This document shows positions 1 to 64,000 of a stretch of DNA of 64,000 nucleotides, piece after piece (position 1 is the stretch's first letter; the number at the start of each line of letters is the position of its first letter). This DNA comes from an uncultured Lachnospiraceae bacterium. Lineage in GTDB: Bacteria; Bacillota; Clostridia; Oscillospirales; CAG-272. The stretch lies in assembly GCA_964582375.1 (NCBI GenBank), contig CAZORL010000001.1, positions 80,065 through 144,064 on the forward strand, given 5' to 3'. Below the pieces are notes generated by a model. It saw nothing but the letters and a program-made list of their open reading frames with translations. It ran no database searches and was not told where the DNA came from. A program made the position numbers and the translations under genes.

Positions 1-1194
1 GACCGAGAGATTCTCGTATTCAAAACTGTCACCGACCTCGGGAATCTTTCCGAGATTGTCAAGCACCCAACCGTTGACCGTTGCATTGTCATCAAGCACT
101 TCGTCGCTGAACTCGTGCAGATCGGACAGCTCACTTATCGGAGTGCCGCCGTTGACAAGATATGTGTCCTCCGAAATGGGCTTGATATTCTCGATGACTT
201 CGTCGTGCTCGTCCCAGATCTCGCCAACAAGACCCTCAAGAACATCCTCCATCGTGACAATGCCCGCCGTTCCGCCGTATTCGTCAACAACTATCGCAAT
301 GTGCGATTTTGCCTCTTGGAATTTGCGCAGAAGCTTCGATATCTTCATTCCCTCGGTTATAAACATGACCGAGTGCATTGCAGCGCCTATATCGACCTTC
401 TTGTCGTAGGTCAGTTTGTTGAAGTCCTTTTCGTGGATAACGCCTATTATGTTGTCGATCGTGTCGTGATATACGGGAAGTCGCGAAAATCCGCTTGTGC
501 GGAAAAGCTCGCTGATCTCGTCGATGGGCGTATCATCGGATATCGCTACGATATCTATACGGGGTGTTAATATGCTCGACACTTCAAGATCGTTAAACTC
601 GATGGCGTTCTTTATGAGATTGCCCTCGTGCTCGTCGATTCCGCCCTCGCTCTGTGCCTCCTCGACCATCGTGATGATCTCATCCTCGGTTATGGATGCG
701 GCAGAGTCCTCCTGCTTTATGAGTTTTGAAATAAGCAGTTTCCAAAGCGAGAAAAGGGCAGTCAAAGGTGTCAAAACGATCATAATAAAGCGAACCACAC
801 CGACTACCGACATTGTAAGCTTGTCGGCAAAATCTTTTGCGATGAATTTCGGCGTAATTTCTCCGAAAATAAGTATGATGACCGTCATGATGATGGTTGA
901 CATCGTAGCGGCAAGACTTGCGTTACCCTTTATCCACTCGGTGAAGAGCAGGGTTGATATCGTTGACGCAGTGATGTTTACAATATTGTTTCCGACGAGT
1001 ATGGTTGACAGAAATTTTTCGTAATGCTCCTCGACCCAAAGTACGGATTTCGCTTTTTTGTTTCCGTCCTGAGCGAGCGTTTTCATTCGTGTTTTGTTAA
1101 AGCTTGTAAAAGCTGTTTCGGTTCCTGAGAAAAAAGCTGATAGCAACACAAGAACCACAAGTGCCGCTACCTGCATACTACCGGCAGGATCCAT
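1..1194 (-). CDS. CNNM/TlyC-type 'hemolysin family' membrane protein (DUF21 + CBS pair + CorC_HlyC); C-terminus runs off the window
   Basis: Absent from the ORF track because no stop lies in the window. Hand translation of the minus strand from ATG at 1194 gives MDPAGSMQVAALVVLVLLSAFFSGTETAFTSFNKTRMKTLAQDGNKKAKSVLWVEEHYEKF (DUF21-type N-terminus). The same frame near 200-330 reads HIAIVVDEYGGTAGIVTMEDVLEGLVGEIWDEHDE (CBS/CorC signature). Confidence 0.8.
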   Translation of the reverse strand, partial: MDPAGSMQVAALVVLVLLSAFFSGTETAFTSFNKTRMKTLAQDGNKKAKSVLWVEEHYEKFLSTILVGNNIVNITASTISTLLFTEWIKGNASLAATMSTIIMTVIILIFGEITPKFIAKDFADKLTMSVVGVVRFIMIVLTPLTALFSLWKLLISKLIKQEDSAASITEDEIITMVEEAQSEGGIDEHEGNLIKNAIEFNDLEVSSILTPRIDIVAISDDTPIDEISELFRTSGFSRLPVYHDTIDNIIGVIHEKDFNKLTYDKKVDIGAAMHSVMFITEGMKISKLLRKFQEAKSHIAIVVDEYGGTAGIVTMEDVLEGLVGEIWDEHDEVIENIKPISEDTYLVNGGTPISELSDLHEFSDEVLDDNATVNGWVLDNLGKIPEVGDSFEYENLSV

Positions 1195-1253
1195 AAATAA
1201 AGTTCATCTCCCTGAATAATGATTTTATCGATCCGCAGATCGACTTAAGAACA

Positions 1254-1282
1254 ATTATACCATAAATATACTGAAAATGCAA
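1254..1282 (-). promoter_or_regulatory. Sigma-A-type promoter for the CNNM/TlyC gene
   Basis: The minus strand reads TTGCAT, a 17-nt spacer, then TATAAT with an extended -10 (TGgTATAAT). It lies about 60 nt upstream of the ATG at 1194. Confidence 0.5.
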
Positions 1283-1316
1283 GACTTTTTTGAAAAATAA
1301 ATCAAAAAAGTCTTGC
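1271..1316 (-). terminator. Rho-independent terminator after the DMT-family gene
   Basis: 13-bp stem GCAAGACTTTTTT / AAAAAAGTCTTGC (1279-1316), 12 nt past the stop at 1328, followed on the minus strand by ATTTTC. Confidence 0.6.
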
Positions 1317-1327
1317 AAATTTTTGTT

Positions 1328-2167
1328 TTATCTGAATATCTGGAAACAAACGATGCCTATAACGCAGATGACACCGCCCAAGATATTTGTCGGCGAGCTT
1401 TTTTCGCGACGCAAAAGCCCGATGAAAAAAAGGACCGCAAGTATCATCGGTTGAATAAAAGCATAATCCGAGAGCGATACCGCAATGACCGCATTTTCAA
1501 GCAGCATGCCTGCGGTGTTCGGTATTCTGACGAGTGCAACCTTCAAAACTCCCGATCCCTTTTCACGAAAAAGACGCGGCAGATCGATCTTGATGAGCAA
1601 TACGATCGAAATGATCAAAAATGCCGCGAAAAGTGCGAGTGTTGAAGAAATGTAGGGCGTAAATGCCTTGACCACAAGTCCGTAAGAATATTTCGACATT
1701 ATGTAGAGAAAAAGCGGCAGAGCGATCTTTTTGTAGTTGATTTTTATGGACGCTCCCGAACGTGCAATAAGGACAAGCCCGACCGCCGAAAGGCAGATGA
1801 AGACGATCGGAAGAGGAGCGAGTCGTTCGCCGTAGAAGATATCGGTAAAGTATGACGCAAAAAGCGATAGCCCCAGCCATGCTTTAAGCTCAAATGCCGA
1901 CAGTTCCTTAAGAACCCTTGCACTCATCTGAAACTCAAACATTTTGCAAAGAGCGATAAGCAACACGGCAACGATCGATCTTATGTCGAGCTTTATGTAA
2001 ACATCTTGAAAAGGCATGATCAGTGCGAGAAAGACCGACATTGACGAGCACATCAAAAAAGTGAACTCATCACCGCTCAGTTTTGCCCCGACTATCGCAT
2101 ATTTGTCACTCAGCGAACAGATCGTGTAGCAGACCGTTACACCGAGCATCATAAGAACAGCATTCAT
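1328..2167 (-). CDS. DMT/EamA-like multi-pass membrane transporter
   Basis: 279-aa ORF that is almost entirely hydrophobic, with about 10 helices in a two-half layout typical of EamA/DMT carriers. No catalytic motifs. Confidence 0.55.
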   Translation of the reverse strand: MNAVLMMLGVTVCYTICSLSDKYAIVGAKLSGDEFTFLMCSSMSVFLALIMPFQDVYIKLDIRSIVAVLLIALCKMFEFQMSARVLKELSAFELKAWLGLSLFASYFTDIFYGERLAPLPIVFICLSAVGLVLIARSGASIKINYKKIALPLFLYIMSKYSYGLVVKAFTPYISSTLALFAAFLIISIVLLIKIDLPRLFREKGSGVLKVALVRIPNTAGMLLENAVIAVSLSDYAFIQPMILAVLFFIGLLRREKSSPTNILGGVICVIGIVCFQIFR

Positions 2168-2175
2168 GACTTAGA

Positions 2176-3354
2176 TCACCATCTGACCTTCCATCTATCT
2201 TTGATATTTCCGACATCCTCGCAGACTTGATCGCCCTTTTCACAATCGAGAGCTCGAAGTTCTTCAAGATGTTCTTCAAATAATGCCTCGTCAAAATTCA
2301 GCGAAATTTCTTTCCCGAGTATTGACGAAAGGTAGGCTGCGTTTGAGATCTTCAGCGAATTAAGCCCCTCGCGCCCGTCCGCTATCGGCTCACTGCCGTC
2401 GATTATCGAGCGTGTAAAGGTCTCAAGAACCGTCGCGTGTCCGTCGGGCGCGTCTGCGGTAAACTCGCTGTAGTCAAGCTCGGGCATGGCAAATCCCGTC
2501 TTTGCTTCAAAGCAAAATGCTCGCTCGGGAGTGTGCAGACGCCACCATTTGAGACGCCCATCTTCCATGACGATTTTGCCGAGATCGCCCGAAATCTCAA
2601 GTCGGTTAGTACCGGGAGCCTCCCCGGTTGTCGTTATAAATGTCGCTCGCGCACCGCTTTTGTATTTTGCGGTTATCGTGACATCATCCTCGACGGCAAT
2701 GTTGTGATATTTTCCGAGATCACAGACGGCGTACAGTGAGTCGGGCATGCCGAACATCCATTGCCACAGATCAAGATTGTGCGGTGCTTGATTTAACAGA
2801 ACACCGCCTCCCTCGCCGCGCCATGTTGCACGCCACGAGCCCGAGTTGTAATATGCCTGCGTTCGGTACCAGTTCGTGATGATCCATACAAGTCGTTTGG
2901 GCTGACCGAGCTGTCCGCTTTTAATAATATCGTGTGCCTTTTTGTATATCGGATCAGTGCGCTGATTAAACATGATGCCGAATTTCAGCCCCGAGCGGTC
3001 TGCCGCATCGATCATCTCACGCACCTGCCTTGTGTAGACCCCTGCAGGCTTCTCTGTCAGAACATGCACTCCGCGCTCGAAAGCGTCGATGGCTATGCTC
3101 GGGTGATATATGTGCGGGGTCGCTATGAGTACCGCGTCAACAAGCCCACTCTCGAGCAGGGAAATGTGATCCGAAAAGCAGGTTATCTCGTCGATGTGAT
3201 GTGCTTTGTCCATTTTTTGCGGATCGATGTCGCAAACGGCGGTAAGTCTTGCCGACGGACATTTTCCGGACATTATATTATCAAAATGTCCACTGCCCAT
3301 GTTGCCAAGTCCTATTATCCCGAGCCGCACGCGACCGTCTTCGTATCTGTTCAT
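2176..3354 (-). CDS. Gfo/Idh/MocA-family NAD(P)-dependent oxidoreductase
   Basis: N-terminal Rossmann motif GIIGLGNMGSGH and the family EKP motif (HVLTEKPAG). 392 aa. The start abuts the upstream stop (TAAATG). Confidence 0.8.
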   Translation of the reverse strand: MNRYEDGRVRLGIIGLGNMGSGHFDNIMSGKCPSARLTAVCDIDPQKMDKAHHIDEITCFSDHISLLESGLVDAVLIATPHIYHPSIAIDAFERGVHVLTEKPAGVYTRQVREMIDAADRSGLKFGIMFNQRTDPIYKKAHDIIKSGQLGQPKRLVWIITNWYRTQAYYNSGSWRATWRGEGGGVLLNQAPHNLDLWQWMFGMPDSLYAVCDLGKYHNIAVEDDVTITAKYKSGARATFITTTGEAPGTNRLEISGDLGKIVMEDGRLKWWRLHTPERAFCFEAKTGFAMPELDYSEFTADAPDGHATVLETFTRSIIDGSEPIADGREGLNSLKISNAAYLSSILGKEISLNFDEALFEEHLEELRALDCEKGDQVCEDVGNIKDRWKVRW

Positions 3355-6177
3355 TTACCGTCTGTCCTTTCTTTTTCGACCTTTCTTGACAAATTTTGCT
3401 TTGGCGAGTTCGAGAACGATCGACAATCCGACGGTCAGTATCGGTATTCCGCACCATGCCGTACCCGACATTTTGTAAATTCCGAAAAGTGCCCCGAAGG
3501 TCGGATATATCGTTCCAAACAGCACTATGAGCAATATTGAAAGGAAAACAGTCAAAAGCATGTTCGATATAGTAAGATTGCCGCTGAACAGCTTGTCTCT
3601 GTTTCCGCCCTCGACAAGCAGGACGATGGATGACAAAAGAAGTGTTATAAATATCGGGGTGCAAATGGTTGCCGCACTCGCTCCCTCTGTTTTCAAAAGA
3701 ATGATCGCAAACGCTATGCTTGCAACACCAAGCCCCGTGCCCGTGATAAGCGAGGCAAGAACGCCATGTCGCTTTTTTCGTGATCTGCCGACAGGGAAAG
3801 ATGACAGAATATCTCTTGGCGGTTTTTCAAATGCGATGATCATAACTGCGGCAAGATCGTAGACCATTCCGCAGATAAGCAGCTGTACCGGCGTCAAAAT
3901 AAAGATTCCCGACACAAAACTGTATAAAAGTATGATAAGTCTTGCGATATTGACCGTGAGGAGATAACTCATTAGTCGGTAAATGCCGAAATAGATCGCT
4001 CTCGCACGTTCAAGCGAAGAAACAAGCGCATTGATACCGCCCGATATGTCGTTTTTCGAAACGACTGACAAAATAACATCGGATACAAATCGGAGCGCAT
4101 CGCATCCGCTCGGAGCACCGCCGCCCGCTTTGCTTACGCTCAGCGGAAGATTTTCGCTCTTTTTGTTGCCCGTCTTTCTCTTTTTATCGAGATTTTCATG
4201 CTTGTCCGAGAGTGTGATGCTCTGGGTGTAGGCGACATTTGCCTCACGCATTGCGGTTATTTCCTCGAACCGAAGTCCGAGAAATCCCACATTATGACCG
4301 CGCTTTTTGAGAAGTCGTATCACACGCCTCTCGCAGGTGGCATCCATGTTTTCAAATACCTTTACATGATCGATCGATTCGAGCAGTTCTTCATCGGTCA
4401 GACCGGACAGGGATGTCGAATCGATTACTTCGTCCTCAAACATGTCGGTGATGATCCCTGCGGCACTTGCGATCCGAAGACCTCGCTCGGAGCTATCGGA
4501 GGTGAATAAGAGAACATTTACCCCGGCAGCTCTGCATCTGTCAACAGTTTGCTCAATGTTCGGAAGAAGCGGTTCGGAAAAGCAGAGGAAGCCTTCAAAC
4601 ACCATGTCGGACAGCGTGTCAGACAAACGGACGAGCGTTGTGTATATCGATCTTGCGGCGGCAATTCCCGAGACGATACCGCGCTCTCTGCTCATTTGTG
4701 CTGCGATCGTTCTTAGTCTGCTGCGTATGACGCTGTTCATCGGGCGAACCTTGCCCTTTATATCGCGATATCTGTTGCAAGCCTCAAGAATGCTCACTGC
4801 ATCACCGCGTGCGATGACCACATTGTCGTCGCCGTGCTTGGTCAGCGTGACCTCAAAAGGACAGTAATCGCACATTCCGAGATGCTCGCACAGTGCGTAT
4901 TTTTCGTCAAGCTCGCGATTGTACAGACCGCTGTCCTCTGCCGATCTGATAATAGCCTCCTCCTCGGATGTGTAAACATTGTTGCCTGCGGCATTGATCG
5001 ACGCAAGCCTTTCGCCGTAAATACCGGTCGATATCACGGCGTAGGAAAGAACTCTTGCGCAAATGTCGTCAAATCCGCCTTTCCCTTTTTCACACCACGC
5101 ATCCTCGTCGTTGTCTATGTAGATCCGATCAAGCGCAATGTCGCCGGTCGCGGCGGCACCCTCGGGAGGTATGATCAGCGTGTCAAGTTCGCATATATCC
5201 GACAATTTTTCGGCGTTTTTTATGAGCGCACCCTTGGCGATCCGACCTGATCTGCCAAGCGTGCCGAACACACCGACAGAGACGATCATATAGCCAAATA
5301 TCGCATAAAATTCGGTCATTGCTCCCGAGCCATATGAAAGCGCACAGATCAGTCCGTCAAGTGCGTCAAATTTGCCGAAAGACGGGAGCATGTTGACTAT
5401 CGTTAAAACAAAGGTCAGTGCTATTGCGGCGAGAGTTGCGACAAATGATATCCCCCTGAGCTTTTCAAACACCGCAAGCTTGTCGTATGATACCGCTGAT
5501 TTGTTCTTCCCGCTTTTGCATACAAGCGTGTCCTTGCCCATGCGACAGGCGATCGCCTTGCCGCTTCCCGAGCGAACGATCGTTGACGCATAGACCATGT
5601 TCAGTGCCTCGTGCGGCTGAATAAGCCTGATGTTGCGATATCTGCTGTCCTTGCGTATGGGCGATTTGGCGTCGGTGATGCCGGCTTCGAGAAGAACGAG
5701 GTTTTCGTCTTCGATAAGCCTTGCGTCACACGGAACGATGTCGCCGGCGGACAGACAAATAATATCTCCAAAGGCAACGTCCTCTTGACGCACGAGCATC
5801 ATCCTGCCGCCTCGCATGACCTTCGCGCTCGGCAGAGCAAGATGCCCCATCCTTGCAAGTACCCCTTGCGCCTTGACGTAGGTGACGGCGACAGCAACAT
5901 AGTTCAGCGCAAGAGTTATTATAAGCACGATCGCGGTCTCGGTGTGACCGAAAAGCACGGCGGGGATGCAAGAGAGAGCAAGCAGGATCGACAGCGTGTT
6001 TACCGACAGTCGGCGAACATATTCGCCAAACGATGCGCGAGGTATCGGAAAAACTCTGTTAGGCCCGTTTTTCTCAATTCGCGCTTTTGCCTCTGCCGAT
6101 GTAAGACCGGATATAGGATCGGTCTCAACTTTTTTAGCCACCTCATCGGGTGACAGATCGTACCATCTGGTTGCCAT
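3355..6177 (-). CDS. P-type (type II-like) cation ATPase homologue with degenerate catalytic motifs
   Basis: 940 aa. Cation_ATPase_N-like start (LSPDEVAKKVETDPISGLTSAEAKARIEKNGPNRV), A-domain GDIVPCDARL, and TM bundles at both ends. The TGES, DKTGT, TGD and GDGxND positions read ITDAKS, ICELDTLII, FTSD and GLRFEE. Confidence 0.75.
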   Translation of the reverse strand: MATRWYDLSPDEVAKKVETDPISGLTSAEAKARIEKNGPNRVFPIPRASFGEYVRRLSVNTLSILLALSCIPAVLFGHTETAIVLIITLALNYVAVAVTYVKAQGVLARMGHLALPSAKVMRGGRMMLVRQEDVAFGDIICLSAGDIVPCDARLIEDENLVLLEAGITDAKSPIRKDSRYRNIRLIQPHEALNMVYASTIVRSGSGKAIACRMGKDTLVCKSGKNKSAVSYDKLAVFEKLRGISFVATLAAIALTFVLTIVNMLPSFGKFDALDGLICALSYGSGAMTEFYAIFGYMIVSVGVFGTLGRSGRIAKGALIKNAEKLSDICELDTLIIPPEGAAATGDIALDRIYIDNDEDAWCEKGKGGFDDICARVLSYAVISTGIYGERLASINAAGNNVYTSEEEAIIRSAEDSGLYNRELDEKYALCEHLGMCDYCPFEVTLTKHGDDNVVIARGDAVSILEACNRYRDIKGKVRPMNSVIRSRLRTIAAQMSRERGIVSGIAAARSIYTTLVRLSDTLSDMVFEGFLCFSEPLLPNIEQTVDRCRAAGVNVLLFTSDSSERGLRIASAAGIITDMFEDEVIDSTSLSGLTDEELLESIDHVKVFENMDATCERRVIRLLKKRGHNVGFLGLRFEEITAMREANVAYTQSITLSDKHENLDKKRKTGNKKSENLPLSVSKAGGGAPSGCDALRFVSDVILSVVSKNDISGGINALVSSLERARAIYFGIYRLMSYLLTVNIARLIILLYSFVSGIFILTPVQLLICGMVYDLAAVMIIAFEKPPRDILSSFPVGRSRKKRHGVLASLITGTGLGVASIAFAIILLKTEGASAATICTPIFITLLLSSIVLLVEGGNRDKLFSGNLTISNMLLTVFLSILLIVLFGTIYPTFGALFGIYKMSGTAWCGIPILTVGLSIVLELAKAKFVKKGRKRKDRR

Positions 6178-6221
6178 AACTCTCCTTTCCGCCGCTATGG
6201 GCTAATGCTTTTGTGTTTTTA

Positions 6222-8567
6222 CTAAATGCAGGATACCACGAGATTTGTCTCGTCCGCATCGATGAATGTCTGACTGATGCTTCCGTTGTAATCACCGATA
6301 AGCTTGTTTGCAAGCACATCTTCAACCTCGCGCTCTATTACGCGGCGAAGATTTCTTGCCCCGAACTTTCTTGAATAGGCTTTTTTTGCAAGCAGTTTTG
6401 CCGCCGCATCGGTGTAGTGCAGAGCGATCGATTTTTCCGCAAGCGTCTTTGCGAGATCGGAAAGCTGAATTTTCGCGATCTGCGTGAAATCATCTTCGGA
6501 CAGTGATCTGAATGTGATGATCTCGTCAACTCTGTTGATAAACTCGGGACGAAGGAACGCCTCGAGTGCCTTCATCGTTTTGCCTTCCTCGGCTGAATTT
6601 GCCGTCGCGGTAAATCCGGGTGTCGCATCAACTCCGACCGCACCCGCGTTTGTTGTCATAACAATGACCGTGTTCTCGAAATTGACCTTGCGTCCCTGTG
6701 CGTCGGTGATCAGTCCGTCGTCAAGGATCTGCAAAAGAATGTTCATAACATCCGGATGCGCCTTTTCGATCTCGTCAAAAAGGACTACCGAATAGGGCTT
6801 GCGGCGAACCTTTTCGGTCAGCTGTCCTGCCTCGTCGTATCCGACATAGCCGGGAGGTGCACCGATTATCCTCGATACGGCATGCTTCTCCATAAATTCG
6901 GACATATCAAGCCTGATGAGCGTCTCGGGCTGATCAAACAGATCGGCGGCGAGCGTTTTGACCAGCTCGGTCTTGCCGACTCCGGTCGGGCCTGCAAATA
7001 TAAATGATACCGGACGGCGTTTGCTCGATACTCCCGCACGATTGCGCTTGATGGCACGCGCGACCGCATCGACTGCGGCGTCCTGACCGATTATGCGTGA
7101 CTTTAGTCTGTCGGCAAGCGTGTCGATCCTGCGAAATTCGTTTTCGGTGATGTTTGACGCAGGTATGCCCGTCCAGATCTCAATGACATCGGCAAGCTCG
7201 GATGTGCTGAGTGCCACCTTGTCGCGTGCCGCAGATGCCTCGTCAAATTCGGCTCTCGCGCGAGCAGCCTCTGCACGAAGCTCGGCAATCTTTTTGTATC
7301 TCTCGTCTTCATTGCCCTCTGCGGCATCCTCCGCCTCTGCCGCCTCGCACTCGGCATTTATGCGCTTCAATGCGGCGGCGGCAGCCTCGGCGCGTGCGAT
7401 CTCGGGCGATGTAAGCGCAAGATGCGCCGCCGCCTCGTCTATCAGGTCGATGGCTTTGTCGGGTAAAAATCTGTCGGTGATATATCGCTCAGACATTACC
7501 ACGGCACGCTCAACTGTCATGTCGGGGATCTTCAGACCGTGAAAAGTCTCGTAATACCCCTTGATGCCCTTCATTATTTCGATCGTATCGGCAACCGACG
7601 GTTCTTCTATTACGATAGGCTGAAAACGCCTCTCGAGTGCAGAGTCTTTTTCGATGTATTTTCTGTATTCGGCAAGCGTTGTCGCACCGATCAACTGTAT
7701 CTCTCCACGCGAGAGAGCGGGCTTTAGAATGTTCGCCGCATTCATACTGCCCTCGCTGTCGCCCGCACCAACGATCGAGTGTACCTCGTCGATGACAAGG
7801 ATAATATTTCCCAGTGCTTTCGTCTCCTCGATAAGCCCCTTTATACGCGATTCAAACTGACCGCGAAACTGCGTTCCGGCGACAAGTGCCGTGAGATCGA
7901 CAAGGTGTATCTCCTTTCCGATAAGTCTTTGCGGAACATCGCCCGATGATATTTTCTGCGCAAGAGCCTCGGCGATCGCTGTCTTTCCGACACCCGGCTC
8001 GCCTATAAGACAAGGATTGTTCTTTTGCCTGCGGCAGAGTATCTGCATCATTCTCGCAAGCTCGCGCTCACGACCGACAATGCGGTCAAGTTTTCCCTCA
8101 CGGGCACTTTTGGTCAGATCGGTGCAATACATTTCAAGGAATTTGCGACCCTTCTGAGCCTTGTCTTTTTTGGGCTTTTGCTGATTCTGACCGTTGTTTT
8201 GGGCAAATCGAGGGTCAACTCCCGAAAGTTTTCCGAAAATCCCCCCAAGCCCGAGATTTCCGAGCATTTTGCCGAAATCCAGAGGGGGCGTTTTGCCCAT
8301 CGGTGCGTTTTCGTTATCGACCGCCTCCACGGCACGAGAGTCGTCATCTCCCGTATCGGACGCCTCGAGCATGTCGTCAAGCTCCATGTCCATGCGGTCG
8401 AGATCCTCGTCTGAGAGTCCCATGTTCTGCAAAATGTCGTTTACGGGCTTGATCCCAAGCTCTTTCGCACATTTTATGCAGATCCCTTCATTTATTGTCT
8501 TGTCACCGTCAAGTCGTGTTATAAAGACAACGGCAACTCTTTTTTTACAGCGTACACACATTTCCAT
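6222..8567 (-). CDS. clpE: Hsp100/Clp double-ring AAA+ ATPase with N-terminal CxxC...CxxC zinc ribbon (ClpE-type architecture)
   Basis: N-terminus [13 protein letters not shown]...[12 protein letters not shown]1 Walker [13 protein letters not shown], an Ala/Glu-rich coiled-coil middle domain, and D2 Walker [13 protein letters not shown]. No Clp_N repeats. Confidence 0.75.
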
Positions 8568-8644
8568 ATGAAATTACCAAAACCTTTCAAATGCCGATAT
8601 CCCAAATGTCGGCAGGGAAGGATAAAACTTTGAATAACAAAGTC

Positions 8645-9196
8645 TTATCCGAAAATATAGGTGAATAAATTGTGCTCGAAAAACCACTTTGCGACAATGG
8701 AGCTCTCAAACGCCTCCGCAGTCAGCCAATCGATGCGCCCGATCAAAAACTCGGAAAAACAGAAGAGAACTATCGAGAGTATCTGCGCATATCCAAGTCC
8801 GAGGACGAGTCCGAGCAGGGCACCGCCCAGGTGATTTACACTTCCGATGATCGGAAGTTTGCCAAGTCCGTCTGCAAATTTGGCAAGCAATTTGCAGACG
8901 AGCGATGCAACAAGGAAAACAATCCCGAAAGCAATGGCAGTCGCGATGGCACCCGAATCAAGTACCTTGTCTGCCAGCTTGTTGATCAGCGAGTTGTCAA
9001 TGTGAATGCCATCGACCGCATCGGCGATAAGCGGCTCTATAAGCACTCCCACCGAATGGCAAAGAGTGCTCGCAAGTATCAGAGAGATGACAAATCCCGC
9101 TATTCCGACAAGAACCTTTATGATACCTTTTTTAGCGTAGATAACCGTTAAAAGAAGTATGACCGCGATGACCGCAACGTCAATTATCATGCTCAT
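8645..9196 (-). CDS. CvpA-family small membrane protein
   Basis: 183 aa with 4-5 hydrophobic helices. The N-terminus MSMIIDVAVIAVILLLTVIYAKKGIIK resembles CvpA-family starts. Confidence 0.5.
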   Translation of the reverse strand: MSMIIDVAVIAVILLLTVIYAKKGIIKVLVGIAGFVISLILASTLCHSVGVLIEPLIADAVDGIHIDNSLINKLADKVLDSGAIATAIAFGIVFLVASLVCKLLAKFADGLGKLPIIGSVNHLGGALLGLVLGLGYAQILSIVLFCFSEFLIGRIDWLTAEAFESSIVAKWFFEHNLFTYIFG

Positions 9197-9224
9197 TTGT
9201 GTAGCCTCCGTATGTGTTGATTTG

Positions 9225-10622
9225 TTAATTACTTGACTGCTTTAACTTGGCAAGCGAAAGCCTTGTCGGGTGGCAGGCGTATATGTCTCGGCCCTTTATA
9301 AGCAGTTCGCATATGCTGTCGTCCGTCAGCTCGCCGATGATCTTGGCGTCAGACGAGATCAAAATGATGCCGCCGTCTGTTATCAGTGCCGTATCATCTC
9401 CTGCAGTGTACATTTTGTATATATTCCGATCGGTCTCGAATGAACGCTCTGCATCGGCACTCACCTCGAGCACTTTTGATCCGATGTTGTCTGCACCGCT
9501 CTTGATCAAAAGCAAAACGCGATCTTCTCCGATCTTGTAACTAATCGTGCTTCCATCGATCGACGAATAATCAAGCTCTTTTGTGATCTTGCCGTCTTTG
9601 TCGATAAAGCAGACCTTGTTGTCACCGACGAGTACGATCGAGCCGTTCTCCAGATATCTTGCCTCGTACGGAATCGTCCCCTCGAGCGTTATGACAAAAT
9701 CCGGCTCTGTCGATGATGTCGAATGCACCGCGACCTCGGTCATGCTTTTGCCGTTCTCACCTGCATAAAACGATGTGACTATCACCTGCGAGCCGTCGTT
9801 TGATATGTCGATCGATACGGCGTATTTGTTCTTTCTGATGGTTTGGACGAGCTTCATGCTGTCACTGTAGACATTTACCATGCAGTAATGCGATCTGTCG
9901 CGAGTCGCAACGGCATAATATCCTGAATCGGATATCGCCGCATCGGTTATCGGGTAGTCAAATTTTTCGCTTCCGAGCGAATTAAAATAAGAGTAGAGCG
10001 AGTATTCGTTGCCGCCCCTGTCAAAGCAGAGAAGATAGCTGCTTGAGCTTTTCAGCACGGGGGATGAGTAGCTGTTTTTTTCGTCGTAAGCCTTGTTTCC
10101 CGAGCTGTCACATATCATAATGCGCCCATTGCCGACGCTTGCAAAATAATCCTTGTAGACAGCGAAAACACGTCCGTCGTCACGGCTGTATATAATGCCG
10201 CCTGTGTCCTCGGATGGTATGGTCGATGCTTCGAGTCTGAAATTCACATTTCGCATCAAAAATCTGAAATTTTCGACGGTTATCTCGTCGCGGTAGGCAA
10301 TGAACATCATTCCAAGCCAAAGTGCGAAGATGAGAACCGATATCCAAGCGGCAATTCTGAACCTGCCGGATATTTTCAGATAATACATGCTTTGAAGCTC
10401 GCGTTGCTCTTCTTCAAGAGTCGGATCGTCGGGTGGCAGAACATAGAGATTCTCGACTTCATTCTCGGTCAGCGCACCGTTCGGCTTTCTTTTTAACCGC
10501 CGCATCCTCTTTTTTTCGAGTTTTAATTGCTTTTTCTCGGCAGGAGTGAGCTTTTGAGTGCTTTTTTGGGTCAAGGAGAGGCTTCGTCTTGCTCTTTCCT
10601 TTTTATCTTTATCCTTTTTCAT
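9225..10622 (-). CDS. Membrane-anchored protein: poly-basic N-terminus, one TM helix, beta-rich extracytoplasmic domain (possibly DUF5711-like)
   Basis: 465 aa. A Lys/Arg-rich first 60 aa, a TM helix (FRIAAWISVLIFALWLGMMFIAY), then repetitive beta-strand-like segments rich in S/G/D/Y. Confidence 0.5.
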   Translation of the reverse strand: MKKDKDKKERARRSLSLTQKSTQKLTPAEKKQLKLEKKRMRRLKRKPNGALTENEVENLYVLPPDDPTLEEEQRELQSMYYLKISGRFRIAAWISVLIFALWLGMMFIAYRDEITVENFRFLMRNVNFRLEASTIPSEDTGGIIYSRDDGRVFAVYKDYFASVGNGRIMICDSSGNKAYDEKNSYSSPVLKSSSSYLLCFDRGGNEYSLYSYFNSLGSEKFDYPITDAAISDSGYYAVATRDRSHYCMVNVYSDSMKLVQTIRKNKYAVSIDISNDGSQVIVTSFYAGENGKSMTEVAVHSTSSTEPDFVITLEGTIPYEARYLENGSIVLVGDNKVCFIDKDGKITKELDYSSIDGSTISYKIGEDRVLLLIKSGADNIGSKVLEVSADAERSFETDRNIYKMYTAGDDTALITDGGIILISSDAKIIGELTDDSICELLIKGRDIYACHPTRLSLAKLKQSSN

Positions 10623-10676
10623 GGTAAATTATACTCACTGCCTTTCTCAAACCTGCAAACTTGCAAACGTCTGTTT

Positions 10677-11441
10677 TTAGTTTCGGATAATCCTGTATAC
10701 GACTTTGTTAAGATAAAGTCCGTCGGGCGGCAAGGTCGCGCCCGCACGCCGCCTGTCACGAGAGTCAATGATGTTCTCAATGTCCGATATGTCGATCTTT
10801 CCGTCTGATACGGCGACCAGCGTCCCCGATAATATCCTCACCATGTTGTACAGAAATCCGTCCGCCGATACATATATCTTAACAAGATCACCCTCACGCT
10901 CCACACGAAAATCTCTGATCGTTCGCACGGTGGATGAAACGCTCGATCCCTGCGCCATGAACGCCGAAAAATCATGCTTTCCTATAAATTTTTTTGCCGC
11001 AATGTTCATTAGTCCGTCGTCGAGCCTCGTCGGATGGTGCGTTGCCCGTCCCACAAGAAAGGGATCTCTTGTCGGACGGGACAGGATAAGATACATGTAC
11101 TCCTTGTACAATACATCATAACGAGCGTGGAAATCGTCCGAAACCTCGACCGCCGACAGAACCGCAAGATCGGGCGGCAAATATGGTGCTATCGCCAAAG
11201 GAATACGCTCCGGCGGTATGTTGCAGACCTCACCGCCATATGCTGCCTCGGCTGTAAGACAAAACATCAGCGCATGAACCCCGGCGTCGGTTCGCGAACA
11301 GCCGGTGATGAGAAGCTTTTTGTCAAAGAGCTTTTCTGCGGCATCCTGAAAGACACCTTGAACCGTTCTGAGTTTTGGCTGTACCTGAAAGCCGTGAAAA
11401 TTCGTCCCGACATAAGATATCGTAAATAACAGCTTTTTCAT
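10677..11441 (-). CDS. truA: tRNA pseudouridine(38-40) synthase TruA
   Basis: Start MKKLLFTISYVGTNFHGFQVQP and catalytic GCSRTDAGVHA motif. It sits directly after ecfT, as in Firmicute ecfA-ecfA'-ecfT-truA operons. Confidence 0.9.
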   Translation of the reverse strand: MKKLLFTISYVGTNFHGFQVQPKLRTVQGVFQDAAEKLFDKKLLITGCSRTDAGVHALMFCLTAEAAYGGEVCNIPPERIPLAIAPYLPPDLAVLSAVEVSDDFHARYDVLYKEYMYLILSRPTRDPFLVGRATHHPTRLDDGLMNIAAKKFIGKHDFSAFMAQGSSVSSTVRTIRDFRVEREGDLVKIYVSADGFLYNMVRILSGTLVAVSDGKIDISDIENIIDSRDRRRAGATLPPDGLYLNKVVYRIIRN

Positions 11442-11474
11442 GTATTCCTCTCCTCAAAATGGATGATAGCTCTG

Positions 11475-12302
11475 TTAAAAGCAGATTATTTCGGGCATCG
11501 GCAGATAGCGCATGAACACAACGCCCGCACAAAGCAAACTCATGAGAATAAGCGCGACAAAATCGGATGCGTGAAAATGAAGCTTGTTCATTCGCGTTCT
11601 GCCCTCGCCTCCGATGTAACAGCGGCACTCCATCGCCGTTGCAAGCTCTCCCGCATGGCGAACCGATGATACAAAAAGCGGAATAAAGATCGGAAGCAGT
11701 GCCTTCGCTCTCGATATAAGCGACCCTGTTTCAAAATCCGCGCCTCTTGCCTTTTGTGCCGTCATTATCTGATCGGTCTCGTCAACGAGTGTCGGAATAA
11801 AGCGAAGTGCGATCGTCATCATCATGGCAAAGTCGTGAACCGGTATGTGAAATAGCTTGAGCGGCGACAAAAGCTGATCGATCGCATCGGTCAGAGCACT
11901 CGGCGAGGTCGTGTATGTGAGTATCATGCTCGTTCCGATCAGCAGTGCGACAAGCCTCAGAGCGATCAGCAGTGCATAGACGATACCCTCCGCATATATG
12001 TGTATGATTCCAAACTCAAAGATCGCGGTTTCGCCCTTGTGAAGGAAAATGTTCAGTATCGCGGTGAATATCAGAATAAAACGAAGCGGTTTCAGCGATT
12101 TGAGCAGAGTCTTTATCGGTATGCGTCCGATCGGCGCAAGAATGAACCCCAAAAGCGTGATCGTTCCGACAGTGATAATGTCTCCTGCAAGAAAAATTAT
12201 GACAATATAGTAGATCGCAAGTATTATCTTCATTCGGGGATCAAGTCGGTGCAGAGGAGAGTTTCCCGGGAAATATTGTCCCAGCGTGATGTCCTTAAGC
12301 AT
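11475..12302 (-). CDS. ecfT: Energy-coupling factor transporter transmembrane subunit EcfT
   Basis: Start chosen at ATG 12302 (MLKDITLGQYFPGNSPLHRLDPRMK), which overlaps the ecfA2 stop by 8 nt. The longer track ORF from 12350 lies inside ecfA2. Confidence 0.85.
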   Translation of the reverse strand: MLKDITLGQYFPGNSPLHRLDPRMKIILAIYYIVIIFLAGDIITVGTITLLGFILAPIGRIPIKTLLKSLKPLRFILIFTAILNIFLHKGETAIFEFGIIHIYAEGIVYALLIALRLVALLIGTSMILTYTTSPSALTDAIDQLLSPLKLFHIPVHDFAMMMTIALRFIPTLVDETDQIMTAQKARGADFETGSLISRAKALLPIFIPLFVSSVRHAGELATAMECRCYIGGEGRTRMNKLHFHASDFVALILMSLLCAGVVFMRYLPMPEIICF

Positions 12303-13236
12303 GCTCGTGACCTCCCTTCGAAAGAAGACGCAGGATCTCGTGCTCGGCATCCTCGACAGTGAATATCCCCTGTGATATCGGATATCCGCGACGCCTTAGC
12401 TCAAGCATGATCGAACTGACCTGCGGTATGTCAAGTCCCATGGAGCAAAGAGTGTCGGATCTCGAAAAGATCTCTGACTTGCTCCCTGCCATGGCAAGCT
12501 TGCCGCCGTTCATGACGATTATGTCGTCACTGTAGCGCGCCATGTCCTCCATCGAGTGACTGACAATAATAACCGTTGCACCTGTCTTTTCTCGGTATTC
12601 CAGCAGTCCCGAAAAAACAGTCTCGCGTCCGATCGGATCAAGCCCGGAGGCGGGCTCGTCAAGTATGAGCACCTCGGGACGCATCGCGATAACTCCGGCT
12701 ATCGCCGCGCGCCTTTTTTGCCCGCCCGAAAGCTCAAACGGCGATTTTTCCATAAGCTCAGGCTCAAGACGGACGAATGCGGCCGCCTCTTTCACTCTTT
12801 GATCGATCTCTTCCTCCGATAGCCCTTGATTCTTCGGTCCAAATGCAATGTCGCGTGCGACCGTCTCGTCAAAAAGCTGATATTCGGGATATTGGAAAAC
12901 AAGTCCTACGCGAAATCTTACACTTTGAAGTCTCTTTTTGTCGAGAAAAATGTCCTCTCCGTCGAGATAGATCTTGCCCTCGTCGGGACGAAGAAGTCCG
13001 CACATCATCTGAACAAGTGTCGATTTGCCCGAACCCGTGTGCCCGATTATTCCCGTGATGCTCGACCGTCTGATCGACAGCGTCAGATCATCAACAGCTT
13101 TTTTGTAAAAGACAGTGTCTTTGCCGTAGCTGTAGCCTACCCCACAAAGCTCTATAATGTTTTCGCTGTTGTGCTTGTATGCGACCTCGAAAGTGTTCTG
13201 TATCTGTTTTGTGTCTTTTTTTTGTTTCTTTCGCAT
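12295..13236 (-). CDS. ecfA2: ECF transporter ATPase EcfA2
   Basis: Walker A GHTGSGKST, signature LSGGQKRRAAIAG and Walker B LILDEPASGLD. It is the second ATPase of the ecf operon. Confidence 0.85.
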   Translation of the reverse strand: MRKKQKKDTKQIQNTFEVAYKHNSENIIELCGVGYSYGKDTVFYKKAVDDLTLSIRRSSITGIIGHTGSGKSTLVQMMCGLLRPDEGKIYLDGEDIFLDKKRLQSVRFRVGLVFQYPEYQLFDETVARDIAFGPKNQGLSEEEIDQRVKEAAAFVRLEPELMEKSPFELSGGQKRRAAIAGVIAMRPEVLILDEPASGLDPIGRETVFSGLLEYREKTGATVIIVSHSMEDMARYSDDIIVMNGGKLAMAGSKSEIFSRSDTLCSMGLDIPQVSSIMLELRRRGYPISQGIFTVEDAEHEILRLLSKGGHEHA

Positions 13237-13262
13237 TTTAATGCCTTTATTTTAGTCTTTTG

Positions 13263-14174
13263 TTAAATAAACTTGCCGTTTTCGTCGAGAAGAGCAGCAA
13301 TGGCATCGACGGCGGCTGCCTCTGATATTATCTCGTCGGGAAGCTTTGCTCCCGCCGTGCGGAGCTTGTGTATAAGCTCACTTGCCTGCGGAACTGCAAG
13401 CCCCATTGCGTGAAGCTTATCGACCCTTGTGAAGATCTCGCTTGGCGTGCCGTCAAGGGTTATCCTGCCGTCATCGAGAACTATTACTCGGTCGGCAAGG
13501 ATCGCCTCGTCCATATTATGCGTGATCGTTATTATCGTCATCCCATTCTCGCGGTTTAGCTTTTGCATGATCTTCATTACATCGGATCTGCCGAGAGGGT
13601 CAAGCATCGCGGTGGATTCGTCAAATATTATGCAGTCGGGCATCATGGCAATAACGCCCGCTATCGCTATACGCTGTTTTTGACCGCCCGACAGCTTTGA
13701 CGGTGCGTGACGAGCGTATTCGGTCATGCCGACAGCCGCGAGAGCATCCTCGACACGGCGGCGTATCTCGTGTGGCTCAATTCCGAGATTTTCCGGACCG
13801 AACGCCACATCTTCTTCGACAACTGTAGCCACGAGCTGGTTGTCGGGATTTTGAAACACCATTCCGAGTGAACGCCTGACCTTGATAATGTCGTCGTCGG
13901 TCATTTCTTGATTGAATTTTATGCCGTTTACCGTGATCTCACCCGAGGTCGGTTCGAGAATTAGCGATAAAAGTCTTGCAAGCGTCGATTTGCCCGACCC
14001 GTTTCGCCCGAGTACAGCGGTAAACGACCCCTTTTCGATGGTGAGGTCAAGACCTTTCAAAACCTCGATCGGTCTGTCCTCGTCGTCGATGTAGTGAAAG
14101 CAGAGGTCTTTTATCTCAATGTACGGTGTGTGGATTGTATTCTTTTCTGTATTATCTGTATTTTTGCTGTGCAT
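13263..14174 (-). CDS. ecfA1: ECF transporter ATPase EcfA1
   Basis: Walker A GRNGSGKST, LSGGQKQRIAIAG and IIFDESTAMLD. Start set at ATG 14174 (MHSKNT), which has an AAGGAG 9 nt upstream. Alternative starts are 14204 (ATGA overlap with the upstream stop) or 14219. Confidence 0.85.
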   Translation of the reverse strand: MHSKNTDNTEKNTIHTPYIEIKDLCFHYIDDEDRPIEVLKGLDLTIEKGSFTAVLGRNGSGKSTLARLLSLILEPTSGEITVNGIKFNQEMTDDDIIKVRRSLGMVFQNPDNQLVATVVEEDVAFGPENLGIEPHEIRRRVEDALAAVGMTEYARHAPSKLSGGQKQRIAIAGVIAMMPDCIIFDESTAMLDPLGRSDVMKIMQKLNRENGMTIITITHNMDEAILADRVIVLDDGRITLDGTPSEIFTRVDKLHAMGLAVPQASELIHKLRTAGAKLPDEIISEAAAVDAIAALLDENGKFI

Positions 14175-14200
14175 ATTGCCAAGCTCCTTTTTTGCTTGGA

Positions 14201-15076
14201 TCATCTTTTCGGTGTCCATCTTGCGGCGGCACCGCAGGGAAGGATCAGCCCTCGCTCGGAAACAGGCAGCCCGACCTCGTCGCAGTCAACAGTCCCGTCA
14301 AAAGAGTCTGCAAAAGCCGCTTGAAGGACGTATCCCATCGTAGATGCCGAAAGACCTGTGGTGTATGAATTGATCAGGACAAACAGCGGATCGGACGAAA
14401 GAACGCCCGAGCAAAGCTTAACAAATTCGAAAATGTTGTCTTCGAGTTTCCATATCTCGCCCGTTGGACCTCTTCCGTATGAGGGCGGATCCATTATTAT
14501 CGCATCGTATTTGTTTCCGCGGCGAATTTCGCGCTCGATAAATTTCTGACAGTCGTCAACTATCCATCTTATCGGCGCGTCCGACAGCCCCGAGAGAGCG
14601 GCGTTTTCTCTGGCCTTTGCAACAATGCCGCGAGCCGCATCGACATGAGTGACCGATGCACCTGCCTTTGCGGCGGCAAGGGTCGCACCTCCGGTATATG
14701 CGAAAAGATTTAACAGCTTGATCGGTCTTCCCGTGCCTTTTATCAGCTCGGAAAACCATTCCCAGTTGACCGCTTGCTCGGGAAATAGCCCGGTGTGCTT
14801 AAATCCCATCGGTTTTATCTTAAATTTCAGTCCGAGCCTCTCGTAGCCGATGACCCATTCCTCGGGCAGTCGCTCGGTGCCGTTCCAATGACCGCCGCCT
14901 CCGCTCGATCTGCTGTATGAAGCATTTGCACGCTTCCATAAAGGCGAGCGTCCGCAATCCTTCCATATCACCTGCGGATCGGGACGGATGAGCGTGTATT
15001 TTCCCCAACGTTCGAGCCGCTTGCCGTCCGAGCTGTCTATAAGCTCGTAATCTGTCCATTTATCGGATATAAACAT
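14201..15076 (-). CDS. Class I SAM-dependent (RlmI/RlmK-like, COG1092-type) methyltransferase
   Basis: 291 aa with SAM-binding LLNLFAYTGGATLAAA and the DPPSYGRG motif (DPP[SF] typical of this family). Confidence 0.7.
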   Translation of the reverse strand: MFISDKWTDYELIDSSDGKRLERWGKYTLIRPDPQVIWKDCGRSPLWKRANASYSRSSGGGGHWNGTERLPEEWVIGYERLGLKFKIKPMGFKHTGLFPEQAVNWEWFSELIKGTGRPIKLLNLFAYTGGATLAAAKAGASVTHVDAARGIVAKARENAALSGLSDAPIRWIVDDCQKFIEREIRRGNKYDAIIMDPPSYGRGPTGEIWKLEDNIFEFVKLCSGVLSSDPLFVLINSYTTGLSASTMGYVLQAAFADSFDGTVDCDEVGLPVSERGLILPCGAAARWTPKR

Positions 15077-15099
15077 TTGTGTCTGTGTCCTTCTTGCTT

Positions 15100-16167
15100 T
15101 TATTCATTCGTGCCGTCGGCGTCAAAAAGCCCGACCTGCTCCGAATTTGCGCCTGCGGGTCTGTATTCAAGCCCGAGATGCTCGTAAGCGAGCCTTGTCG
15201 CACATCTCCCTCGCGGAGTTCGTGATAAAAATCCTATCTGCATAAGATAAGGCTCGTAAACATCCTCGATAGTGACCGATTCCTCGCCCACCGTGGCTGA
15301 TAGTGTCTCAAGCCCGACAGGACCGCCGCCGTACAGCTTTATGATCGTTTCAAGCATTCGTCTGTCAACACTGTCGAGTCCGAGTCCGTCGATCTCGAGT
15401 GCGGTAAGAGCGTACCTCGCTATGTCACCGTCGATTATGCCCTTGCCCTTGACCTGTGCAAAATCGCGAACTCTCTTTAACAGCCTGTTCGCAATTCTCG
15501 GCGTTCCGCGCGAGCAAAGGGCTATCTGACGCGCACCATCCTCGGTTATGTTAAACTCGAGTATTCTTGCCGATCTTGTGACGATGCGCGCAAGCTCGTC
15601 GGCATTGTAAAGCTCAAGCTTTAAGACCACTCCGAATCTGTCGCGGAGAGGGGTCGATAATTGTCCGGCACGCGTCGTTGCGCCGATCAGCGTAAAATGC
15701 GGAAGTTTCATGCGAAATGATCTTGCCGCAGGACCCTTTCCTATGATTATGTCTATTTCAAAATCTTCCATTGCAGGGTAGAGAACCTCTTCGACCAGCC
15801 TTGGCAGACGGTGTATCTCGTCTATGAAAAGTATGTCGTTTTCCTGTAGATTCGTGAGCAGGGCGACAAGATCGCCCGCTTTCTCGATCGCAGGCCCGGA
15901 TGTTATCCGTATGTTTACGTTCATCTCGGCGGCAATGATCGCAGAGAGCGTTGTTTTACCCAGACCGGGCGGTCCGTAGAGCAGAACATGGTCGAGCATG
16001 TCACCGCGCATTCGAGCCGCCTCTATATAAATCTTTAAGTTTTCTTTCGCTTTTTCCTGTCCGATATATTCGGATAAACGTTGCGGACGAAGTGTGGTTT
16101 CCGTGTCGGTGTCGTTTTCCGTGTATTCGGCGGAGAGCATTCGGTTGTCAAGTTCAAAATCTTCCAT
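15100..16167 (-). CDS. ruvB: Holliday junction branch-migration helicase RuvB
   Basis: [19 protein letters not shown], Walker [12 protein letters not shown] and Walker [10 protein letters not shown]. Follows ruvA. Confidence 0.95.
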
Positions 16168-16199
16168 CGTTTGCTGTGAAACCGTCCTTTCGATAGTTA

Positions 16200-16817
16200 T
16201 CAGCCCTTCATGAGTCTCTTGAGACCCTCGCGTATCAGACTTTCGGCATCAAGCGTTTGGTCAAGCGTCTCAAGCGCATAACTTGCCTCGGCGCGCGTGT
16301 ATCCGAGTACCATAAGTGCGGCGTGCGCATCTGCCACAGCCGATGTCCCGACTGCCTCATCAGACAATATGTCGCGAGCAGTGCCGACCTCGCCCTTTGG
16401 TGCACCGAGTACCTTTGATACCTTGTCCTTCAGCTCAAGGACGATCCTCTCGGCGATCTTTTTGCCGACACCGTTTGCCTTGCAGATGAGTTTCGTGTCA
16501 CCCGATATGACCGCACCCGACAGACGGTCGGGGGTCAGCACCGACAAAACGGCAAGTGCCGCCTTTGGACCGACGCCCGATACCGATATAAGCAGTTCAA
16601 AGGCTTTCTTTTCTTCTTCGTCAGCAAAGCCGAAAAGCTCCATGGCATCCTCGCGAACCGAAAAATAGGTGAAGAGCTTTACAAATTCGCCCTCTTTTCC
16701 CGAAAGGCGACCGAGCGTGTTTGATGATATATTCAGCATGTACCCGACACCGCCCGCATCGATGATCGCCATCGATGTCGAAAGTCCCGACAGTGTTCCC
16801 GAAATGTAATAATACAT
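16200..16817 (-). CDS. ruvA: Holliday junction DNA-binding protein RuvA
   Basis: MYYYISGTL...GVGYML start and HhH motifs ([34 protein letters not shown]). Confidence 0.9.
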
Positions 16818-16859
16818 AAAAAAGCCTCTCCTTTTTGCCGTTGTCGGTTGATATTTTCG

Positions 16860-17360
16860 TTATTTCAAGTTGTAATATTCCCTAAGCCTGCTGCCTCCAG
16901 TGTGGGCGTGGCAGATCGCTATCGCAAGCGCATCACATGTGTCATCAAGCTTTGGTGCGTTTGAAAGCGATAAAAAGGTCTTGACCATAAGCATGACCTG
17001 CGTTTTTGTCGCTTTTCCATAGCCGACGACCGACTGCTTTACTTGCAGAGGAGTGTACTCGAAGACCTCGACACCCTTTTCGGCAGCTGACAGCAGTATA
17101 ACCCCTCTCGCCTCGGCGACGATTATGCCGGTCGTCGCATTTGTATTGAAAAACAGCTCTTCAACCGCCATTGCGTCGGGATGATAGAGATCGATCAACT
17201 CGCAAAGCTCTTTTTTGATCTGCAAAAGCCGTAACTCGACAGGAGTGTGCGCCGGTGTTTGAATCGCGCCGAATGCAAGCGTGCGAAAACGCGAATTTTT
17301 GTATTCGATCACACCGTATCCGACGATCGCGATGCCGGGATCTATTCCGAGTATTATCAT
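16860..17360 (-). CDS. ruvC: Crossover junction endodeoxyribonuclease RuvC
   Basis: MIILGIDPGIAIVGYGVIEY start, and the acidic catalytic residues and DALAIAICHAH end are typical of RuvC. Confidence 0.9.
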   Translation of the reverse strand: MIILGIDPGIAIVGYGVIEYKNSRFRTLAFGAIQTPAHTPVELRLLQIKKELCELIDLYHPDAMAVEELFFNTNATTGIIVAEARGVILLSAAEKGVEVFEYTPLQVKQSVVGYGKATKTQVMLMVKTFLSLSNAPKLDDTCDALAIAICHAHTGGSRLREYYNLK

Positions 17361-17465
17361 TGTCGCCGACCCCTTTCGCGGTCAATAGTATATCATCTTA
17401 TTATATCATACAACGCCTGTTTTGCGGCAGAACAATTTGTAAACTTTTTATTATTTTTCAAAAAA

Positions 17466-17506
17466 GTATAAAAAACACAGATATCCGTGAGTGATGACTC
17501 ACGGAT
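17466..17506 (-). terminator. Rho-independent terminator after proC
   Basis: Perfect 10-bp stem ATCCGTGAGT / ACTCACGGAT (17483-17506) with a 4-nt loop, followed on the minus strand by GTTTTTTATAC. Confidence 0.8.
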
Positions 17507-17523
17507 GCCTGTATTCTGTCGGA

Positions 17524-18357
17524 TCACTTCTTAAAAAGCTCGGATGAACGCTTCTTTGATGCCGCTACCGCATCTGATACAGCCGCTCTGAATGCCGATC
17601 GTTCGAGAACCGAAACACCCTCGATCGTGCTCCCTCCGGGTGAGCAGACCGCATCACGGAGCGCACAAAGGTGCATATTGCTCTCAAGCGCAAGTGCTGC
17701 ACTGCCCAAAACCGTCTGCTTTGCAAGCTCTTCGGCAAGCACTCTCGGCAGACCGCTCCGAACACCGCCCTCTGCAAGAGCGTCCATAAAAATATCGACA
17801 AATGCAGGTGCACAGCCGGATATCGCTCCTCCCGCATCAAAGAGCTTTTCGTCAAGATCGACTGTTTTGCCGCTTTGCTCAAAAAGCCTGTCAAAGTCGG
17901 CAATGTGCTCCGTCCCCGACTCATTGCAGGCACGAAGGATCACGCCTTGGCCGATCGATACCGGAGTGTTCGGCATTATCCTGATGATCGGTGTTTTTGA
18001 GGGGAGCATACTCTCTATATCGGATATCGTCACTCCTGCCGCCATGCTGACAAGACAGAACTTCTCGCCGCGACAAGCCCTTTCGGAAAGTATTGGGGCG
18101 ATCTCGGATATCACGCCCGAGATCAAGGACGGCTTTACTCCGAGCATGATCATGCTCGATGAACGTGCGACTGCGGTATTGTCTCCGACTGCGACCGATA
18201 GCTCGCCCGCAAGAGCCTCGGCTTTGCTTTTTGTTCTGTTGGAAAGAATGATCGACTCCGTCGTTCTCGATGCCGCTCTCGCGAGTGCCGCACCCATGTT
18301 GCCGACACCGATCACACCAAGCTCATATTTGCCCAACTCGTGTCCGTTGTTTCCCAT
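17524..18357 (-). CDS. proC: Pyrroline-5-carboxylate reductase ProC
   Basis: Start set at ATG 18357 (MGNNGHELGKYELGVIGVGNMGAALA, Rossmann motif) with a GGAGG 6-7 nt upstream. The track ORF extension to 18480 overlaps proA. Confidence 0.85.
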   Translation of the reverse strand: MGNNGHELGKYELGVIGVGNMGAALARAASRTTESIILSNRTKSKAEALAGELSVAVGDNTAVARSSSMIMLGVKPSLISGVISEIAPILSERACRGEKFCLVSMAAGVTISDIESMLPSKTPIIRIMPNTPVSIGQGVILRACNESGTEHIADFDRLFEQSGKTVDLDEKLFDAGGAISGCAPAFVDIFMDALAEGGVRSGLPRVLAEELAKQTVLGSAALALESNMHLCALRDAVCSPGGSTIEGVSVLERSAFRAAVSDAVAASKKRSSELFKK

Positions 18358-18368
18358 AAGCCCTCCGT

Positions 18369-19628
18369 TTATTTGCGTGTCTGTCCGTTTCCGTGAATAA
18401 TGTATTTGTAAGATGTCAACTCGCAGAGCCCGACAGGACCGCGTGCGTGCAATTTTTGTGTTGATATTCCCATTTCGCAACCAAGCCCGAACTGTCCGCC
18501 GTCGGTGAATCTCGTTGATGCGTTAACATATACGGCGGCACTGTCAACCGCTCTTGTAAAGAATTCTGCGGCATCTGCATCTTCGGTCACGATCGCCTCC
18601 GAGTGTCCGGTCGAATGCGCGGCGATGTGATCTGTCGCATCCTTTACCGAGTTGACGATCTTGACCGCTAAAATGTAGTCGAGGAATTCGGTGTCAAAAT
18701 CACGCTCGCCCGCAGGTGTTCCGTCGATCACTTTATGCGCCGCCTCGTCAAGCCTTAACTCGACGCAGGGAAGAGAGGCGGATGCTCGCCTGTCAACAAG
18801 TCTCTCTTTGAGCCTTGGTAAAAAGCGATCCGCAATGTCGCGGTGAACAAGGCAGACCTCGGCGGCGTTGCATACCGACGGTCTGCTCGTCTTGGCGTTC
18901 TCGACAATGTCAAGTGCCTTTTCGATGTCGGCATCCTTGTCAACATAAATGTGACATATTCCCGTCCCAGTTTGAAGAACGGGAACTTTTGCGCCTCTTA
19001 CGCAAGCCGATATCAATCCCGCGCCACCTCTCGGTATCAGAAGGTCAACATATCCGACCGCCTGCATTATCTCGTCCGCCGATCGGTGATCGGTGTCCTC
19101 AATAAGGCAGATCGCATCGGTCGGTATCCCTGCCGTCCGAAGTCCCTGTCGCATTGCGGAAACAATTGCACCCGACGAGCGGATGGCGTCTCTGCCTGTT
19201 CGCAAAAGGCAGGAATTTCCCGATTTTATGCAGAGTGCCGCGGCATCCGATGTGACATTCGGACGGCTCTCGTATATGATCGCGACAAGTCCCAGCGGAA
19301 CGGCACGCTTTTCAAGCTGTAAGCCGTTTTCGAGCACACGGCTCTCTATCACACGCCCGATGGGGTCGGGAAGCTTTGTCAGCGCACGTATGCCGTTTGC
19401 CATGTCTGCGATCCTCTGGTCGGTCAGTGTCAGCCTGTCGATCATTGCCGATGACAGACGACCGCGCGCCGCATCAAGATCTGCGGCGTTTGCCGACAGT
19501 ATCTCACCTTTTTTTGCCATTACGGCATCCGCCATGAGACAAAGTGCATGGTCTTTTTCGGCAGATGTGAGTGCCGCAACAGACGGTGCCGCGCTTTTTG
19601 CGGCGGATATTATTTCACTCGAAGTCAT
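18369..19628 (-). CDS. proA: Gamma-glutamyl phosphate reductase ProA
   Basis: 419 aa aldehyde-dehydrogenase fold with VIYESRPNVT and NASTRFTDGGQFG motifs. TAATG overlap with proB. Confidence 0.9.
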   Translation of the reverse strand: MTSSEIISAAKSAAPSVAALTSAEKDHALCLMADAVMAKKGEILSANAADLDAARGRLSSAMIDRLTLTDQRIADMANGIRALTKLPDPIGRVIESRVLENGLQLEKRAVPLGLVAIIYESRPNVTSDAAALCIKSGNSCLLRTGRDAIRSSGAIVSAMRQGLRTAGIPTDAICLIEDTDHRSADEIMQAVGYVDLLIPRGGAGLISACVRGAKVPVLQTGTGICHIYVDKDADIEKALDIVENAKTSRPSVCNAAEVCLVHRDIADRFLPRLKERLVDRRASASLPCVELRLDEAAHKVIDGTPAGERDFDTEFLDYILAVKIVNSVKDATDHIAAHSTGHSEAIVTEDADAAEFFTRAVDSAAVYVNASTRFTDGGQFGLGCEMGISTQKLHARGPVGLCELTSYKYIIHGNGQTRK

Positions 19629-20407
19629 TAGATCTGCTCCTTTCGGGATCCTTCGAAATACGTTCCGACTCTTTTGCCCTCAAATATGTCGTAGAGGATC
19701 TCGGGTCGCTCTCCGTTTGCGATAATCATCGGAATGCCAACCTCTGTCGTTATCTGTGCGGCGTGAAGCTTTGTTGCCATTCCGCCAGTGCCGAGCTTCC
19801 CTCCCGAGCCGCCCGCAAGCGCGATGATCTCGGGTGTGATCTCGGTGACCCGATCTATGATCTTCGCCTCTTTGTCAAAATGCGGATCGGCAGTGTAGAG
19901 TCCGTCAATATCCGATAAAAGTATGAGCAGATCGGCAGATAGTGAGCGTGCAACGATCGCCGCTAAACTGTCATTGTCTCCGACCGATATTTCGTCGGTG
20001 GCAACCGTGTCGTTTTCGTTGATTATCGGCAGTACCGAAAGCTCAAGAAGCCTGAATACCGTGTTGTGAAAATTTTGTCTGCGCTCGTCTGAGGCAAGAT
20101 CCGCACCCGTGATGAGTATTTGCGCCGTTGTGTGATTGTAGCTTGCAAATACCCTCTCGTAGCTGTCCATAAGCTCGCATTGACCGACAGCGGCGGCAGC
20201 CTGCTTTGTCGGAATGTCGGTCGGACGCTCGGCAAATTTCAGCTTGCCCATGCCCATGGCGATCGCTCCCGACGATACGAGGACGATCTCCTGCCCCGAA
20301 TTTTTCAGATCGCTGATGACCTTGCAAAGGCTCTCGAATCTGCGTATGTTTATGTTGCCGGAGGGATGTGCCAGTGTTGACGTCCCTACCTTTATAACCG
20401 TTCTCAT
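19628..20407 (-). CDS. proB: Glutamate 5-kinase ProB (short form without PUA domain)
   Basis: Start MRTVIKVGTSTL, with VSSGAIAMG and GTGGMATKL motifs. 259 aa. Confidence 0.9.
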   Translation of the reverse strand: MRTVIKVGTSTLAHPSGNINIRRFESLCKVISDLKNSGQEIVLVSSGAIAMGMGKLKFAERPTDIPTKQAAAAVGQCELMDSYERVFASYNHTTAQILITGADLASDERRQNFHNTVFRLLELSVLPIINENDTVATDEISVGDNDSLAAIVARSLSADLLILLSDIDGLYTADPHFDKEAKIIDRVTEITPEIIALAGGSGGKLGTGGMATKLHAAQITTEVGIPMIIANGERPEILYDIFEGKRVGTYFEGSRKEQI

Positions 20408-20426
20408 TTGTCTTCCTTTCTCGCAC

Positions 20427-23400
20427 TCAGGATGCGTACCTCGAGTAAATGTAGTCCTCGATCATTCGCTTCTCGAGCGCATCGCCCGATGCGTAAGCGA
20501 TATCGGCAGCCTCGTGAAGATTTGCGACGATGCCGCCGCCGACTGCCCCCTCACCTGTCGCAGTAAAATAATATGTGTGCTCAAATCCGTTTGCGTCTTT
20601 GTATGTGATGTACGGTCGTGCGACAAAATCGGTGTCATAATACTTGCTCTCGTATCCGTTTACAAGTGCTGTGTATACAATGTATGTGTCGTATTCGTAA
20701 ATGCTGTTTGTCGCAGGGACGATCAGTGCTTTCTTACTGCTCAGATAGGCGGTAGTTGCGCTTCCTTTTTTAAGATTCCCCGAAAGTTCGGATCGCATGA
20801 TGACCACAGTTCCGTAGCCGATACCCTTCGATGTGCATGAAAGATCGTTTGGCAGGGAATTGTCGGAGTGAAGTTTGGCAATGTCCAAAAGCAGACTGCG
20901 ATTTACCCTCGTGTAAAAACGCATGCCGGTCGATTGCCCGTCGGCACGTATACCGACACCTGCCGATGAAAGACCCTCAAGTGTGCCGCTTCGGTCAAGG
21001 TTGTCGGATGGGTCGAGATTTATCTTGCCGATCTCGATCCAGCCTGCGTAGAGTGTCAGGTCGCCCGTGATCTTAACCTCTTTGCCGACCGCCTCCGATC
21101 TGTCAAGTGCCAGTGCGGCACGGTTGGTCTTGAACCATCCCGCAAAGATGTATCCGTCCTTTGAAAGCGTGTATTTGCTTATGTCAATGTATGTGTTAAC
21201 ATCGACCGCCTGCGGATCGTATATGTCCTTTCCGTCAGAGATAAATGTCATCGTGAATGAACGGAATTGGCATTCGATCTCGGCATCCAGTCCGCTCGGG
21301 ATCGCAGAATATACCCACTCGGAGAAGGTTCCGTCGCTCTTTTTGGTTCTGTATCTGATAGAATAGTCCTGCGGATCGATACCGTCGGGAAGAGCAGGCA
21401 GGGGATTACCCTCGGAGTCTACCGACCACTCCGTGTCGCTCGGCATCTCTATCGAGAGTATCGAAAAGCTTGCTGTCAGATCGTTCTCGGTCGTGACCGT
21501 GATGACAGTCCGTCCGACCCCGCCGATCATGACCTGCCCCGACTCGGACACCGTGGCAACGCTCTCGTCACTTGATGTCCAGACAAGCTTTCTTTGCGTT
21601 GCGTCCGACGGCAGTATCGTGACTGTCGGTTGTATGCTGTCTCCTTTGATCGATACCTTGTTCGAAATATCAAGCGATACCGATGTCGGGTAGATCATTT
21701 TCAGCTTGACCGTTATTTCAAACGTGTCCGAATATCCGCTCGCAGATACGCGAACGGTGTAGTCTCCTGCCTTTGACATGTTGTATCCGGTGCAAGTGTA
21801 ACCCTCAATAACGACCGATGTGCCGTCCGAGAAATATCCTGTTACCTCAAGTCCCGATGTGTCTAACGTGTCGCCGACGAAATAGTTCGTCTTTGAAGGA
21901 GGCGAGGTTATCTTGATCGATGTCATGCGTCCCGATATCGGAACGGCATAGTCAAGCCGCACCCACCCCTCTTTGTCGTTGTATGATGTCTTGCCCCAGT
22001 AAAAATTTCCGACCTTGAGTATCTCGGTCACGGTAAGCACCGTTCCGTTCGGAATGGTGCATATTATGGAGGATGACGTTGTCGGCAGTTCTCTCATGTT
22101 GAGAATGTCGGCAAGCGTCTGATATGTACCCGGGGTCAGATCGTCACCGCCCACAACTCCGCTCGATGTGTCAATGTCCTTCGGCATGTTGTAATAGAGC
22201 ATTGCACGCGAGCCGTAGCTTTTGTGGAAGGAATCCCAAGTCCAGGTGCGTGTGTAGATTATGCAGTTTTTGCCCGTCTGCGACATGTTGCATTCGTATG
22301 TGATAAAGCCTGTCGAGCTGACCTGCATTACAAAGAGCGAATGTCCGCTGCCGGTGCGAAGATGACCGCCCGGTCCGGCTGTTGTGAACATCTCCTTTAT
22401 CATGTTTGATGTCCACTTGCCCGCACTCAGTGTTCCGCCGAAAGCGTTGTAGAACTTTTTAGCCTCCGCATCGTGATAACCGTATGCACGCCATTGACAA
22501 AATCTTGCAAAACCATAGCACTGCGATGAAAGCAGATCGACCTTGCAGGTAGCCTTGACGCCTGTCGGATAATATCTCATGCAGTTGCATCGTGCAGGAG
22601 ATGCAACACATATTCCTTGGTTGTGACATGTGCATGATTTTCCGTTTTTGGTGAAGAACGAACCGACCGGATAGTCGGCAAACGGAAACGAAACGCCGTT
22701 GATGGTCGCCGCCGATGTCGTGTCCGCAAATTCTGGCATATAAAGTGCGTTTCCGTCAGACTCAAGATTTTCGTCGAACTCGATAAGCAGGGAAGAGTCG
22801 ATCGAGTAAAGATAGCTCACATATTGATCGTTCTTGCCCTCATAGTCGAATTCGCCGCCGTTTGGCTCGATTATGTAATCGGGGTTGTCCGCATAGAGGA
22901 TAAGCTCGTCGTCATTTGACATGCAAAGGGATGCAAAATTGTCAAGCACCGTCTCGCAGGTCGGATATTCTCCGCTCGATGTGTGCATTAGCCGATCGCC
23001 CGATTTGTACCATATGTCATCTCCGCAAAGTACAAGCGGACCGTCCGCCTGCGCCGAGGCAAAGAGCAACTCGGAGTTTTGACCGTTGGTGGCTACCTTG
23101 AATATCGATCCGTCACGCCCGACACAGACAAAGTCCTCTCCGTCATAGCAGATCGAGCTTGCAGATATTTGCGCGATAACATGAAAATCGCCGTCTTTCT
23201 CGTTCGACATGAGATTTCCGTAATCGTCAAGCATATAGGTAACCTCTCCGATGTCAAGTGCCTCTGCGGAGTTGTGTATGTCGCTCTCCGGATCACTCTC
23301 TTTTCCCTCTTTTGTCAGTATCGGCAGGGCGATCGCCACAGCGGAAAATAGAGTTATCGCGGCGATCATCACCGCTCCCGCACGCTTGATTTTTGTGCTT

Positions 23401-23435
23401 TTTTGTGTGTTTGATGATTTATTAAATAAACGCAT
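20427..23435 (-). CDS. Large secreted/anchored multidomain protein (Cys-rich papain-like module, SH3b, Ig-like/Big_2, Listeria-Bacteroides-type repeat)
   Basis: Start set at ATG 23435 (MRLFNKSS...) with an AGGAG 8 nt upstream, followed by a signal/anchor helix AVMIAAITLFSAVAIALPIL. SH3b-like segment (NMRELPTTSSSIICTIPNGTVLTV...GWVRLDY). Big_2-like segment (VSLD...VWTSSDESVATVSESGQV...ITVTT). YIFAGWF...LYAGW repeat. Confidence 0.6.
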   Translation of the reverse strand: MRLFNKSSNTQKSTKIKRAGAVMIAAITLFSAVAIALPILTKEGKESDPESDIHNSAEALDIGEVTYMLDDYGNLMSNEKDGDFHVIAQISASSICYDGEDFVCVGRDGSIFKVATNGQNSELLFASAQADGPLVLCGDDIWYKSGDRLMHTSSGEYPTCETVLDNFASLCMSNDDELILYADNPDYIIEPNGGEFDYEGKNDQYVSYLYSIDSSLLIEFDENLESDGNALYMPEFADTTSAATINGVSFPFADYPVGSFFTKNGKSCTCHNQGICVASPARCNCMRYYPTGVKATCKVDLLSSQCYGFARFCQWRAYGYHDAEAKKFYNAFGGTLSAGKWTSNMIKEMFTTAGPGGHLRTGSGHSLFVMQVSSTGFITYECNMSQTGKNCIIYTRTWTWDSFHKSYGSRAMLYYNMPKDIDTSSGVVGGDDLTPGTYQTLADILNMRELPTTSSSIICTIPNGTVLTVTEILKVGNFYWGKTSYNDKEGWVRLDYAVPISGRMTSIKITSPPSKTNYFVGDTLDTSGLEVTGYFSDGTSVVIEGYTCTGYNMSKAGDYTVRVSASGYSDTFEITVKLKMIYPTSVSLDISNKVSIKGDSIQPTVTILPSDATQRKLVWTSSDESVATVSESGQVMIGGVGRTVITVTTENDLTASFSILSIEMPSDTEWSVDSEGNPLPALPDGIDPQDYSIRYRTKKSDGTFSEWVYSAIPSGLDAEIECQFRSFTMTFISDGKDIYDPQAVDVNTYIDISKYTLSKDGYIFAGWFKTNRAALALDRSEAVGKEVKITGDLTLYAGWIEIGKINLDPSDNLDRSGTLEGLSSAGVGIRADGQSTGMRFYTRVNRSLLLDIAKLHSDNSLPNDLSCTSKGIGYGTVVIMRSELSGNLKKGSATTAYLSSKKALIVPATNSIYEYDTYIVYTALVNGYESKYYDTDFVARPYITYKDANGFEHTYYFTATGEGAVGGGIVANLHEAADIAYASGDALEKRMIEDYIYSRYAS

Positions 23436-23607
23436 TATGCGAGTCTCCTTGATTTTTTGCCGACTGCGAAAAATATAAATAAGGGTCAACATTTGCCGAC
23501 CCTTTAATTTTACCATATTTCCGTCTTCATTTCAAGCCCTTTTTTATAATTTCTGAACTTTTTTGCTCCGTTTTTTTTGAGATATTTTAGCAGTGCGGCA
23601 GATCTTT

Positions 23608-23805
23608 CTATTCGTCGCAGCGACCGAGCAGATAATCGACCGAAACATCAAAATAATCGGCAAGCTGTATGAGTGTCGCATAGTCCGCCTCACGCTCCCC
23701 GGTCTCGTATCTGCTTACCGTGTTTTGGTTCATATTGAGATCAAGCGCAAGTTTCAACTGCGATACGCCGCGCTTTTTCCTTAACTCTTTGAGCCTGAAA
23801 TTCAT
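23608..23805 (-). CDS. XRE-family helix-turn-helix transcriptional regulator (65 aa)
   Basis: MNFRLKELRKKRGVSQLKLALDLNMNQNTVSRYETGEREADYATLIQLADYFDVSVDYLLGR is a canonical Cro/CI HTH_3. Confidence 0.85.
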   Translation of the reverse strand: MNFRLKELRKKRGVSQLKLALDLNMNQNTVSRYETGEREADYATLIQLADYFDVSVDYLLGRCDE

Positions 23806-23865
23806 TACCCGCTCGCTCCTGTGGAAATTTTTTTAAAGCGTGATCCAAAAAGGGGGGGTGAGGAA

Positions 23866-23991
23866 GTGAGCAAGATCAAGGTGACAGTGTCAGAGAATTT
23901 TGATATAAAAGTTGCCGCAGAGTCGCTTGCGTACTCGTTTATCGTAAGAGGATATGACGTTAGGATCGTGCCGTATAAAGACGGCTTTTGA
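23866..23991 (+). CDS. Candidate 41-aa ORF divergent from the XRE gene
   Basis: Below the track cut-off. GTG at 23866 is preceded by the purine-rich GGGGGGTGAGGAA. It translates to VSKIKVTVSENFDIKVAAESLAYSFIVRGYDVRIVPYKDGF. No family recognised. Confidence 0.3.
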   Translation: MSKIKVTVSENFDIKVAAESLAYSFIVRGYDVRIVPYKDGF

Positions 23992-24047
23992 AAAACTGCA
24001 GCGGAATAAATTGCCTCCTTGGGCTTGGCGAGTCATCGATCGTTAAC

Positions 24048-24185
24048 ATGAGACACGAGACAGACGGAACGCTTATCGCGACATTCTCGGGCGGAGATTG
24101 GACAATTAAGATCATTGCCTGTACCCTCGGTTGGCTCTTGTGCCTGATTTCGGTCATATGCGGAGCGATCGGTATATGCAGATAA
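24048..24185 (+). CDS. Candidate 45-aa membrane peptide
   Basis: Internal ATG of track ORF 23988..24185: MRHETDGTLIATFSGGDWTIKIIACTLGWLLCLISVICGAIGICR, with one C-terminal TM helix. No clear RBS. A strong terminator follows it. Confidence 0.25.
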   Translation: MRHETDGTLIATFSGGDWTIKIIACTLGWLLCLISVICGAIGICR

Positions 24186-24249
24186 CTGCGACTGGCCAAA
24201 GAGATCAAGCACGTTCTTGAAACGGTGATCTCCGATTGATTTGAAAGCT

Positions 24250-24310
24250 TATATAAAAACATCTCCTCGAGCTGCGGTGTGACAGCGTCGAGGAGATGTT
24301 TTGTTGTTAT
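24250..24310. terminator. Bidirectional rho-independent terminator
   Basis: Long stem AACATCTCCTCGAGCTG / CAGCGTCGAGGAGATGTT (24258-24300), flanked by an A-run on the left and TTTTGTTGTT on the right. It sits between convergent units (small plus-strand ORFs and the minus-strand oadB/oadG-like genes). Confidence 0.8.
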
Positions 24311-24320
24311 GTGTAATAAG

Positions 24321-24455
24321 TTACCCGCGCGGCTTTGTCAGCTCGCGGAGCAGGATGACCGACAGGATGATTACTGCCGTTACAATAAAGACTCCGAGAA
24401 ATCCGTTGCCCATAACGGGAAGTGCTTTCATGAAATATTCTGTATTAAGATTCAT
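24321..24455 (-). CDS. 44-aa single-TM peptide, OadG-like (decarboxylase gamma-type) candidate
   Basis: Below the track cut-off. ATG at 24455 with AGGAGGATC 7 nt upstream, translating to MNLNTEYFMKALPVMGNGFLGVFIVTAVIILSVILLRELTKPRG. The GxGFLGVF...TM pattern resembles OadG-family anchors. It starts 17 nt after the beta-subunit gene's stop. Confidence 0.45.
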   Translation of the reverse strand: MNLNTEYFMKALPVMGNGFLGVFIVTAVIILSVILLRELTKPRG

Positions 24456-24472
24456 GTGTCAGATCCTCCTTA

Positions 24473-25588
24473 TTAAAGCATTTTCTCAACCATGGACAGA
24501 ACAAGTCCGCCCGCGATGACCGATGCGATCTGTCCGGATACGTTTACGCCGATCGAGTGCATGAGAAGGAAGTTCTGGTTGTCTTCCTTCTGACCCATCT
24601 TGTGAACGACACGCGCCGACATGGGAAATGCCGATATGCCCGCCGCACCGATCATGGGATTCATCTTTTTGTCCTTCGGCAGGAACAGATTGATTAATTT
24701 GGCAACCAAAACACCTCCCGCAGTATCGAAAATGAAGGCTATAAGTCCGAGTCCGATTATTATGAGCGTCTCTTTCGTAAGGAAAGCGTCTGCTTGCATC
24801 TTGGTCGAGATCGTCAGACCAAGGAAAAGCGTGATCAGATTTGCAAGTACCTTCTGTGCCGTTTCGGAAAGTGCATCAAGCACACCGCACTCGCGAATGA
24901 GGTTGCCGAACATCAAAAATCCGACCAAAGCCACGCTCTGCGGAGATACGAGTCCCGCAATGACCGTGATAATTATCGGGAACAGGATCTTTGTGAGCTT
25001 CGATACCGATTTCGGCTTGTAAGGCATTCTGATCAGCCGCTCCTTCTTTGTTGTGAGGAGCTTGATAACAGGCGGCTGTATGATCGGGACGAGTGCCATG
25101 TATGAGTATGCGGCGACCATGATCGCACCGACATATTTCGAGCCGAGCGTCTGTGCGACAAAGATCGATGTCGGTCCGTCTGCCGCGCCGATGATGCCGA
25201 TCGACGCTGCGTCTTTGATGTCAAAGCCGAGCAGGGAGGCAAGTCCGATCGTGAAGAATATGCCAAACTGCGCGGCGGCACCGAAGATCATGAGCTTCGG
25301 ATTGGTCAGCAATGGCTCAAAGTCGATCATTGCACCGATGCCGACAAAGAGGAGCAGCGGAAAAAGCTCGTTTGCTATGCCCGCATTGAACAGTACGTCG
25401 ATCGGTCCCTCGGGCCCGACAGCTCCCGAAAAGGGAAGATTTACAAGTATCGTGCCGAATCCGAGCGGAAGCAGGAGAGTCGGCTCCATGTCGAATTTTA
25501 TCGCAAGGAATATGAGTGCCGCACCGATCGCCCACATTACCGCTTGTTGCCATGTGACGTTTAATACATTTGAAAAAAGATCTGCCAT
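24473..25588 (-). CDS. Na+-translocating decarboxylase beta subunit (OadB/GcdB/MmdB family)
   Basis: 371 aa polytopic protein with IGIIGAADGPTSIF and NPMIGAAGISAFPMSARV motifs characteristic of the family. Confidence 0.85.
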   Translation of the reverse strand: MADLFSNVLNVTWQQAVMWAIGAALIFLAIKFDMEPTLLLPLGFGTILVNLPFSGAVGPEGPIDVLFNAGIANELFPLLLFVGIGAMIDFEPLLTNPKLMIFGAAAQFGIFFTIGLASLLGFDIKDAASIGIIGAADGPTSIFVAQTLGSKYVGAIMVAAYSYMALVPIIQPPVIKLLTTKKERLIRMPYKPKSVSKLTKILFPIIITVIAGLVSPQSVALVGFLMFGNLIRECGVLDALSETAQKVLANLITLFLGLTISTKMQADAFLTKETLIIIGLGLIAFIFDTAGGVLVAKLINLFLPKDKKMNPMIGAAGISAFPMSARVVHKMGQKEDNQNFLLMHSIGVNVSGQIASVIAGGLVLSMVEKML

Positions 25589-25612
25589 GATTTGATTTGC
25601 ACTTCCTTAGAT

Positions 25613-26233
25613 TTAGGTGTTCTTGATTATGACCTGCTCAATGACGTCCGCGGCATGCTCGCAAAGGTCACAACATTCTTCAAGCGCATCGTAGATCGCC
25701 TTTGTGCCGATCACCGCTCCGACATCTGTCTTTTTGGCAAACAGCTCGTGAATTGCGGCGGTGTAAAGATCGTCCGCATCGCTTTCGATATCGTTGATCT
25801 TTATCAGCTTTTCGCGGAGAAGATCGGGTTTTTTGAAGTTTTTCAGCTCTGATGCCGCATCAAGAAGAGCATGGACGCATTCGTTGACCTCGTGCGAGAG
25901 GCTGACCGCATGAGGGGGGATCTTATCCACACAGTACATGTAAATGTCGAGGACGACCTCGTCAAGCGCGTCGGTGATGTCATCTATGATCTGAATAAGC
26001 CGCAGAATGTCTTCCTGATCGATCGGGGTGATAAACTCGGTCGAGAGCTTGCTCATAATGTCGTGACGCACACCGTCTGCGTTGTGCTCGATGGCGTGTA
26101 TTTTCGTCCTGTACTCGTCAATGCGTGTCGCCTCAAAGCCTGCAAGAATGCCTTCGAGCAGATCGGACGCCTCAACGCAGTGAGATGCCTGTGTTTTTAT
26201 CAGTTCAAAATAGTTGTTGTTCTTCTTAGCCAT
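25613..26233 (-). CDS. DUF47 (PhoU-like) protein associated with PiT transporters
   Basis: 206 aa helical protein (YFELIKTQASH...HAIEHNADGVRHDI...ITPIDQEDI...DDITD). Adjacent to the PiT gene, the usual pairing. Confidence 0.8.
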   Translation of the reverse strand: MAKKNNNYFELIKTQASHCVEASDLLEGILAGFEATRIDEYRTKIHAIEHNADGVRHDIMSKLSTEFITPIDQEDILRLIQIIDDITDALDEVVLDIYMYCVDKIPPHAVSLSHEVNECVHALLDAASELKNFKKPDLLREKLIKINDIESDADDLYTAAIHELFAKKTDVGAVIGTKAIYDALEECCDLCEHAADVIEQVIIKNT

Positions 26234-26265
26234 TTTTTTGCTCCTTTTCGTTCAATAAGATTAAT

Positions 26266-27315
26266 TTACGCAAATATCATGAGGAACAGCTTTGCCATTC
26301 CAAAACCGAGAAGTCCGCACCCCGGGAAGGTGAATACCCATGTTAGGACGAGATCCTTGACAACGCTCCAGTTGACATTTGATATCCGTCGCGCCGCTCC
26401 GACACCCATGATCGCGGTGGTCTTCGTATGAGTGGTGCTTACGGGAATGCCGGTGAGCGAGGATAACAGCAGACAAAGCGTTGCCGAAAAGTCGGCTGCA
26501 AAGCCTTGATAGGGCTTTAGCTTGACCATGTCCATGCCGACCGATTTGATTATCCTGTATCCGCCGATCGATGTACCAAGTCCCATGACCAGCGAGCAAA
26601 GCACCATCAGCCATATCGGAACATCAAAGGCGGTTGCATTACCCTGACCGTTTGCCATAGCCGCGCCGAGCAAGAATATCGCCATGAATTTTTGACCGTC
26701 CTGCGCACCATGCATGAACGCCATGGCCGCACCGCCCGCAACCTGTGCGCCCGAAAAAAATTTCTCCGATTTCAGTCTGTTCTTGCTTTTGAATATCAGA
26801 ACAGTCAGCTTCGATGACAAAAATCCGAGAACGAATCCGAGAAGGGTCGAAAGCAGGATGCCGTATATGACCTTGATCCATTCACCGCCGTTGATGCCCG
26901 AGAAGCTGTTTTGGATAGCGACAGCCGCACCCGAGATTCCCGCGATCAGTGCGTGGCTCTCGCTGGTCGGTATGCCGAAATACCACGCGACCGTAGCCCA
27001 TATGACTATCGCCGCCATCGCCGCACAAAGAGCTATCAGCGCAAGATGCGAATCACCTCCGAAGTCTACCATATTGTATATGGTAAATGCAACCGAGGCA
27101 TTGATCGATGTCATGACGAGAACTCCGAGAAAATTGAAGATCGCCGCCATGATTATCGCAGGTCTGACGCCTATTGCTCTCGTCGAGACACATGTGGCAA
27201 TGGCGTTTGGTGCATCCGTCCATCCGTTGACAAGGATGACGCCGAGCGTGAGCAGGGTCGATACCGCAAGCATGGGATTTGAGAGTACACCGCTGAAAAA
27301 TTCGAAAAAGTCCAT
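26266..27315 (-). CDS. Inorganic phosphate transporter, PiT family
   Basis: Start set at ATG 27315 (MDFFEFFSGVL) with a GGAGG 6 nt upstream. NGWTDAPNAIAT and GIPVSTTHTKTTAIMGVG motifs (the duplicated PiT signature). Confidence 0.85.
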   Translation of the reverse strand: MDFFEFFSGVLSNPMLAVSTLLTLGVILVNGWTDAPNAIATCVSTRAIGVRPAIIMAAIFNFLGVLVMTSINASVAFTIYNMVDFGGDSHLALIALCAAMAAIVIWATVAWYFGIPTSESHALIAGISGAAVAIQNSFSGINGGEWIKVIYGILLSTLLGFVLGFLSSKLTVLIFKSKNRLKSEKFFSGAQVAGGAAMAFMHGAQDGQKFMAIFLLGAAMANGQGNATAFDVPIWLMVLCSLVMGLGTSIGGYRIIKSVGMDMVKLKPYQGFAADFSATLCLLLSSLTGIPVSTTHTKTTAIMGVGAARRISNVNWSVVKDLVLTWVFTFPGCGLLGFGMAKLFLMIFA

Positions 27316-27335
27316 GTTTTTCCTCCGTTTTTTTC

Positions 27336-27389
27336 TTAAAAAAAGACCTTTACCGAGGCGTCGATGTCGATGCTCCTCGATAAAAGTCT
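27336..27389 (-). promoter_or_regulatory. Terminator-like hairpin inside the 5' leader of the PiT operon (candidate attenuator)
   Basis: Minus strand: AGACTTTTATCGAGG-16 nt-CCTCGGTAAAGGTCT followed by TTTTTTT, ending about 20 nt before the RBS/ATG at 27315. It lies downstream of the promoter at 27512-27540. Confidence 0.55.
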
Positions 27390-27511
27390 TACCATTTAAG
27401 TCCAAAGCGGGCGATGCCGTATTGACGCCGTAGACACGGGAAAGTCCCGTCGGTTACTCCCTTTTACGAAAGTTTTTGTAAATATCCTATCGTTCGATAA
27501 AGATCGCACCT

Positions 27512-27540
27512 ATTATAACATATTATTTTCATTTTTGCAA
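27512..27540 (-). promoter_or_regulatory. Sigma-A-type promoter of the PiT operon
   Basis: The minus strand reads TTGCAA, a 17-nt spacer, then TATAAT (near consensus), about 200 nt upstream of the ATG. Confidence 0.65.
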
Positions 27541-27643
27541 TAGAAATCACGAAAAAAAGTGAATTTTTTTTGGAAAAAAATGAAACGTAAGGCTTGCTGT
27601 AATTACTGTAATAAAAATCCATACCTGTTACATATTACTTCTT

Positions 27644-27679
27644 ACCTCAAAATCGACCGAGACATACATCTCGGTCGAT
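27644..27679 (-). terminator. Rho-independent terminator after gpmI
   Basis: 10-bp stem ATCGACCGAG / CTCGGTCGAT (27652-27679) followed on the minus strand by TTTTGAGG. It starts 13 nt after the stop at 27692. Confidence 0.8.
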
Positions 27680-27691
27680 CAATAACGGGTA

Positions 27692-29344
27692 TTATTTTAA
27701 CTCAATAATGCTCTCATCCCACATGTCGGGTGCTTCGTAGCCCATGAGATTTACGGTCGTTGCGGCAACATTTGAAAGTCCGAATTTGGCGTCGGTCTTT
27801 ACGCTGTAGCGATCAGCCGAGAAATTGTCATAGATGATGCAGGGAACGGGGTTGAGCGTATGGCTCGTCTTTGCCTTGTAAGAGCCGTCCTTGTTTTTCT
27901 TGGGCTCGCCGGTCTTTTTGTCAAGCTCGTACATCTCATCCGAGTTACCGTGATCGGCGGTGATGATAGCCGCACCGTGCATTTTGTCGATAACAGGGAG
28001 AAGTCTTGCAAGCTGGAGATCGAGTGCTTCAAGCGAGATGATCGTCGCGTCGATATTGCCGGTGTGACCGACCATGTCACCGTTGGGATAGTTTACGCGA
28101 ATGAATTTGTATTTGCCCGACGAGACAAGCTCGATCATCGCATCGGTGATCTCGGCACACTGCATCCACGGACGCTGTTCGAAGGGAATAACATCCGACG
28201 GCTTTTCGATATAGACCTCAAGCTGATCGGAGAACTTGCCCGAGCGGTTGCCGTTCCAGAAGTAGGTGACATGCCCGTATTTCTGAGTCTCGGAGATTGC
28301 CGCAACAGGGATGTCGGTGTCAGCCATATATTCGCCCATAGTGTTTGTGATCTCGGGCGGATTTACGAGATAATGCTTCGGAATGTGCAGATCGCCGTCA
28401 TATTCGAGCATTCCGGCGTAATATACCTTGGGCGATCTGATCTTGTCGAATTTGTCAAAATCATCGCCTGCGTCAAAGGTCTTCGAGATCTCGATCGCAC
28501 GGTCACCGCGGAAGTTGTAGAAGACAACGCTGTCGCCGTCCTCGATAGTTCCCACGGGCTTTCCGTCTTTTGCGATGACGAAAGCGGGAAGATCCTGGTC
28601 GATCACGCCTGTCTCGGCACGATATGTGGTGATGGCATCCTCGGCGGAGTCAAAATATCTGCCCATGCCGAGCACATGGGTCTTCCAGCCCTCCTCGACC
28701 ATCGCCCAGTTTGCCTCATAGCGGTCCATGGTGATCTTCATTCGACCGCCGCCCGATGCGATGCAGACATCAAAGCCGTCATCACGCAGAGAGTCAAGAA
28801 ACGCCTCGAACGGGCGAACATAATCGAGCGCGGAGGTCTCGCCTACATCTCTGCCGTCAAGCAGGATGTGTACGCGAACCTTTTTCACGCCGTCCTCTTT
28901 GGCGTGGGAGATCATCGCCTTTAAGTGATCTATGTGAGAGTGGACGTTGCCATCCGAGAAAAGTCCGATGAAATGCAGGGTAGAACCATTGCCATTTACA
29001 TTCGATGTTACCTCCTGCCATGTGGTCGAGGCGAACATCTTGCCCTGTTCGATCGAGTTCGAAACAAGCTTTGCTCCCTGTGCGAACACCTGTCCCGCAC
29101 CGAGTGCGTTGTGTCCGACCTCTGAGTTGCCCATATCGTCATCCGAGGGAAGACCGACTGCCGTGCCGTGTGCCTTGAGCTGAACGCAGGGATAATTTGC
29201 CATGAGTTTGTCGAGTGTGGGAGTGTTTGCACGCGATACCGCGTTGCCGGGACCTGCGGGAGCAATGCCGACGCCGTCCATTACGATCGTTACGACCGGG
29301 CCTTCCACTCCGCTGAATTTTTCGGATCTTATTAACTTTGCCAT
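27692..29344 (-). CDS. gpmI: 2,3-bisphosphoglycerate-independent phosphoglycerate mutase (long, 550-aa form)
   Basis: VVTIVMDGVGIA, GLPSDDDMGNSEVGHNALGAG, ITADHGN and related metalloenzyme motifs. Confidence 0.9.
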   Translation of the reverse strand: MAKLIRSEKFSGVEGPVVTIVMDGVGIAPAGPGNAVSRANTPTLDKLMANYPCVQLKAHGTAVGLPSDDDMGNSEVGHNALGAGQVFAQGAKLVSNSIEQGKMFASTTWQEVTSNVNGNGSTLHFIGLFSDGNVHSHIDHLKAMISHAKEDGVKKVRVHILLDGRDVGETSALDYVRPFEAFLDSLRDDGFDVCIASGGGRMKITMDRYEANWAMVEEGWKTHVLGMGRYFDSAEDAITTYRAETGVIDQDLPAFVIAKDGKPVGTIEDGDSVVFYNFRGDRAIEISKTFDAGDDFDKFDKIRSPKVYYAGMLEYDGDLHIPKHYLVNPPEITNTMGEYMADTDIPVAAISETQKYGHVTYFWNGNRSGKFSDQLEVYIEKPSDVIPFEQRPWMQCAEITDAMIELVSSGKYKFIRVNYPNGDMVGHTGNIDATIISLEALDLQLARLLPVIDKMHGAAIITADHGNSDEMYELDKKTGEPKKNKDGSYKAKTSHTLNPVPCIIYDNFSADRYSVKTDAKFGLSNVAATTVNLMGYEAPDMWDESIIELK

Positions 29345-29433
29345 TTTATTTGTTGTCCTTTCAAATCTTTGTGCTTATATTATACACCTTGTTTGTGAAC
29401 AATCTGTGTAAAAAACGCCTTTTCGGATAAATT

Positions 29434-31218
29434 TCAACGCTTGAATTGGCTCATCCAGAGGTCGGCGTAGAATCCGCCATTTTCGAGAAGCGTTTTGTGA
29501 TCACCCTGTTCGATGATGTTGCCGTCCTTCATTACGAGAATGATGTCAGCCGACCTTATCGTCGAGAGCCTGTGCGCGACGATGAATGAGGTGCGCCCCT
29601 TCATCAGCTCGGCAAAGGCGTCCTGTATCTTCATCTCGGTTCTCGTGTCGATAGAGGATGTCGCCTCGTCGAGGATCAGCATCGGCGGCAGACAGAGCAT
29701 TATTCTCGTTATGCAAAGAAGCTGCTTTTGCCCTTGGGAGAGCATACCGCCGTCCTCGCCGATCTGAGTGTCATAACCGTTTGGCAGACGCTTTATAAAG
29801 CTGTGCGAGTGGGCAGCCTTTGCGGCGGCGATCACCTCGTCGTCGGTGGCATCGGGTCTGCCCATTACGATGTTTTCGCGGATAGTACCCGATTTGAGCC
29901 ATGTCTCCTGAAGAACCATTCCGTAGCTTGCGCGCAGACTGTGCCTTGTGTAACTGCGTATGTCGTGACCATCGACCGAGATCGAGCCGTCGGTTACGTC
30001 ATAAAATCTCATCAGAAGATTGATGAGTGTCGTTTTGCCGCATCCCGTCGGTCCGACTATTGCGACCATCTGACCGGGTTTTACAGACAGGCTGAAATCC
30101 TTGATAAGCTCCTTTTGCGGATCATAGGAAAATCTTACATCCGAGAGGTCGAGCTTACCGTCCGCATGAGTGAGGATACGCGCGCGCTCGGCATCGGGTG
30201 TCTGCGGTGTCTCCTCGATAAGCTCAAAAAGCCTCGATGCGCACGCAAGTGCATTCTGCAACTCTGTTATTACGCCGGTTATCTCGTTGAAGGGCTTTGT
30301 GTACTTGTTGGCATAAGAGAGAAGTGCCGAGAGTGCACCAACCGAGAATAGATCGGGATTGCCGCTCTGAACCGCCGAAACGACAGACAGTGCTCCGACG
30401 AGCGCAACTGCGGCGTACACGACATTGTTGACAAATCGAGTGCAGGGGTTGGTTATCGATGAAAAGAAGGTTGCACGAAGAGAATAGTTTGAGAGTCTGC
30501 CGTTGATCTCGTCAAACTTTTCGAGATTGTCCGCCTCCTTGCAGAATGCTTTCGAGACCTTCTGCCCGTCGAGCATCTCTTCGATAAATGCTGTCTGCTC
30601 GCCTCTTGTTTCGGATTGCTTTAGGAACATCGAATGTGTGCGCTCGGCAACGAATTTTGCGACAAGCAGTGAAAGCGGCGTCAAGATCACAACGATAAGT
30701 GCGATCTCAAGGCTTTGCGAGATCATAAATCCTACCGTTCCGAATATCGTCAAAACTCCGGTGAACATCTGTGTAAATCCGATCAGCAGTCCGTCGGCAA
30801 ATTGATCTGCATCGGCGATCACTCGGCTGACGATATCGCCCGCAGGATGCGAGTCGATATAGGACAGCGGAAGGCTTTGTATCTTCTTAAATGCTTCTTT
30901 TCTGACGTCTCTTACTATGTTGAAGGAGATCTTGTTGTTGATGATGTTCATCAGCCACTCTGCGGCAGCCGTGGCGACGATAATGATCGCACTCTTCATG
31001 ATAACATCGGATACAGCCGCAAAATCAACATTGTCGCGTGAAATGATGGCATCTATGCCCTCGCCTATCAGCAGAGGCAGATAGAGCGTGAGAGCCACCG
31101 AAACTGCGGCGAGAATAATTGTCAGGATCAGCAATATGCGATAGTTCTTGACATAATGCAGAACCTTTTTTATGTTCGATGAGCCGCTTTGCCCTCTTTT
31201 GTTTTTGTTCTTTTTCAT
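29434..31218 (-). CDS. ABC exporter half-transporter (TMD-NBD), consensus-Walker B partner
   Basis: 594 aa. Walker A GPTGCGKTT, Walker B LILDEATSSID (catalytic Glu present), and an atypical signature LSQGQK. Confidence 0.85.
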   Translation of the reverse strand: MKKNKNKRGQSGSSNIKKVLHYVKNYRILLILTIILAAVSVALTLYLPLLIGEGIDAIISRDNVDFAAVSDVIMKSAIIIVATAAAEWLMNIINNKISFNIVRDVRKEAFKKIQSLPLSYIDSHPAGDIVSRVIADADQFADGLLIGFTQMFTGVLTIFGTVGFMISQSLEIALIVVILTPLSLLVAKFVAERTHSMFLKQSETRGEQTAFIEEMLDGQKVSKAFCKEADNLEKFDEINGRLSNYSLRATFFSSITNPCTRFVNNVVYAAVALVGALSVVSAVQSGNPDLFSVGALSALLSYANKYTKPFNEITGVITELQNALACASRLFELIEETPQTPDAERARILTHADGKLDLSDVRFSYDPQKELIKDFSLSVKPGQMVAIVGPTGCGKTTLINLLMRFYDVTDGSISVDGHDIRSYTRHSLRASYGMVLQETWLKSGTIRENIVMGRPDATDDEVIAAAKAAHSHSFIKRLPNGYDTQIGEDGGMLSQGQKQLLCITRIMLCLPPMLILDEATSSIDTRTEMKIQDAFAELMKGRTSFIVAHRLSTIRSADIILVMKDGNIIEQGDHKTLLENGGFYADLWMSQFKR

Positions 31219-32948
31219 TTGCGATCCTCCTCCCCGTCTTCCTTCGGATATTGCGAGTAGTAGATCTCGCGGTAAACATCACAACTTGACATAAGCTCGT
31301 CGTGAGTTCCCATTCCGACCGCCTCGCCGTCGTCGAGGACGATGATCTTGTCGGCGTGCATGAGCGAAGATGTGCGTTGTGAGACGATAAACACGGTCGG
31401 TGAGTAGGGAAGTGCCCTAAGTGACGCACGCAGAGCGGCATCTGTCGCATAGTCAAGTGCCGATGCGCTGTCGTCGAGGATCAGTATCTCGGGATCTCCG
31501 ACAAGTGCGCGTGCGATCGTCAGTCGCTGTCTCTGTCCGCCCGAGAAATTCTTTCCGCCCTGTGCAACAGGCGCATCAAGTCCGCCTTTTTCTTTTACAA
31601 AAGACTCAGCTTGCGCGGCTCTAAGGGCGTCCCAAAGCTCTTTGTCGGTTGCGTACCTGTCGGCAAGACAAAGATTTGATCTTATCGTTCCCTTGAACAG
31701 CTGGGCTTTTTGCATGACATAGCCTATCCTGTGGCGCAAACGGTCGGTGTCGTAGCTCTTGACATCTTTTCCGTCAATAAGAAGCTCACCGCAGGTCGAA
31801 TCGTAAAAATGCGGTATCAGATTTACAAGCGAGGTCTTTCCCGAACCCGTGCCGCCGATTATGCCGATAGTCTCGCCATGTTCTGCCGAAAATGATATGC
31901 CGTCAAGCGATTTGTCTGATGCGTTCTTGTAGGTCAGCGAGACATTTCTGAATTCAATAAACGATTTGGAGTTTGACAAAACCTCGGGGGATGTGCGCTC
32001 GTCCGGTTCGTCGATCGCAAGTACTGCCGATACTCTGTTTGCGCAGGCGATGGCTTTGGTGATGGTAACGATGAGATTGGCAAGCTTTATAAGCTCGATC
32101 AGTATCTGCGACATGTAATTGTAGAGTGCGACAAGATCGCCCTGCTCGATCGCACCCGAGTTTACCTGCTTTCCGCCGATCGACAGCAGAAACAGAACGG
32201 CGAAATTTATGATGACGTAAGTTAGGGGATTGAGCAGTGCAGAGATCTTTCCGACAAGACGCTGTGCGGAGTTGAGCAGATCGTTTCGCTTGTTGAACTC
32301 GACGATCTCACTGTCTTCTTTGCAAAAGGCGCGTATGACGCGGACACCCGTCAGATTTTCGCGCGTTACCGACATAACACCGTCGAGATTGCTCTGCGTT
32401 CTCTTGTAAAGCGGTATCGTGATGAGCAGAATGCCGAACACAACGACCGACAGTGCGGGAATGGCGACCGCAAAGATGAGCGCCGACTTGTAATCGACTG
32501 TGAATGCCATGATCATCGCACCGAACACAATGAAGGGTGATCTGAGGAAAAGTCTCAGCGTCATGTTGATGCCCGACTGCATTTGGTTTATGTCACTCGT
32601 CATTCGGGTCATAAGCGTAGACCTGCCGAGGCGGTCAAGCGTCGAAAAGGAAAATGATTGTATCTTTTCGAACAGGGCATGACGAACCTTCGTTCCGAAC
32701 CCGATCGCTGCTTTTGCGGCAAAATACTGCGCGGTTATCGAGCAAACAAGACCGATAACGCCGAGTGCCAGCAAAATAAGGCATCTTCCAACGATAAATC
32801 CCCTGTCGCCGTTTGCGATACCTTCTTTTATGATCGATGCGACCACAAGCGGAACAAGAAGCTCGAACGCCGCCTCAAGAAGCTTGAAAAACGGACCGAG
32901 AAGTGATTCGAGCTTGTAATCTTTCATGTATTTCAGTAATTTTTTCAT
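31215..32948 (-). CDS. ABC exporter half-transporter (TMD-NBD), degenerate-site partner
   Basis: 577 aa. Walker A GGTGSGKTS, signature FSGGQRQR, and Walker B ILILDDSASALD (Ser replaces the catalytic Glu). 4-nt overlap with the downstream partner. Confidence 0.85.
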   Translation of the reverse strand: MKKLLKYMKDYKLESLLGPFFKLLEAAFELLVPLVVASIIKEGIANGDRGFIVGRCLILLALGVIGLVCSITAQYFAAKAAIGFGTKVRHALFEKIQSFSFSTLDRLGRSTLMTRMTSDINQMQSGINMTLRLFLRSPFIVFGAMIMAFTVDYKSALIFAVAIPALSVVVFGILLITIPLYKRTQSNLDGVMSVTRENLTGVRVIRAFCKEDSEIVEFNKRNDLLNSAQRLVGKISALLNPLTYVIINFAVLFLLSIGGKQVNSGAIEQGDLVALYNYMSQILIELIKLANLIVTITKAIACANRVSAVLAIDEPDERTSPEVLSNSKSFIEFRNVSLTYKNASDKSLDGISFSAEHGETIGIIGGTGSGKTSLVNLIPHFYDSTCGELLIDGKDVKSYDTDRLRHRIGYVMQKAQLFKGTIRSNLCLADRYATDKELWDALRAAQAESFVKEKGGLDAPVAQGGKNFSGGQRQRLTIARALVGDPEILILDDSASALDYATDAALRASLRALPYSPTVFIVSQRTSSLMHADKIIVLDDGEAVGMGTHDELMSSCDVYREIYYSQYPKEDGEEDRK

Positions 32949-32991
32949 TTGTGAGACCCGGCTCCCCTATTTATGGTTTCTGATTTTCAGC

Positions 32992-33029
32992 ATGAAAAAA
33001 CGGCTTCCGTTAGATAACGGAAGCCGTTT
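32992..33029 (-). terminator. Rho-independent terminator after ispH::S1
   Basis: Stem AAACGGCTTCCGTTA / TAACGGAAGCCGTTT (32998-33029), followed on the minus strand by a T-run (TTTTTTC). Confidence 0.85.
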
Positions 33030-33046
33030 GAAAGTCATATTTGACC

Positions 33047-35035
33047 TTATTCCTCGTCGCCTTCGGCGTCGATGTCTGCTTCCTCGTCCTGACCCTCAAG
33101 AAGAGCGCGCATGGAGAGGGAGATCTTCTTCTTCTCGGCGTCGATGTTAATGATCTTGACCTGAACAACATCGTCGAGATGAACTACCTCAGCGGGAGTT
33201 GCGATCTTGTGATCGGTGATCTGAGAAATGTGGATGAGTCCGTCAACCTCGGGAATGATCTCGGCAAATGCGCCAAAGGGAGTGATGCCGACGACCTTTG
33301 CGGATACAACATCACCGATGTTAAAGGACTTGATGAAGAGATTCCAAGGATTGGTCTCTTCGGTCTTGCAACCGAGCGAGATCTTCTTTGCCTCGGCGTC
33401 AAAAGACTTAACGTAAACGTCGATCTTGTCGCCAACCTTAACGACCTCAGCGGGATTCTTGATCCTAGACCATGTCAGCTCGGTGATATGTACCATGCCG
33501 TCAACGCCGCCGATGTCAACAAATACACCGTAGGGCATGATCGACTTGACAGTGCCGGTGAATTTCTGACCGACCTCAAGCTCTGCCCAGAATTTTGCCA
33601 TAGCCTCTTTGTGCTCTGCACGGAGAACGGCTCTGATCGATGCGGTAGCACGCGAACGATCGGTGTCTACCTCGATGACCTTGACCTTCTGCATCGTTCC
33701 CTTGAGGGGAGTGAGTTCCTCACCCTTCGGAATACCGGTCTGCGATGCAGGGATGAATGCCTCGATCGCGCCGAGAGCGATCATGCAACCGCCCTTGATG
33801 ATCTTTGTGATCTTGCCTTCGACGACCTCGCCGCTCTCATGTGCGGCAACGACCTTCTTCCAACTGTCAATGCGCTCAATGCGCTTTCTGGACAGACCTG
33901 CGACACCTTCGATGTCGCTGACTCTGACGACGAATGCCTCGATGGTGTCGCCGACATTATACGGGGTCTCTGCATTTGCAATTTCTTCGTAAGGAAGAAT
34001 GCCGGTAACATTTGCCGAAAGATCGACGTGTACATCGGTGGGTGTGATCGATGTGATCGTACCCGTTACAATATCCCCTGTATTTAATGTTTTGAGTGAC
34101 TCCTCAAGTAATTCTTCGAAATTTTCTTTCTCAAGCTTTTCGCTCATAGTGGTTTTTACCTCCTGTATTATATCGCTTGGTGTCGATGCACCTGCGGTAA
34201 TGCCTATTTTGCTTGCCACCCTCGCAAGCGATGTTATCTGCGGCGTGATGTCGCACAGGTCCTCGATCAGAAATGTTGCCTCAAGATTTCGCTTTGAAAC
34301 ATCAAAAAGCTTCTTTGTGTTCGATGACTGCCGCCCGCCGATCACCAACATAAGATCGACCTCTTTTGATAGACGCTCGACCTCGGTCTGCCTATTTTCA
34401 GTAACACTACATATTGTATCATAAATATTTAATTTTGTCAAGTGTTTGTTGAAAAGTTCTTGCGCTTTGTACCATTCGGACAAATTTTGGGTGGTTTGAG
34501 CCACCATTATCGCACATTTTTCCGTATAATTTTCAAATTTTACGGTGTCCGTATGTTCAAATACCTCAGTTTCGCCGCGTGCGTATGATACGATCCCCTT
34601 GACCTCGGGGTGATTTTTGTCTCCCATAACAAGAAGTGCCTCGCCGCCCGTTGTTTGCCGACTCACTATGTCGTGTATCTTTTTAACATACGGACAGGTG
34701 CAATCGACGGTTTTGAAGTACTCGTTTCTGCTCGAAAAGTCGGCAAGCTTTTGATTTACGGAAAACGTACTTCCGTGTGCGCGCGTCACAACGGTGCTCG
34801 GGGATCTTTCTGTTGTTTCGGCAAATATCCCGTCAAGATCGTTCTCGTCTGCGGTGATGACCCCTGCACGACCGATCCGCTCAAGAACTCGCGGATTGTG
34901 TACAAGCTCGCCGAGAACGAATATTCGCTCGCCCTCTTTTTTGCCCTCTATAAGCTCCTCGACCGTGTCCACTGCGCGCTTTACGCCAAAGCAAAACCCC
35001 GCGTATTTGCCGACTGTTATCTCCGCTTTACTCAT
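33047..35035 (-). CDS. ispH: Fusion protein: 4-hydroxy-3-methylbut-2-enyl diphosphate reductase (IspH/LytB) + four S1 RNA-binding domains
   Basis: N-terminal half GFCFGVKRAV...ELVHNPRV...CPYV is IspH. The C-terminal half has repeated S1 motifs (GDIVTGTI, VVEGKITKIIKGG, KFTGTVKSIMPYGVFVDI, GDVVSAKVVGITPFGAFAEI). Confidence 0.85.
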   Translation of the reverse strand: MSKAEITVGKYAGFCFGVKRAVDTVEELIEGKKEGERIFVLGELVHNPRVLERIGRAGVITADENDLDGIFAETTERSPSTVVTRAHGSTFSVNQKLADFSSRNEYFKTVDCTCPYVKKIHDIVSRQTTGGEALLVMGDKNHPEVKGIVSYARGETEVFEHTDTVKFENYTEKCAIMVAQTTQNLSEWYKAQELFNKHLTKLNIYDTICSVTENRQTEVERLSKEVDLMLVIGGRQSSNTKKLFDVSKRNLEATFLIEDLCDITPQITSLARVASKIGITAGASTPSDIIQEVKTTMSEKLEKENFEELLEESLKTLNTGDIVTGTITSITPTDVHVDLSANVTGILPYEEIANAETPYNVGDTIEAFVVRVSDIEGVAGLSRKRIERIDSWKKVVAAHESGEVVEGKITKIIKGGCMIALGAIEAFIPASQTGIPKGEELTPLKGTMQKVKVIEVDTDRSRATASIRAVLRAEHKEAMAKFWAELEVGQKFTGTVKSIMPYGVFVDIGGVDGMVHITELTWSRIKNPAEVVKVGDKIDVYVKSFDAEAKKISLGCKTEETNPWNLFIKSFNIGDVVSAKVVGITPFGAFAEIIPEVDGLIHISQITDHKIATPAEVVHLDDVVQVKIINIDAEKKKISLSMRALLEGQDEEADIDAEGDEE

Positions 35036-35672
35036 CCTTGACCTTTTTGCTCTTTTCTTTGCCGCACGGCGTGTCGATCAGATCGGTGATCGATGAAAAG
35101 ATCTTCTTCGACGCCGCCGCAAATTCGACGCCTCTTCCGTTTGCAAAGTCAAACGACTCGTATTCGATCGGTTTGCCGATGATCACATATGTACGCCTAA
35201 AGGGCACGACCTTCCATTTTTTTGTTTTTATCAGAACGGGCACGACCTTGACCTTTGCGTGATACTCGATCATTCCGACTCCGTTTTTGATGACAGTTTC
35301 TCTCGGATCGACACTCGGACATCTTGTGCCCTGCGGGAATATGCCGACCGTTTTGCCTTCCTCGAGAAGAGAAAGGGTCATCTTGATCGGACCGAGAGAG
35401 GCTGACGCGTTCTGCCTGTCAACCGGGAACGCTCCGAGTGCCTTGATAAAATGGCGAAGTATCGGGATCTTGAACAGCTCTGCTTTCGCAAAAAAGTGAA
35501 CCTGCCTCTTGAAGCTCGCTCCAACGACTATGACATCCCTGTTTGATGTGTGATTTGCACATACCATGAACGCCCCGTCCGTCGGTTCGTTCTCTCTGCC
35601 GATGATCTTTATGTTGTAAATGAATCTGAAGAACCCTCCGAGACAGGCTCTTGCAACCGTGTAAAAATTCAT
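35028..35672 (-). CDS. plsC: 1-acyl-sn-glycerol-3-phosphate acyltransferase (PlsC family)
   Basis: H(X)4D box CANHTSNRD, plus FPQGTR and GAFPVDR motifs. Confidence 0.8.
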   Translation of the reverse strand: MNFYTVARACLGGFFRFIYNIKIIGRENEPTDGAFMVCANHTSNRDVIVVGASFKRQVHFFAKAELFKIPILRHFIKALGAFPVDRQNASASLGPIKMTLSLLEEGKTVGIFPQGTRCPSVDPRETVIKNGVGMIEYHAKVKVVPVLIKTKKWKVVPFRRTYVIIGKPIEYESFDFANGRGVEFAAASKKIFSSITDLIDTPCGKEKSKKVKDE

Positions 35673-35681
35673 TCGGATATC

Positions 35682-36359
35682 TTAACCTTCCTTCACTGCC
35701 GTTTTGCTCTTTATTATCGCAAGTGCGGCGTCAAGCATTTCGTCGATCGTCAAGTCCGAGTTGTCAAGATATACCGCATCGTCCGCCGCCTTGAGAGGCG
35801 CAAGCTCACGCGATGAGTCACGCTCGTCACGCTCGGCCATGACGCGGACAGTCTCCTCAAGCGATATGTCAATGCCTTTTTGGATATATTCGAGCCTGCG
35901 ACGCTTTGCACGCGCCGTCGGAGAGGAAACGAGAAATATCTTCACATCGGCATCCGGAAGTATTACCGTTCCTATGTCGCGACCGTCCATTATAACATTG
36001 TTTTCCCTCGCGATCTTTCGCTGTGTGTCAAGCAGGAATGCTCGAACCTCACCGATTGCCGAAACGGTCGATGCCCATTCGGATATCGATGGCGTGCGGA
36101 TCTTGTCTGATACATCCTCGCCGCAAAGGAATACTTTTTGACTCTCACCGTCATGGGCAAGTGAGATGGAAATGTCCGAAAGTGCGGCGATTATCCCTGC
36201 CTTGTCGCTTTTGTCAATATCCGCTCGCTCACAAAACAGTCCGACCGCCCTGTAAAGCGCACCCGTGTCAACGTATACATACCCGAGCTTTTTCGAAAGC
36301 ATTTTTGCCAGTGTGCTTTTTCCTGCGCCGGATGGTCCGTCAATTGCTATCTGTATCAT
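35682..36359 (-). CDS. cmk: Cytidylate kinase
   Basis: IAIDGPSGAGKSTLAKMLS, DTGALYRA and GRDIGTVILPDA. Confidence 0.9.
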   Translation of the reverse strand: MIQIAIDGPSGAGKSTLAKMLSKKLGYVYVDTGALYRAVGLFCERADIDKSDKAGIIAALSDISISLAHDGESQKVFLCGEDVSDKIRTPSISEWASTVSAIGEVRAFLLDTQRKIARENNVIMDGRDIGTVILPDADVKIFLVSSPTARAKRRRLEYIQKGIDISLEETVRVMAERDERDSSRELAPLKAADDAVYLDNSDLTIDEMLDAALAIIKSKTAVKEG

Positions 36360-36374
36360 TCTTTTGGTATCCTT

Positions 36375-37607
36375 TCATATTTGTTCGGTTGCCGACATTG
36401 CCGCAACATATGCCGTCGAAAATGCCGTTTGAAGATTAAATCCGCCCGTGTATGCGTCAACATCTATGACCTCGCCGATAAAGTAGAGCCCACCGACCTT
36501 TTTGGATTCCATTGTCTTCGGCGATATCTCGCGGATGTCAATGCCTCCCGAGGTGATTATTGCCTCGTCGATCGGGCGTGTGCCGCTTACCGTGAAGTGC
36601 ATGTGCTTCATCAAACGGACGATGGATGCACGCTCGTCTCTTGTGATGCTGTTGATCTTTTTTTCGGGGTCGATCCCCGACAAAGAAACAAAAACGCTTA
36701 CAAGCTTTGACGGAAGGAGATCGGATAGGGCGTTTGAATAGTTTTTGTTCGAATACTTTTTGAAATCGGAAAGTATGCGTCTGTCGAGTGTTTCGTCATT
36801 GAGCGCGGGCTTCAGATCTATCTCCGCTTTGTATCGTTTCGGTCGAATGTCCCGAAGATATGCGGATGCCGAAAGTATCATCGGACCGGTGACACCGAAA
36901 TGGGTGAACATCATCTCGCCGAAATCGTTGTAGATCTCTTTTCCGCCCGATTCGCTGTCGAAAAAGTGTATCGCGACATTTTTCAGCGACAGCCCTTGAA
37001 GCTTCGGACACCAACGCTCGCAGACCTCAAGCGGTACCAGGGAAGGGGAGAGTTTCGTGACATTTATGCCCAGCTCTCTCGCAAATCTGTATCCGTCTCC
37101 GGTCGAGCCTGTCCTTGGGTATGACAGCCCTCCCGTTGCGACAAATACCGCGTCGTATCGCTCCTCTCTGTCGGTCTTGATCGATAAAGCTCCGTCCTCC
37201 GATTTTATTACTTCCGCGACACGCGAATGTACGAATCGAACTTCCAACCGCCGACATTCGGATACCATTGCGTCAACGATGTCGCACGCTTTGTCAGAAA
37301 CAGGAAACACTCTGTTTCCGCGCTCGGTCTTTAAGGGAACACCAAGCTCTTCAAAAAAAGCGATCGTGTCGGATGGAGTGAATCTCGATATCGGACCGTA
37401 CATGAAACGCGGATTTTTGGGTACATTTGAAATAAACTCGTTTGGCGTGCAGTCATTTGTCAAATTGCATCTGCCCTTACCGGTGATCATGAGCTTTCTC
37501 CCGGGACGCTCGTTTTTTTCGTAGATCGTCACGGATGCACCGCGACGCGCACAGACGATCGCCGCCATCATTCCCGCAGCTCCCGCACCGATAATTCCAA
37601 TGTTCAT
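36375..37607 (-). CDS. HI0933/YhiN-type NAD(P)/FAD-dependent oxidoreductase
   Basis: MNIGIIGAGAAGMMAA dinucleotide fold, GKGRCNLTN, and C-terminal GLYFIGEVIDVDAYTGGFNLQ. Confidence 0.75.
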   Translation of the reverse strand: MNIGIIGAGAAGMMAAIVCARRGASVTIYEKNERPGRKLMITGKGRCNLTNDCTPNEFISNVPKNPRFMYGPISRFTPSDTIAFFEELGVPLKTERGNRVFPVSDKACDIVDAMVSECRRLEVRFVHSRVAEVIKSEDGALSIKTDREERYDAVFVATGGLSYPRTGSTGDGYRFARELGINVTKLSPSLVPLEVCERWCPKLQGLSLKNVAIHFFDSESGGKEIYNDFGEMMFTHFGVTGPMILSASAYLRDIRPKRYKAEIDLKPALNDETLDRRILSDFKKYSNKNYSNALSDLLPSKLVSVFVSLSGIDPEKKINSITRDERASIVRLMKHMHFTVSGTRPIDEAIITSGGIDIREISPKTMESKKVGGLYFIGEVIDVDAYTGGFNLQTAFSTAYVAAMSATEQI

Positions 37608-37773
37608 CCTGTATCTCCATCTTTTGTTGTATCCTAAATATTATACCCGTTTTTCTTGCTAATGTCAAGAGAATTTTTTGAAAAAATGTTGAAATTCACG
37701 CAAAATGGACAAGGTATTGCGAAAACATAGATCGCCCCGGCCCGGAATATCATAACACAAAGAGGTGTGATGT

Positions 37774-38826
37774 GTGAAATTTGATTTTGAAAACAAAGAT
37801 TTTGAGCGGCATAAAAGGATCGCCTTCTACATCGGATGCTTTGCGGCGATCGCAACAGCTCTTTTTGTGTCTGTAAAATATCTGTTCTTTCCGTTCTTTG
37901 CGGCATGGCTGACCGCACTCATGCTTGACGGTGCTGCAGGTGCGCTTTGCAAGAGGACAAAAATGCCGCGTCTTGTCGTATCGGTGTTCCTTGCGCTGAT
38001 CATGTTGGCTCTTTTGGCGAGTGCTCTTCTTTTTGTCGGCAAAAGAATTTACTCGGAGACTCTTGAGATCCTTCAAGTGTTTACCGAAGATGACAGCATT
38101 TTGCTTGATGAAAAGGGATTGAAGATCGACGCACTTTTTGCAAGACTTGGGCTAAAGCTGCCCGATCACATGTACGAACATGTCACGAAATATATCAATA
38201 AAACAGCGGGCGAGCTGCTCTCAAAGCTTACCGCATCGGCAGGAAACTTTGCCGCGGCTCTTCCCGGGAGGATGATCTCGCTTTTTGTTTATTTGATGTC
38301 TACCTGCCTCATTCTTTCGGATCTTGACCGATTTGAAAAAGGACTTGCGTCCTTCCTTCCGAGCACTGTTTCAAAAAAGCTTGCAACTCTCAGAGCGGGA
38401 ATTGTTCGCTGTGTCGGCAGATACTCAAGAGCATACCTCTTGATCCTTGTCATGACGTTTGGCGAGCTGTTTGTTGCCCTTTCGATACTGCGTATCGATT
38501 TTGCAATGCTGATCGCGGCAATCATCGCCCTTCTCGACCTTTTGCCGGCACTCGGTGTCGGCACGGCACTCATACCGTGGGCGATCATTATGTTTCTTGT
38601 CGGTGAGCGGGCAAAGGCACTGGGACTTGCCGTATCTGCGGTCGTGATATTCGTGATAAGACAGATATCCGAGCCGCACATCGTGGGTGCGCGTCTCGGA
38701 CTTTCTCCGCTGCTTACTCTGTTTTCGGCTTTTGTCGGCTATAGATTGTGCGGCGTCACCGGTATAATTCTCTCCCCGATCGTCGCGATAGCCTTAAAGG
38801 ATGTTTCTCAAAGCAGACGGAATTAG
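37774..38826 (+). CDS. AI-2E/UPF0118-family membrane protein, YtvI-like (sporulation integral membrane protein)
   Basis: GTG start with AGAGG 8 nt upstream. 350 aa with about 8 TM helices. The C-terminal ISEPHIVGARLGLSPLLTLFSAFVG motif is typical of the family. Confidence 0.6.
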   Translation: MKFDFENKDFERHKRIAFYIGCFAAIATALFVSVKYLFFPFFAAWLTALMLDGAAGALCKRTKMPRLVVSVFLALIMLALLASALLFVGKRIYSETLEILQVFTEDDSILLDEKGLKIDALFARLGLKLPDHMYEHVTKYINKTAGELLSKLTASAGNFAAALPGRMISLFVYLMSTCLILSDLDRFEKGLASFLPSTVSKKLATLRAGIVRCVGRYSRAYLLILVMTFGELFVALSILRIDFAMLIAAIIALLDLLPALGVGTALIPWAIIMFLVGERAKALGLAVSAVVIFVIRQISEPHIVGARLGLSPLLTLFSAFVGYRLCGVTGIILSPIVAIALKDVSQSRRN

Positions 38827-40022
38827 TGCTTGTAGTGTTCCGCAAGTCCGCCTTTTGCCGTCTCGCGATATTTTCCGAGCAGATCGCGACCGGTCGCGTA
38901 CATCGTTTCAACGACGGTGTCAAAGCTGATCTTTCTCGTATCGGTGAGAAAATTTGCAAGCGACAGAGCGTTTATCGCACGCATGGCTGCGACCGCGTTT
39001 CGCTCGATGCATGGGATCTGCACAAGCCCGTTTATCGGATCGCAGGTAAGCCCCAGATGATGCTCCATTGCGACCTCGGCGGCATATTCTATCTGATCGA
39101 TACCCATCTCAAAAAGCTCTCCGAGTGCGGCGGCTGCCATGGAGCATGCCGACCCTATCTCGGCTTGACAGCCGCATTCCGCACCGCTGATCGATGCGTT
39201 TGTTCTGATCAGATCTCCGATGATACCTCCCGTCGCAAGCGCATGCAGAATGTCGGTGTCGTCAAATCCTCTCGTCTCCTGCATGTAGCGAAGCACCGAC
39301 GGCAAAACTCCGCTCGATCCGCATGTCGGAGCGGTCACTATCCTCCCTGCGGCGGCATTTTGCTCGCTTACGGCAAACGCGTATGCGCAGACAAGTCTGT
39401 TCTCTCTCGTTTGCGCGGATTCGTCAATGTGGCGTTGATTGTACAGATAATTTGCCTTGCGATTTGTCATCAGCCCACCGTCCAATGTGCCGACGGAGGA
39501 CAGACCGCAGTTTATGCTGTCCTTCATCGCCAACCAGACATCGGACAGATAATCGCGTATCCCCTCGCCCTCAAATCGCTCGACATACTCCCAAAGGCGT
39601 ATATTGTGCTCCCTGCAATAATTTGCTATGTCTGTATATTTTTTGTGCGGATAGATCTCGGGCTCGATCTCACTCTCGCGCCCCTCGAAAATTATGTCAC
39701 CGCCGCCGATGCTGTAGACCCTCTCGCGACCGATCTCAAGCTCTCCGCGGCAGGCGATAATGTCCATTGTGTTTTGATAAGTCTCACACGGCGTTGATGT
39801 GTCAAAGGTTATGATCACATCTTTTGGTGCAAGAGACTCGGCGATGACCTTGTCGGTCATGTGTCCCTTGCCGGTCATGGCAAGCGAGCCGTAAAGGGTC
39901 ACCTTGAACGTATCTGCATCGGGGTAGAGGGCGAGCATCTTTGCACACGCAAAGCCCGGGCCCATCGAGTGAGAGCTGGACGGCCCTCGCCCTATCTTGT
40001 ATAAACTGCGAATAGATTTCAT
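38823..40022 (-). CDS. sdaA: Iron-sulfur-dependent L-serine ammonia-lyase (single-chain)
   Basis: Start YKIGRGPSSSHSMGP, with the cluster-binding region CGCQAEIGSACSMAA. Confidence 0.85.
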   Translation of the reverse strand: MKSIRSLYKIGRGPSSSHSMGPGFACAKMLALYPDADTFKVTLYGSLAMTGKGHMTDKVIAESLAPKDVIITFDTSTPCETYQNTMDIIACRGELEIGRERVYSIGGGDIIFEGRESEIEPEIYPHKKYTDIANYCREHNIRLWEYVERFEGEGIRDYLSDVWLAMKDSINCGLSSVGTLDGGLMTNRKANYLYNQRHIDESAQTRENRLVCAYAFAVSEQNAAAGRIVTAPTCGSSGVLPSVLRYMQETRGFDDTDILHALATGGIIGDLIRTNASISGAECGCQAEIGSACSMAAAALGELFEMGIDQIEYAAEVAMEHHLGLTCDPINGLVQIPCIERNAVAAMRAINALSLANFLTDTRKISFDTVVETMYATGRDLLGKYRETAKGGLAEHYKH

Positions 40023-40128
40023 TTTTTTCGTATTCTCCGTTTTGTTTTGTATTTCCGCATGTCTATTTTACCACGCAAGTCGCAAAAGGTCAATAGCTGA
40101 GCGATAATTTTTTAATTTTTCGTATCTA

Positions 40129-40157
40129 TTGACATTTCTGCAAAAAGATTGTATAAT
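40129..40157 (+). promoter_or_regulatory. Sigma-A-type promoter of the ABC-F gene
   Basis: TTGACA (40129), a 17-nt spacer, then TATAAT (40152), about 30 nt before the ATG. Confidence 0.65.
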
Positions 40158-40188
40158 AATGGAGTTAATGATTTTTCGGAGTATATGA

Positions 40189-42081
40189 ATGATTTCTTTA
40201 AGTTGCGACAACATATCCTTCTCGGTCGGGATAGACACGATCCTCGACCGTGTTACATTTTCGATAAATGAAGGCGACCATCTCGGCATTGTCGGAGTAA
40301 ACGGTGCGGGAAAATCGACCCTTCTTCGAATAATAACAAATAAGCTTTCTGCCGACGGCGGAAGTGTCTATATCCAAAATGGTGCGACCGTCTCCATGCT
40401 TGAGCAGAATGCCGAGTATTCGAGCGATCGCAGTGTTCTCGACGAGATGCTTGCGGCATTTTCGAGCCTGATCGATACAGAACACGAGCTTGAAAGACTG
40501 CGCCTGCTTGCGGACGGCGGCGACGAGGCGGCGGCACTTCGCTTTGCCTCCATGCACGAAAAATTTATCTCGGACGGCGGACTTGAATATGTCGGCAGAT
40601 GCAAGGGCACGCTTCAAAGTCTCGGGCTTGGTGCCGATTTCTTTGACGTGCCGATAACCACGCTCAGCGGCGGACAAAAGACCCGTGTCGCACTTGCAAG
40701 ACTTCTCTTGTCCGATCCCGATATAATAATTCTGGACGAGCCTACAAATCACCTTGACATCGAGAGTATCGAGTGGCTTGAAAAATATCTTTCGTCCTGC
40801 TCGAAAACGGTAATTGTCGTCTCACACGACAGATATTTTCTCTGTAAGGTCACGAGCAAAACGCTCGAGATCGAAAACTGTAAGGCAAAGCTTTATGGCG
40901 GAAATTACGACAAATATATTGCCGAAAAAAAGAGAGAGCGCGAAATACTCGAGCATCAGTACAAGAATCAGCAAAAAGAGATCGCAAGGATAGAGGCGTA
41001 TATCGAACAGCAACGGCGTTGGAACAGAGAGCGAAACATTATTGCCGCCGAATCAAGGCAGAAACAGCTTGATAAGATGGAAAAGATCGACGCTCCCTCG
41101 AGACTCCCCGACAATATACGCATGAAGTTCGCCGAATCGGACGAAAGCGGCTTCGATGTGCTGTCGGTAAGACGTCTGTCCAAGAGCTACCCCGGCAAGA
41201 CGCTTTTCGAGGGACTTTCGTTTGAGCTTAAAAAGCGCGACAGACTCTTTATCATCGGCAAAAACGGTTGCGGAAAATCGACACTTCTTAAGATACTCAG
41301 CGGACATGCGACACAGGACCTTGGTGTGTTTGACTTTGGCTATAATGTCAGGCTCGGATATTACGATCAGGAGAACCAAAACCTGTCCGAGGAAAAAACG
41401 GTCATCGACGAGCTGTGGGACTCCTATCCGACCCTTTCGCAGACCGAGATAAGAAACGCACTCGCACTCTTTTTGTTCAAAGGAGACGATATCTTCAAGG
41501 AAATACGCGTGCTTTCGGGCGGCGAGAAGGCAAGAATAACATTTGCAAAGCTCATGCTGTCAAAATACAATCTGCTTTTCCTCGATGAGCCGACCAATCA
41601 CCTTGATATCATGTCCCGAGAGGTGCTCGAGGATGCACTGACCGATTTTGACGGCACGATCCTTGCGGTATCTCACGACAGATATTTCATAAAAAAGCTC
41701 TCCTCACGAATACTTTCGTTTGAGGACGGCGGTGTGCGCGATTATATGGGCACATATGAGGATTACCTTTCATATGTTTCACGCTTTGCCCAAAAGAGCA
41801 CCTCGACAACATGTGAGATATCTACGGAGACCGAGTCTAAAAAGCAGTACATGAAAAGCAAACAGGAGTCTGCCGAGAAAAGACGAGTGGCAAACAGGAT
41901 AAAAAAGAGCAGGGAAGAGATCGCGACAATAGAGACGAGACTTGACGAGATCTCCCGTGAGATCGATGAAAATCAAAGTGATGCGGACCTTCTCTCAAAA
42001 CTCTATTCCGAGTCGGAAGAGCTTGAAACACGAATGATGACCCTCATGGAAGAGCTTGACTCGCTCGGAGAGGAAATATAA
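40189..42081 (+). CDS. ABC-F family ATPase (two NBDs, no TMD, C-terminal coiled coil)
   Basis: Walker A GVNGAGKST and GKNGCGKST, signatures LSGGQKTRVALARLL and LSGGEKARITFAKLM, and a charged helical tail. Confidence 0.85.
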   Translation: MISLSCDNISFSVGIDTILDRVTFSINEGDHLGIVGVNGAGKSTLLRIITNKLSADGGSVYIQNGATVSMLEQNAEYSSDRSVLDEMLAAFSSLIDTEHELERLRLLADGGDEAAALRFASMHEKFISDGGLEYVGRCKGTLQSLGLGADFFDVPITTLSGGQKTRVALARLLLSDPDIIILDEPTNHLDIESIEWLEKYLSSCSKTVIVVSHDRYFLCKVTSKTLEIENCKAKLYGGNYDKYIAEKKREREILEHQYKNQQKEIARIEAYIEQQRRWNRERNIIAAESRQKQLDKMEKIDAPSRLPDNIRMKFAESDESGFDVLSVRRLSKSYPGKTLFEGLSFELKKRDRLFIIGKNGCGKSTLLKILSGHATQDLGVFDFGYNVRLGYYDQENQNLSEEKTVIDELWDSYPTLSQTEIRNALALFLFKGDDIFKEIRVLSGGEKARITFAKLMLSKYNLLFLDEPTNHLDIMSREVLEDALTDFDGTILAVSHDRYFIKKLSSRILSFEDGGVRDYMGTYEDYLSYVSRFAQKSTSTTCEISTETESKKQYMKSKQESAEKRRVANRIKKSREEIATIETRLDEISREIDENQSDADLLSKLYSESEELETRMMTLMEELDSLGEEI

Positions 42082-42197
42082 CAAATAAGGCTGCCTCAAA
42101 TGCGCAAAGCAAGTAAGACGGCATAAAAATCATTTTTCTGATTGCCAAGCTCTTTGTAGGTCATAACGATCAGCGGAGATCTGTAACGAAAAACAAA

Positions 42198-42263
42198 AGC
42201 GTGTAACCATTGCCGGAATTATGCCGCATGGCTACACGCTTGTTGTTATTTGTTTTTGTTTTT
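42198..42263 (+). terminator. Rho-independent terminator about 120 nt downstream of the ABC-F stop
   Basis: 13-bp stem AGCGTGTAACCAT / ATGGCTACACGCT (one mismatch) with a 17-nt loop, followed by TGTTGTTATTTGTTTTTGTTTTT. Confidence 0.6.
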
Positions 42264-42455
42264 AGGCGAGATAACCGCCGACGGGGCAGGCGTTGTACTG
42301 CTTTATGATCTTTATGTTGATCGATCCGTCTTCCTGCACACTCTCATCAACGATCTTGTACAACGTTCCCCACGCTCAAGACCCTTCTTGTAATGTGCGA
42401 CCTCTTCCTTTATGAGAGAAACAGCGTAGTCGTGTCCGACGTCCTCCTTTAACAC
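42262..42455 (-). pseudogene. Frameshifted small ORF / gene remnant downstream of the activase gene
   Basis: Hand translation gives (V)LKEDVGHDYAVSLIKEEVAHYKKGLE in one frame. After an apparent 1-nt loss near 42375 it continues in another frame as WGTLYKIVDESVQEDGSINIKIIKQYNACPVGGYLA*. No family recognised. Confidence 0.3.
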
Positions 42456-42483
42456 TTTTCGTGAGCAAAAGATCCTCTCTCAT

Positions 42484-45400
42484 TTATTTTGCGACCGTCG
42501 CTTTAGTGGATTCCTTTTCACGCTTTCTCTGACTTTGTGCCTGTCTGAGATTGTCCTTTGCCGTTGCGAGCATAAGCTTTATGCGGTTTAGCTGATTGAC
42601 CTCGGATGCGCCCGGATCGTAATCGACGGCGGCGATATTCGAGTAGGGATAATCCTTCTTGATCGCCTTGATGACACCCTTTCCGACGACATGGTTTGGC
42701 AGACAGCCGAACGGCTGTACGCATACTATATTTGGTGCGCCGTCGTGTATCAGCTCGATCATCTCTCCGCAAAGGAACCATCCCTCGCCGTATTGATTGC
42801 AGATCGAAAGATATTTCTCGGCATATTCGGCAGTCTTTTCAATATCTGTCGGGGCAGAGAAACGCTTGCTGTTTTTAAGCGCATCCGCCGCAGGCGCACG
42901 AAGTGCCTTCAGTGCGTCAATACCGACATGCGATACGAGCAGACCCCAATATTGTGTTCCAAGCTCCTTTACCTTCGGTATCATGTTGTAGATGCACATC
43001 GACAAAAAGTCAAGAAAATCGGGAACGACCGCCTCTGCCCCTTCTTTTTCAAGAAGCTCAACAAGATTGTTGTTGGCGATCGGCATGTATTTTACGAGTA
43101 TCTCGCCGACAATGCCGACACGCGGCTTTTTCATGTCCTCGTATATCGGGAGAGTATCAAAATCGCTGACTATCTCACGGCATATCTCTTTGTACGAGAC
43201 TTTTTTGACCTTGCCCGAGAGAATGTCCGAGCATCTGCCGATCCATTTGTCGCGCAGTGCGTTTGCCGAACCGAGTTTGATCTCGTAAGGACGGGTGCGA
43301 TAGAGACAACGCATGATAACATCGCCCCAAATAAGCCCCTTCATTGCATCGATGAGCATGCCCGGCTTGATCTTGAATCCGCTGTTCTTCTCAAGCCCCT
43401 GTGCACTGAGCGATATGACCGGGATGTGAGAAAGCCCCGCACTGTCAAGTGCACGTCTGATAAATCCGACATAGTTGCTTGCTCTGCAACATCCGCCTGT
43501 CTGCGTCATCATGAGAGCAAGCTTTGAGGTGTCGTATTCGCCCGAGAGTACTGCGTCCATCATCTGCCCGACGGTTATGATCGACGGATAGCAGGCATCG
43601 TTGTTGACATATTTGAGCCCCATGTCCACCGCACGCTTTGACGGCTTGTCAAGCATTACGATGTTAAATCCGTTTTTCACAAATATGGGTTTCAATATGT
43701 CAAAATGTATCGGACTCATCGAGGGAGCGAGTATCGTATATCCCTCATCAAACATCTCTTTGGTAAATTCGACACGCTTGTAATCATATTTTTTCGTGTC
43801 GTTCCCCTCACCGCAGGAGAGTGCCTTTTTCATCTTCATTGCGGCGATAAGACTGCGCACTCGGATTCGAGCCGAGCCGAGATTGTTGACCTCGTCGATC
43901 TTAAGCACCGTGTAGAGCCTGCCCGCATTTTCGAGTATCTCGCACACCTGATCGGTGGTTACCGCATCAAGACCGCAACCGAATGAGTTAAGCTGAATAA
44001 GCTCAAGATCGTCACGACCGCAGACATATTCGGCGGCGGCATAAAGCCTTGCGTGATAGGTCCATTGATCGAGTACGCGAAGCTCACGACCGCTGCCCGC
44101 AGGGAGCGGAAGGCTGTCCTCGGTAAATACCGACAGCCCGAAGGATGCGATCATTTCGGGGATGCCGTGGTTGATCTCAGGATCGATGTGGTAGGGTCTG
44201 CCTGCCAAAACTATGCCGCACTTTCCTTCACGCTCCAGCTTGTCAAGCAGTCGTGCCCCTTCTTTTCTGATATCTTCCTTTGCGCGCGTTTGCTCTGCCC
44301 ACGCGAGTGCGGCGGCACGCTTTACCTCGCTCTTGTCGATCGACCAGACATCAAAGCATATCTCGCAAAGCCGTTTCGTGACCGTCTTTTCGTCGGTGAA
44401 TGCAAGGAATGGGTGGAGATATCTCACATTGTTTTCGGAGATCTCCTCCATGTTGTTCTTTATGTTCTCGGGGTAGGAGATGACCATCGGACAGTTGTAA
44501 TGATTCTTTGCATCCGAGCTTTCGGTGCGCTCGTAGAAAACACTCGGATGAAAGATCGTAGTTACTCCCTTTTCGATCAGCCATTTTACATGACCGTGAG
44601 CAAGCTTTGCGGGGTAACACTCAGACTCTGACGGAATGCTGTCCATTCCGAGCTGATATATCTTTCTGCTTGAGTAGGGCGAAAGAACTACCGAAAAGCC
44701 GAGCTCTTTGAAAAATGTTGCCCAGAACGGGTAGTTTTCGTATATGTTCAGAACTCTCGGAATGCCGATGACGCCGCGAGGAGCATCCTCTGCCGTAAGT
44801 GACTCGTATCCGAAGATCCTCGATCTCTTGTATTCGACCAGATCCTCTCCGCGTTGCCCGACGCCGTTTGCGCCGACCATCTTTTCGCATCTGTTTCCGG
44901 TGATGTATTTTTTGTTCGTGCTGAACGTGTTGACCGTCAGCATGCAGTTATTTTCACAGCCGCCGCAACGGGTCGTTCTGCTCTGATATGAAAAGCTGTC
45001 AAGCGAGTCAAGAGAGATGATCGAGCTTTCCTTGCCGTCGAAATGTTCTCTTGCGATCAATGCCGCACCGAAAGCTCCCATAAGACCGCTGATGTCGGGA
45101 CAGACAACATTTGTTCCCGTGATGCTCTCAAGTGCGCGCAGGACTGCCCTGTTGTAAAATGTTCCGCCCTGAACAACTATGTGACGCCCGAGATCATCCG
45201 AGCTTGCAAGCTTTATGACTTTGTACAGAGCGTTTTTGATGACAGAGTAAGCAAGACCTGCCGAAATGTCCGAAACGCTTGCACCCTCTTTTTGTGCCTG
45301 CTTGACATTCGAATTCATGAAAACGGTGCATCTTGTGCCGAGATCGACCGGGGCTTTTGCAAAGATCGCCTCTTTGGCAAACTCCTCAGCCGACATCGAA

Positions 45401-46806
45401 AGCGAGTTTGCAAAATTTTCGATAAATGAGCCGCAACCGGATGAGCATGCCTCGTTGAGCATGATCGAGTCGATCGCACCGTTTTTGAGGCGTATGCACT
45501 TCATGTCCTGACCGCCTATGTCAAGCACGCAGTCGGTCTCGGGATCAAAAAACTTTGCCGCAGTTGCATGTGCAACCGTTTCGACCTCGCCCTCGTCAAG
45601 CGAAAATGCCGCCTTCAAGAGCAGCTCGCCGTATCCGGTCGAGCACGCACGCGATATCCTTGCAGTCGCGGGAAGTGTGTCCCTCAGTTTTTTCATCGAG
45701 TCAAGGGCGGTCTTTACCGGATCGCCTTTGTTGCTCTCGTATGATGAATATAAAAGCTCGCCGTCCTCGCCGATAAGTGCGAGCTTTGTTGTGGTCGATC
45801 CTGCATCAATGCCCAAAAAGCAGTTTCCGACATATGTGGTCACATCACCCTTTTTGACTGTCGCTTCGGCGTGACGCTTGACAAACTCGCTGTATTCGCT
45901 CTCGTTTTTGAACAGTACGTCAAGACGCTTGGTCTCAAATTCCGAAACACCTTTCTCCGAAAGGGCGTGCGAAAGCTCGGAAAGCTTTATCTCACTTTGC
46001 GAGCCGTCGTTTTCCTTCTCGGAGGTCATTGCCGCGCCGATCGCGGCAAAAAGATGCGAATTTTCGGGGTCGATCACCTCGTCCTTGCCGAGATCGAGCG
46101 TTTTGATAAACAGCTTCTTAAGCTCGGGCAAAAAGTGCAGAGGACCGCCGAGAAAAGCGACCTTTCCTTTGATCGGCTTGCCGCACGCAAGTCCCGAAAC
46201 CGTCTGATTGACGACGGCTTGAAGAACCGAGGCGGCGATGTCTTCTCTTGCCGCACCGTCGTTTATGAGCGGCTGAATATCGGTCTTGGCAAAAACGCCG
46301 CATCGTGACGCTATGGGGTAGATCTCTCGCGCATTTGCGGCAAGAGTGTTAAGCCCCGAGGCGTCTGTTTGAAGCAGAGCTGCCATCTGATCGATAAACG
46401 ATCCCGTACCACCCGCACATACGCCGTTCATCCTTTCGTCAAGTCCGCCCGCAAAATAGATGATCTTTGCGTCCTCACCGCCGAGCTCGACCGCAACATC
46501 GGTGAGCGGATGATACTTTTTGAGTGCCGTCGCTACCGCAACGACCTCTTGAACGAATTTGATATTCAGCGATTTTGCGATGCCGATGGCACCCGAGCCG
46601 GTAATGCAGGCGGAGAGCGCAAGATCGCCGAGCGAATCGCGTGCCTCGTCGAGCAGACCGATCAGTGTCTGCTTTGTGTTTGCAAGATGTCGGCGATATT
46701 TTCCGAATACCGTTTTGCCCTCTTCGTCAATTATCGCAAGCTTAACCGTCGTTGATCCAATGTCAATTCCGGCATGAAAGCCGTGAAGAATATTTCCTTC
46801 TTTCAT
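42484..46806 (-). CDS. 1440-aa fusion: two BcrAD/BadFG-type (2-hydroxyacyl-CoA dehydratase activase-like) ATPase domains + dehydratase-component-like C-terminal region
   Basis: Two copies of the ASKHA/activase start motif (GIDIGSTTVKLAI at aa 14 and GIDAGSTTTKLAL at about aa 333), each followed by CAGGTGSF- or CSSGCGSF-type cluster-ligand regions. A Cys-rich linker (RCGGCENNC) and a long C-terminal region resemble the 'CoA-substrate-specific enzyme activase' large proteins. Confidence 0.8.
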   Translation of the reverse strand: MKEGNILHGFHAGIDIGSTTVKLAIIDEEGKTVFGKYRRHLANTKQTLIGLLDEARDSLGDLALSACITGSGAIGIAKSLNIKFVQEVVAVATALKKYHPLTDVAVELGGEDAKIIYFAGGLDERMNGVCAGGTGSFIDQMAALLQTDASGLNTLAANAREIYPIASRCGVFAKTDIQPLINDGAAREDIAASVLQAVVNQTVSGLACGKPIKGKVAFLGGPLHFLPELKKLFIKTLDLGKDEVIDPENSHLFAAIGAAMTSEKENDGSQSEIKLSELSHALSEKGVSEFETKRLDVLFKNESEYSEFVKRHAEATVKKGDVTTYVGNCFLGIDAGSTTTKLALIGEDGELLYSSYESNKGDPVKTALDSMKKLRDTLPATARISRACSTGYGELLLKAAFSLDEGEVETVAHATAAKFFDPETDCVLDIGGQDMKCIRLKNGAIDSIMLNEACSSGCGSFIENFANSLSMSAEEFAKEAIFAKAPVDLGTRCTVFMNSNVKQAQKEGASVSDISAGLAYSVIKNALYKVIKLASSDDLGRHIVVQGGTFYNRAVLRALESITGTNVVCPDISGLMGAFGAALIAREHFDGKESSIISLDSLDSFSYQSRTTRCGGCENNCMLTVNTFSTNKKYITGNRCEKMVGANGVGQRGEDLVEYKRSRIFGYESLTAEDAPRGVIGIPRVLNIYENYPFWATFFKELGFSVVLSPYSSRKIYQLGMDSIPSESECYPAKLAHGHVKWLIEKGVTTIFHPSVFYERTESSDAKNHYNCPMVISYPENIKNNMEEISENNVRYLHPFLAFTDEKTVTKRLCEICFDVWSIDKSEVKRAAALAWAEQTRAKEDIRKEGARLLDKLEREGKCGIVLAGRPYHIDPEINHGIPEMIASFGLSVFTEDSLPLPAGSGRELRVLDQWTYHARLYAAAEYVCGRDDLELIQLNSFGCGLDAVTTDQVCEILENAGRLYTVLKIDEVNNLGSARIRVRSLIAAMKMKKALSCGEGNDTKKYDYKRVEFTKEMFDEGYTILAPSMSPIHFDILKPIFVKNGFNIVMLDKPSKRAVDMGLKYVNNDACYPSIITVGQMMDAVLSGEYDTSKLALMMTQTGGCCRASNYVGFIRRALDSAGLSHIPVISLSAQGLEKNSGFKIKPGMLIDAMKGLIWGDVIMRCLYRTRPYEIKLGSANALRDKWIGRCSDILSGKVKKVSYKEICREIVSDFDTLPIYEDMKKPRVGIVGEILVKYMPIANNNLVELLEKEGAEAVVPDFLDFLSMCIYNMIPKVKELGTQYWGLLVSHVGIDALKALRAPAADALKNSKRFSAPTDIEKTAEYAEKYLSICNQYGEGWFLCGEMIELIHDGAPNIVCVQPFGCLPNHVVGKGVIKAIKKDYPYSNIAAVDYDPGASEVNQLNRIKLMLATAKDNLRQAQSQRKREKESTKATVAK

Positions 46807-47093
46807 TTGCTATCCTTACTTCCTTCTTCGGTTTGAGAAGCTTGCTTTTCACTTTTGAAAAGTCCAAGCTTCCGTTCTTCTCCTTTTATGAGGCTTTTTA
46901 TATTTTCAGTGTGCCTGAATATAATAAACAGTACACACAAGGAGTAGATAAGAACAGCGGGCGGCGGAGCACCGAGCAGTGCCGCGGCGATCGCACCCGC
47001 AAATAAAAGAGTAAGCGAGAGCCTTGATCGGCTCTCCCTAAACCTCTTGTTGATACACTCGCTGTCAATAACTGCTTTCAGAGTTGACTTCAT
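46803..47093 (-). CDS. 96-aa ORF whose C-terminal half is a PlsY (acyl-phosphate:G3P acyltransferase) C-terminal fragment
   Basis: LSLTLLFAGAIAAALLG...LCVLFIIFRHTENIKSLIKGEERK matches the conserved PlsY tail (..IxRHxxNIxRLxxGxExK), but the roughly 140 N-terminal residues of PlsY are missing. ATGA overlaps at both ends. Confidence 0.4.
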   Translation of the reverse strand: MKSTLKAVIDSECINKRFRESRSRLSLTLLFAGAIAAALLGAPPPAVLIYSLCVLFIIFRHTENIKSLIKGEERKLGLFKSEKQASQTEEGSKDSK

Positions 47094-47329
47094 TTCAGAC
47101 TTGTCCCTCTGATCTTATCGTTTCGTGTCCGAGTCCGCACACCGATCCTGTCGAGAATATCATCCCCGATAGCTATTCGTCGCTCGCTTGCGATCTTCGT
47201 ACGACGAAACAGTGCTTTGATGCGCAAAAGCATCTTCTCCTCGTCGATCGACTTCGCCGTGTAATCGTCGTCCACTACGAGAGATCCGAGGTGCTCGTCA
47301 GCAGGGAGAATGCGAAACACTATGATAAC
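47090..47329 (-). pseudogene. Remnant of an OmpR-type response regulator (end of receiver domain + start of winged helix)
   Basis: The frame reads ...GSLVVDDDYTAKSIDEEKMLLRIKALFRRTKIASERRIAIGDDILD..., compared with the canonical GADDYLTKPFxxEELxARIKALLRR...IxxGDLxLD. There is no phospho-acceptor region, no credible start, and no complete DNA-binding domain. Confidence 0.45.
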
Positions 47330-47353
47330 TCTTCGCTTTTTCAGATTGCAGAT

Positions 47354-47394
47354 AAATACAAACAAAACCTCGGATGCCAAAAGCATCCGAGGTT
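47354..47394 (-). terminator. Rho-independent terminator after tRNA-Val
   Basis: 12-bp stem AACCTCGGATGC / GCATCCGAGGTT (47366-47394) followed on the minus strand by TTTTGTTTGTATTT. Confidence 0.8.
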
Positions 47395-47397
47395 TAT

Positions 47398-47474
47398 TGG
47401 TGGAGACAATTGGAATCGAACCAATGACCTCATGCATGTCAAGCATGCACTCTAACCAGCTGAGCTATGCCTCC
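47398..47474 (-). tRNA. tRNA-Val (anticodon GAC), CCA-encoded
   Basis: The minus strand folds by hand as GGAGGCA-TA-GCTC-AGCTGGTTA-GAGT-G-CATGC-TTGACAT-GCATG-AGGTC-ATTGG-TTCGATT-CCAAT-TGTCTCC-A-CCA. All four stems pair (with G-U wobbles at 5-68 and 10-25), and U33 and A37 are present. 77 nt. Confidence 0.9.
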
Positions 47475-47484
47475 GACAGATGAT

Positions 47485-47513
47485 ATGATATCATATTTTT
47501 TCAAAAAAATCAA
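47485..47513 (-). promoter_or_regulatory. Candidate promoter for tRNA-Val
   Basis: The minus strand reads TTGATT, a 17-nt spacer, then TATCAT, ending 10 nt before the tRNA 5' end. Confidence 0.45.
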
Positions 47514-47620
47514 TACCCAAAATTGCACAAACTTTTGTGCCTTTTTGGGGCGTGTTATTGTATGTTTGACAAAAATCACATCTTTACTGCTCTGCAAGGG
47601 AATATTTGCACTCGTTCTTA

Positions 47621-47648
47621 TTGACTTTTTTTAAAAAAATGCTATAAT
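47621..47648 (+). promoter_or_regulatory. Sigma-A-type promoter of metF-metH
   Basis: TTGACT (47621), a 16-nt A/T spacer, then TATAAT (47643), 31 nt before the ATG at 47680. Confidence 0.6.
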
Positions 47649-47679
47649 AAATGATATTAATTTCAGGGGAAGAAAACCA

Positions 47680-48549
47680 ATGAAAATCAAAGAAATACTT
47701 TCAAAAAACAGATCATCGGGTAAAAACACACTTTCCTTCGAGGTCTTTCCGCCAAAGACTTCATCGAGCGTTCAAAGCGTGATCGCCGCCGCCGAGAGCA
47801 TCGCAGCTCTTTCGCCCTCATTCATGAGTGTCACCTACGGTGCTGGAGGCGGATCGTCCGAGTACACGCTCTCCGTAGCCTCCGATCTTCAAAGAGTCGG
47901 AGTGACGGCACTTGCACATCTTACCTGTGTCGGCGCATCGCGTGAAGGAATATCGGAAAAACTTGAGCTTATAAAGAACGCCGGCATAGAAAACATACTT
48001 GCCCTGCGCGGTGACCTTCCCGCGGGCTATGTTCCCGGAGAGTTTAAGCACGCCTGCGAGCTTGTCGGTGCTATCAGAGCATCCGGCGATTTCTGTATCG
48101 GCGGTGCGTGTTACCCCGAGGGACACCCCGAATCGCCGACCCTTGACGACGATATAACCCATTTGAAGGAAAAGGCAGACTCGGGATGTGATTTCTTCAC
48201 CACTCAGATGTTTTTTGACAATAATATTTTCTATAACTTTATGTACAAGGTCAGAGATGCCGGTATCACGCTCCCGGTGATCGCCGGAATCATGCCCGTA
48301 ACAAAGGCGAAGCAGATAACTCGTATATGTACGCTGTCGGGATCGCCTCTGCCCGTGAAGTTCAGACGAATAGTCGAAAAATTCGGCGACAGCCCTGACG
48401 CAATGCGTCAGGCAGGGATCGCATATGCCACCGAGCAGATCATCGATCTGTACGCAAACGGTGTCGATGCCGTACATGTTTACTCGATGAACGATGCCGA
48501 TGTTGCCAAAAAGATATCCGATAATCTGTCATCGATCATCGGAATATAA
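47680..48549 (+). CDS. metF: Methylenetetrahydrofolate reductase
   Basis: 289 aa with the FEVFPPKT start, SVTYGAGG, LRGD and TQMFFD motifs. Confidence 0.9.
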   Translation: MKIKEILSKNRSSGKNTLSFEVFPPKTSSSVQSVIAAAESIAALSPSFMSVTYGAGGGSSEYTLSVASDLQRVGVTALAHLTCVGASREGISEKLELIKNAGIENILALRGDLPAGYVPGEFKHACELVGAIRASGDFCIGGACYPEGHPESPTLDDDITHLKEKADSGCDFFTTQMFFDNNIFYNFMYKVRDAGITLPVIAGIMPVTKAKQITRICTLSGSPLPVKFRRIVEKFGDSPDAMRQAGIAYATEQIIDLYANGVDAVHVYSMNDADVAKKISDNLSSIIGI

Positions 48550-48560
48550 GGGGTGATCTT

Positions 48561-50933
48561 TTGCGTACCGATATAACAAAGAAGATCCGCGAGAAGATAT
48601 TTTATCTCGATTGCGGAATGGGAACGTCGCTTCAAAACGCGGGGCTCGGACCAAATGAGTGCTCTGAGACCTTCGGTGCCGATCATCCCGAGCTCATTAC
48701 CGCACATCACGTTGCCTGCTACAATGCGGGTGCGGATGCCGTATACGCAAACACGTTCGGAATAAACGGTATTCGATATGATCTTGCCGAGTGCTCTCGC
48801 CTTGCCGCATCAGCTCTTTCGTGTGCAAATGCCGCAAGAGAGGTTGCCGAGCAAGAGGGCAGAGAGCTTTATGTCGGGCTGGATGTCGGTCCGACCGGCA
48901 AAATGCTCGCACCCTTTGGAGATCTGCCCTTTGAGGATGCCGTTGACGCTTTTGCCGCTCTCGTCAGATCGGCTGATCCTAAGCTGTATGATTTTATCGT
49001 CATCGAAACGATGACCGATATGTACGAGACAAAAGCCGCGGTAATCGCCGCAAAGGAAAATTCGGACAAGCCAATCTTTGTCACAAATGTTTACGGCTCC
49101 GATTGCAGAATGCTCACCGGCGGTACACCTGAGTCGATGGTGACGATGCTTGAGAGCCTCGGGGTCTGCGCGATCGGGCTGAACTGCTCACTTGGTCCAA
49201 AAGACATGACAGATACCGTAAAGCGTCTGTCGTCTGTCTGCTCACTGCCGATGATCGCAAAGCCAAACGCTGGGCTTCCCGATAAAGTCGGAGAGGATTT
49301 TGTGTATTCCGCCACCCCCGAGAGCTTTTCGGATGAAATGTCGGAACTTGTCAAAACAGGTGCGACCATTATCGGCGGATGTTGCGGAACGACTCCCGAA
49401 TTTATCTCTGCACTCGTAAAAAGAACATCCGATATGCCGCTTAGATTGCCATGTGTAAAGAGCCACTCTGCCGTGTGCTCATTTTCAAAAACGGTCTTCT
49501 TTGACGGCACGACCGTTCCGATCGGGGAGAGGATCAATCCGACCGGTAAAAAGAAGCTTAAAGAGGCACTTAAAGCCCACGATATGGCGTATATCACCGA
49601 ACAGGCTGTCGGTCAGGCTGAGAGGGGTGCGCTTGTCCTTGATGTCAATGTCGGTATGCCCGGCATCGACGAGGCGGATGTTATGCGTGAGGCGATCGAA
49701 TCGGTGCAATCGGTCTCCGATCTTCCGCTTCAGATCGACAGCAGTGACCCTGTCGTGCTTGAGGTCGGGATGCGCGCCTATATCGGCAAACCTCTTGTAA
49801 ATTCTGTAAACGGAAAAGAGGAGGTCATGCACGCCGTATTTCCTCTTGTGAAAAAATACGGCGGAACGCTTATCGCACTGACAATCGACGAAAACGGTAT
49901 TCCGGGCGATGCCGACGGCAGGATAGATATTGCCAAAAAGATAATAAAAACCGCCGCCGAATACGGTATATCCGAGCGGGATATAATAGTAGATCCTCTC
50001 GCCATGGCTGTGTCCGCCGAGCCGAATGCCGCGATCGTTTCGCTTGAATGCGTAAAAAGGCTTCATGAATGCGGCATTAGGACGAGCCTCGGTGTGTCAA
50101 ATGTTTCCTTCGGACTGCCCGATCGCGAGGCGGTCAACTCGACGTTTCTTGCGATGGCAATGCAGAACGGACTTTCTGCCGCGATAATCAATCCATATTC
50201 GATTGATACAATGAGAATAATGAGAGCCGCCGAAGTCATACTCGCAAGGGACGAAAACTGCGCAAATTATATAAATGCGGCCCTCGACACTCCTGCCGCC
50301 ACGCCGTCGGGTGCGGTGTCCGATGATATTACGCTCTACCGTGCGATCGTCAACGGCATGGCGGATAAGGCGGGTGAGCTTGCACTTGAAGAACTTCGGG
50401 TACGCGATCCGCTTGATATAGTCAATAAGGACATCATCCCCGCCCTTGACCGTGTCGGCACGGATTTCGAACAAAAGAAGGTCTTCCTTCCGTCACTGCT
50501 CACCGCCGCCCATGCGGTAAGTGCGGCGTTTGAGAAGATAAAGGCGACCCTTCCGAAAAACAGCGGCAAATATACGGTCGTAATTGCTACCGTGAAGGGC
50601 GATATTCACGATATAGGAAAGAACATCGTCGCAACACTGCTTGAAAATTACGGCTATAATGTGGTAGATCTCGGAAAAGATGTCCCTCCCGATACCGTTG
50701 CCGATGCGGCAATCGAAAGAGGAGCAAGACTTGTCGGGCTTTCTGCACTCATGACAACGACTCTTCCCGCAATGCAGGAGACCCTCGAGGTCCTGCATAA
50801 GAGATGCCCCGATGTTAAGACGGTTGTCGGCGGAGCTGTTGTCACCGATGAATGGGCGCGTTCGGTCGGCGCGGACAAATATGCCGCCGATGCAATGGAA
50901 ACAGTGCGATACGCAGAGGAACTTCTCTCATGA
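48561..50933 (+). CDS. metH: Cobalamin-dependent methionine synthase, short form (Hcy S-methyltransferase + pterin-binding + B12-binding; no AdoMet reactivation domain)
   Basis: TTG start with AAGGGGTG upstream. Hcy domain (LDCGMGT...GGCCGTTP), pterin-binding region (VLDVNVG...GVSNVSFG), and B12 motif GDIHDIGKNIV. It ends right after the B12 domain. Confidence 0.85.
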   Translation: MRTDITKKIREKIFYLDCGMGTSLQNAGLGPNECSETFGADHPELITAHHVACYNAGADAVYANTFGINGIRYDLAECSRLAASALSCANAAREVAEQEGRELYVGLDVGPTGKMLAPFGDLPFEDAVDAFAALVRSADPKLYDFIVIETMTDMYETKAAVIAAKENSDKPIFVTNVYGSDCRMLTGGTPESMVTMLESLGVCAIGLNCSLGPKDMTDTVKRLSSVCSLPMIAKPNAGLPDKVGEDFVYSATPESFSDEMSELVKTGATIIGGCCGTTPEFISALVKRTSDMPLRLPCVKSHSAVCSFSKTVFFDGTTVPIGERINPTGKKKLKEALKAHDMAYITEQAVGQAERGALVLDVNVGMPGIDEADVMREAIESVQSVSDLPLQIDSSDPVVLEVGMRAYIGKPLVNSVNGKEEVMHAVFPLVKKYGGTLIALTIDENGIPGDADGRIDIAKKIIKTAAEYGISERDIIVDPLAMAVSAEPNAAIVSLECVKRLHECGIRTSLGVSNVSFGLPDREAVNSTFLAMAMQNGLSAAIINPYSIDTMRIMRAAEVILARDENCANYINAALDTPAATPSGAVSDDITLYRAIVNGMADKAGELALEELRVRDPLDIVNKDIIPALDRVGTDFEQKKVFLPSLLTAAHAVSAAFEKIKATLPKNSGKYTVVIATVKGDIHDIGKNIVATLLENYGYNVVDLGKDVPPDTVADAAIERGARLVGLSALMTTTLPAMQETLEVLHKRCPDVKTVVGGAVVTDEWARSVGADKYAADAMETVRYAEELLS

Positions 50934-51421
50934 GTCCACACTTCTATGAAAAGCTAAATGCCTTTGCGGCAAAAAACAGATATTTGTCGGCATTTGTAAT
51001 GATCATCGATAAAGTGCTTGTGATCGGCATATCCTTGTCCTACCTGCTTTTGCTGATCTCGCTTTTTGTCGGTCGATCGGACAGATCTCTTGCGTCTTTG
51101 CTTATCCCTGCGATCTCGTTTGTCTTTGTGTCGCTGCTCCGATATCTTATCGATCGAGCACGACCATATGATAAACTGCATTTGCAGGAGATATTGAATG
51201 CACGAAAGAAGGGACGATCCTTCCCGAGCCGACATGTTTTCTCCGCATCCGTAATAGCGGCAACATTTTATCCGATCTGCCCTGCGGTGTCGATCGCTCT
51301 CTTCGCGGCGGCAGTCCTGCTTGCCTTTTGCCGAGTGGTCGGAGGTGTTCATTATATCTCCGATGTGTTCGTCGGGCTCGCCCTTGGTGCGGCAGTCGGA
51401 ATTTTGTATCTTTTTTTCTGA
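50930..51421 (+). CDS. PAP2-family membrane phosphatase
   Basis: Start set at ATG 50930 (MSPHFYEK), forming an ATGA overlap with the metH stop. PAP2 motifs SFPSRHVFSAS and GGVHYISDV. Confidence 0.75.
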   Translation: MSPHFYEKLNAFAAKNRYLSAFVMIIDKVLVIGISLSYLLLLISLFVGRSDRSLASLLIPAISFVFVSLLRYLIDRARPYDKLHLQEILNARKKGRSFPSRHVFSASVIAATFYPICPAVSIALFAAAVLLAFCRVVGGVHYISDVFVGLALGAAVGILYLFF

Positions 51422-51448
51422 TTTTTGTAAAAAATTCTTGACATTGTA

Positions 51449-51477
51449 TTGACATTTGTGTTCTTAAGTGATAGAAT
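51449..51477 (+). promoter_or_regulatory. Sigma-A-type promoter of the COG0523 module
   Basis: TTGACA (51449), a 17-nt spacer, then TAGAAT (51472). A second TTGACATT copy lies 11 nt upstream (51438). Confidence 0.6.
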
Positions 51478-51517
51478 ATCGATGTTCACAAAAAATAATA
51501 AAAAGAAGGTTATATAG

Positions 51518-52729
51518 ATGACGAAAACAAAAATCGTGATTTTCTCGGGCTTTCTCGGCGCGGGAAAGACAACTCTTATAAAAAAGCTTATCGCCGACGG
51601 ATACAGAGGCGAAAAGATCGTTCTTATCGAGAATGAATTCGGTCAGATAGGAATTGACGGCGGATTTCTCGGCGAATGCGGCGTTGAGATAACCGAAATG
51701 AACAGCGGTTGCATTTGCTGTTCGCTCGTCGGTGATTTCAGCAAGGCTCTTCGCAAGGTCATAGACGAATACGCTCCCGAGCGTATACTGATCGAGCCGT
51801 CGGGCGTCGGCAAGCTTTCGGATGTTGTCAGAGCTGTTCAGACGGTCATTGACGAGGGTGTAGAGCTTACCTCGTTCACAACCGTCGTTGATGCCTCGAA
51901 ATGCAAGATGTATATGAAAAACTTCGGCGAGTTCTATGACGATCAGGTATCAAACGCAAGCTGTATCGTTCTCAGCCACACAGGCAAGATGACCGATGCA
52001 AAGATTGCCGAGACGGTCGAAATGCTTCGCGAGAAGAATGCCGACGCAACGGTCGTTACCACCGATTGGGATAAGCTCTCGGGCACGCAGATCATCGAGG
52101 CAATGGAGCATACCGCAACGCTTAAAGCAGAGCTTGAACGCCTCGCAAATGATGTCGAGCACCATCATCATCACCACCATGATGAGGACGAATGCGACGA
52201 TCCCGATTGCGAGTGCCACCATCATCACCACCATGATGACGATGATGACGACGATCACGAGCATCACCATCACCATCACCATCACGACGAGGATGAATGT
52301 GACGATCCCGATTGCGAGTGCCATCATCACCATCACGATGACGATGACGACGACGATCACGAGCATCACCACCATCACCATCACGATGAGGATGAATGCG
52401 ACGATCCCGATTGCGAGTGCCACCACCATCACCACCATGATCACGATGCGGACGATGTTTTCTCAAGCTGGGGAATCGAAACAACTGCAAAATATACACC
52501 CGAGAGGATAAGCGAGATCCTCGGCGAGCTTTCGAGCAACAGCCGATACGGCACAATACTCCGCGCAAAGGGCATCGTTTGCGGACAGGATGATAGATGG
52601 ATACACTTTGATTATGTTCCGGGAGAGCCCGATGTCAGATACGGTGCGGCTATCGTTATCGGTCGTGTTTGCGTAATAGGCTCAGGACTTGACAAGAGTG
52701 CGATAGCAAAGCTTTTTGCCGTCGATTGA
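51518..52729 (+). CDS. COG0523/CobW-family metallochaperone GTPase with a roughly 100-aa His/Asp/Cys-rich repeat insert
   Basis: Walker A GFLGAGKTTLIKKL, ENEFG, the metal motif GCICCS, and IEPSGVG. The CobW_C-like end is WGIETTAKY...ILRAKGIV...VIGRVCVIG. Confidence 0.85.
   Translation: MTKTKIVIFSGFLGAGKTTLIKKLIADGYRGEKIVLIENEFGQIGIDGGFLGECGVEITEMNSGCICCSLVGDFSKALRKVIDEYAPERILIEPSGVGKLSDVVRAVQTVIDEGVELTSFTTVVDASKCKMYMKNFGEFYDDQVSNASCIVLSHTGKMTDAKIAETVEMLREKNADATVVTTDWDKLSGTQIIEAMEHTATLKAELERLANDVEHHHHHHHDEDECDDPDCECHHHHHHDDDDDDDHEHHHHHHHHDEDECDDPDCECHHHHHDDDDDDDHEHHHHHHHDEDECDDPDCECHHHHHHDHDADDVFSSWGIETTAKYTPERISEILGELSSNSRYGTILRAKGIVCGQDDRWIHFDYVPGEPDVRYGAAIVIGRVCVIGSGLDKSAIAKLFAVD
52160..52450 (+). 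repeat. In-frame tandem repeat, 3 x about 99 nt (33 aa: H7-8 DEDECDDPDCEC H5-6 D7 HE)
   Basis: The core GACGATCCCGATTGCGAGTGCCA is identical in all three units (about 52196, 52295, 52394). Flanks differ only by synonymous His/Asp codon swaps, and the third unit is truncated. Confidence 0.9.
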
Positions 52730-52740
52730 GAGGTTTTTGT

Positions 52741-53682
52741 ATGGAAATACCCGTATATCTTTTTACCGGCTTTTTAGAGGGCGGTAAGACAAAAGTAATT
52801 CAGGAGACTTTGAATGATCCGAATTTCAATTCGGGAGAGCGTTTCCTTCTCCTTGTTTGCGAGGAGGGAATTGAAGAATACGATCCGACTGCATTTGCCG
52901 CTCCGAATGTTTTCCTTGAGATCATCGACGATCAAAGCGGACTTACCGAGCAAAATCTTGACAGCCTTTGCAAAAAGCATGGGTGTGAGAGAGTCATCAT
53001 AGAGTATAACGGCATGTGGATGCTGAACGATCTCTACAGCGCACTGCCGAATGGCTGGATGGTCTATCAAGAGATCTTCTTTACCGATTGCACGACATTT
53101 GTCAGCTACAATGCCAATATGCGCCAGCTCACAGTCGATAAGCTTCAGTCTTGCGAGTCGGTCATACTTAATCGTGCACCGCGAGATGTTGATCAGACCG
53201 AGATACATAAGATCATTCGCGGAGTGAACAGGCGTTGCTCCATAGGATATGAATTTGAAGACGGCGAGTTTGTTTACGATAATATCGAAGATCCTCTGCC
53301 GTTCGATATAAACGCTCCGATAATCGAGATAAAGGACGAGGATTTTGCCGAATGGTATCGCGATATAAGCGAAGAGCCTCAAAAATATAACGGCAAGACC
53401 GTCAAATTCAAGGGAATCGTCGCGACATCGCCAAAACTCGGCAAGGGCAGCTTTGCCATCGGCAGACATGTTATGGTCTGCTGTTCGGACGATGTCAGCT
53501 ACTGCGCATTTGTTTGCAACTATAAGGGAAACGTCGCCCTTAACACAAGAGATTGGGTGATAGTCACCGCAAAGATTTCCATCGAAAAGCATAAGATCTA
53601 TCGTGGTGCCGGTCCCGTACTGACCGCCTCACAGGTAGCCATGACCACTCAACCGGAGCAACCGGTCGCAACATTCTACTAA
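52741..53682 (+). CDS. Soluble fusion: degenerate CobW-like N-domain + DUF1980-type C-terminal domain
   Basis: Start ATG 52741 (RBS GAGAGG). The N-terminus MEIPVYLFTGFLEGGKTKVI mimics the CobW P-loop but there is no CxCC motif. The C-terminus YNGKTVKFKGIV...FAIGRHVMVCCSDDVSYCAFV...DWVIVTAKIS resembles the DUF1980/TIGR03943 C-terminal domain. No TM helix. Confidence 0.6.
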   Translation: MEIPVYLFTGFLEGGKTKVIQETLNDPNFNSGERFLLLVCEEGIEEYDPTAFAAPNVFLEIIDDQSGLTEQNLDSLCKKHGCERVIIEYNGMWMLNDLYSALPNGWMVYQEIFFTDCTTFVSYNANMRQLTVDKLQSCESVILNRAPRDVDQTEIHKIIRGVNRRCSIGYEFEDGEFVYDNIEDPLPFDINAPIIEIKDEDFAEWYRDISEEPQKYNGKTVKFKGIVATSPKLGKGSFAIGRHVMVCCSDDVSYCAFVCNYKGNVALNTRDWVIVTAKISIEKHKIYRGAGPVLTASQVAMTTQPEQPVATFY

Positions 53683-53689
53683 ATTCGAC

Positions 53690-53740
53690 AAAAAACATCG
53701 ATCACAAGTCAAAATGTGATCGATGTTTTCGTTATTTCGT
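53690..53740. terminator. Bidirectional rho-independent terminator between convergent genes
   Basis: 15-bp stem AAAACATCGATCACA / TGTGATCGATGTTTT (53692-53729) with an A-run to the left and TTCGTTATTTCG to the right. Confidence 0.85.
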
Positions 53741-53750
53741 TATATTGAGA

Positions 53751-55274
53751 TCATACCAGCGGTGAAAAAAGTCTGAGCAGTGCGTACCAGATCTGCCCAA
53801 GAGCTCCCGTCCTTATGCTCATCTGCTTTGCGGGTGTCGAACGCTCGAGCGTCTTTAGAAAATCTTCCTTGACCTCTTTGACTATACTGCTTTTGTAGAA
53901 AAAGCATCCGCATTCAAAGTGGAGGTAGAGACTTCTGTAATCAAGATTTATCGATCCGACGGTCGCTATCTCGTCATCGCATACAAATGATTTCGCATGT
54001 ACAAATCCGGGGGTGTATTCGTAGATCTTTACGCCGTGCTTTATGAGGACGGGGTAGTAGGATCTTGTCAGCTGATAAACGATCTTTTTGTCGGGTATGC
54101 CGGGGGTTATGATACGAACATCCACACCACGCTTTGCCGCAAGAGTGAGAGCTGTTACGGTCTCGTTGTCGATTATCAGATAGGGCGTGAATATGTACAG
54201 ATATTTCTTTGAATTGTTGATGATGTTCAGATAGACATTTTCCGCGCATATCTCACTGTCAAGCGGTGAATCGCCGTAAGGCTGAACAAATCCGTCCGAT
54301 TCTATCTCCTTGCAATCTTCGGTCGGCATGAACTTTTCAAGCTCAATGTCTTCTGTGTGCGTTACATTCCATTGGTTGAGAAAGAGCAGGGTCAGATTTC
54401 GAACCGCCTCGCCCTCGATCATTACACCCGTGTCTTTCCAGTGCCCGAATTTGCTTGTCTTGTTAATGTATTCGTCTGCAAGATTTATTCCGCCCGTAAA
54501 GCCGATGTTGCCGTCTATGACTGTGATCTTTCGGTGATCGCGGTTGTTCATGATTATCGATAAAAACGGTCTGAATCTGTTGAAAACAAGGCATTTTATT
54601 CCATAGCTCTCAATCTCTTTCTCGTATTTGTCCGGAAGCTTGAAAAGACAGCCGACATCGTCGTATATCAGCCTGACATCAAGCCCTTCGGATGCCTTTC
54701 TTTTGAGTATTTCGAGAATGCTGTTCCACATCTCGCCCTTCTCGATGATGAAATATTCCATGAATATAAATCTCTTTGCTCCTTCGAGCTTTTCGAGAAG
54801 GATCGGAAAATTGTCGTCGCCGAGCGGATAATAGCTTGTCTTTGTGTGCCTGAAAACGGGAAAGCCGTTGTTTGAAAGATATCTGCATTGACCTGCCGCG
54901 TGCGGATCGATCGCCTCAAGCTCGTTCATCACTTCGGTGTCATCGGCAACATATTTCGATGTCAGCTCGTCCGCATTTCTGTAAAGAAATTTGCGATCTC
55001 TTATCGGATGCTTCATTCCGAACAGAACATAAATAACACCGCCGAACAGCGGAAAGACGAGCAAAGGCACGATCCATGCAAGCTTGACACTCGGATTTGA
55101 CTCCGAATTTATGACATGTACCATCATTAAAAATGACAGAAATTCAAGCAGTACAAAGACCCATAACTTCGATGTTCCGGCAAGTGACAGTATCAACACA
55201 AGAAAAGCAAGCTGAATGATGATCGCTACCGCATAAAAGAAGGTCCTGCCTCTTATTTTCTTTAGTAATTTCAT
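53751..55274 (-). CDS. cls: Cardiolipin synthase
   Basis: Two N-terminal TM helices and two HKD motifs (HRKITVIDG and HAKSFVCDD). Confidence 0.9.
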   Translation of the reverse strand: MKLLKKIRGRTFFYAVAIIIQLAFLVLILSLAGTSKLWVFVLLEFLSFLMMVHVINSESNPSVKLAWIVPLLVFPLFGGVIYVLFGMKHPIRDRKFLYRNADELTSKYVADDTEVMNELEAIDPHAAGQCRYLSNNGFPVFRHTKTSYYPLGDDNFPILLEKLEGAKRFIFMEYFIIEKGEMWNSILEILKRKASEGLDVRLIYDDVGCLFKLPDKYEKEIESYGIKCLVFNRFRPFLSIIMNNRDHRKITVIDGNIGFTGGINLADEYINKTSKFGHWKDTGVMIEGEAVRNLTLLFLNQWNVTHTEDIELEKFMPTEDCKEIESDGFVQPYGDSPLDSEICAENVYLNIINNSKKYLYIFTPYLIIDNETVTALTLAAKRGVDVRIITPGIPDKKIVYQLTRSYYPVLIKHGVKIYEYTPGFVHAKSFVCDDEIATVGSINLDYRSLYLHFECGCFFYKSSIVKEVKEDFLKTLERSTPAKQMSIRTGALGQIWYALLRLFSPLV

Positions 55275-55380
55275 TAAACACCTACCGCATTTGAGATTTG
55301 TCGGTACAAAACAATGTCATACAGACACATGAAGATTATATACGAAACGGGGTCAAATTTCAACGGTGTTTATGTAAATT

Positions 55381-55428
55381 TTTTGACCGAACCCGATTTT
55401 TATGGTTTTTCGGATATCGGTCAAAAAT
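55381..55428 (-). terminator. Imperfect inverted repeat just downstream of the ClpA-like gene (weak terminator candidate)
   Basis: TTTTGACCGA ... TCGGTCAAAA outer 10-bp stem with an inner CCGA/TCGG pairing. There is no clean U-tract on the minus strand. Confidence 0.3.
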
Positions 55429-55435
55429 TATCTTG

Positions 55436-57628
55436 TTAAAATGTTAAAATGCACACCTCGTCCGAGTTTGCGCGTATGAAAAACTTGCCCTTCTCGACAA
55501 GCCTTTCTGCCATCATTTCCGTGATCTCTCTTTTGATCACTCGACGAAGCTCTCTGACACCGTACAGACTGCCGCTCGAGGTTCTTGCCAAATATTTGTA
55601 AACGCTCTCGTCAAACACGCACTCATATCCGTCTTTTGCAAGCTTTTTCGACAGCTCGGACAGATCTTTTTCGGCGATCCTTTCGAGATCCGAGGTGTCG
55701 AGCCTGTTAAAAATCACGATCTCGCTTATCCTGCCGAGCAGTTCGGGCGCGAATCTTTTCGACAGCTCAGCCTTGACAGCTGACTCGTCAACCTCGTCCG
55801 ATCGATCGGCAAACCCTCTTACCCGTGAAGAAGAGCCGTGCGAAAATCCGATGTTTGATGTCAGCACGATCAGCACTCCCCGAAAATCGACCGATCTCCC
55901 GGCACCGTCGTGGATCATGCCGTTGTCGGCGATCTGAAGAAGAATGTTGAAGATATCAGCATGCGCTTTTTCGATCTCGTCAAATAAAACAAGTGAGTTC
56001 GGATGCCGCCTGACCGCCTCGGTAAGCCGTCCGCCCTCACCGTAGCCGATGTATCCCGGAGGCGAACCGATCATTTTTGAGATATCATGTCTCTCTGTAT
56101 ACTCGGACATGTCGAGCCTGACAAACGATCTGCCCCCAGAAAAAAGCTCGTCTGCCATGACGCTCGCAAGCTCGGTCTTGCCGACGCCGCTCGGACCGAC
56201 AAAAAGAAGAATTCCTCGCGGCCCTTTGCCGTCTCCGAATCGCTCCGAAACAGTTAGCCCTCGCAGAACACGCTCTATCGCACCGTCCTGCCCGATCACC
56301 CTTGAGGAGAGCCTTTCATACAGAACACGACTGCCCCGACTTTTGCAAAAACAATTAACATTTGCCCCATAAAACTCATAAATGTCAGCATCGGTCACGA
56401 TCGGCGGCTCGTCGGATCCTTTGTCGTTGAAAAACAGCCCCTTTTTCGCCGAGACATCGTCCAAGAGATCGATCGCCTTGTCGGGCAGATATTTTCCGCT
56501 TGACATTTTTGACGATACCGAAATCGCCGCACGCACCGCAGATGGCGATATTTTTACCCCATGGTGCACCTCGTATCTTTCGCGTATGCCCATGATCATT
56601 TCTTCGCATTCATCGATCGTCGGCTCGTCTACAGTTACCGCACAAAATCGCCTCTCGAGCGCACCGTCACGCTCTATCGCACGATATTCTCCGGGTGTGG
56701 TCGCACCGATCAGCTTGATATCTCCGCGTGCTAATGCCGGCTTTAATATGTTTGCCGCGTCAACCGCACCCTCTGCAGACCCAGCCCCGACCAATGTGTG
56801 GATCTCGTCCAAAAAGAGGATCACCTTTTTGTCTGATGATGCCTCCTTGATCACCCCGCGCACCCTCTCTTCAAATTCGCCTCTGTATTTTGCTCCCGAT
56901 AGCATCGATGCCATGTCGATCTGATATACCCGACAGCCGATCAGCTTGTCGGGTATATCTTTGTCGGCGATCCTTTGGGCAAGTCCCTCTACTATCGCAC
57001 TCTTTCCCACTCCCGGCTCTCCGATAAGACAGGGATTGCTCTTTTTCTTTCGGCAAAGCACGCGTGTCAGAGTCTCAAGCTCGACCTCACGCCCGATCAG
57101 CGGATCGCATCTTCCTTCTGCCGCAAGCTTTGTGAGATCCTTGCCGTATTTTTCAAGATATCGCATGTCTTTCTCGGGCCTTTCTTTGACCGAGGTGACA
57201 CTCGGAGAAAGATTTTGTCTGCCGATAAGCTCGCCTCCGATGTCCGAGAGATTTCCACCTGCCGAAACGATCATTTTAGCCGCACGGCAGGTGGGAGAGT
57301 TCACGATCGAATAGAGCAGCTGTTCGGTCGATATGAGCGTTGATTTTTCGCTTATCGCCTGCATGTATGCACCCTCTATGATATGCCTTGCCTGTATGCT
57401 CATCTCGATGGGCATATTGTCATTTTGATCGCCGATCTCAAGGCTTTTTTGTATCCTGTCAAGAGTAATGCCGCACGATGACAGTATCCTTGCCGCAGGA
57501 CTTCTCCCGTCCGCCAGGATACCGAGGAGAATGTGCTCCGTTCCGATGTAGTGATCCCCAATATCGTGCGCGAACGCCTCTGCTCTGTTTAATGACTCCT
57601 CCGCAGACCTTGTAAATTTGCTCTGCAT
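55436..57628 (-). CDS. Hsp100/Clp double-ring AAA+ ATPase with Clp_N repeats but no middle (UVR/coiled-coil) domain (ClpA-like architecture)
   Basis: Start set at ATG 57628 (MQSKFTRSAEESL) with GGAGGTG upstream. Clp_N (YIGTEHILLGIL), D1 GEPGVGKSAIVE, D2 GPSGVGKTELA, and an IGF tripeptide (TSNIGFSH). Confidence 0.8.
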   Translation of the reverse strand: MQSKFTRSAEESLNRAEAFAHDIGDHYIGTEHILLGILADGRSPAARILSSCGITLDRIQKSLEIGDQNDNMPIEMSIQARHIIEGAYMQAISEKSTLISTEQLLYSIVNSPTCRAAKMIVSAGGNLSDIGGELIGRQNLSPSVTSVKERPEKDMRYLEKYGKDLTKLAAEGRCDPLIGREVELETLTRVLCRKKKSNPCLIGEPGVGKSAIVEGLAQRIADKDIPDKLIGCRVYQIDMASMLSGAKYRGEFEERVRGVIKEASSDKKVILFLDEIHTLVGAGSAEGAVDAANILKPALARGDIKLIGATTPGEYRAIERDGALERRFCAVTVDEPTIDECEEMIMGIRERYEVHHGVKISPSAVRAAISVSSKMSSGKYLPDKAIDLLDDVSAKKGLFFNDKGSDEPPIVTDADIYEFYGANVNCFCKSRGSRVLYERLSSRVIGQDGAIERVLRGLTVSERFGDGKGPRGILLFVGPSGVGKTELASVMADELFSGGRSFVRLDMSEYTERHDISKMIGSPPGYIGYGEGGRLTEAVRRHPNSLVLFDEIEKAHADIFNILLQIADNGMIHDGAGRSVDFRGVLIVLTSNIGFSHGSSSRVRGFADRSDEVDESAVKAELSKRFAPELLGRISEIVIFNRLDTSDLERIAEKDLSELSKKLAKDGYECVFDESVYKYLARTSSGSLYGVRELRRVIKREITEMMAERLVEKGKFFIRANSDEVCILTF

Positions 57629-57712
57629 AACAAAAATCACCTCCGCCAATGTTATCGTCTGCGAAGGTGATTTTTGCCTGATTATGCGAGTTCTATGCAG
57701 TAATTTGCAGGA

Positions 57713-58255
57713 TCAGATGTTTGTATCTCCTCTTAGTGCGTTGTTGTAAGCCGACGCAAGGGCGTTCCATGTAGATCTGTCTACACTTCCGCTTTGAGGC
57801 AGGGCGTTCAGTTCTTGAAAGTCCTTGATAAGCCGCTCGGTCTCGTCAGCGTATATGCCGTCGATCTTTGTCTTTTCGTAGTCATATCCCGACAGCCTGC
57901 CGAGCATTATCTGTATTATCGCGACAAGATCTGATCGCTCGCCTGCTGTGACCATTCCCGATGCGAGCCTTTCCGAAAAAGGAAATATACCCGATGCCTC
58001 CGATCTTCTTGCATAGGCGACCTCGGCAGCCCCCGAGAGAGTTTGCCATGTGAGATCGTCCACCCTGCCGGTTGTCGGGAGAGAATACAGTCTTTGGAAT
58101 GTGATTATCGCGGAGCGCGTTTCTTCTCCATAGATCCCGTCGGGAATAACGTACGGCAGATCGACTCCCGACTCGTACAGCTCAAGAAGATTTTGCTGTA
58201 TTTCGATCACCGTTAATTTTTCATTTCGCAGATCCATGTCAAAATCTCCTTTCAC
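57713..58255 (-). CDS. Protein with two PG_binding_1 (peptidoglycan-binding) repeats
   Basis: IPDGIYGEETRSAIITFQRLYSLPTTGRVDDLTWQTL and IDGIYADETERLIKDFQELNALPQSGSVDRSTWNAL. Confidence 0.7.
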   Translation of the reverse strand: MKGDFDMDLRNEKLTVIEIQQNLLELYESGVDLPYVIPDGIYGEETRSAIITFQRLYSLPTTGRVDDLTWQTLSGAAEVAYARRSEASGIFPFSERLASGMVTAGERSDLVAIIQIMLGRLSGYDYEKTKIDGIYADETERLIKDFQELNALPQSGSVDRSTWNALASAYNNALRGDTNI

Positions 58256-59655
58256 TGCCCGATCTCGTATCCCGGGTATTGCGATGGTGATCGCTCATAT
58301 CCGAGGACGATCTCGTCATATACCTCGCCGATCTGTTCCCATGTTACCGCGCCGACATTGCCGTCTGCCCGTATCCCGCGCCACTCTTGAAATTCAATCA
58401 CCGCATTTTCGGTCATTTGCCCGAAAATGCCGTCAACCTCTACCGACGGTATCTCGGGATAGACCGATGCGATCGTCCTCAGATAATCTTGGAGATATTC
58501 CACATCCCGTCCGCTTGAACCGATCCGCAGTGTGACACCGGGATAGGGACGCGCACGATCGACAAATTCGGAATCGGGCAGGGAAGCGATTATTCCCGAG
58601 TAGCTGTTGTATATGGCTCGCCAATCCTCGAGCCTGATAATTCCCGTGACCTCAAGACCGTTTGCCCTTTGGAACGCCTCGACAGATGCCGCCGTAGCAT
58701 CGTCGTATTCGCCGCTTATCGGGGGTGCGGGGATCTCGTCGTTGTATTCGGATATGAGCGTGAGAAAATATTGCACTCCTGCCACATCGCGACCGCTCGA
58801 GCCGACAGACAGCTCCTCACTAAATTGACGCTCGACATCACCGTAGGCGATCCCCTCCGATATTATCTCGGATAACCTCTTTATGCCGTTGTACAGATAA
58901 ATTATCCGATACCATGTTCGCTTGCCGACGATACCGTCAACGCCAAGCTCGAATATCCTTTGAAATTCCTCGACAGCTCGCTCTGTCTCCTGCCCGAAAA
59001 CCCCGTCGGCAGGGAATATCTTCGGTATTGCGGGGTAATTTGTCGATATTCTGTTCAGCCTGAGCTGAATTAGCCTGACCTCGTTTCCGTTTGTTCCGAT
59101 CGATAGGGGAACGCCCGGATAGCTGTCCTCGATCTCGGCTATGTCAACATTATCGACAATCTCAATATCCTCGCCGTAGTAGCTCTTCAATATTTCGAGC
59201 GCATCAAGCCCCGAGCGTGCAAGATCGACAGATCCCCATTGCGACAGTCCGTCACAGGTGGTTCGCACTCCGTCGCAGTAGGCGGCAAAGAGCGGCTCGA
59301 TATTTCCGCGCCGTCTGATATAGCTGTTGAATATCTCGTCAACTATGTCGGATATGTTTTCAAAAATATCTCTGCCGTTTACAAACGATTGGTCTCTTGA
59401 GGTCGAATTTGTAATGTCAAAGTCATATCCCTGCGATCTGTAATATTCGGTGTAGACCCTGCTCAGCGCAAAAGAGATCTGTGCCCAAATGTTCGCTCTT
59501 AACGCCTCGGTCGGCCATGTCGGATATATCTCGCTCGACGCGACATTTTTGATGTAATCGGGGAAGGATACCCGAACATTTGCCGCCGCAGTGTCTGGAG
59601 CGGCAAGATGTACGGTTATAAATGCAGGAATCATCGGAAATGTCGATCCTGTCAT
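58252..59655 (-). CDS. SleC-like spore cortex-lytic enzyme candidate: conserved N-terminal domain + three PG_binding_1 repeats
   Basis: The N-domain FITVHLAAPDTAAANVRVSFPDYIKNVASSEIYPTWPTEALRANIWAQISFALSRVYTEYYRSQGYDFDIT matches my recollection of clostridial SleC-type proteins. Three DG[IV]FGxxTxxAVxxFQ repeats follow. Confidence 0.55.
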   Translation of the reverse strand: MTGSTFPMIPAFITVHLAAPDTAAANVRVSFPDYIKNVASSEIYPTWPTEALRANIWAQISFALSRVYTEYYRSQGYDFDITNSTSRDQSFVNGRDIFENISDIVDEIFNSYIRRRGNIEPLFAAYCDGVRTTCDGLSQWGSVDLARSGLDALEILKSYYGEDIEIVDNVDIAEIEDSYPGVPLSIGTNGNEVRLIQLRLNRISTNYPAIPKIFPADGVFGQETERAVEEFQRIFELGVDGIVGKRTWYRIIYLYNGIKRLSEIISEGIAYGDVERQFSEELSVGSSGRDVAGVQYFLTLISEYNDEIPAPPISGEYDDATAASVEAFQRANGLEVTGIIRLEDWRAIYNSYSGIIASLPDSEFVDRARPYPGVTLRIGSSGRDVEYLQDYLRTIASVYPEIPSVEVDGIFGQMTENAVIEFQEWRGIRADGNVGAVTWEQIGEVYDEIVLGYERSPSQYPGYEIGQ

Positions 59656-60062
59656 AGATCCGCCGCCTCGCTTTCGTTATATACACGCATGTCGTACCGC
59701 TCCGAAAACTCGCCCGATGGCACAAGGTTTACCTGCTGTACCGTGGTTACCCCGGGGAAGATCGCCGCACCGATAAATTCGGTCGATACAAACCCATCGC
59801 GTGATACATTGATCACCACCGATGTGTAGCCCTTTTCGCTCCCGGGAGACTTCGAAAGATCGACAGACGGGGTCGCGATCTCGATCGTGTCGGTATTTCC
59901 CGAAATATCGGTCGTCCGCGATGCGATGACAGATGATTCCCCGATCTCAAAGCTTCGGACATTCACCAAAGCACCCTTGACCGGTATCGCACCGCTTGCG
60001 GTCCGCACGCAGACGATCAGCCTGCCGATGTCGTTTTTTTCATTATCGTTCAGTTTAAGCAC
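59652..60062 (-). CDS. Small beta-sandwich protein (carboxypeptidase-regulatory-like fold candidate)
   Basis: 136 aa. GRLIVCVRTASGAIPVKGALVNV...TDISGNTD...GYTSVVINVSRDGFVS has the pattern of CarboxypepD_reg-like domains. 4-nt overlap with the next gene. Confidence 0.35.
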   Translation of the reverse strand: MLKLNDNEKNDIGRLIVCVRTASGAIPVKGALVNVRSFEIGESSVIASRTTDISGNTDTIEIATPSVDLSKSPGSEKGYTSVVINVSRDGFVSTEFIGAAIFPGVTTVQQVNLVPSGEFSERYDMRVYNESEAADL

Positions 60063-60112
60063 CGCCTTTCTTTTTCATCCTATGCCAAAGAAATACTTTT
60101 GTGCGGACACTT

Positions 60113-60153
60113 TTTGACAAAAAAGAAACATGACCGCAAAGGGTCATGTTTCT
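60113..60153 (-). terminator. Rho-independent terminator after gap
   Basis: Stem AGAAACATGACC / GGTCATGTTTCT (60124-60153) followed on the minus strand by TTTTTTGTC. Confidence 0.85.
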
Positions 60154-60176
60154 TGGAAGAATATTTTGAGAAAAGA

Positions 60177-61214
60177 TTACTTAATGCACTTTTCTGCGAA
60201 ATACTTAATGGTGCGAACCATCTGGCTGGTGTAGGAGTTCTCGTTGTCGTACCACGAAACGACCTGTACCTCGTAGAGGTCGTCAGCGATCTTTGCAACC
60301 ATGGTCTGAGTTGCATCAAAGAGAGAACCGTAACGCATGCCGATAACGTCGGAGGAAACGATGGGATCCTCATTGTAGCCGAAGGACTCGGAAGCTGCAG
60401 CCTTCATAGCGGCATTGATGCCTTCCTTGGTTACGTCTGCACCCTTAACAACAGCGGTAAGGATGGTGGTGGAGCCGGTCGGAACGGGAACTCTCTGAGC
60501 GGAGCCGATGAGCTTGCCGTTGAGCTCGGGGATAACAAGACCGATAGCCTTTGCAGCACCGGTGGAGTTCGGAACGATGTTAGCCGCACCTGCTCTTGCA
60601 CGGCGGAGGTCACCCTTTCTGTGAGGACCGTCAAGGATCATCTGGTCGCCGGTGTAAGCGTGAATGGTGGACATGATGCCGCTCTGGATGGGAGCGAAAT
60701 CGTTAAGAGCCTTTGCCATGGGAGCAAGGCAGTTAGTGGTGCAGGATGCTGCCGAGATGATGTCATCCTCGGGAGTAAGTGTATCCTCGTTTACGCTGAA
60801 AACGATGGTCTTGAGATCGTTTCCTGCGGGAGCGGAGATAACGACCTTCTTTGCGCCTGCGTTGATGTGTGCCATCGACTTCTCCTTGGAGCAGTAGAAA
60901 CCGGTGCACTCGAGAACGACGTCAACGCCGATCTCTCCCCAGGGAAGATCTGCTGCGTTCTTTTCGCTGTAGATGGTGATCTTCTTGCCGTCAACTACGA
61001 TGTAGTTCTCGCCTGCCTCTACGGTGTGAGCACCCTCGCCGATCTTGCCGCAGTATCCGCCCTGAGCGGTATCATACTTAAGAAGATGAGCAAGCATTTT
61101 GGGATCCGTAAGATCGTTGATGGCAACGACATCGTATCCCTCTGCACCGAACATCTGACGGAAAGCAAGACGGCCGATTCTGCCGAAGCCGTTAATGGCA
61201 ACTTTTACTGACAT
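60177..61214 (-). CDS. gap: Type I glyceraldehyde-3-phosphate dehydrogenase
   Basis: Start set at ATG 61214 ([15 protein letters not shown]) with a GGAGG 8 nt upstream. Active site [10 protein letters not shown]. Confidence 0.95.
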
Positions 61215-61291
61215 AAATAATTCCTCCGAATAAATGGTTTTTGATCTGCATAGCCTGTCCCGCTTTTTTGCGCACAAACTTTTGCGTATAC

Positions 61292-61320
61292 ATTGTATAA
61301 CAAAAAATTACTTATTGCAA
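61292..61320 (-). promoter_or_regulatory. Sigma-A-type promoter of gap
   Basis: The minus strand reads TTGCAA, a 17-nt spacer, then TACAAT, about 75 nt upstream of the ATG. Confidence 0.55.
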
Positions 61321-61486
61321 GTGTTTTTTTGATAATTTATTAAAATGTAACATTTTTGACACCGATAATTCACACAAACACTTGACATAAGGGGGTGTGT
61401 TTGGTGTATAATAGAGACTGCGGATCTTTGTGGTCGAAAAATCGTCATAAGATCGCATCCTGACAGAATGAGCGAGGAATCAAAAG

Positions 61487-62575
61487 ATGAAATTTAAGAC
61501 CGATGTTAAGGGTTTTGACGGATTGACGATGCCGATAGTCGTGTGTGACGCGGACGGGGTCGTCGTTTATAAAAATGATGCGGCGGTAAAGCAGATAAAG
61601 CTGCCCAAACGAAGAACCGATATACATATACACTTAAGTCCGTCCGACTCCGAATTGCTTGACGGAATATCGAAATTCTCGGACCCGCTTCTTCTCCATG
61701 TTTTTACCGGCGAAAGGGATGCGTCTGCGTTTGTTGCCATGCACGAATGGGAGGGCGATCCCGCAACGCTTTGGATATTTCTCAGCTATATGCAGTCAAC
61801 CGCATCGGGCACTGTCGTGACAAGCTTTGAGAAAAATCTTTCGTCCTACGCAAAGGATGTTTGCGAAATTGTGAAATATGTCGATATAAAAAGCAGACTG
61901 ACCGATGCCGGTGGTGAGAGCATGGCGAGTAACAAGATACGTAAAAGGCTCGAACGCCTCGTGAGTAATGTACTTCGCGATCGTGAGAGCGTTTATGTCT
62001 GTGCACTCAGCCAATCGGTGTCGTCGCTGTTCGAGAGAGCTACCGATGCGTTCAGAAATCTCGGCTACGATGTTATTGTAAATATCTCGCCCGAGGTGAC
62101 GAAAAATCACAATCGCATTAATTTCAGAGATATGCTGCTCTTTTATGTGCATATCGTTACGCTCTCGTGCGAGATGACGAGAAACAAGCGTGTTCGTATC
62201 AATATTTTCGAGAATAAATACGGCGAAACGGTAGTTTCGATCACGTTTTCGGTCATCTATCCGCCGTTTTGCGCAGTCGAGGAGACCAATATGCGAAAAC
62301 TCGCCGAGCTTATCGAGGGTCACGACGTCGATCTCGTACTTATAAAGAGCCTCATCGATATATGCGGATACTCGCTGAAATATACGGTGAACGATGAGAC
62401 CAACGACAATATAACATTCAGGTTCGTTATTCCGTACATGTCTGACGGAAAGATCAGCAGTATCGGCGGCAGCGACCGAAGCGAGAAAAACATCGAGCCG
62501 GATACGCTCACATTCATCACCGATCTGCTTGTATTTTCGGGCTTTGAGTCAACTGTCGATCAAACCTCTTATTGA
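61487..62575 (+). CDS. Hypothetical protein: PAS-like N-terminus + degenerate histidine-kinase-ATPase-like C-terminal region
   Basis: The N-terminus MPIVVCDADGVVVYKNDAAVKQI is PAS-like. The C-terminal half has the spacing of an HATPase_c fold, but I cannot find N-box or DxGxG motifs or a phospho-acceptor His box. Confidence 0.45.
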   Translation: MKFKTDVKGFDGLTMPIVVCDADGVVVYKNDAAVKQIKLPKRRTDIHIHLSPSDSELLDGISKFSDPLLLHVFTGERDASAFVAMHEWEGDPATLWIFLSYMQSTASGTVVTSFEKNLSSYAKDVCEIVKYVDIKSRLTDAGGESMASNKIRKRLERLVSNVLRDRESVYVCALSQSVSSLFERATDAFRNLGYDVIVNISPEVTKNHNRINFRDMLLFYVHIVTLSCEMTRNKRVRINIFENKYGETVVSITFSVIYPPFCAVEETNMRKLAELIEGHDVDLVLIKSLIDICGYSLKYTVNDETNDNITFRFVIPYMSDGKISSIGGSDRSEKNIEPDTLTFITDLLVFSGFESTVDQTSY

Positions 62576-63469
62576 CAGCATTTCAAAATTGCCGCGTATC
62601 GCGTGTCTGCCCGATCCCGTCGCCAAAAACAGACTGTCGCCCTTTTGAAAGGGAACACCGTCAACATCGCCCTCTCCCGACAGACAGAGAAGATGCACAA
62701 ATCCGCCCGACGCATCCTCGATCGTGTCGGAGCAGATCGATCTTATCGAAAAATAGTCGCAGTTTACGAGCAGATCATCGCCGTCTCTGCCTCTCGAAAA
62801 GCATAGGGACTCGATCTCGCTCTCGCTGTATGTCCTTATAACATCAAGTGCCTTTTCGAGATGAAGCTCGCGACGTGCTCCGTTTTTGTCTCTTCTGTCA
62901 TAGTCGTACACACGATATGTGAGATCGGATGACTGCTGAACCTCGGCGATAAGTATTCCTTCTCCAATGGCATGGACCATGCCCGACGGGATGAAAAAGA
63001 GATCGCCCTTCTTGACACCCACATAGTTTAGCATATCTTCAAGCTTTCCCGACAGAGCCGCCTCTCGAAAGCTTTCTCGGTCGTATTTGTCGCACATGCC
63101 GTATATGATCTTTGCGTCCGGCTTTGCATCGACGATGTACCATGCCTCGGTCTTTCCCGTGTCGCCGCCCTCGTGACGTGCGGCATATTCGTCGTCGGGA
63201 TGTACCTGTATCGAGAGCTTGTCGTTTGCGTCGATCAGCTTGACAAGAAGCGGAAATCGCTTTGTGTTATCAACCACAGCCGAGATCGGCGTCCCTGCAA
63301 GCTCACCTGATGCGATCCTGCTCATCGCATCGGGTCTGCAGGTAAGCTCCCAGCTCTCGGCTATCCTTTCAAGAGAGCTTTGCTTGTGAAAATCTGTTTT
63401 GAGCCGCTCACCACCCCATATCGTTTCCTTAAATACGGGACTAAGCTTCAGCGGATAAGAAATGTTCAT
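62549..63469 (-). CDS. manA: Class I mannose-6-phosphate isomerase
   Basis: ETIWGG, metal ligands in LSIQVHPDD and GMVHAIGEG, and AEVQQSSD. Confidence 0.85.
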   Translation of the reverse strand: MNISYPLKLSPVFKETIWGGERLKTDFHKQSSLERIAESWELTCRPDAMSRIASGELAGTPISAVVDNTKRFPLLVKLIDANDKLSIQVHPDDEYAARHEGGDTGKTEAWYIVDAKPDAKIIYGMCDKYDRESFREAALSGKLEDMLNYVGVKKGDLFFIPSGMVHAIGEGILIAEVQQSSDLTYRVYDYDRRDKNGARRELHLEKALDVIRTYSESEIESLCFSRGRDGDDLLVNCDYFSIRSICSDTIEDASGGFVHLLCLSGEGDVDGVPFQKGDSLFLATGSGRHAIRGNFEMLSIRGLIDS

Positions 63470-63561
63470 TTGACCACCTTTATTTTCTTTGCAGTGAATA
63501 TTTTATATTATATCAGATAATAATTGCTTTGTAAATATCTTTTAAGGAGATTTTTTCAAAA

Positions 63562-63696
63562 ATGAAAGATCAAAGCAAAAAAAGAACAGATCAGCAGATG
63601 CCCGAGAACACGAAAAACAAAACCGAGGCAAAGGACTGTCAAAAGAGCCAAAACAGGTCCGACAATTGCAAAGATGACGGAAAGTCATGTAAGTAA
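63562..63696 (+). CDS. Candidate 44-aa highly charged Lys/Asp/Cys peptide
   Basis: Below the track cut-off. AAGGAGA lies 11 nt before the ATG at 63562. It translates to MKDQSKKRTDQQMPENTKNKTEAKDCQKSQNRSDNCKDDGKSCK. A terminator follows. Confidence 0.35.
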   Translation: MKDQSKKRTDQQMPENTKNKTEAKDCQKSQNRSDNCKDDGKSCK

Positions 63697-63739
63697 GCCC
63701 CCTGTTTTGCCTCCCGATACCAATATTTACAAAAAGTTC

Positions 63740-63774
63740 AATCCTGCTTTACAGCAGGATTACTTTCTTTTATT
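63740..63774 (+). terminator. Rho-independent terminator after the small charged ORF
   Basis: Stem AATCCTGCT / AGCAGGATT with loop TTAC, then ACTTTCTTTTATT. Confidence 0.7.
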
Positions 63775-63821
63775 ACAATTGTTTCGATCTGAAAATATGT
63801 TATATCGGTAATGGTGTTGTC

Positions 63822-64000
63822 ATGTTCGGATACATAAAAACCTGCACTCCCGAGCTTTTGGTTAAAGAAAATGAGTTTTACCGTGCCCTCTATTGCGGTC
63901 TGTGTCGCACGATGGGCAGGATGAAAAAGGCATTTTCTTTTTCTCTTTCGTACGATTTTGTTTTCCTCGCTCTCGTCAGAATGGGCACATCCGACAGATC
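63822..64000 (+). CDS. N-terminal part of a DUF5685-like protein (runs off the window)
   Basis: Hand translation from ATG 63822 gives MFGYIKTCTPELLVKENEFYRALYCGLCRTMGRMKKAFSFSLSYDFVFLALVRMG. The MFGY..P..L...E...Y...YCGLC pattern matches my recollection of that family. Confidence 0.45.
   Translation, partial: MFGYIKTCTPELLVKENEFYRALYCGLCRTMGRMKKAFSFSLSYDFVFLALVRMGTSDR

Follow-up and report, generated by a model that had tools for sequence, protein, structure and literature searches.

A selectively maintained and very likely noncatalytic P-type ATPase homolog encoded next to a ClpE-like unfoldase gene in Clostridia

The minus strand of the 64-kb window, i.e., of the whole stretch of DNA that was analyzed, carries a 940-codon gene (positions 3355 to 6177; ATG start, TAA stop at 3355-3357) for a homolog of P2A-type P-type ATPases in which all catalytic motifs have been replaced. 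This gene had been singled out in an earlier note, which did not give the strand, as one for a candidate pseudo-enzyme. Sequence comparisons make it very likely that the encoded protein is noncatalytic and selectively maintained. The residues for ATP use are lost and selection on the gene is strong, and the protein should therefore have a role other than pumping, most likely as a membrane-embedded scaffold or regulator. The reading of the whole that we somewhat favor is that of a complete, folded, ten-helix P2A-type pseudo-enzyme that does not pump and most likely serves as a membrane partner of a Clp module; taken by itself, the proposal that the dead ATPase acts with the Clp machine is tentative.

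The gene is preceded by a strong Shine-Dalgarno sequence, AAGGAG (6182-6187; this and all the coding features below are on the minus strand), which lies 4 nt 5' of the ATG, inside the 44-nt gap between the upstream Clp gene and the ATPase gene. The protein is matched by the Pfam models E1-E2_ATPase (2e-17), Cation_ATPase_C (2e-15), and Cation_ATPase_N (1e-9); the HAD “Hydrolase” model reaches only 0.02, under the cutoff, and none of the curated NCBIfam models reaches its cutoff, the top score being 142 bits versus a cutoff of 611. The AF2 model (pLDDT 89.2, pTM 0.88) consists of ten TM helices and the A, P, and N domains, and its best Foldseek matches are SPCA1, Na,K-ATPase, LMCA1, MgtA, and SERCA, with E values of ~1e-40 and TM scores of up to 0.82. 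The TM scores of 0.75 to 0.82 are against pumps in the E1 state, but the E1-like look of the model carries no weight, since AF2 conformations mirror its training structures. By Pfam, AF2, and Foldseek, the architecture is that of a type II P-type ATPase (TC 3.A.3) with a complete P-type fold. The layout proposed in the earlier note, including a Cation_ATPase_N-like start, GDIVPCDARL in the actuator domain, and about 10 TM helices, is thereby borne out. The N-terminus (aa 5-68; 5974-6165) retains 4 of the 4 canonical near-invariant positions across the family, and the actuator core GDIVPCDARL (aa 145-154; 5716-5745) contains G145, D151, and R153, which are found in 97-98% of the family. The P domain carries a Lys-rich, basic insert of roughly 40 aa (aa 653-692; 4102-4221) that is absent from canonical pumps and has a pLDDT of <50 in residues 671-689 of the AF2 model.

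The columns of the catalytic motifs were set in three ways, by phmmer comparison with MgtA and LMCA1, by comparison of a 117-sequence family profile with LMCA1 (E=9e-105), and by a joint MAFFT alignment that took in ~55 canonical pumps; in this last alignment, all the motifs are present in each of the ~55 canonical sequences and absent from every family member. The dephosphorylation loop LTGESx is replaced by ITDAKS (aa 167-172; 5662-5679), with T168-D-A-K in the place of TGES in all three alignments, as the earlier note had it; in the family, the Thr is mostly retained and the Glu is seen in ~8% of the members. The motif ICSDKTGTLT aligns with LIIPPEGAAA (aa 334-343; 5149-5178), and the column of the phosphorylated Asp is occupied by Pro337 (5167-5169), with Pro in 110 of 117 close relatives. 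Here the earlier note had correctly recognized the loss of the Asp, but its register, with ICELDTLIIP at aa 328-337, was off by six residues. The other substitutions that it had picked out by eye were placed at the same residues by the alignments: EPLL for DPPR (aa 535-538; 4564-4575), TSD for the TGD of HAD motif II (MxTGD; aa 559-561; 4495-4503), and GLRFEEITAM for GDGVNDAPAL (HAD motif IV, with its Mg2+ ligands; aa 634-643; 4249-4278). In addition, the N-domain KGA (the SERCA K515 loop) is replaced by RGD (aa 457-459; 4801-4809), the conserved HAD Lys column holds E616, and the equivalents of SERCA F487, K515, and R560 are M435, R457, and I501, in columns that vary across the family. Neither the DKTGT Asp nor GDGxND is placed in the protein by phmmer, the family profile, or the multiple alignment, whose agreement excludes an error of alignment by eye (other than the DKTGT register), and the loss of the motifs is confirmed by these alignments and is far beyond chance. 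The features of P-type ATPases that are missing from the 940-aa protein comprise the DKTGT Asp, the TGES loop, HAD motifs II-IV, DPPR, and the N-domain ATP-binding residues. The two nearby Asp residues that were considered as alternative nucleophiles, D332 and D346, were rejected, as neither position is conserved (332, T67/D27/S18; 346, D60/H14/E13).

These substitutions are common to a whole clade. The DKTG and GDGxND motifs are missing at their canonical sites in 120 of the 120 nearest homologs, only 3 of which have the Pfam Hydrolase domain recorded. Among 142 top representatives of clusters formed at 50% identity, 111 have a residue other than Asp in the catalytic column, in two further representatives an Asp stands there by chance, unaccompanied by any other motif, and P0237 is a half-degenerate case. 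The residues in this column (P/C/S/R/L/H/V and others) do not include a conserved nucleophile. At 50% identity, the family splits into more than 100 clusters, with full-length intact open reading frames, and all of its labeled members come from metagenome-assembled genomes (MAGs) of Clostridia-type gut, rumen, and termite bacteria. The clade is monophyletic in 40 of 40 NJ bootstraps and has a long stem, the NJ sister group being unreliable. Outside the N-terminus, the family retains 14 of 22 canonical near-invariant positions in the A domain, 4 of 50 in the P domain, and 2 of 9 in the N domain. The dN/dS of the ATPase gene is 0.097-0.103 (at dS of 0.38-0.71), with values of 0.01-0.16 for individual domains and 0.01-0.15 for the N and P domains; the neighboring genes have values of 0.09 (truA), 0.08-0.09 (GFO oxidoreductase), 0.03 (Clp), and 0.16 (DUF5711). 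The gene is under purifying selection like the adjoining truA and GFO oxidoreductase genes and is not decaying; no frameshifted copies of it were seen. The dN/dS, the number of orthologs, the clade-wide losses, and the complete predicted fold all speak for a pseudo-enzyme that is kept and against a gene in decay, as the earlier note had suspected, and with its clear homology, absent catalytic residues, and purifying selection, the protein falls under the operational definition of a pseudo-enzyme.

The top profile and structural matches of the dead ATPase are LMCA1 (PDB 6zhf/9euq), SPCA1 (8iwp/7yag), and SERCA, and its P2A homology is seen in the best profile matches, LMCA1 and SPCA1 (the latter at about 1e-94). 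It shares with these pumps the order of domains (N-terminus, A, M1-M4, P/N, and M5-M10), the A-domain core, and the equivalents of SERCA E309 and D800. In contrast to them, it lacks the DKTGT Asp, the TGES Glu, TGD, GDGxND, KGA, and DPPR, has Arg for E771 and Gly for N796, and carries the basic P-domain insert; it is therefore not expected to work as an E1/E2 pump. The best single-sequence match in PDB (1e-30) is MgtA, a P3B Mg2+-ATPase (8uy7) of comparable length and topology, which, however, has every catalytic motif and ranks under the P2A pumps in the profile search.

The signature of the family is located in the membrane domain. Conservation in the family falls on the N-terminus, the actuator core, and a remodeled ion site. 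In M4, the P-E-G of PEGLP is replaced by T-E289-F (5308-5316), with the loss of Pro and Gly; the Glu, equivalent to SERCA E309, is found in 115 of 117 close and 94 of 111 distant members, compared with 30 of 31 canonical pumps. The M5 segment N743-I-A-R746 (3940-3951) has Arg746 in the column of SERCA E771, which is Arg or Lys in all 117 close and 110 of 111 distant members and Glu in 27 of 31 canonical pumps. In the M6 segment G770-M-V-Y-D774 (3856-3870), Gly stands for SERCA N796 (Gly in 109 of 111 distant members, Asn in 28 of 31 canonical pumps) and the Asp is the equivalent of D800 (110 of 111 and 31 of 31, respectively). The SERCA N768 column is N/Q in the dead family, and the T799 column is hydrophobic. 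The P2A set of Ca ligands is kept in part, with the M4 Glu and M6 Asp retained and with E771 changed to R/K and N796 to G.

Fixed positive charges in the ion pocket are known from active pumps: the P3A H+-ATPases AHA2 and Pma1 have a built-in M5 Arg beside the M6 transport Asp, and LMCA1 Arg795 and gastric H,K-ATPase Lys791 likewise put a positive side chain there. A similar pairing of the charge with the M6 Asp is suggested for R746 and D774; however, AHA2/Pma1, LMCA1, and H,K-ATPase use the pair to tune transport, whereas the dead ATPase has no catalytic cycle. By homology to the Ca2+ sites of SERCA, the M5 Arg/Lys could act as a built-in cation that forms salt bridges with the buried Asp/Glu. 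The membrane domain would then need no transported ion for charge neutrality, and the protein would neither pump nor conduct. On this evidence, the Arg probably plugs the ion site and thereby precludes transport. The Glu-to-Arg and Asn-to-Gly swap would also be an example of how a buried ion site is neutralized. A passive cation/proton channel or uniporter, in which the pump machinery has been lost and the pathway is used downhill, perhaps gated by the cytoplasmic domains, would be in line with the 85-99% of family members that still have the two central carboxylates of the Ca site (the counterparts of E309 and D800), with selection on the whole ten-helix domain, and with the fact that P-type pumps can be converted to channels (palytoxin-bound Na,K-ATPase is among the structural matches). 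However, the fixed positive charge in place of the M5 Glu (110 of 111) should repel cations, the M6 Asn has become Gly, the helix-breaking Pro and Gly of PEGLP, which expose backbone ligands, are gone (PEG to S/T-E-F), the remaining liganding positions are hydrophobic, and M7-M10 are the least conserved stretch of the protein. A channel is quite improbable and, because the conserved Arg/Lys replaces the ion-site Glu, is the least likely of the three roles (channel, sensor, or scaffold) that had been offered in the earlier note.

Directly upstream of the ATPase gene lies a gene for a ClpE-like double-ring AAA+ unfoldase of 781 aa (6222-8567), which has an N-terminal CxxC...CxxC zinc ribbon and intact Walker motifs but no Clp_N domain. 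It is part of a conserved block, ordered truA-DUF5711-CvpA-Clp-dead ATPase, that includes a CvpA-family membrane protein (8645-9196) and a DUF5711 protein (9225-10622) that has a single TM segment, a basic tail at the N-terminus, and an extracytoplasmic part rich in beta structure. In 22 of 24 distinct loci, a Clp gene is found immediately upstream of the dead ATPase gene and on the same strand, with gaps of about -1 to 74 nt (outliers, 183 and 489 nt), and this linkage persists at 24-25% identity of the ATPases. A role as a Clp-module partner is proposed because the ATPase gene is nearly contiguous with the ClpE-like gene, is co-oriented with it, and belongs to the block with the membrane proteins CvpA and DUF5711. 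The most likely role would be that of an accessory membrane partner of a proteostasis or membrane-maintenance module, acting as a docking platform, an adaptor, or a controlled client. An obligate partnership is less plausible in view of the ~20 loci in related genomes where the MTase-ecf-truA-(DUF5711)-Clp block has no P-type ATPase within 6 kb downstream and of the two dead-ATPase loci (L002 and L008) with other genes upstream; orthologs of the Clp gene mostly lack the ATPase, and the linkage could be no more than a gene order frozen by chance. Heat-shock control of the Clp-ATPase unit by CtsR was also considered and rejected, as there is no CtsR box within the 64-kb window.

It is similarly improbable that the protein regulates an active P-type paralog, much as many pseudo-enzymes do with their catalytic kin, and forms hetero-oligomers with a canonical Ca2+ or Mg2+ pump. 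Oscillospiraceae and Acutalibacteraceae, in which the dead ATPase is found, do also have P2A pumps with all the motifs, MgtA, which is among the closest solved relatives, was solved as a dimer, and the CNNM/CorC gene found in the closest relatives encodes an Mg2+ transporter; however, no canonical pump adjoins the dead ATPase in any of the 24 loci, and no second P-type ATPase is encoded within the 64-kb window.

The conservation of the cytoplasmic domains bears on a further alternative, in which the protein would still be an enzyme or a nucleotide sensor but with a changed chemistry: ATP or some other ligand would be bound in the N/P cleft, and a different residue or a noncovalent mechanism would be used. 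The N and P domains are folded at high confidence in the AF2 model and are under purifying selection, and close relatives share R457-G458, S383-T384-G385-x-Y387, and E405-E406. These motifs are not conserved in distant members, however, and with no nucleophile in the catalytic column of the whole family, so few canonical positions kept in the P and N domains, and variable counterparts of F487, K515, and R560, such a function is very unlikely. That said, a pure scaffold role does not obviously account for the maintenance of all 940 residues, N and P domains included, at a dN/dS of ~0.1, and the dead ATPase may have a noncanonical ligand or nucleotide site. The Clp-partner reading can be extended to a large, ancient family of dead ATPases, with the ion site occupied by Arg/Lys, that forms the membrane arm of a ClpE-type AAA+ unfoldase and would present or extract membrane proteins, or sense the state of the membrane or its cations, for the protease. 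This version is doubtful; if true, it would put the P-type fold to a new use, that of a noncatalytic membrane module coupled to a different ATPase. A decaying relic or an artifact of alignment by eye, which could be suspected from the loss of all catalytic motifs and from the faster evolution of the ATPase than of its Clp neighbor (24-52% versus 56-75% identity across loci), has a negligible probability against the intact open reading frames in more than 100 clusters, the dN/dS of ~0.10 in all domains, the Shine-Dalgarno sequence, the confidently predicted fold, and the unambiguous profile alignments.

P-type ATPases are defined by their aspartyl-phosphate intermediate, and a diverse, maintained clade without it would be, as far as we found, the first clear pseudo-enzyme branch of the superfamily and a natural experiment on the capacities of the P-type fold without its cycle. 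A search of the literature for dead or pseudo P-type ATPases, for DUF5711, and for ClpE with a P-type ATPase returned nothing relevant, and the family is undescribed there. In the FUPA24-type fused P-type ATPases of Chan et al. (2010), one half is reportedly nonfunctional, so that a P-type ATPase module is retained without catalytic competence there as well, but that dead part is a domain fused to an active half, whereas here the protein stands alone and is dead family-wide. In the HAD superfamily, to which the P domain belongs, pseudo-enzymes have a precedent in the Pseudomonas aeruginosa HAD-fold protein PcrP/PA2803, which is reported to act noncatalytically (PMC12632274); it is small and soluble, however, and is unrelated to the dead ATPase in sequence and context. 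In MAGs, homologs are annotated as “cation-transporting P-type ATPase” or “Ca2+-transporting ATPase,” and because dead ATPases carry such pump annotations, conclusions about metabolism and ion homeostasis in many gut Clostridia are probably wrong. The near-constant position behind a ClpE-like unfoldase gene provides a concrete lead to the function. Domain fusions gave no such clue, as the long members add only disordered acidic C-terminal tails.

Downstream of the ATPase gene lies a gene for a GFO/IDH/MocA oxidoreductase (2176-3354), which starts with its ATG right after the ATPase stop codon and which, apart from the window, is present only in the closest relatives. Neither the 44-nt Clp-ATPase gap nor the ATPase-GFO junction yielded a terminator-like hairpin, and a few weak internal terminator-like matches are located within the coding sequences of the ATPase and of GFO. 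In the window, the apparent transcription unit ends with a gene for an EamA-family transporter (1328-2167), and directly behind it is the only strong hairpin, which is bidirectional and terminator-like and has a 16-bp stem (1278-1317). In the closest relatives, the CNNM/CorC Mg2+-transporter gene is located just downstream.

The 940-aa P2A-type ATPase homologue is encoded by a single ORF (positions 3355 to 6177, minus strand) with an ATG start, an AAGGAG Shine-Dalgarno sequence 4 nt ahead of it, and a TAA stop. Its Pfam matches include Cation_ATPase_N (E = 1e-9), E1-E2_ATPase (2e-17), and Cation_ATPase_C (2e-15). Over the phosphorylation domain, the HAD Hydrolase model scores 15.7 bits against a cutoff of 26.4 (E = 0.02). 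The NCBIfam equivalogs for Mg2+, Ca2+, and H+ pumps are all far below threshold (at most 142 bits, with a cutoff of 611), and no curated family claims this protein. Its motif columns were placed by three independent, concordant alignments: phmmer comparison with solved structures (top matches, MgtA [8uy7], 1e-30, and LMCA1 [6zhh], 4e-29), a 117-member family profile run against PDB (LMCA1, 9e-105; SPCA1, ∼1e-94), and a joint MAFFT alignment of the family with ∼55 canonical pumps drawn from genomes, in which six motifs are all present in every canonical sequence and none in any family member. TGES is replaced by T168-D-A-K, KGA by RGD (residues 457 to 459), DPPR by EPLL (535 to 538), TGD by TSD (559 to 561), GDGVNDAPAL by GLRFEEITAM (634 to 643), and ICSDKTGTLT by LIIPPEGAAA (334 to 343), with Pro337 in the Asp column. 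Pro occupies this column in 110 sequences of the 117-sequence alignment, within the family motif L-[IV]-[VI]-P-[KPR]-[ED]-G. The loss of TGES, DPPR, TGD, and GDGVNDAPAL, claimed in the earlier note, is thus borne out by all three alignments, none of which places a DKTGT Asp or GDGxND in this protein. For DKTGT, the loss of Asp stands and the proposed register (ICELDTLIIP, 328 to 337) does not; the strand, which the note leaves out, is minus.

A word-indexed search (E < 1e-10) returned 288 homologues, and the best 120 of these, from 93% down to 30% identical with near-full coverage, were examined. None of the 120 listed carries DKTG or GDGxND at the canonical places, so the substitutions are common to the clade, and only 3 have a recorded Hydrolase domain. 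When 1.84 billion cluster representatives were searched exhaustively with a profile, 142 of the best 150 were near-full-length; the catalytic column is non-Asp in 111 of them (Pro in 52, Cys in 11, Ser in 7, Arg in 6, Leu in 6, His in 5, and others), and 2 more have a chance Asp and no other motif. The 111 representatives without the catalytic Asp thus put the family at more than 100 clusters (50% identity). In a neighbor-joining tree that combined 28 members of the family with 63 canonical pumps, all 40 bootstraps recovered the motif-less clade, whose stem is long (0.87 substitutions per site); this points to a single ancient catalytic loss followed by diversification. Family members come from metagenome-assembled genomes labeled Oscillospiraceae, Ruminococcaceae, Ruminococcus sp., Eubacteriales, Clostridiales, Clostridia, and, once, Lachnospiraceae, with sources that include rumen, rabbit, sheep, termite, and human gut; no isolate genome is among the loci listed. 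Canonical P2A pumps are found in the same bacterial families.

With the family alignment as input, AlphaFold2 predicts a complete P-type fold (pLDDT 89.2, pTM 0.88) of ten TM helices and A, P, and N domains. The sole disordered part of the model is a Lys-rich insert (residues ∼653 to 692) that is not in canonical pumps. Foldseek against PDB matched only P2/P3 pumps (SPCA1, Na,K-ATPase, LMCA1, MgtA, and SERCA; E ∼1e-40), with TM-scores of 0.75 to 0.82 to E1-type and 0.53 to 0.57 to E2 states, from which no functional state is read.

Positions conserved in 90% or more of 31 canonical representatives were scored as kept if present in at least 70% of the 111 motif-less ones: 4 of 4 in the N-terminus, 14 of 22 in the A domain (with losses centered on the TGES loop), 4 of 50 in the P domain, 2 of 9 in the N domain, 1 of 11 in M3-M4, and 5 of 13 in M5-M6. 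The most diagnostic family feature is the membrane ion site, whose M4, M5, and M6 positions in SERCA together coordinate the two Ca2+ ions. The M4 Glu (E289, equivalent to SERCA E309) is retained in 94 and the M6 Asp (D774, equivalent to D800) in 110 of the 111 representatives. The E771 equivalent in M5 is Arg or Lys in 110 (R746 in the query), whereas 27 of the 31 canonical pumps have Glu, and the N796 equivalent in M6 is Gly in 109, as opposed to Asn in 28 of 31. On the simplest reading, the Arg/Lys side chain, with room provided by the Gly, would fill the former ion site and neutralize the buried carboxylates; that the site is plugged is a strong inference. A passive channel is disfavored by this fixed positive charge, as well as by the loss of PEGLP, whose Pro and Gly are replaced to give S/T-E-F. 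The reading we favor is that of a non-catalytic, non-transporting membrane protein that probably serves as a scaffold or regulator, its conserved surfaces being the N-terminus, the A-domain core, and what is probably a charge-neutralized membrane core.

The window is a stretch of core chromosome that carries ruvCAB, proline genes, oxaloacetate decarboxylase beta, and iPGM. The same-strand gene order is SAM-methyltransferase, ecfA1, ecfA2, ecfT, truA, DUF5711, CvpA, Clp, ATPase homologue, GFO/IDH/MocA, and EamA; the ATG of the GFO/IDH/MocA oxidoreductase abuts the ATPase stop codon, and a strong terminator hairpin (1278 to 1317) follows EamA. The 781-aa product of the Clp-type AAA+ gene directly upstream (6222 to 8567, minus strand) has an N-terminal CxxC...CxxC zinc ribbon (MCVRCKK...CIKCAKE) in place of Clp_N, an acidic or low-complexity linker to residue ∼140, and both Walker A/B pairs intact. 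Structures of ClpB, ClpC, and ClpE match it best, and it is a ClpE-like double AAA+ ATPase; it falls below every NCBIfam equivalog cutoff. The tripeptide PGF stands at the place of the ClpP-docking IGL/VGF of ClpA/ClpC. The Clp gene is always preceded by those for DUF5711 (basic tail, one TM segment, and beta-rich ectodomain) and a CvpA-family membrane protein (8645 to 10622, minus strand), a block that looks like a membrane-maintenance module; in two distant relatives (L090 and L093), a PgsA-like CDP-alcohol phosphatidyltransferase gene lies between CvpA and Clp.

The Clp gene is immediately upstream on the same strand in 22 of 24 distinct motif-less ATPase loci, with gaps of −1 to 74 nt and two outliers of 183 and 489 nt, and this linkage extends to members 24 to 25% identical to the query and to representatives known only from the exhaustive search. 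Genes downstream of the ATPase are variable. Scanned against metagenomes, the Clp protein picks out orthologous zinc-ribbon Clp genes, again in the methyltransferase-ecf-truA block, that usually have no P-type ATPase in the 6 kb downstream (absent from ∼20 loci, present in two). In one locus (L002), the ATPase follows an ABC-2 permease and a PBP-like protein, not Clp; in another (L008), likewise without Clp, its start codon is overlapped by a gene for a small (225-aa) canonical HAD_2 hydrolase (9327 to 10004). Because of the ∼20 Clp loci without the ATPase and these two loci without Clp, the ATPase homologue looks like an accessory gene that some lineages have added to a conserved block. Such linkage suggests that the genes are co-transcribed and functionally connected; a frozen insertion site would fit it as well. 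The protein may plausibly assist the ClpE-like unfoldase module as an accessory partner or be one of its clients, and we put this partnership forward as a tentative lead. Regulation of an active paralogous pump draws no evidence from adjacency, as none of the 24 ATPase loci has a canonical pump next to it.

Against a nucleotide sensor or an enzyme of altered chemistry, the family conserves neither a nucleophile nor a pocket: the equivalents of the SERCA ATP-pocket residues F487, K515, and R560 (M435, R457, and I501) vary among its members, and phosphoryl transfer and canonical ATP binding both look lost. In pairwise Nei-Gojobori comparisons with three relatives at unsaturated dS (0.38 to 0.71), dN/dS is 0.097 to 0.103 for the ATPase homologue (0.01 to 0.16 for each domain, the dead P and N domains included), 0.09 for truA, 0.08 to 0.09 for the GFO oxidoreductase, 0.03 for Clp, and 0.16 for DUF5711. 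Decay of a dying gene is refuted by this ratio of ∼0.1 and by the spread of the family over its many clusters. Catalytic loss in the motif columns and purifying selection are thus both evident at the sequence level and, with the complete predicted fold, support the earlier reading of a pseudo-enzyme retained rather than simply decaying.

By descent, the protein is a relative of P2A-type pumps; as an enzyme, it does not belong with the P-type ATPases, whose hallmarks (aspartyl-phosphate site, TGES, and HAD motifs II to IV) it lacks, and the family is best classed as a pseudo-enzyme branch of them. In P3A H+-ATPases, LMCA1, and H,K-ATPase, the ion pocket holds a built-in positively charged residue, and the likeness to them ends there. 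Inactive P-type modules are reported inside fusions (FUPA24). Non-catalytic HAD proteins are known (PMC12632274). The open-access full-text literature yielded no description of a stand-alone motif-less P-type family (an earlier one is possible), of DUF5711, or of a ClpE/P-type ATPase link. The current annotation of the family is misleading, its function is testable, and the family is of clear specialist interest.

Several minor observations concern relatives and neighbors. One cluster representative among the 142, P0237, is half-degenerate, with the Asp kept (LCVDAEGLFQ) along with TGDA, TGA, GIGVDD, an M5 Lys, and an M6 Gly. Whether transitional or the product of independent decay, as it could be, it would be useful for ordering motif losses. 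P0129, P0137, P0138, P0130, P0115, and other relatives have disordered acidic Pro/Glu/Ser-rich C-terminal tails of 100 to 350 aa with no recognizable domain, unlike the short basic tail of the query (KKGRKRKDRR). Many Clostridia carry the Clp gene after ecf-truA in the conserved block, with or without the ATPase. Two metagenome contigs (L085, 7626 to 9931; L086, 7637 to 9931) encode an identical ATPase, P0040, and have the Clp gene as 516-aa and 218-aa pieces in one and intact (764 aa) in the other, which reflects either disruption of the gene at strain level or an error of assembly or frameshift. A CNNM/CBS/CorC_HlyC gene (Mg2+/Co2+ efflux type; 1 to 1194, minus strand, cut by the window edge) has counterparts a short way downstream of the unit in the closest relatives (L081, 11702 to 13042; L087, 6492 to 7832; L089, 10635 to 11966), in L089 directly after the ATPase; this neighbor may hint at a divalent-cation theme, but only close relatives show it. 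The "Candidatus Colimorpha enterica" contig JAGHTD010000169.1 (L005), filed under Bacteroidales in NCBI taxonomy, carries a Firmicutes-type methyltransferase-ecf-truA-DUF5711-Clp-ATPase block (identity to the window, 47 to 69% for housekeeping proteins, 30% for the ATPase, and 29% for DUF5711); misplacement in the taxonomy or faulty binning is the likely explanation. Two more large genes lie on the minus strand of the window, one for a 1440-aa fused BcrAD_BadFG/DUF2229 CoA-enzyme activase (42484 to 46806) and one for a surface protein of 1029 aa whose domains are SH3_3, Big_3, Big_2, and Listeria-Bacteroides repeats (20427 to 23516).

Follow-up and report, generated by a model that had tools for sequence, protein, structure and literature searches.

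COG0523 proteins, which occur in every kingdom, are important in zinc starvation and in infection, yet few of their partners and clients are known. DUF1980_C is, to our knowledge, otherwise known only from uncharacterised membrane-bound 'permease complexes' with virulence and acid-tolerance phenotypes. In the 64-kb stretch of DNA analysed here (the window), a gene for a His-rich COG0523 protein is followed by one for a soluble protein that ends in DUF1980_C, raising the question of what these two proteins do together. Both families are poorly understood, and the locus makes them accessible to experimental tests. An earlier note, made from the sequence alone, had described it as an autonomous metal-handling module, and the sequence features it listed all proved to be present and in place.

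Layout and conservation of the gene pair

The two genes form a self-contained unit, in which a His-rich COG0523 metal-chaperone GTPase (gene 1) is paired with a soluble relative fused to DUF1980_C (gene 2; Table 1). The unit has the near-consensus promoter expected from the first reading: with 11 of 12 consensus positions matched, this site outscores all others in the region. The gap of 11 nt between the gene 1 stop and the gene 2 ATG is likewise as described, the start codon being matched by homologues with the same M-[ED]-I-P-V-Y beginning, and short intergenic spacers are typical of orthologous loci. Downstream, a hairpin of -20.8 kcal/mol (z = -5.2 against shuffles) separates gene 2 from a convergent cardiolipin synthase gene (cls) ending at 53751, in agreement with the strong bidirectional terminator proposed earlier.

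Table 1. Coordinates of the features of the two-gene unit (positions in the window)
Feature	Position	Strand	Description
Promoter region	51438..51477	+	Two TTGACA hexamers (51438-51443, 51449-51454); after the second come a 17-nt spacer and extended -10 TGaTAGAAT (51469-51477), with TG ahead of the -10 hexamer TAGAAT (51472-51477)
Gene 1, COG0523-family G3E NTPase, 403 aa	51518..52729	+	G-domain aa 6-180; His/Asp/Cys-rich linker ~aa 214-310; CobW_C aa 315-401
Gene 1 Walker A GFLGAGKT (aa 11-18)	51548..51571	+	Invariant across 65 orthologues save one A15S
Gene 1 CxCC metal site, C65-I-C67-C68 (in G64-C-I-C-C-S69)	51710..51721	+	Invariant across 65 orthologues
Tandem DNA repeat, ~3 x 99-102 nt	52156..52456	+	Tandem Repeats Finder; 84-86% matches
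Gene 1 CTD RxKG motif, R349-A-K-G (aa 349-352)	52562..52573	+	Arginine-finger motif of COG0523 C-terminal domains
Intergenic spacer gaggtttttgt, 11 nt	52730..52740	+	Holds the gene 2 ribosome-binding site (GAGG)
Gene 2, soluble 313-aa fusion	52741..53682	+	COG0523-like G-domain without CxCC (aa 1-~180) and DUF1980_C (aa 191-308)
Gene 2 Walker A GFLEGGKT (aa 10-17)	52768..52791	+	G10, G15, K16, T17 invariant down to 30% identity
Gene 2 R242-H-V-M245-V-C247-C248-S-D250-D251	53464..53493	+	DUF1980_C signature; putative thiolate metal site
Intrinsic terminator hairpin	53692..53729	.	15-bp stem, 8-nt loop; A-run upstream, T-run downstream; common to the convergent cls gene

Expression appears to depend on a strong, constitutive-looking sigma-70 promoter rather than on Zur control. 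As in the first reading, which had recognised no Zur/Fur operator, no shared Zur/Fur-type box or riboswitch was detected upstream of the pair in 67 orthologous loci, and matches to the Zur box (of the B. subtilis type, from which the clostridial motif may diverge) were not enriched over shuffles in these regions. Regulation therefore provides no evidence favouring any one metal.

Gene 1 and gene 2 are strictly adjacent and on the same strand at all 78 genome loci having upstream sequence. The same strict arrangement recurs at six of six distant loci whose identity is ~30-47% (Anaerovorax odorimutans, two further Anaerovoracaceae-clade assemblies, Hominifimenecus, an Eubacteriales MAG and one further assembly), as well as in Vescimonas and Subdoligranulum, so that the proposed co-conservation holds wherever it could be checked. 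It spans Oscillospiraceae and Ruminococcus-type MAGs, Lachnospiraceae and Anaerovoracaceae, and no third conserved neighbour was found among the loci examined. The family is large (7,999 of 8,000 scored candidates, clustered at 90% identity, are significant) and centred on gut and rumen Clostridia, and therefore probably contributes to the metal economy of those communities. The locus represents a COG0523 subfamily with an obligate co-inherited partner, opening the way to direct interaction and metal-transfer experiments.

The surroundings of the pair vary. The earlier note had remarked on a metH operon directly upstream, leaving the meaning of this adjacency open; in the window, metF-metH lies immediately upstream with a PAP2 gene alone between. 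The adjacency is real but is not a feature of the family, being confined to two close relatives (L001 and L003); a third locus, L043, has metF directly downstream, and a folE-folP-folBK operon precedes the pair in two Anaerovoracaceae-clade loci. Folate and metH contexts are limited to particular clades, and the metH adjacency is local synteny only. A cobalt- or B12-specific module serving the neighbouring B12-dependent methionine synthase or corrinoid metabolism is suggested by the CobW name, by these met genes and by the clustering of COG0523 genes with corrinoid methyltransferases in some clostridia and archaea (Haas et al., PMC2770081). We consider such a role very unlikely, given the restricted synteny, the module's own promoter, the absence of a cobalamin riboswitch anywhere in the 64-kb window and the score of gene 1 against the CobW equivalog TIGR02475 (87.7 bits, cutoff 332).

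Architecture of the two proteins

Judged by its sequence, gene 1 is a true COG0523 protein with the full two-domain architecture, and the hallmarks read earlier are borne out by profile searches. It matches Pfam cobW (PF02492) over aa 6-180 with 127.7 bits (gathering cutoff 20.7, E = 4.7e-37), CobW_C with 30.2 bits (cutoff 22, E = 4.2e-7) and E. coli YjiA at 1.2e-17, and carries Walker A GFLGAGKT, switch I IENEFG, metal loop GCICCS and Walker B ILIEPSG. In characterised COG0523 proteins, CxCC serves as the high-affinity Zn site and defines the family, and RxKG is defined as the invariant arginine-finger motif of their C-terminal domains (PMC13001444); R[AS]KG is kept by all full-length gene 1 orthologues scored. 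Besides the CobW cutoff, gene 1 also falls below three further curated equivalog cutoffs: YjiA-like NF008578 (83.3/361), ZigA NF038288 (65.7/600) and the CobW-related selenoprotein NF041053 (80.3/180). At G4, where YjiA has TKTD, gene 1 has S-H-T-G and so departs from the canonical [NT]KxD. Across 65 orthologues the four positions hold S (65/65), H or R (48/17), T (64/65) and, at the last, D in 21/65. With such a non-canonical G4 in gene 1 and N-R in gene 2, GTP specificity is uncertain.

The linker segment of gene 1 (aa 197-316) is rich in His (43 residues), Cys (9) and Asp/Glu (49), and the tandem repeat encodes units reading HHHHHH-DEDECDDPDCEC-HHHHHH-DDDDDDDHE. The acidic, His- and Cys-rich insert noticed earlier is genuine and corresponds to a true tandem repeat in the DNA; it had been called unusually long, but such inserts are the rule in this COG0523 subfamily. 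Across loci, orthologue linkers are 40 to 208 aa long with 9-88 His and up to 18 Cys, and they grow and shrink fast between lineages. These linkers, together with a strong, constitutive-looking promoter that carries no metal-starvation operator, could point to a module that is mainly a metal store or buffer, in which the His/Cys-rich COG0523 protein, much as Hpn or the His-rich HypB does, sequesters many ions while gene 2 acts as a release or loading factor; its purpose would be to store or detoxify metal and not to deliver it to targets. Haas et al. 2009 (PMC2770081) connect the His stretches of G3E proteins with metal binding or a chaperone role and cite a Bradyrhizobium protein in which the stretch binds 18 Ni per dimer. 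We nevertheless find this role rather improbable: the strict conservation of CxCC, RxKG and nucleotide motifs in gene 1 and of NTPase motifs in gene 2 argues for a catalytic cycle and against passive storage, and the linker of one orthologue (L040) is 40 aa long with merely 9 His.

Gene 2 was thought to begin like a CobW GTPase that had lost CxCC, and profile, relatives and structure agree with this. Its own match to Pfam cobW (9.7e-4, 19.2 bits) lies slightly below the 20.7-bit cutoff; cobW is matched by 19 of 19 diverse relatives (best 1.3e-12), a profile of the family finds E. coli YjiA at 1.5e-10, and in structural comparison of an AlphaFold model (pLDDT 90.6) the G-domain comes closest to HypB. 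On this evidence homology of the G-domain is firm. Invariant residues in the family are G10, G15, K16, T17, E41, G43, E88, N90, N144 and R145. Alignment with YjiA and gene 1 shows that the CxCC segment is deleted, and a Pfam profile search found no CobW_C domain; gene 2 is therefore a COG0523 paralogue rather than a member in the strict sense. Its Walker A, switch and Walker B residues are invariant, and the G-domain is probably an active NTPase that lacks just the CxCC loop and not a decayed one.

The second half of gene 2 matches Pfam DUF1980_C (PF21537) over aa 191-308 with 78.3 bits (cutoff 25.9, 6e-22), as do 19 of 19 diverse relatives, so that significant similarity is found to both families named in the earlier note. 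The R-x-x-M-x-CC-x-D-D signature it had picked out lies within this match, aligns with canonical TIGR03943 proteins and is conserved, with R242 invariant and M245, C247 and D251 kept in at least 90% of the family. The DUF1980 N-terminal membrane domain (PF09323), which has 2-3 TM helices, has no match in gene 2 at E <= 1 and none in 19 relatives, and gene 2 stays under the NCBIfam TIGR03943 cutoff (79.3 vs 88.8 bits), matching only model positions 96-220. TM-like segments are absent from both proteins, whose maximal 19-residue hydropathies are 1.45 and 0.91 (gene 2) compared with 1.8-2.6 for canonical TIGR03943 proteins, as expected from the proposed lack of a TM helix. Being fused to a P-loop NTPase, this DUF1980_C must be cytosolic. 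Database names for the soluble protein ('membrane protein YcgQ', 'putative permease subunit') are misleading. A soluble, easily purified DUF1980_C fused to an NTPase offers a route to finding the domain's ligand.

Gene 2 models confidently as a G3E fold joined to an OB-fold C-domain. The best structural matches of this C-domain, at ~11% identity, are OB folds of nucleic-acid-handling complexes, namely the MCM N-terminal domain and chain 8d0b_C of the CST complex (target-normalised TM-score 0.65), which we take to be the OB-fold protein TEN1. These matches would also suit an OB-fold that binds nucleic acid or another non-metal ligand, making the pair a metal-unrelated GTPase switch on RNA, DNA or the ribosome. 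Such a switch seems to us extremely improbable at that level of identity: the conserved residues are Cys-Cys, Asp, Met and Arg with no aromatic or basic nucleic-acid-binding surface, the only other observed context of DUF1980_C adjoins a metal/metalloid permease family, and the partner gene 1 is CxCC- and His-rich.

Proposed function of the pair

The earlier note had described canonical DUF1980 proteins as normally membrane-tethered and partnered with a permease, which holds in the C. butyricum, C. beijerinckii, Priestia and Bacillus loci that we inspected, all with an adjoining ArsP_1 permease. The ArsP_1 permease of Clostridium sensu stricto has an N-terminal cobW domain that lacks CxCC (GLLESGKT, QDEFG, IETNG), with a DUF1980 gene directly after it (120 of 120 best hits); by BLASTP this N-domain matches the G-domains of gene 1 (1e-17) and gene 2 (2e-9). 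By this domain-fusion (Rosetta-stone) link, NTPase, permease and DUF1980_C are parts of one functional system.

The pair could be the soluble half of a split transporter, the Clostridium machine with its parts redistributed, in which gene 2, fed by gene 1, docks on a thiol-lined ArsP_1-type permease encoded elsewhere and gates or energises import or efflux of a soft metal or metalloid. ArsP_1-type permeases bear CxC motifs (e.g. PACECG, PICDCG), the Clostridium fusions show NTPase action at the permease, and a fitness assay under zinc stress drew attention to an ArsP/DUF318 relative in Shewanella loihica, which the study described as a gene for heavy-metal efflux (bioRxiv 10.1101/072470). Yet ArsP_1 (PF03773) was found neither in the 64-kb window, where the earlier note had seen no permease nearby, nor in the flanks (up to ~6 kb each) of 80 loci, nor among the called genes of the six distant loci. 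Permease and DUF1980 being adjacent at all canonical loci inspected, systematic unlinking would be unusual, and gene 2 lacks the N-terminal membrane domain, the presumed permease contact. We regard the split transporter as unlikely.

We instead favour, at about an even chance, a dedicated cytosolic nucleotide-gated metal-handling pair, whose function would most likely be to hand off a thiophilic metal. Gene 1 would be a complete COG0523 metallochaperone with a high-affinity CxCC site and an RxKG arginine finger in CobW_C, its fast-evolving His/Cys/Asp linker probably serving as a low-affinity metal reservoir or antenna. Gene 2 would contribute a paralogous G-domain with nucleotide-binding and hydrolysis motifs kept and, joined to it, an OB-fold DUF1980_C in which a Cys-Cys/Asp/Met site is conserved. 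UreG and HypB, which are without CTD and CxCC, act as GTP-stabilised G-domain dimers (PMC13001444), and by analogy the two G-domains may associate in an NTP-dependent manner; that the gene 2 G-domain similarly lacks CTD and CxCC counts in favour. The metal would then pass from one protein's thiolate site to the other's, CxCC in gene 1 and CC in gene 2, and NTP hydrolysis would gate its onward transfer to client enzymes or else to an ArsP_1-type permease encoded elsewhere. This reading draws on the domain content and conserved motifs of both proteins, the confident fold model of gene 2, the strict adjacency of the genes with no other conserved neighbour and the domain fusions in Clostridium. 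Against it stand the non-canonical G4 motifs, the lack of a metal-responsive operator or riboswitch upstream in 67 orthologous loci and the clade-limited folate and metH contexts. A rough positive-inside reading also suggests that the C-domain of canonical TIGR03943 proteins could lie outside the cell, which would weaken the case for its physical docking to a cytosolic NTPase. The earlier reading as a metal hand-off or storage couple is strengthened by the new evidence, though it is still something we infer.

The metal is most likely zinc, with Ni, Co and Cu as less likely alternatives. The evidence for a metal link includes the role of CxCC as a Zn site (PMC13001444) and, in one Priestia TIGR03943 protein, a comparable His/Cys loop, HDHNCDCGCGHSHE. 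The Shewanella ArsP/DUF318 relative stood out under zinc stress, and a relative is annotated as a Cu/Zn efflux transporter. The pair also lies behind folE-folP-folBK in the two Anaerovoracaceae-clade loci, and B. subtilis ZagA, itself a COG0523 chaperone, is reported to have FolE among its targets (review PMC11672702).

More tentatively, the soluble pair might represent a previously unrecognised nucleotide-driven thiolate metal relay, pared down to its cytosolic core. DUF1980_C would then be a new OB-fold metal hand-off domain working with COG0523-type NTPases, the widespread ArsP_1 + DUF1980 complexes would be chaperone-assisted zinc/soft-metal transporters, and the heterodimer would provide the first case of a COG0523 protein whose partner is dedicated to it and genetically fixed. 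If true, such transporters would include SMU.746/747, YcgRQ and ScfAB, the last of which is needed for group A streptococcal virulence.

Comparison with known systems

Gene 1 resembles characterised COG0523 proteins (E. coli YjiA, B. subtilis ZagA/YciC, A. baumannii ZigA and MigC, eukaryotic ZNG1) in combining a G3E G-domain that bears Walker A, ENEFG, CxCC and Walker B with a variable linker and, at the C-terminus, a CobW_C with the invariant RxKG. It differs from them in reaching none of the four curated equivalog cutoffs above, in its G4 (S-[H/R]-T-x), in the lack of a detected Zur box and in always being paired with a CxCC-less paralogue fused to DUF1980_C; our literature search found no paper on such a partner for any COG0523 protein. 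With the ArsP_1 + TIGR03943/DUF1980 systems (S. pyogenes ScfAB, S. mutans SMU.746/747, B. subtilis YcgRQ), gene 2 shares R-x-x-[MI]-x-CC-x-x-D and the C-terminal aromatic tail, but has neither the N-terminal membrane domain, nor a TM helix, nor an adjacent permease. The phenotypes on record for those systems are virulence, acid tolerance and biofilm, with no known substrate (PMC5584981).

The Clostridium cobW::ArsP_1 + DUF1980 system is built from the same modules, a CxCC-less COG0523-like G-domain, a permease system and DUF1980_C. There the permease carries the NTPase and DUF1980 is membrane-anchored. The window differs in having the NTPase joined to DUF1980_C, no membrane parts and, in addition, a complete COG0523 protein rich in His. 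His-rich stretches occur in about 40% of COG0523 proteins and in most HypB proteins (PMC2770081). HypB and UreG lack CxCC and CobW_C, as does the gene 2 G-domain, whose best structural match is HypB. By sequence, however, this G-domain is closer to COG0523 (as in the profile match to YjiA), no hydrogenase or urease genes lie near the module, and its predicted partner is a paralogue rather than a second copy of itself.

Gene 1 and its repeat linker

The unit at 51438-53740 of the window is laid out as the earlier note had described it, with a promoter-like site, two genes 11 nt apart and a hairpin flanked by A- and T-runs all found. Gene 1 is a genuine member of COG0523. Its hallmarks GFLGAGKT and GCICCS are present, and Pfam cobW (4.7e-37) and CobW_C (4.2e-7) both match over their cutoffs. 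Among solved structures, E. coli YjiA is the nearest (1.2e-17). Across 65 orthologues, GFLGAGKT, IENEFG, GCICCS and ILIEPSGVGK vary little or not at all. The C-terminal CobW_C domain (CTD) contains RAKG, a form of the RxKG arginine-finger motif that drives 'self-gapping' in ZigA and MigC (PMC13001444). Gene 1 scores below every one of the curated equivalog cutoffs for CobW, YjiA-like, ZigA and CobW-related selenoprotein. The base-specificity motif G4 of this subfamily is S-[H/R]-T-x, whereas YjiA has TKTD, and the specificity Asp occurs in only 21 of the 65 orthologues, leaving guanine specificity uncertain.

The acidic, His- and Cys-containing insert of gene 1 is a DNA tandem repeat (~3 x 99-102 nt) whose units encode HHHHHH-DEDECDDPDCEC-HHHHHH-DDDDDDDHE. 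The insert had been singled out as unusually long; it is present, but it is not unusual, since such linkers are the rule among orthologues (40-208 aa, 9-88 His, 0-18 Cys). Repeat units vary by lineage (CDDPxCxC, CxCGC, CxC), and the linker ends in HHHH-A-D-[DE]-[VI]-F in nearly all orthologues. The insert is therefore family-typical and fast-evolving. Three long antisense or other-frame ORFs that span the repeat are attributed to its CAY/GAY codons and not taken for genes; at several related loci a greedy ORF caller chose such an ORF instead of the real gene.

Coordinates of features in the window and at compared database loci (L handles)
Feature	Sequence	Coordinates	Strand	Details
BcrAD_BadFG ATPase + DUF2229 protein	window	42484-46806	-	1440 aa; Pfam annotation CoA enzyme activase type
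tRNA gene	window	47401-47474	-
metF (MTHFR)	window	47680-48549	+
metH	window	48561-50933	+	790 aa
PAP2 phosphatase ORF	window	50852-51421	+	overlaps metH end as called
Two perfect TTGACA hexamers	window	51438-51454		11 nt apart; properly spaced -10 for second only
Promoter	window			TTGACA-17 nt-TAGAAT, TG extension; 40 nt upstream of gene 1; 11/12 consensus positions
Gene 1	window	51518-52729		403 aa
Repeat-spanning ORF	window	51950-52444	-
Repeat-spanning ORF	window	51996-52511	+
Repeat-spanning ORF	window	52122-52568	-
Gene 2 start (ATG)	window	52741		11 nt past gene 1 stop; GAGG precedes
Gene 2 C-terminal tail	window	53644-53679		P-E-x-x-V-A-T-F-Y
Terminator hairpin	window	53692-53729		15-bp stem, A-run one side, T-run other; -20.8 kcal/mol, z = -5.2
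cobW::ArsP_1 + DUF1980	L082	3904-5517 and 5584-6384
cobW::ArsP_1 + DUF1980	L092	6001-8471
cobW::ArsP_1 + DUF1980	L093	6001-8538
Tandem permease + TIGR03943 pairs	L083 (pBM400)	2153-6366, 6508-8772		adjoin YcnI/CopC copper-handling genes
Pair neighbourhood, Anaerovoracaceae clade	L084	2011-7942
Pair neighbourhood, Anaerovoracaceae clade	L087	2043-7945
Pair neighbourhood, Anaerovoracaceae clade	L088	4856-7942
TM1266-like ORF	L085	5462-5734		90 aa; overlaps COG0523 gene start

A soluble fusion of a G-domain with DUF1980_C

Gene 2 had been proposed to join a CobW-like G-domain lacking the CxCC metal site to a DUF1980_C domain, and profile searches of its relatives and family support both similarities. 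Pfam DUF1980_C matches aa 191-308 (6e-22), and cobW reaches 9.7e-4 and 19.2 bits, marginally short of the 20.7-bit cutoff. Diverse relatives (30-59% identity) match cobW (best 1.3e-12) and DUF1980_C in 19 of 19 cases, with the DUF1980 N-terminal membrane domain in none of the 19. BLASTP aligns gene 2 with the gene 1 G-domain at 2e-7. A PDB sequence search with gene 2 alone returned nothing significant; only the family profile reached YjiA (1.5e-10, positions 4-170), with the CxCC segment deleted, which agrees with the loss of that site. Judged from these sequence comparisons, the G-domain assignment is solid despite the sub-cutoff cobW score.

The AlphaFold model of gene 2 (64 homologues) has a mean pLDDT of 90.6. 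Structural matches of the N-terminal half are HypB, SRP GTPases, UreG and MeaB, and those of the C-terminal half are OB folds, the best being chain 8d0b_C of the human CST complex (target-normalised TM-score 0.65), which we take to be TEN1. That the OB fold of gene 2 binds a non-metal ligand is, in our estimate, hardly credible. Down to 30% identity, G10, G15, K16 and T17 (Walker A), E41, G43, E88, N90, N144, R145, P187 and R242 are invariant, and conservation is at least 90% at M245, C247 and D251. The invariance of the nucleotide-motif residues suggests a functional NTPase, and the latter positions together with R242 show the C-domain signature R-x-x-M-x-CC-x-x-D to be strongly constrained. 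A role of R242 as arginine finger for gene 2's own G-domain is a weak idea, because this Arg is also kept in canonical proteins of NTPase-free systems. Canonical TIGR03943 proteins (at L082 in Clostridium and L083) end in P-x-x-x-Y-V-Y, and the tail kept in soluble and membrane-anchored DUF1980_C proteins may be a docking motif.

Neither gene product has a TM-like segment, as had been read for gene 2. Database names of the two proteins are generic or misleading ('GTPase', 'GTP-binding protein', 'membrane protein YcgQ', 'TIGR03943 family putative permease subunit'); in protein records P0035, P0049, P0076, P0322 and P0374 the soluble fusion goes by either of the last two names or by 'putative membrane protein'. 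Since the gene 2 protein of the window and its Vescimonas relative have no TM segment, and the 19 relatives no DUF1980 membrane domain, the membrane names look like annotation carry-over.

Conservation and context of the pair

Among 8,000 scored candidates (clusters at 90% identity), at least 7,999 were significant gene 2 relatives, and among 50%-identity representatives, searched exhaustively, 2,464 match at E <= 1e-3, of which 323 reach E <= 1e-30. Members of full length (~310-320 aa) go down to 30% identity. The survey called for in the earlier note found the two genes consistently together: of the best 80 genome loci, 78 have upstream sequence, and all 78 carry a gene 1-type COG0523 gene as the next gene upstream, in the same orientation. 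Record titles of these loci name Oscillospiraceae, Ruminococcus/Ruminococcaceae, Acutalibacteraceae, Monoglobaceae and MAGs labelled Lachnospiraceae. The pair also occurs at six distant loci, whose clade includes Anaerovorax odorimutans, Anaerovoracaceae MAGs and Hominifimenecus microfluidus, and in Vescimonas fastidiosa and Subdoligranulum variabile.

When every ORF of at least 90 aa was clustered across the 80 loci, no third conserved gene emerged, and the upstream same-strand ORFs of orthologous loci are heterogeneous. At two Anaerovoracaceae-clade loci the pair follows a same-strand folE-HD-folP-folBK-NUDIX series, and a conserved ~100-aa ORF without Pfam match runs in the same direction; at a third, just this small ORF and NUDIX are retained. 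The TM1266-like ORF of L085, on a metagenome contig encoding the Hominifimenecus microfluidus-type protein, is absent from the window and all other loci examined.

Many orthologous loci have a strong promoter of their own, and a few pairs come last in unrelated operons. In the window, the terminator hairpin separates gene 2 from a convergent cardiolipin synthase gene. Zur, Fur and PerR boxes showed no enrichment over shuffles in 67 orthologous upstream regions, in keeping with the earlier failure to recognise a metal-regulator operator, and palindromes there are lineage-specific only. With Rfam, the sequence upstream of gene 1 had no match and the entire window a single tRNA, hence no riboswitch was detected near the tRNA-metF-metH-PAP2 stretch. 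The base composition of the module is unremarkable, and a horizontal-transfer signature was rejected for lack of a GC anomaly.

The position of the module behind metH, earlier thought possibly meaningful, is local synteny: metF/metH recurs only at the close relatives L001 and L003, and L043 has metF downstream. We therefore rejected the linkage as a family feature, and we consider a cobalt/B12-specific module very unlikely. A Pfam scan of MetH showed homocysteine-methyltransferase, pterin-binding and B12-binding domains only. The BcrAD_BadFG/DUF2229 protein has no relation to the pair.

Proposed metal transfer and the DUF1980/ArsP_1 systems

We propose that gene 1 would bind metal at CxCC, its linker serving as a reservoir; that the module is mainly a metal store or buffer seems unlikely to us. 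The gene 2 G-domain is without CxCC and CTD, as are HypB and UreG, which act as GTP-stabilised dimers (PMC13001444), and by this analogy the G-domains of gene 1 and gene 2 could pair in a nucleotide-dependent manner. Metal would be exchanged between CxCC and the OB domain's CC/Asp/Met site, with hydrolysis gating its hand-over to a client or to an unlinked permease of the ArsP_1 type. Zinc is the favoured metal, on three grounds: CxCC is a Zn-binding site in characterised COG0523 proteins; an ArsP/DUF318 relative from Shewanella loihica, termed a heavy-metal efflux gene, was highlighted in a zinc-stress fitness assay (bioRxiv 10.1101/072470); and the pair follows the folE operon at two Anaerovoracaceae-clade loci, FolE being a reported target of B. 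subtilis ZagA (PMC11672702). Against the mechanism we count the unenriched Zur/Fur/PerR boxes in the 67 upstream regions, the non-canonical G4 motifs and the canonical DUF1980 C-domain, which might be extracytoplasmic by a rough positive-inside reading.

Canonical TIGR03943/DUF1980 proteins had been described as membrane-tethered and permease-partnered, and the loci inspected bear this out: 2-3 N-terminal TM helices (PF09323) precede DUF1980_C, and the gene comes right after one for an ArsP_1 (PF03773) permease. This order is seen in C. butyricum, in C. beijerinckii, on Priestia megaterium pBM400 and in a Bacillus species, where the pair adjoins CorA. In one Priestia TIGR03943 protein (pBM400), the His/Cys loop HDHNCDCGCGHSHE looks similar to the linker units of gene 1. 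ArsP, an exporter of organoarsenicals, belongs to the permease family (PMC7176098), and a further family relative bears the annotation Cu/Zn efflux transporter. The characterised canonical systems ScfAB, SMU.746/747 and YcgRQ have virulence, acid-tolerance and biofilm phenotypes without known substrate (PMC5584981).

The ArsP_1 permease of Clostridium sensu stricto carries an N-terminal COG0523-like G-domain without CxCC (GLLESGKT, QDEFG, IETNG), homologous to those of gene 1 (1e-17) and gene 2 (2e-9); the PF02492+PF03773 architecture is shared by 120 of its 120 best database matches, and the next gene encodes a membrane-anchored DUF1980. Read by the logic of domain fusions, this suggests that DUF1980_C and the CxCC-less NTPase work together. 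The pair could accordingly be pictured as the soluble head of a split ArsP_1 transporter, a possible though doubtful alternative, since no permease lies within ~6 kb, as the earlier note had observed of the neighbourhood.

Full-text literature searches found no paper on the pair, the soluble fusion or the cobW::ArsP_1 fusion. The pair is best filed as a COG0523 metallochaperone variant with a fixed partner, one that connects COG0523 with the as yet uncharacterised systems of DUF1980 and ArsP_1. Because the Clostridium permease carries a CxCC-less G-domain and is followed by DUF1980, three arrangements combine the same three modules: permease then TM-DUF1980 in canonical systems, NTPase::permease then TM-DUF1980 in Clostridium sensu stricto, and COG0523 then NTPase::DUF1980_C in the window.
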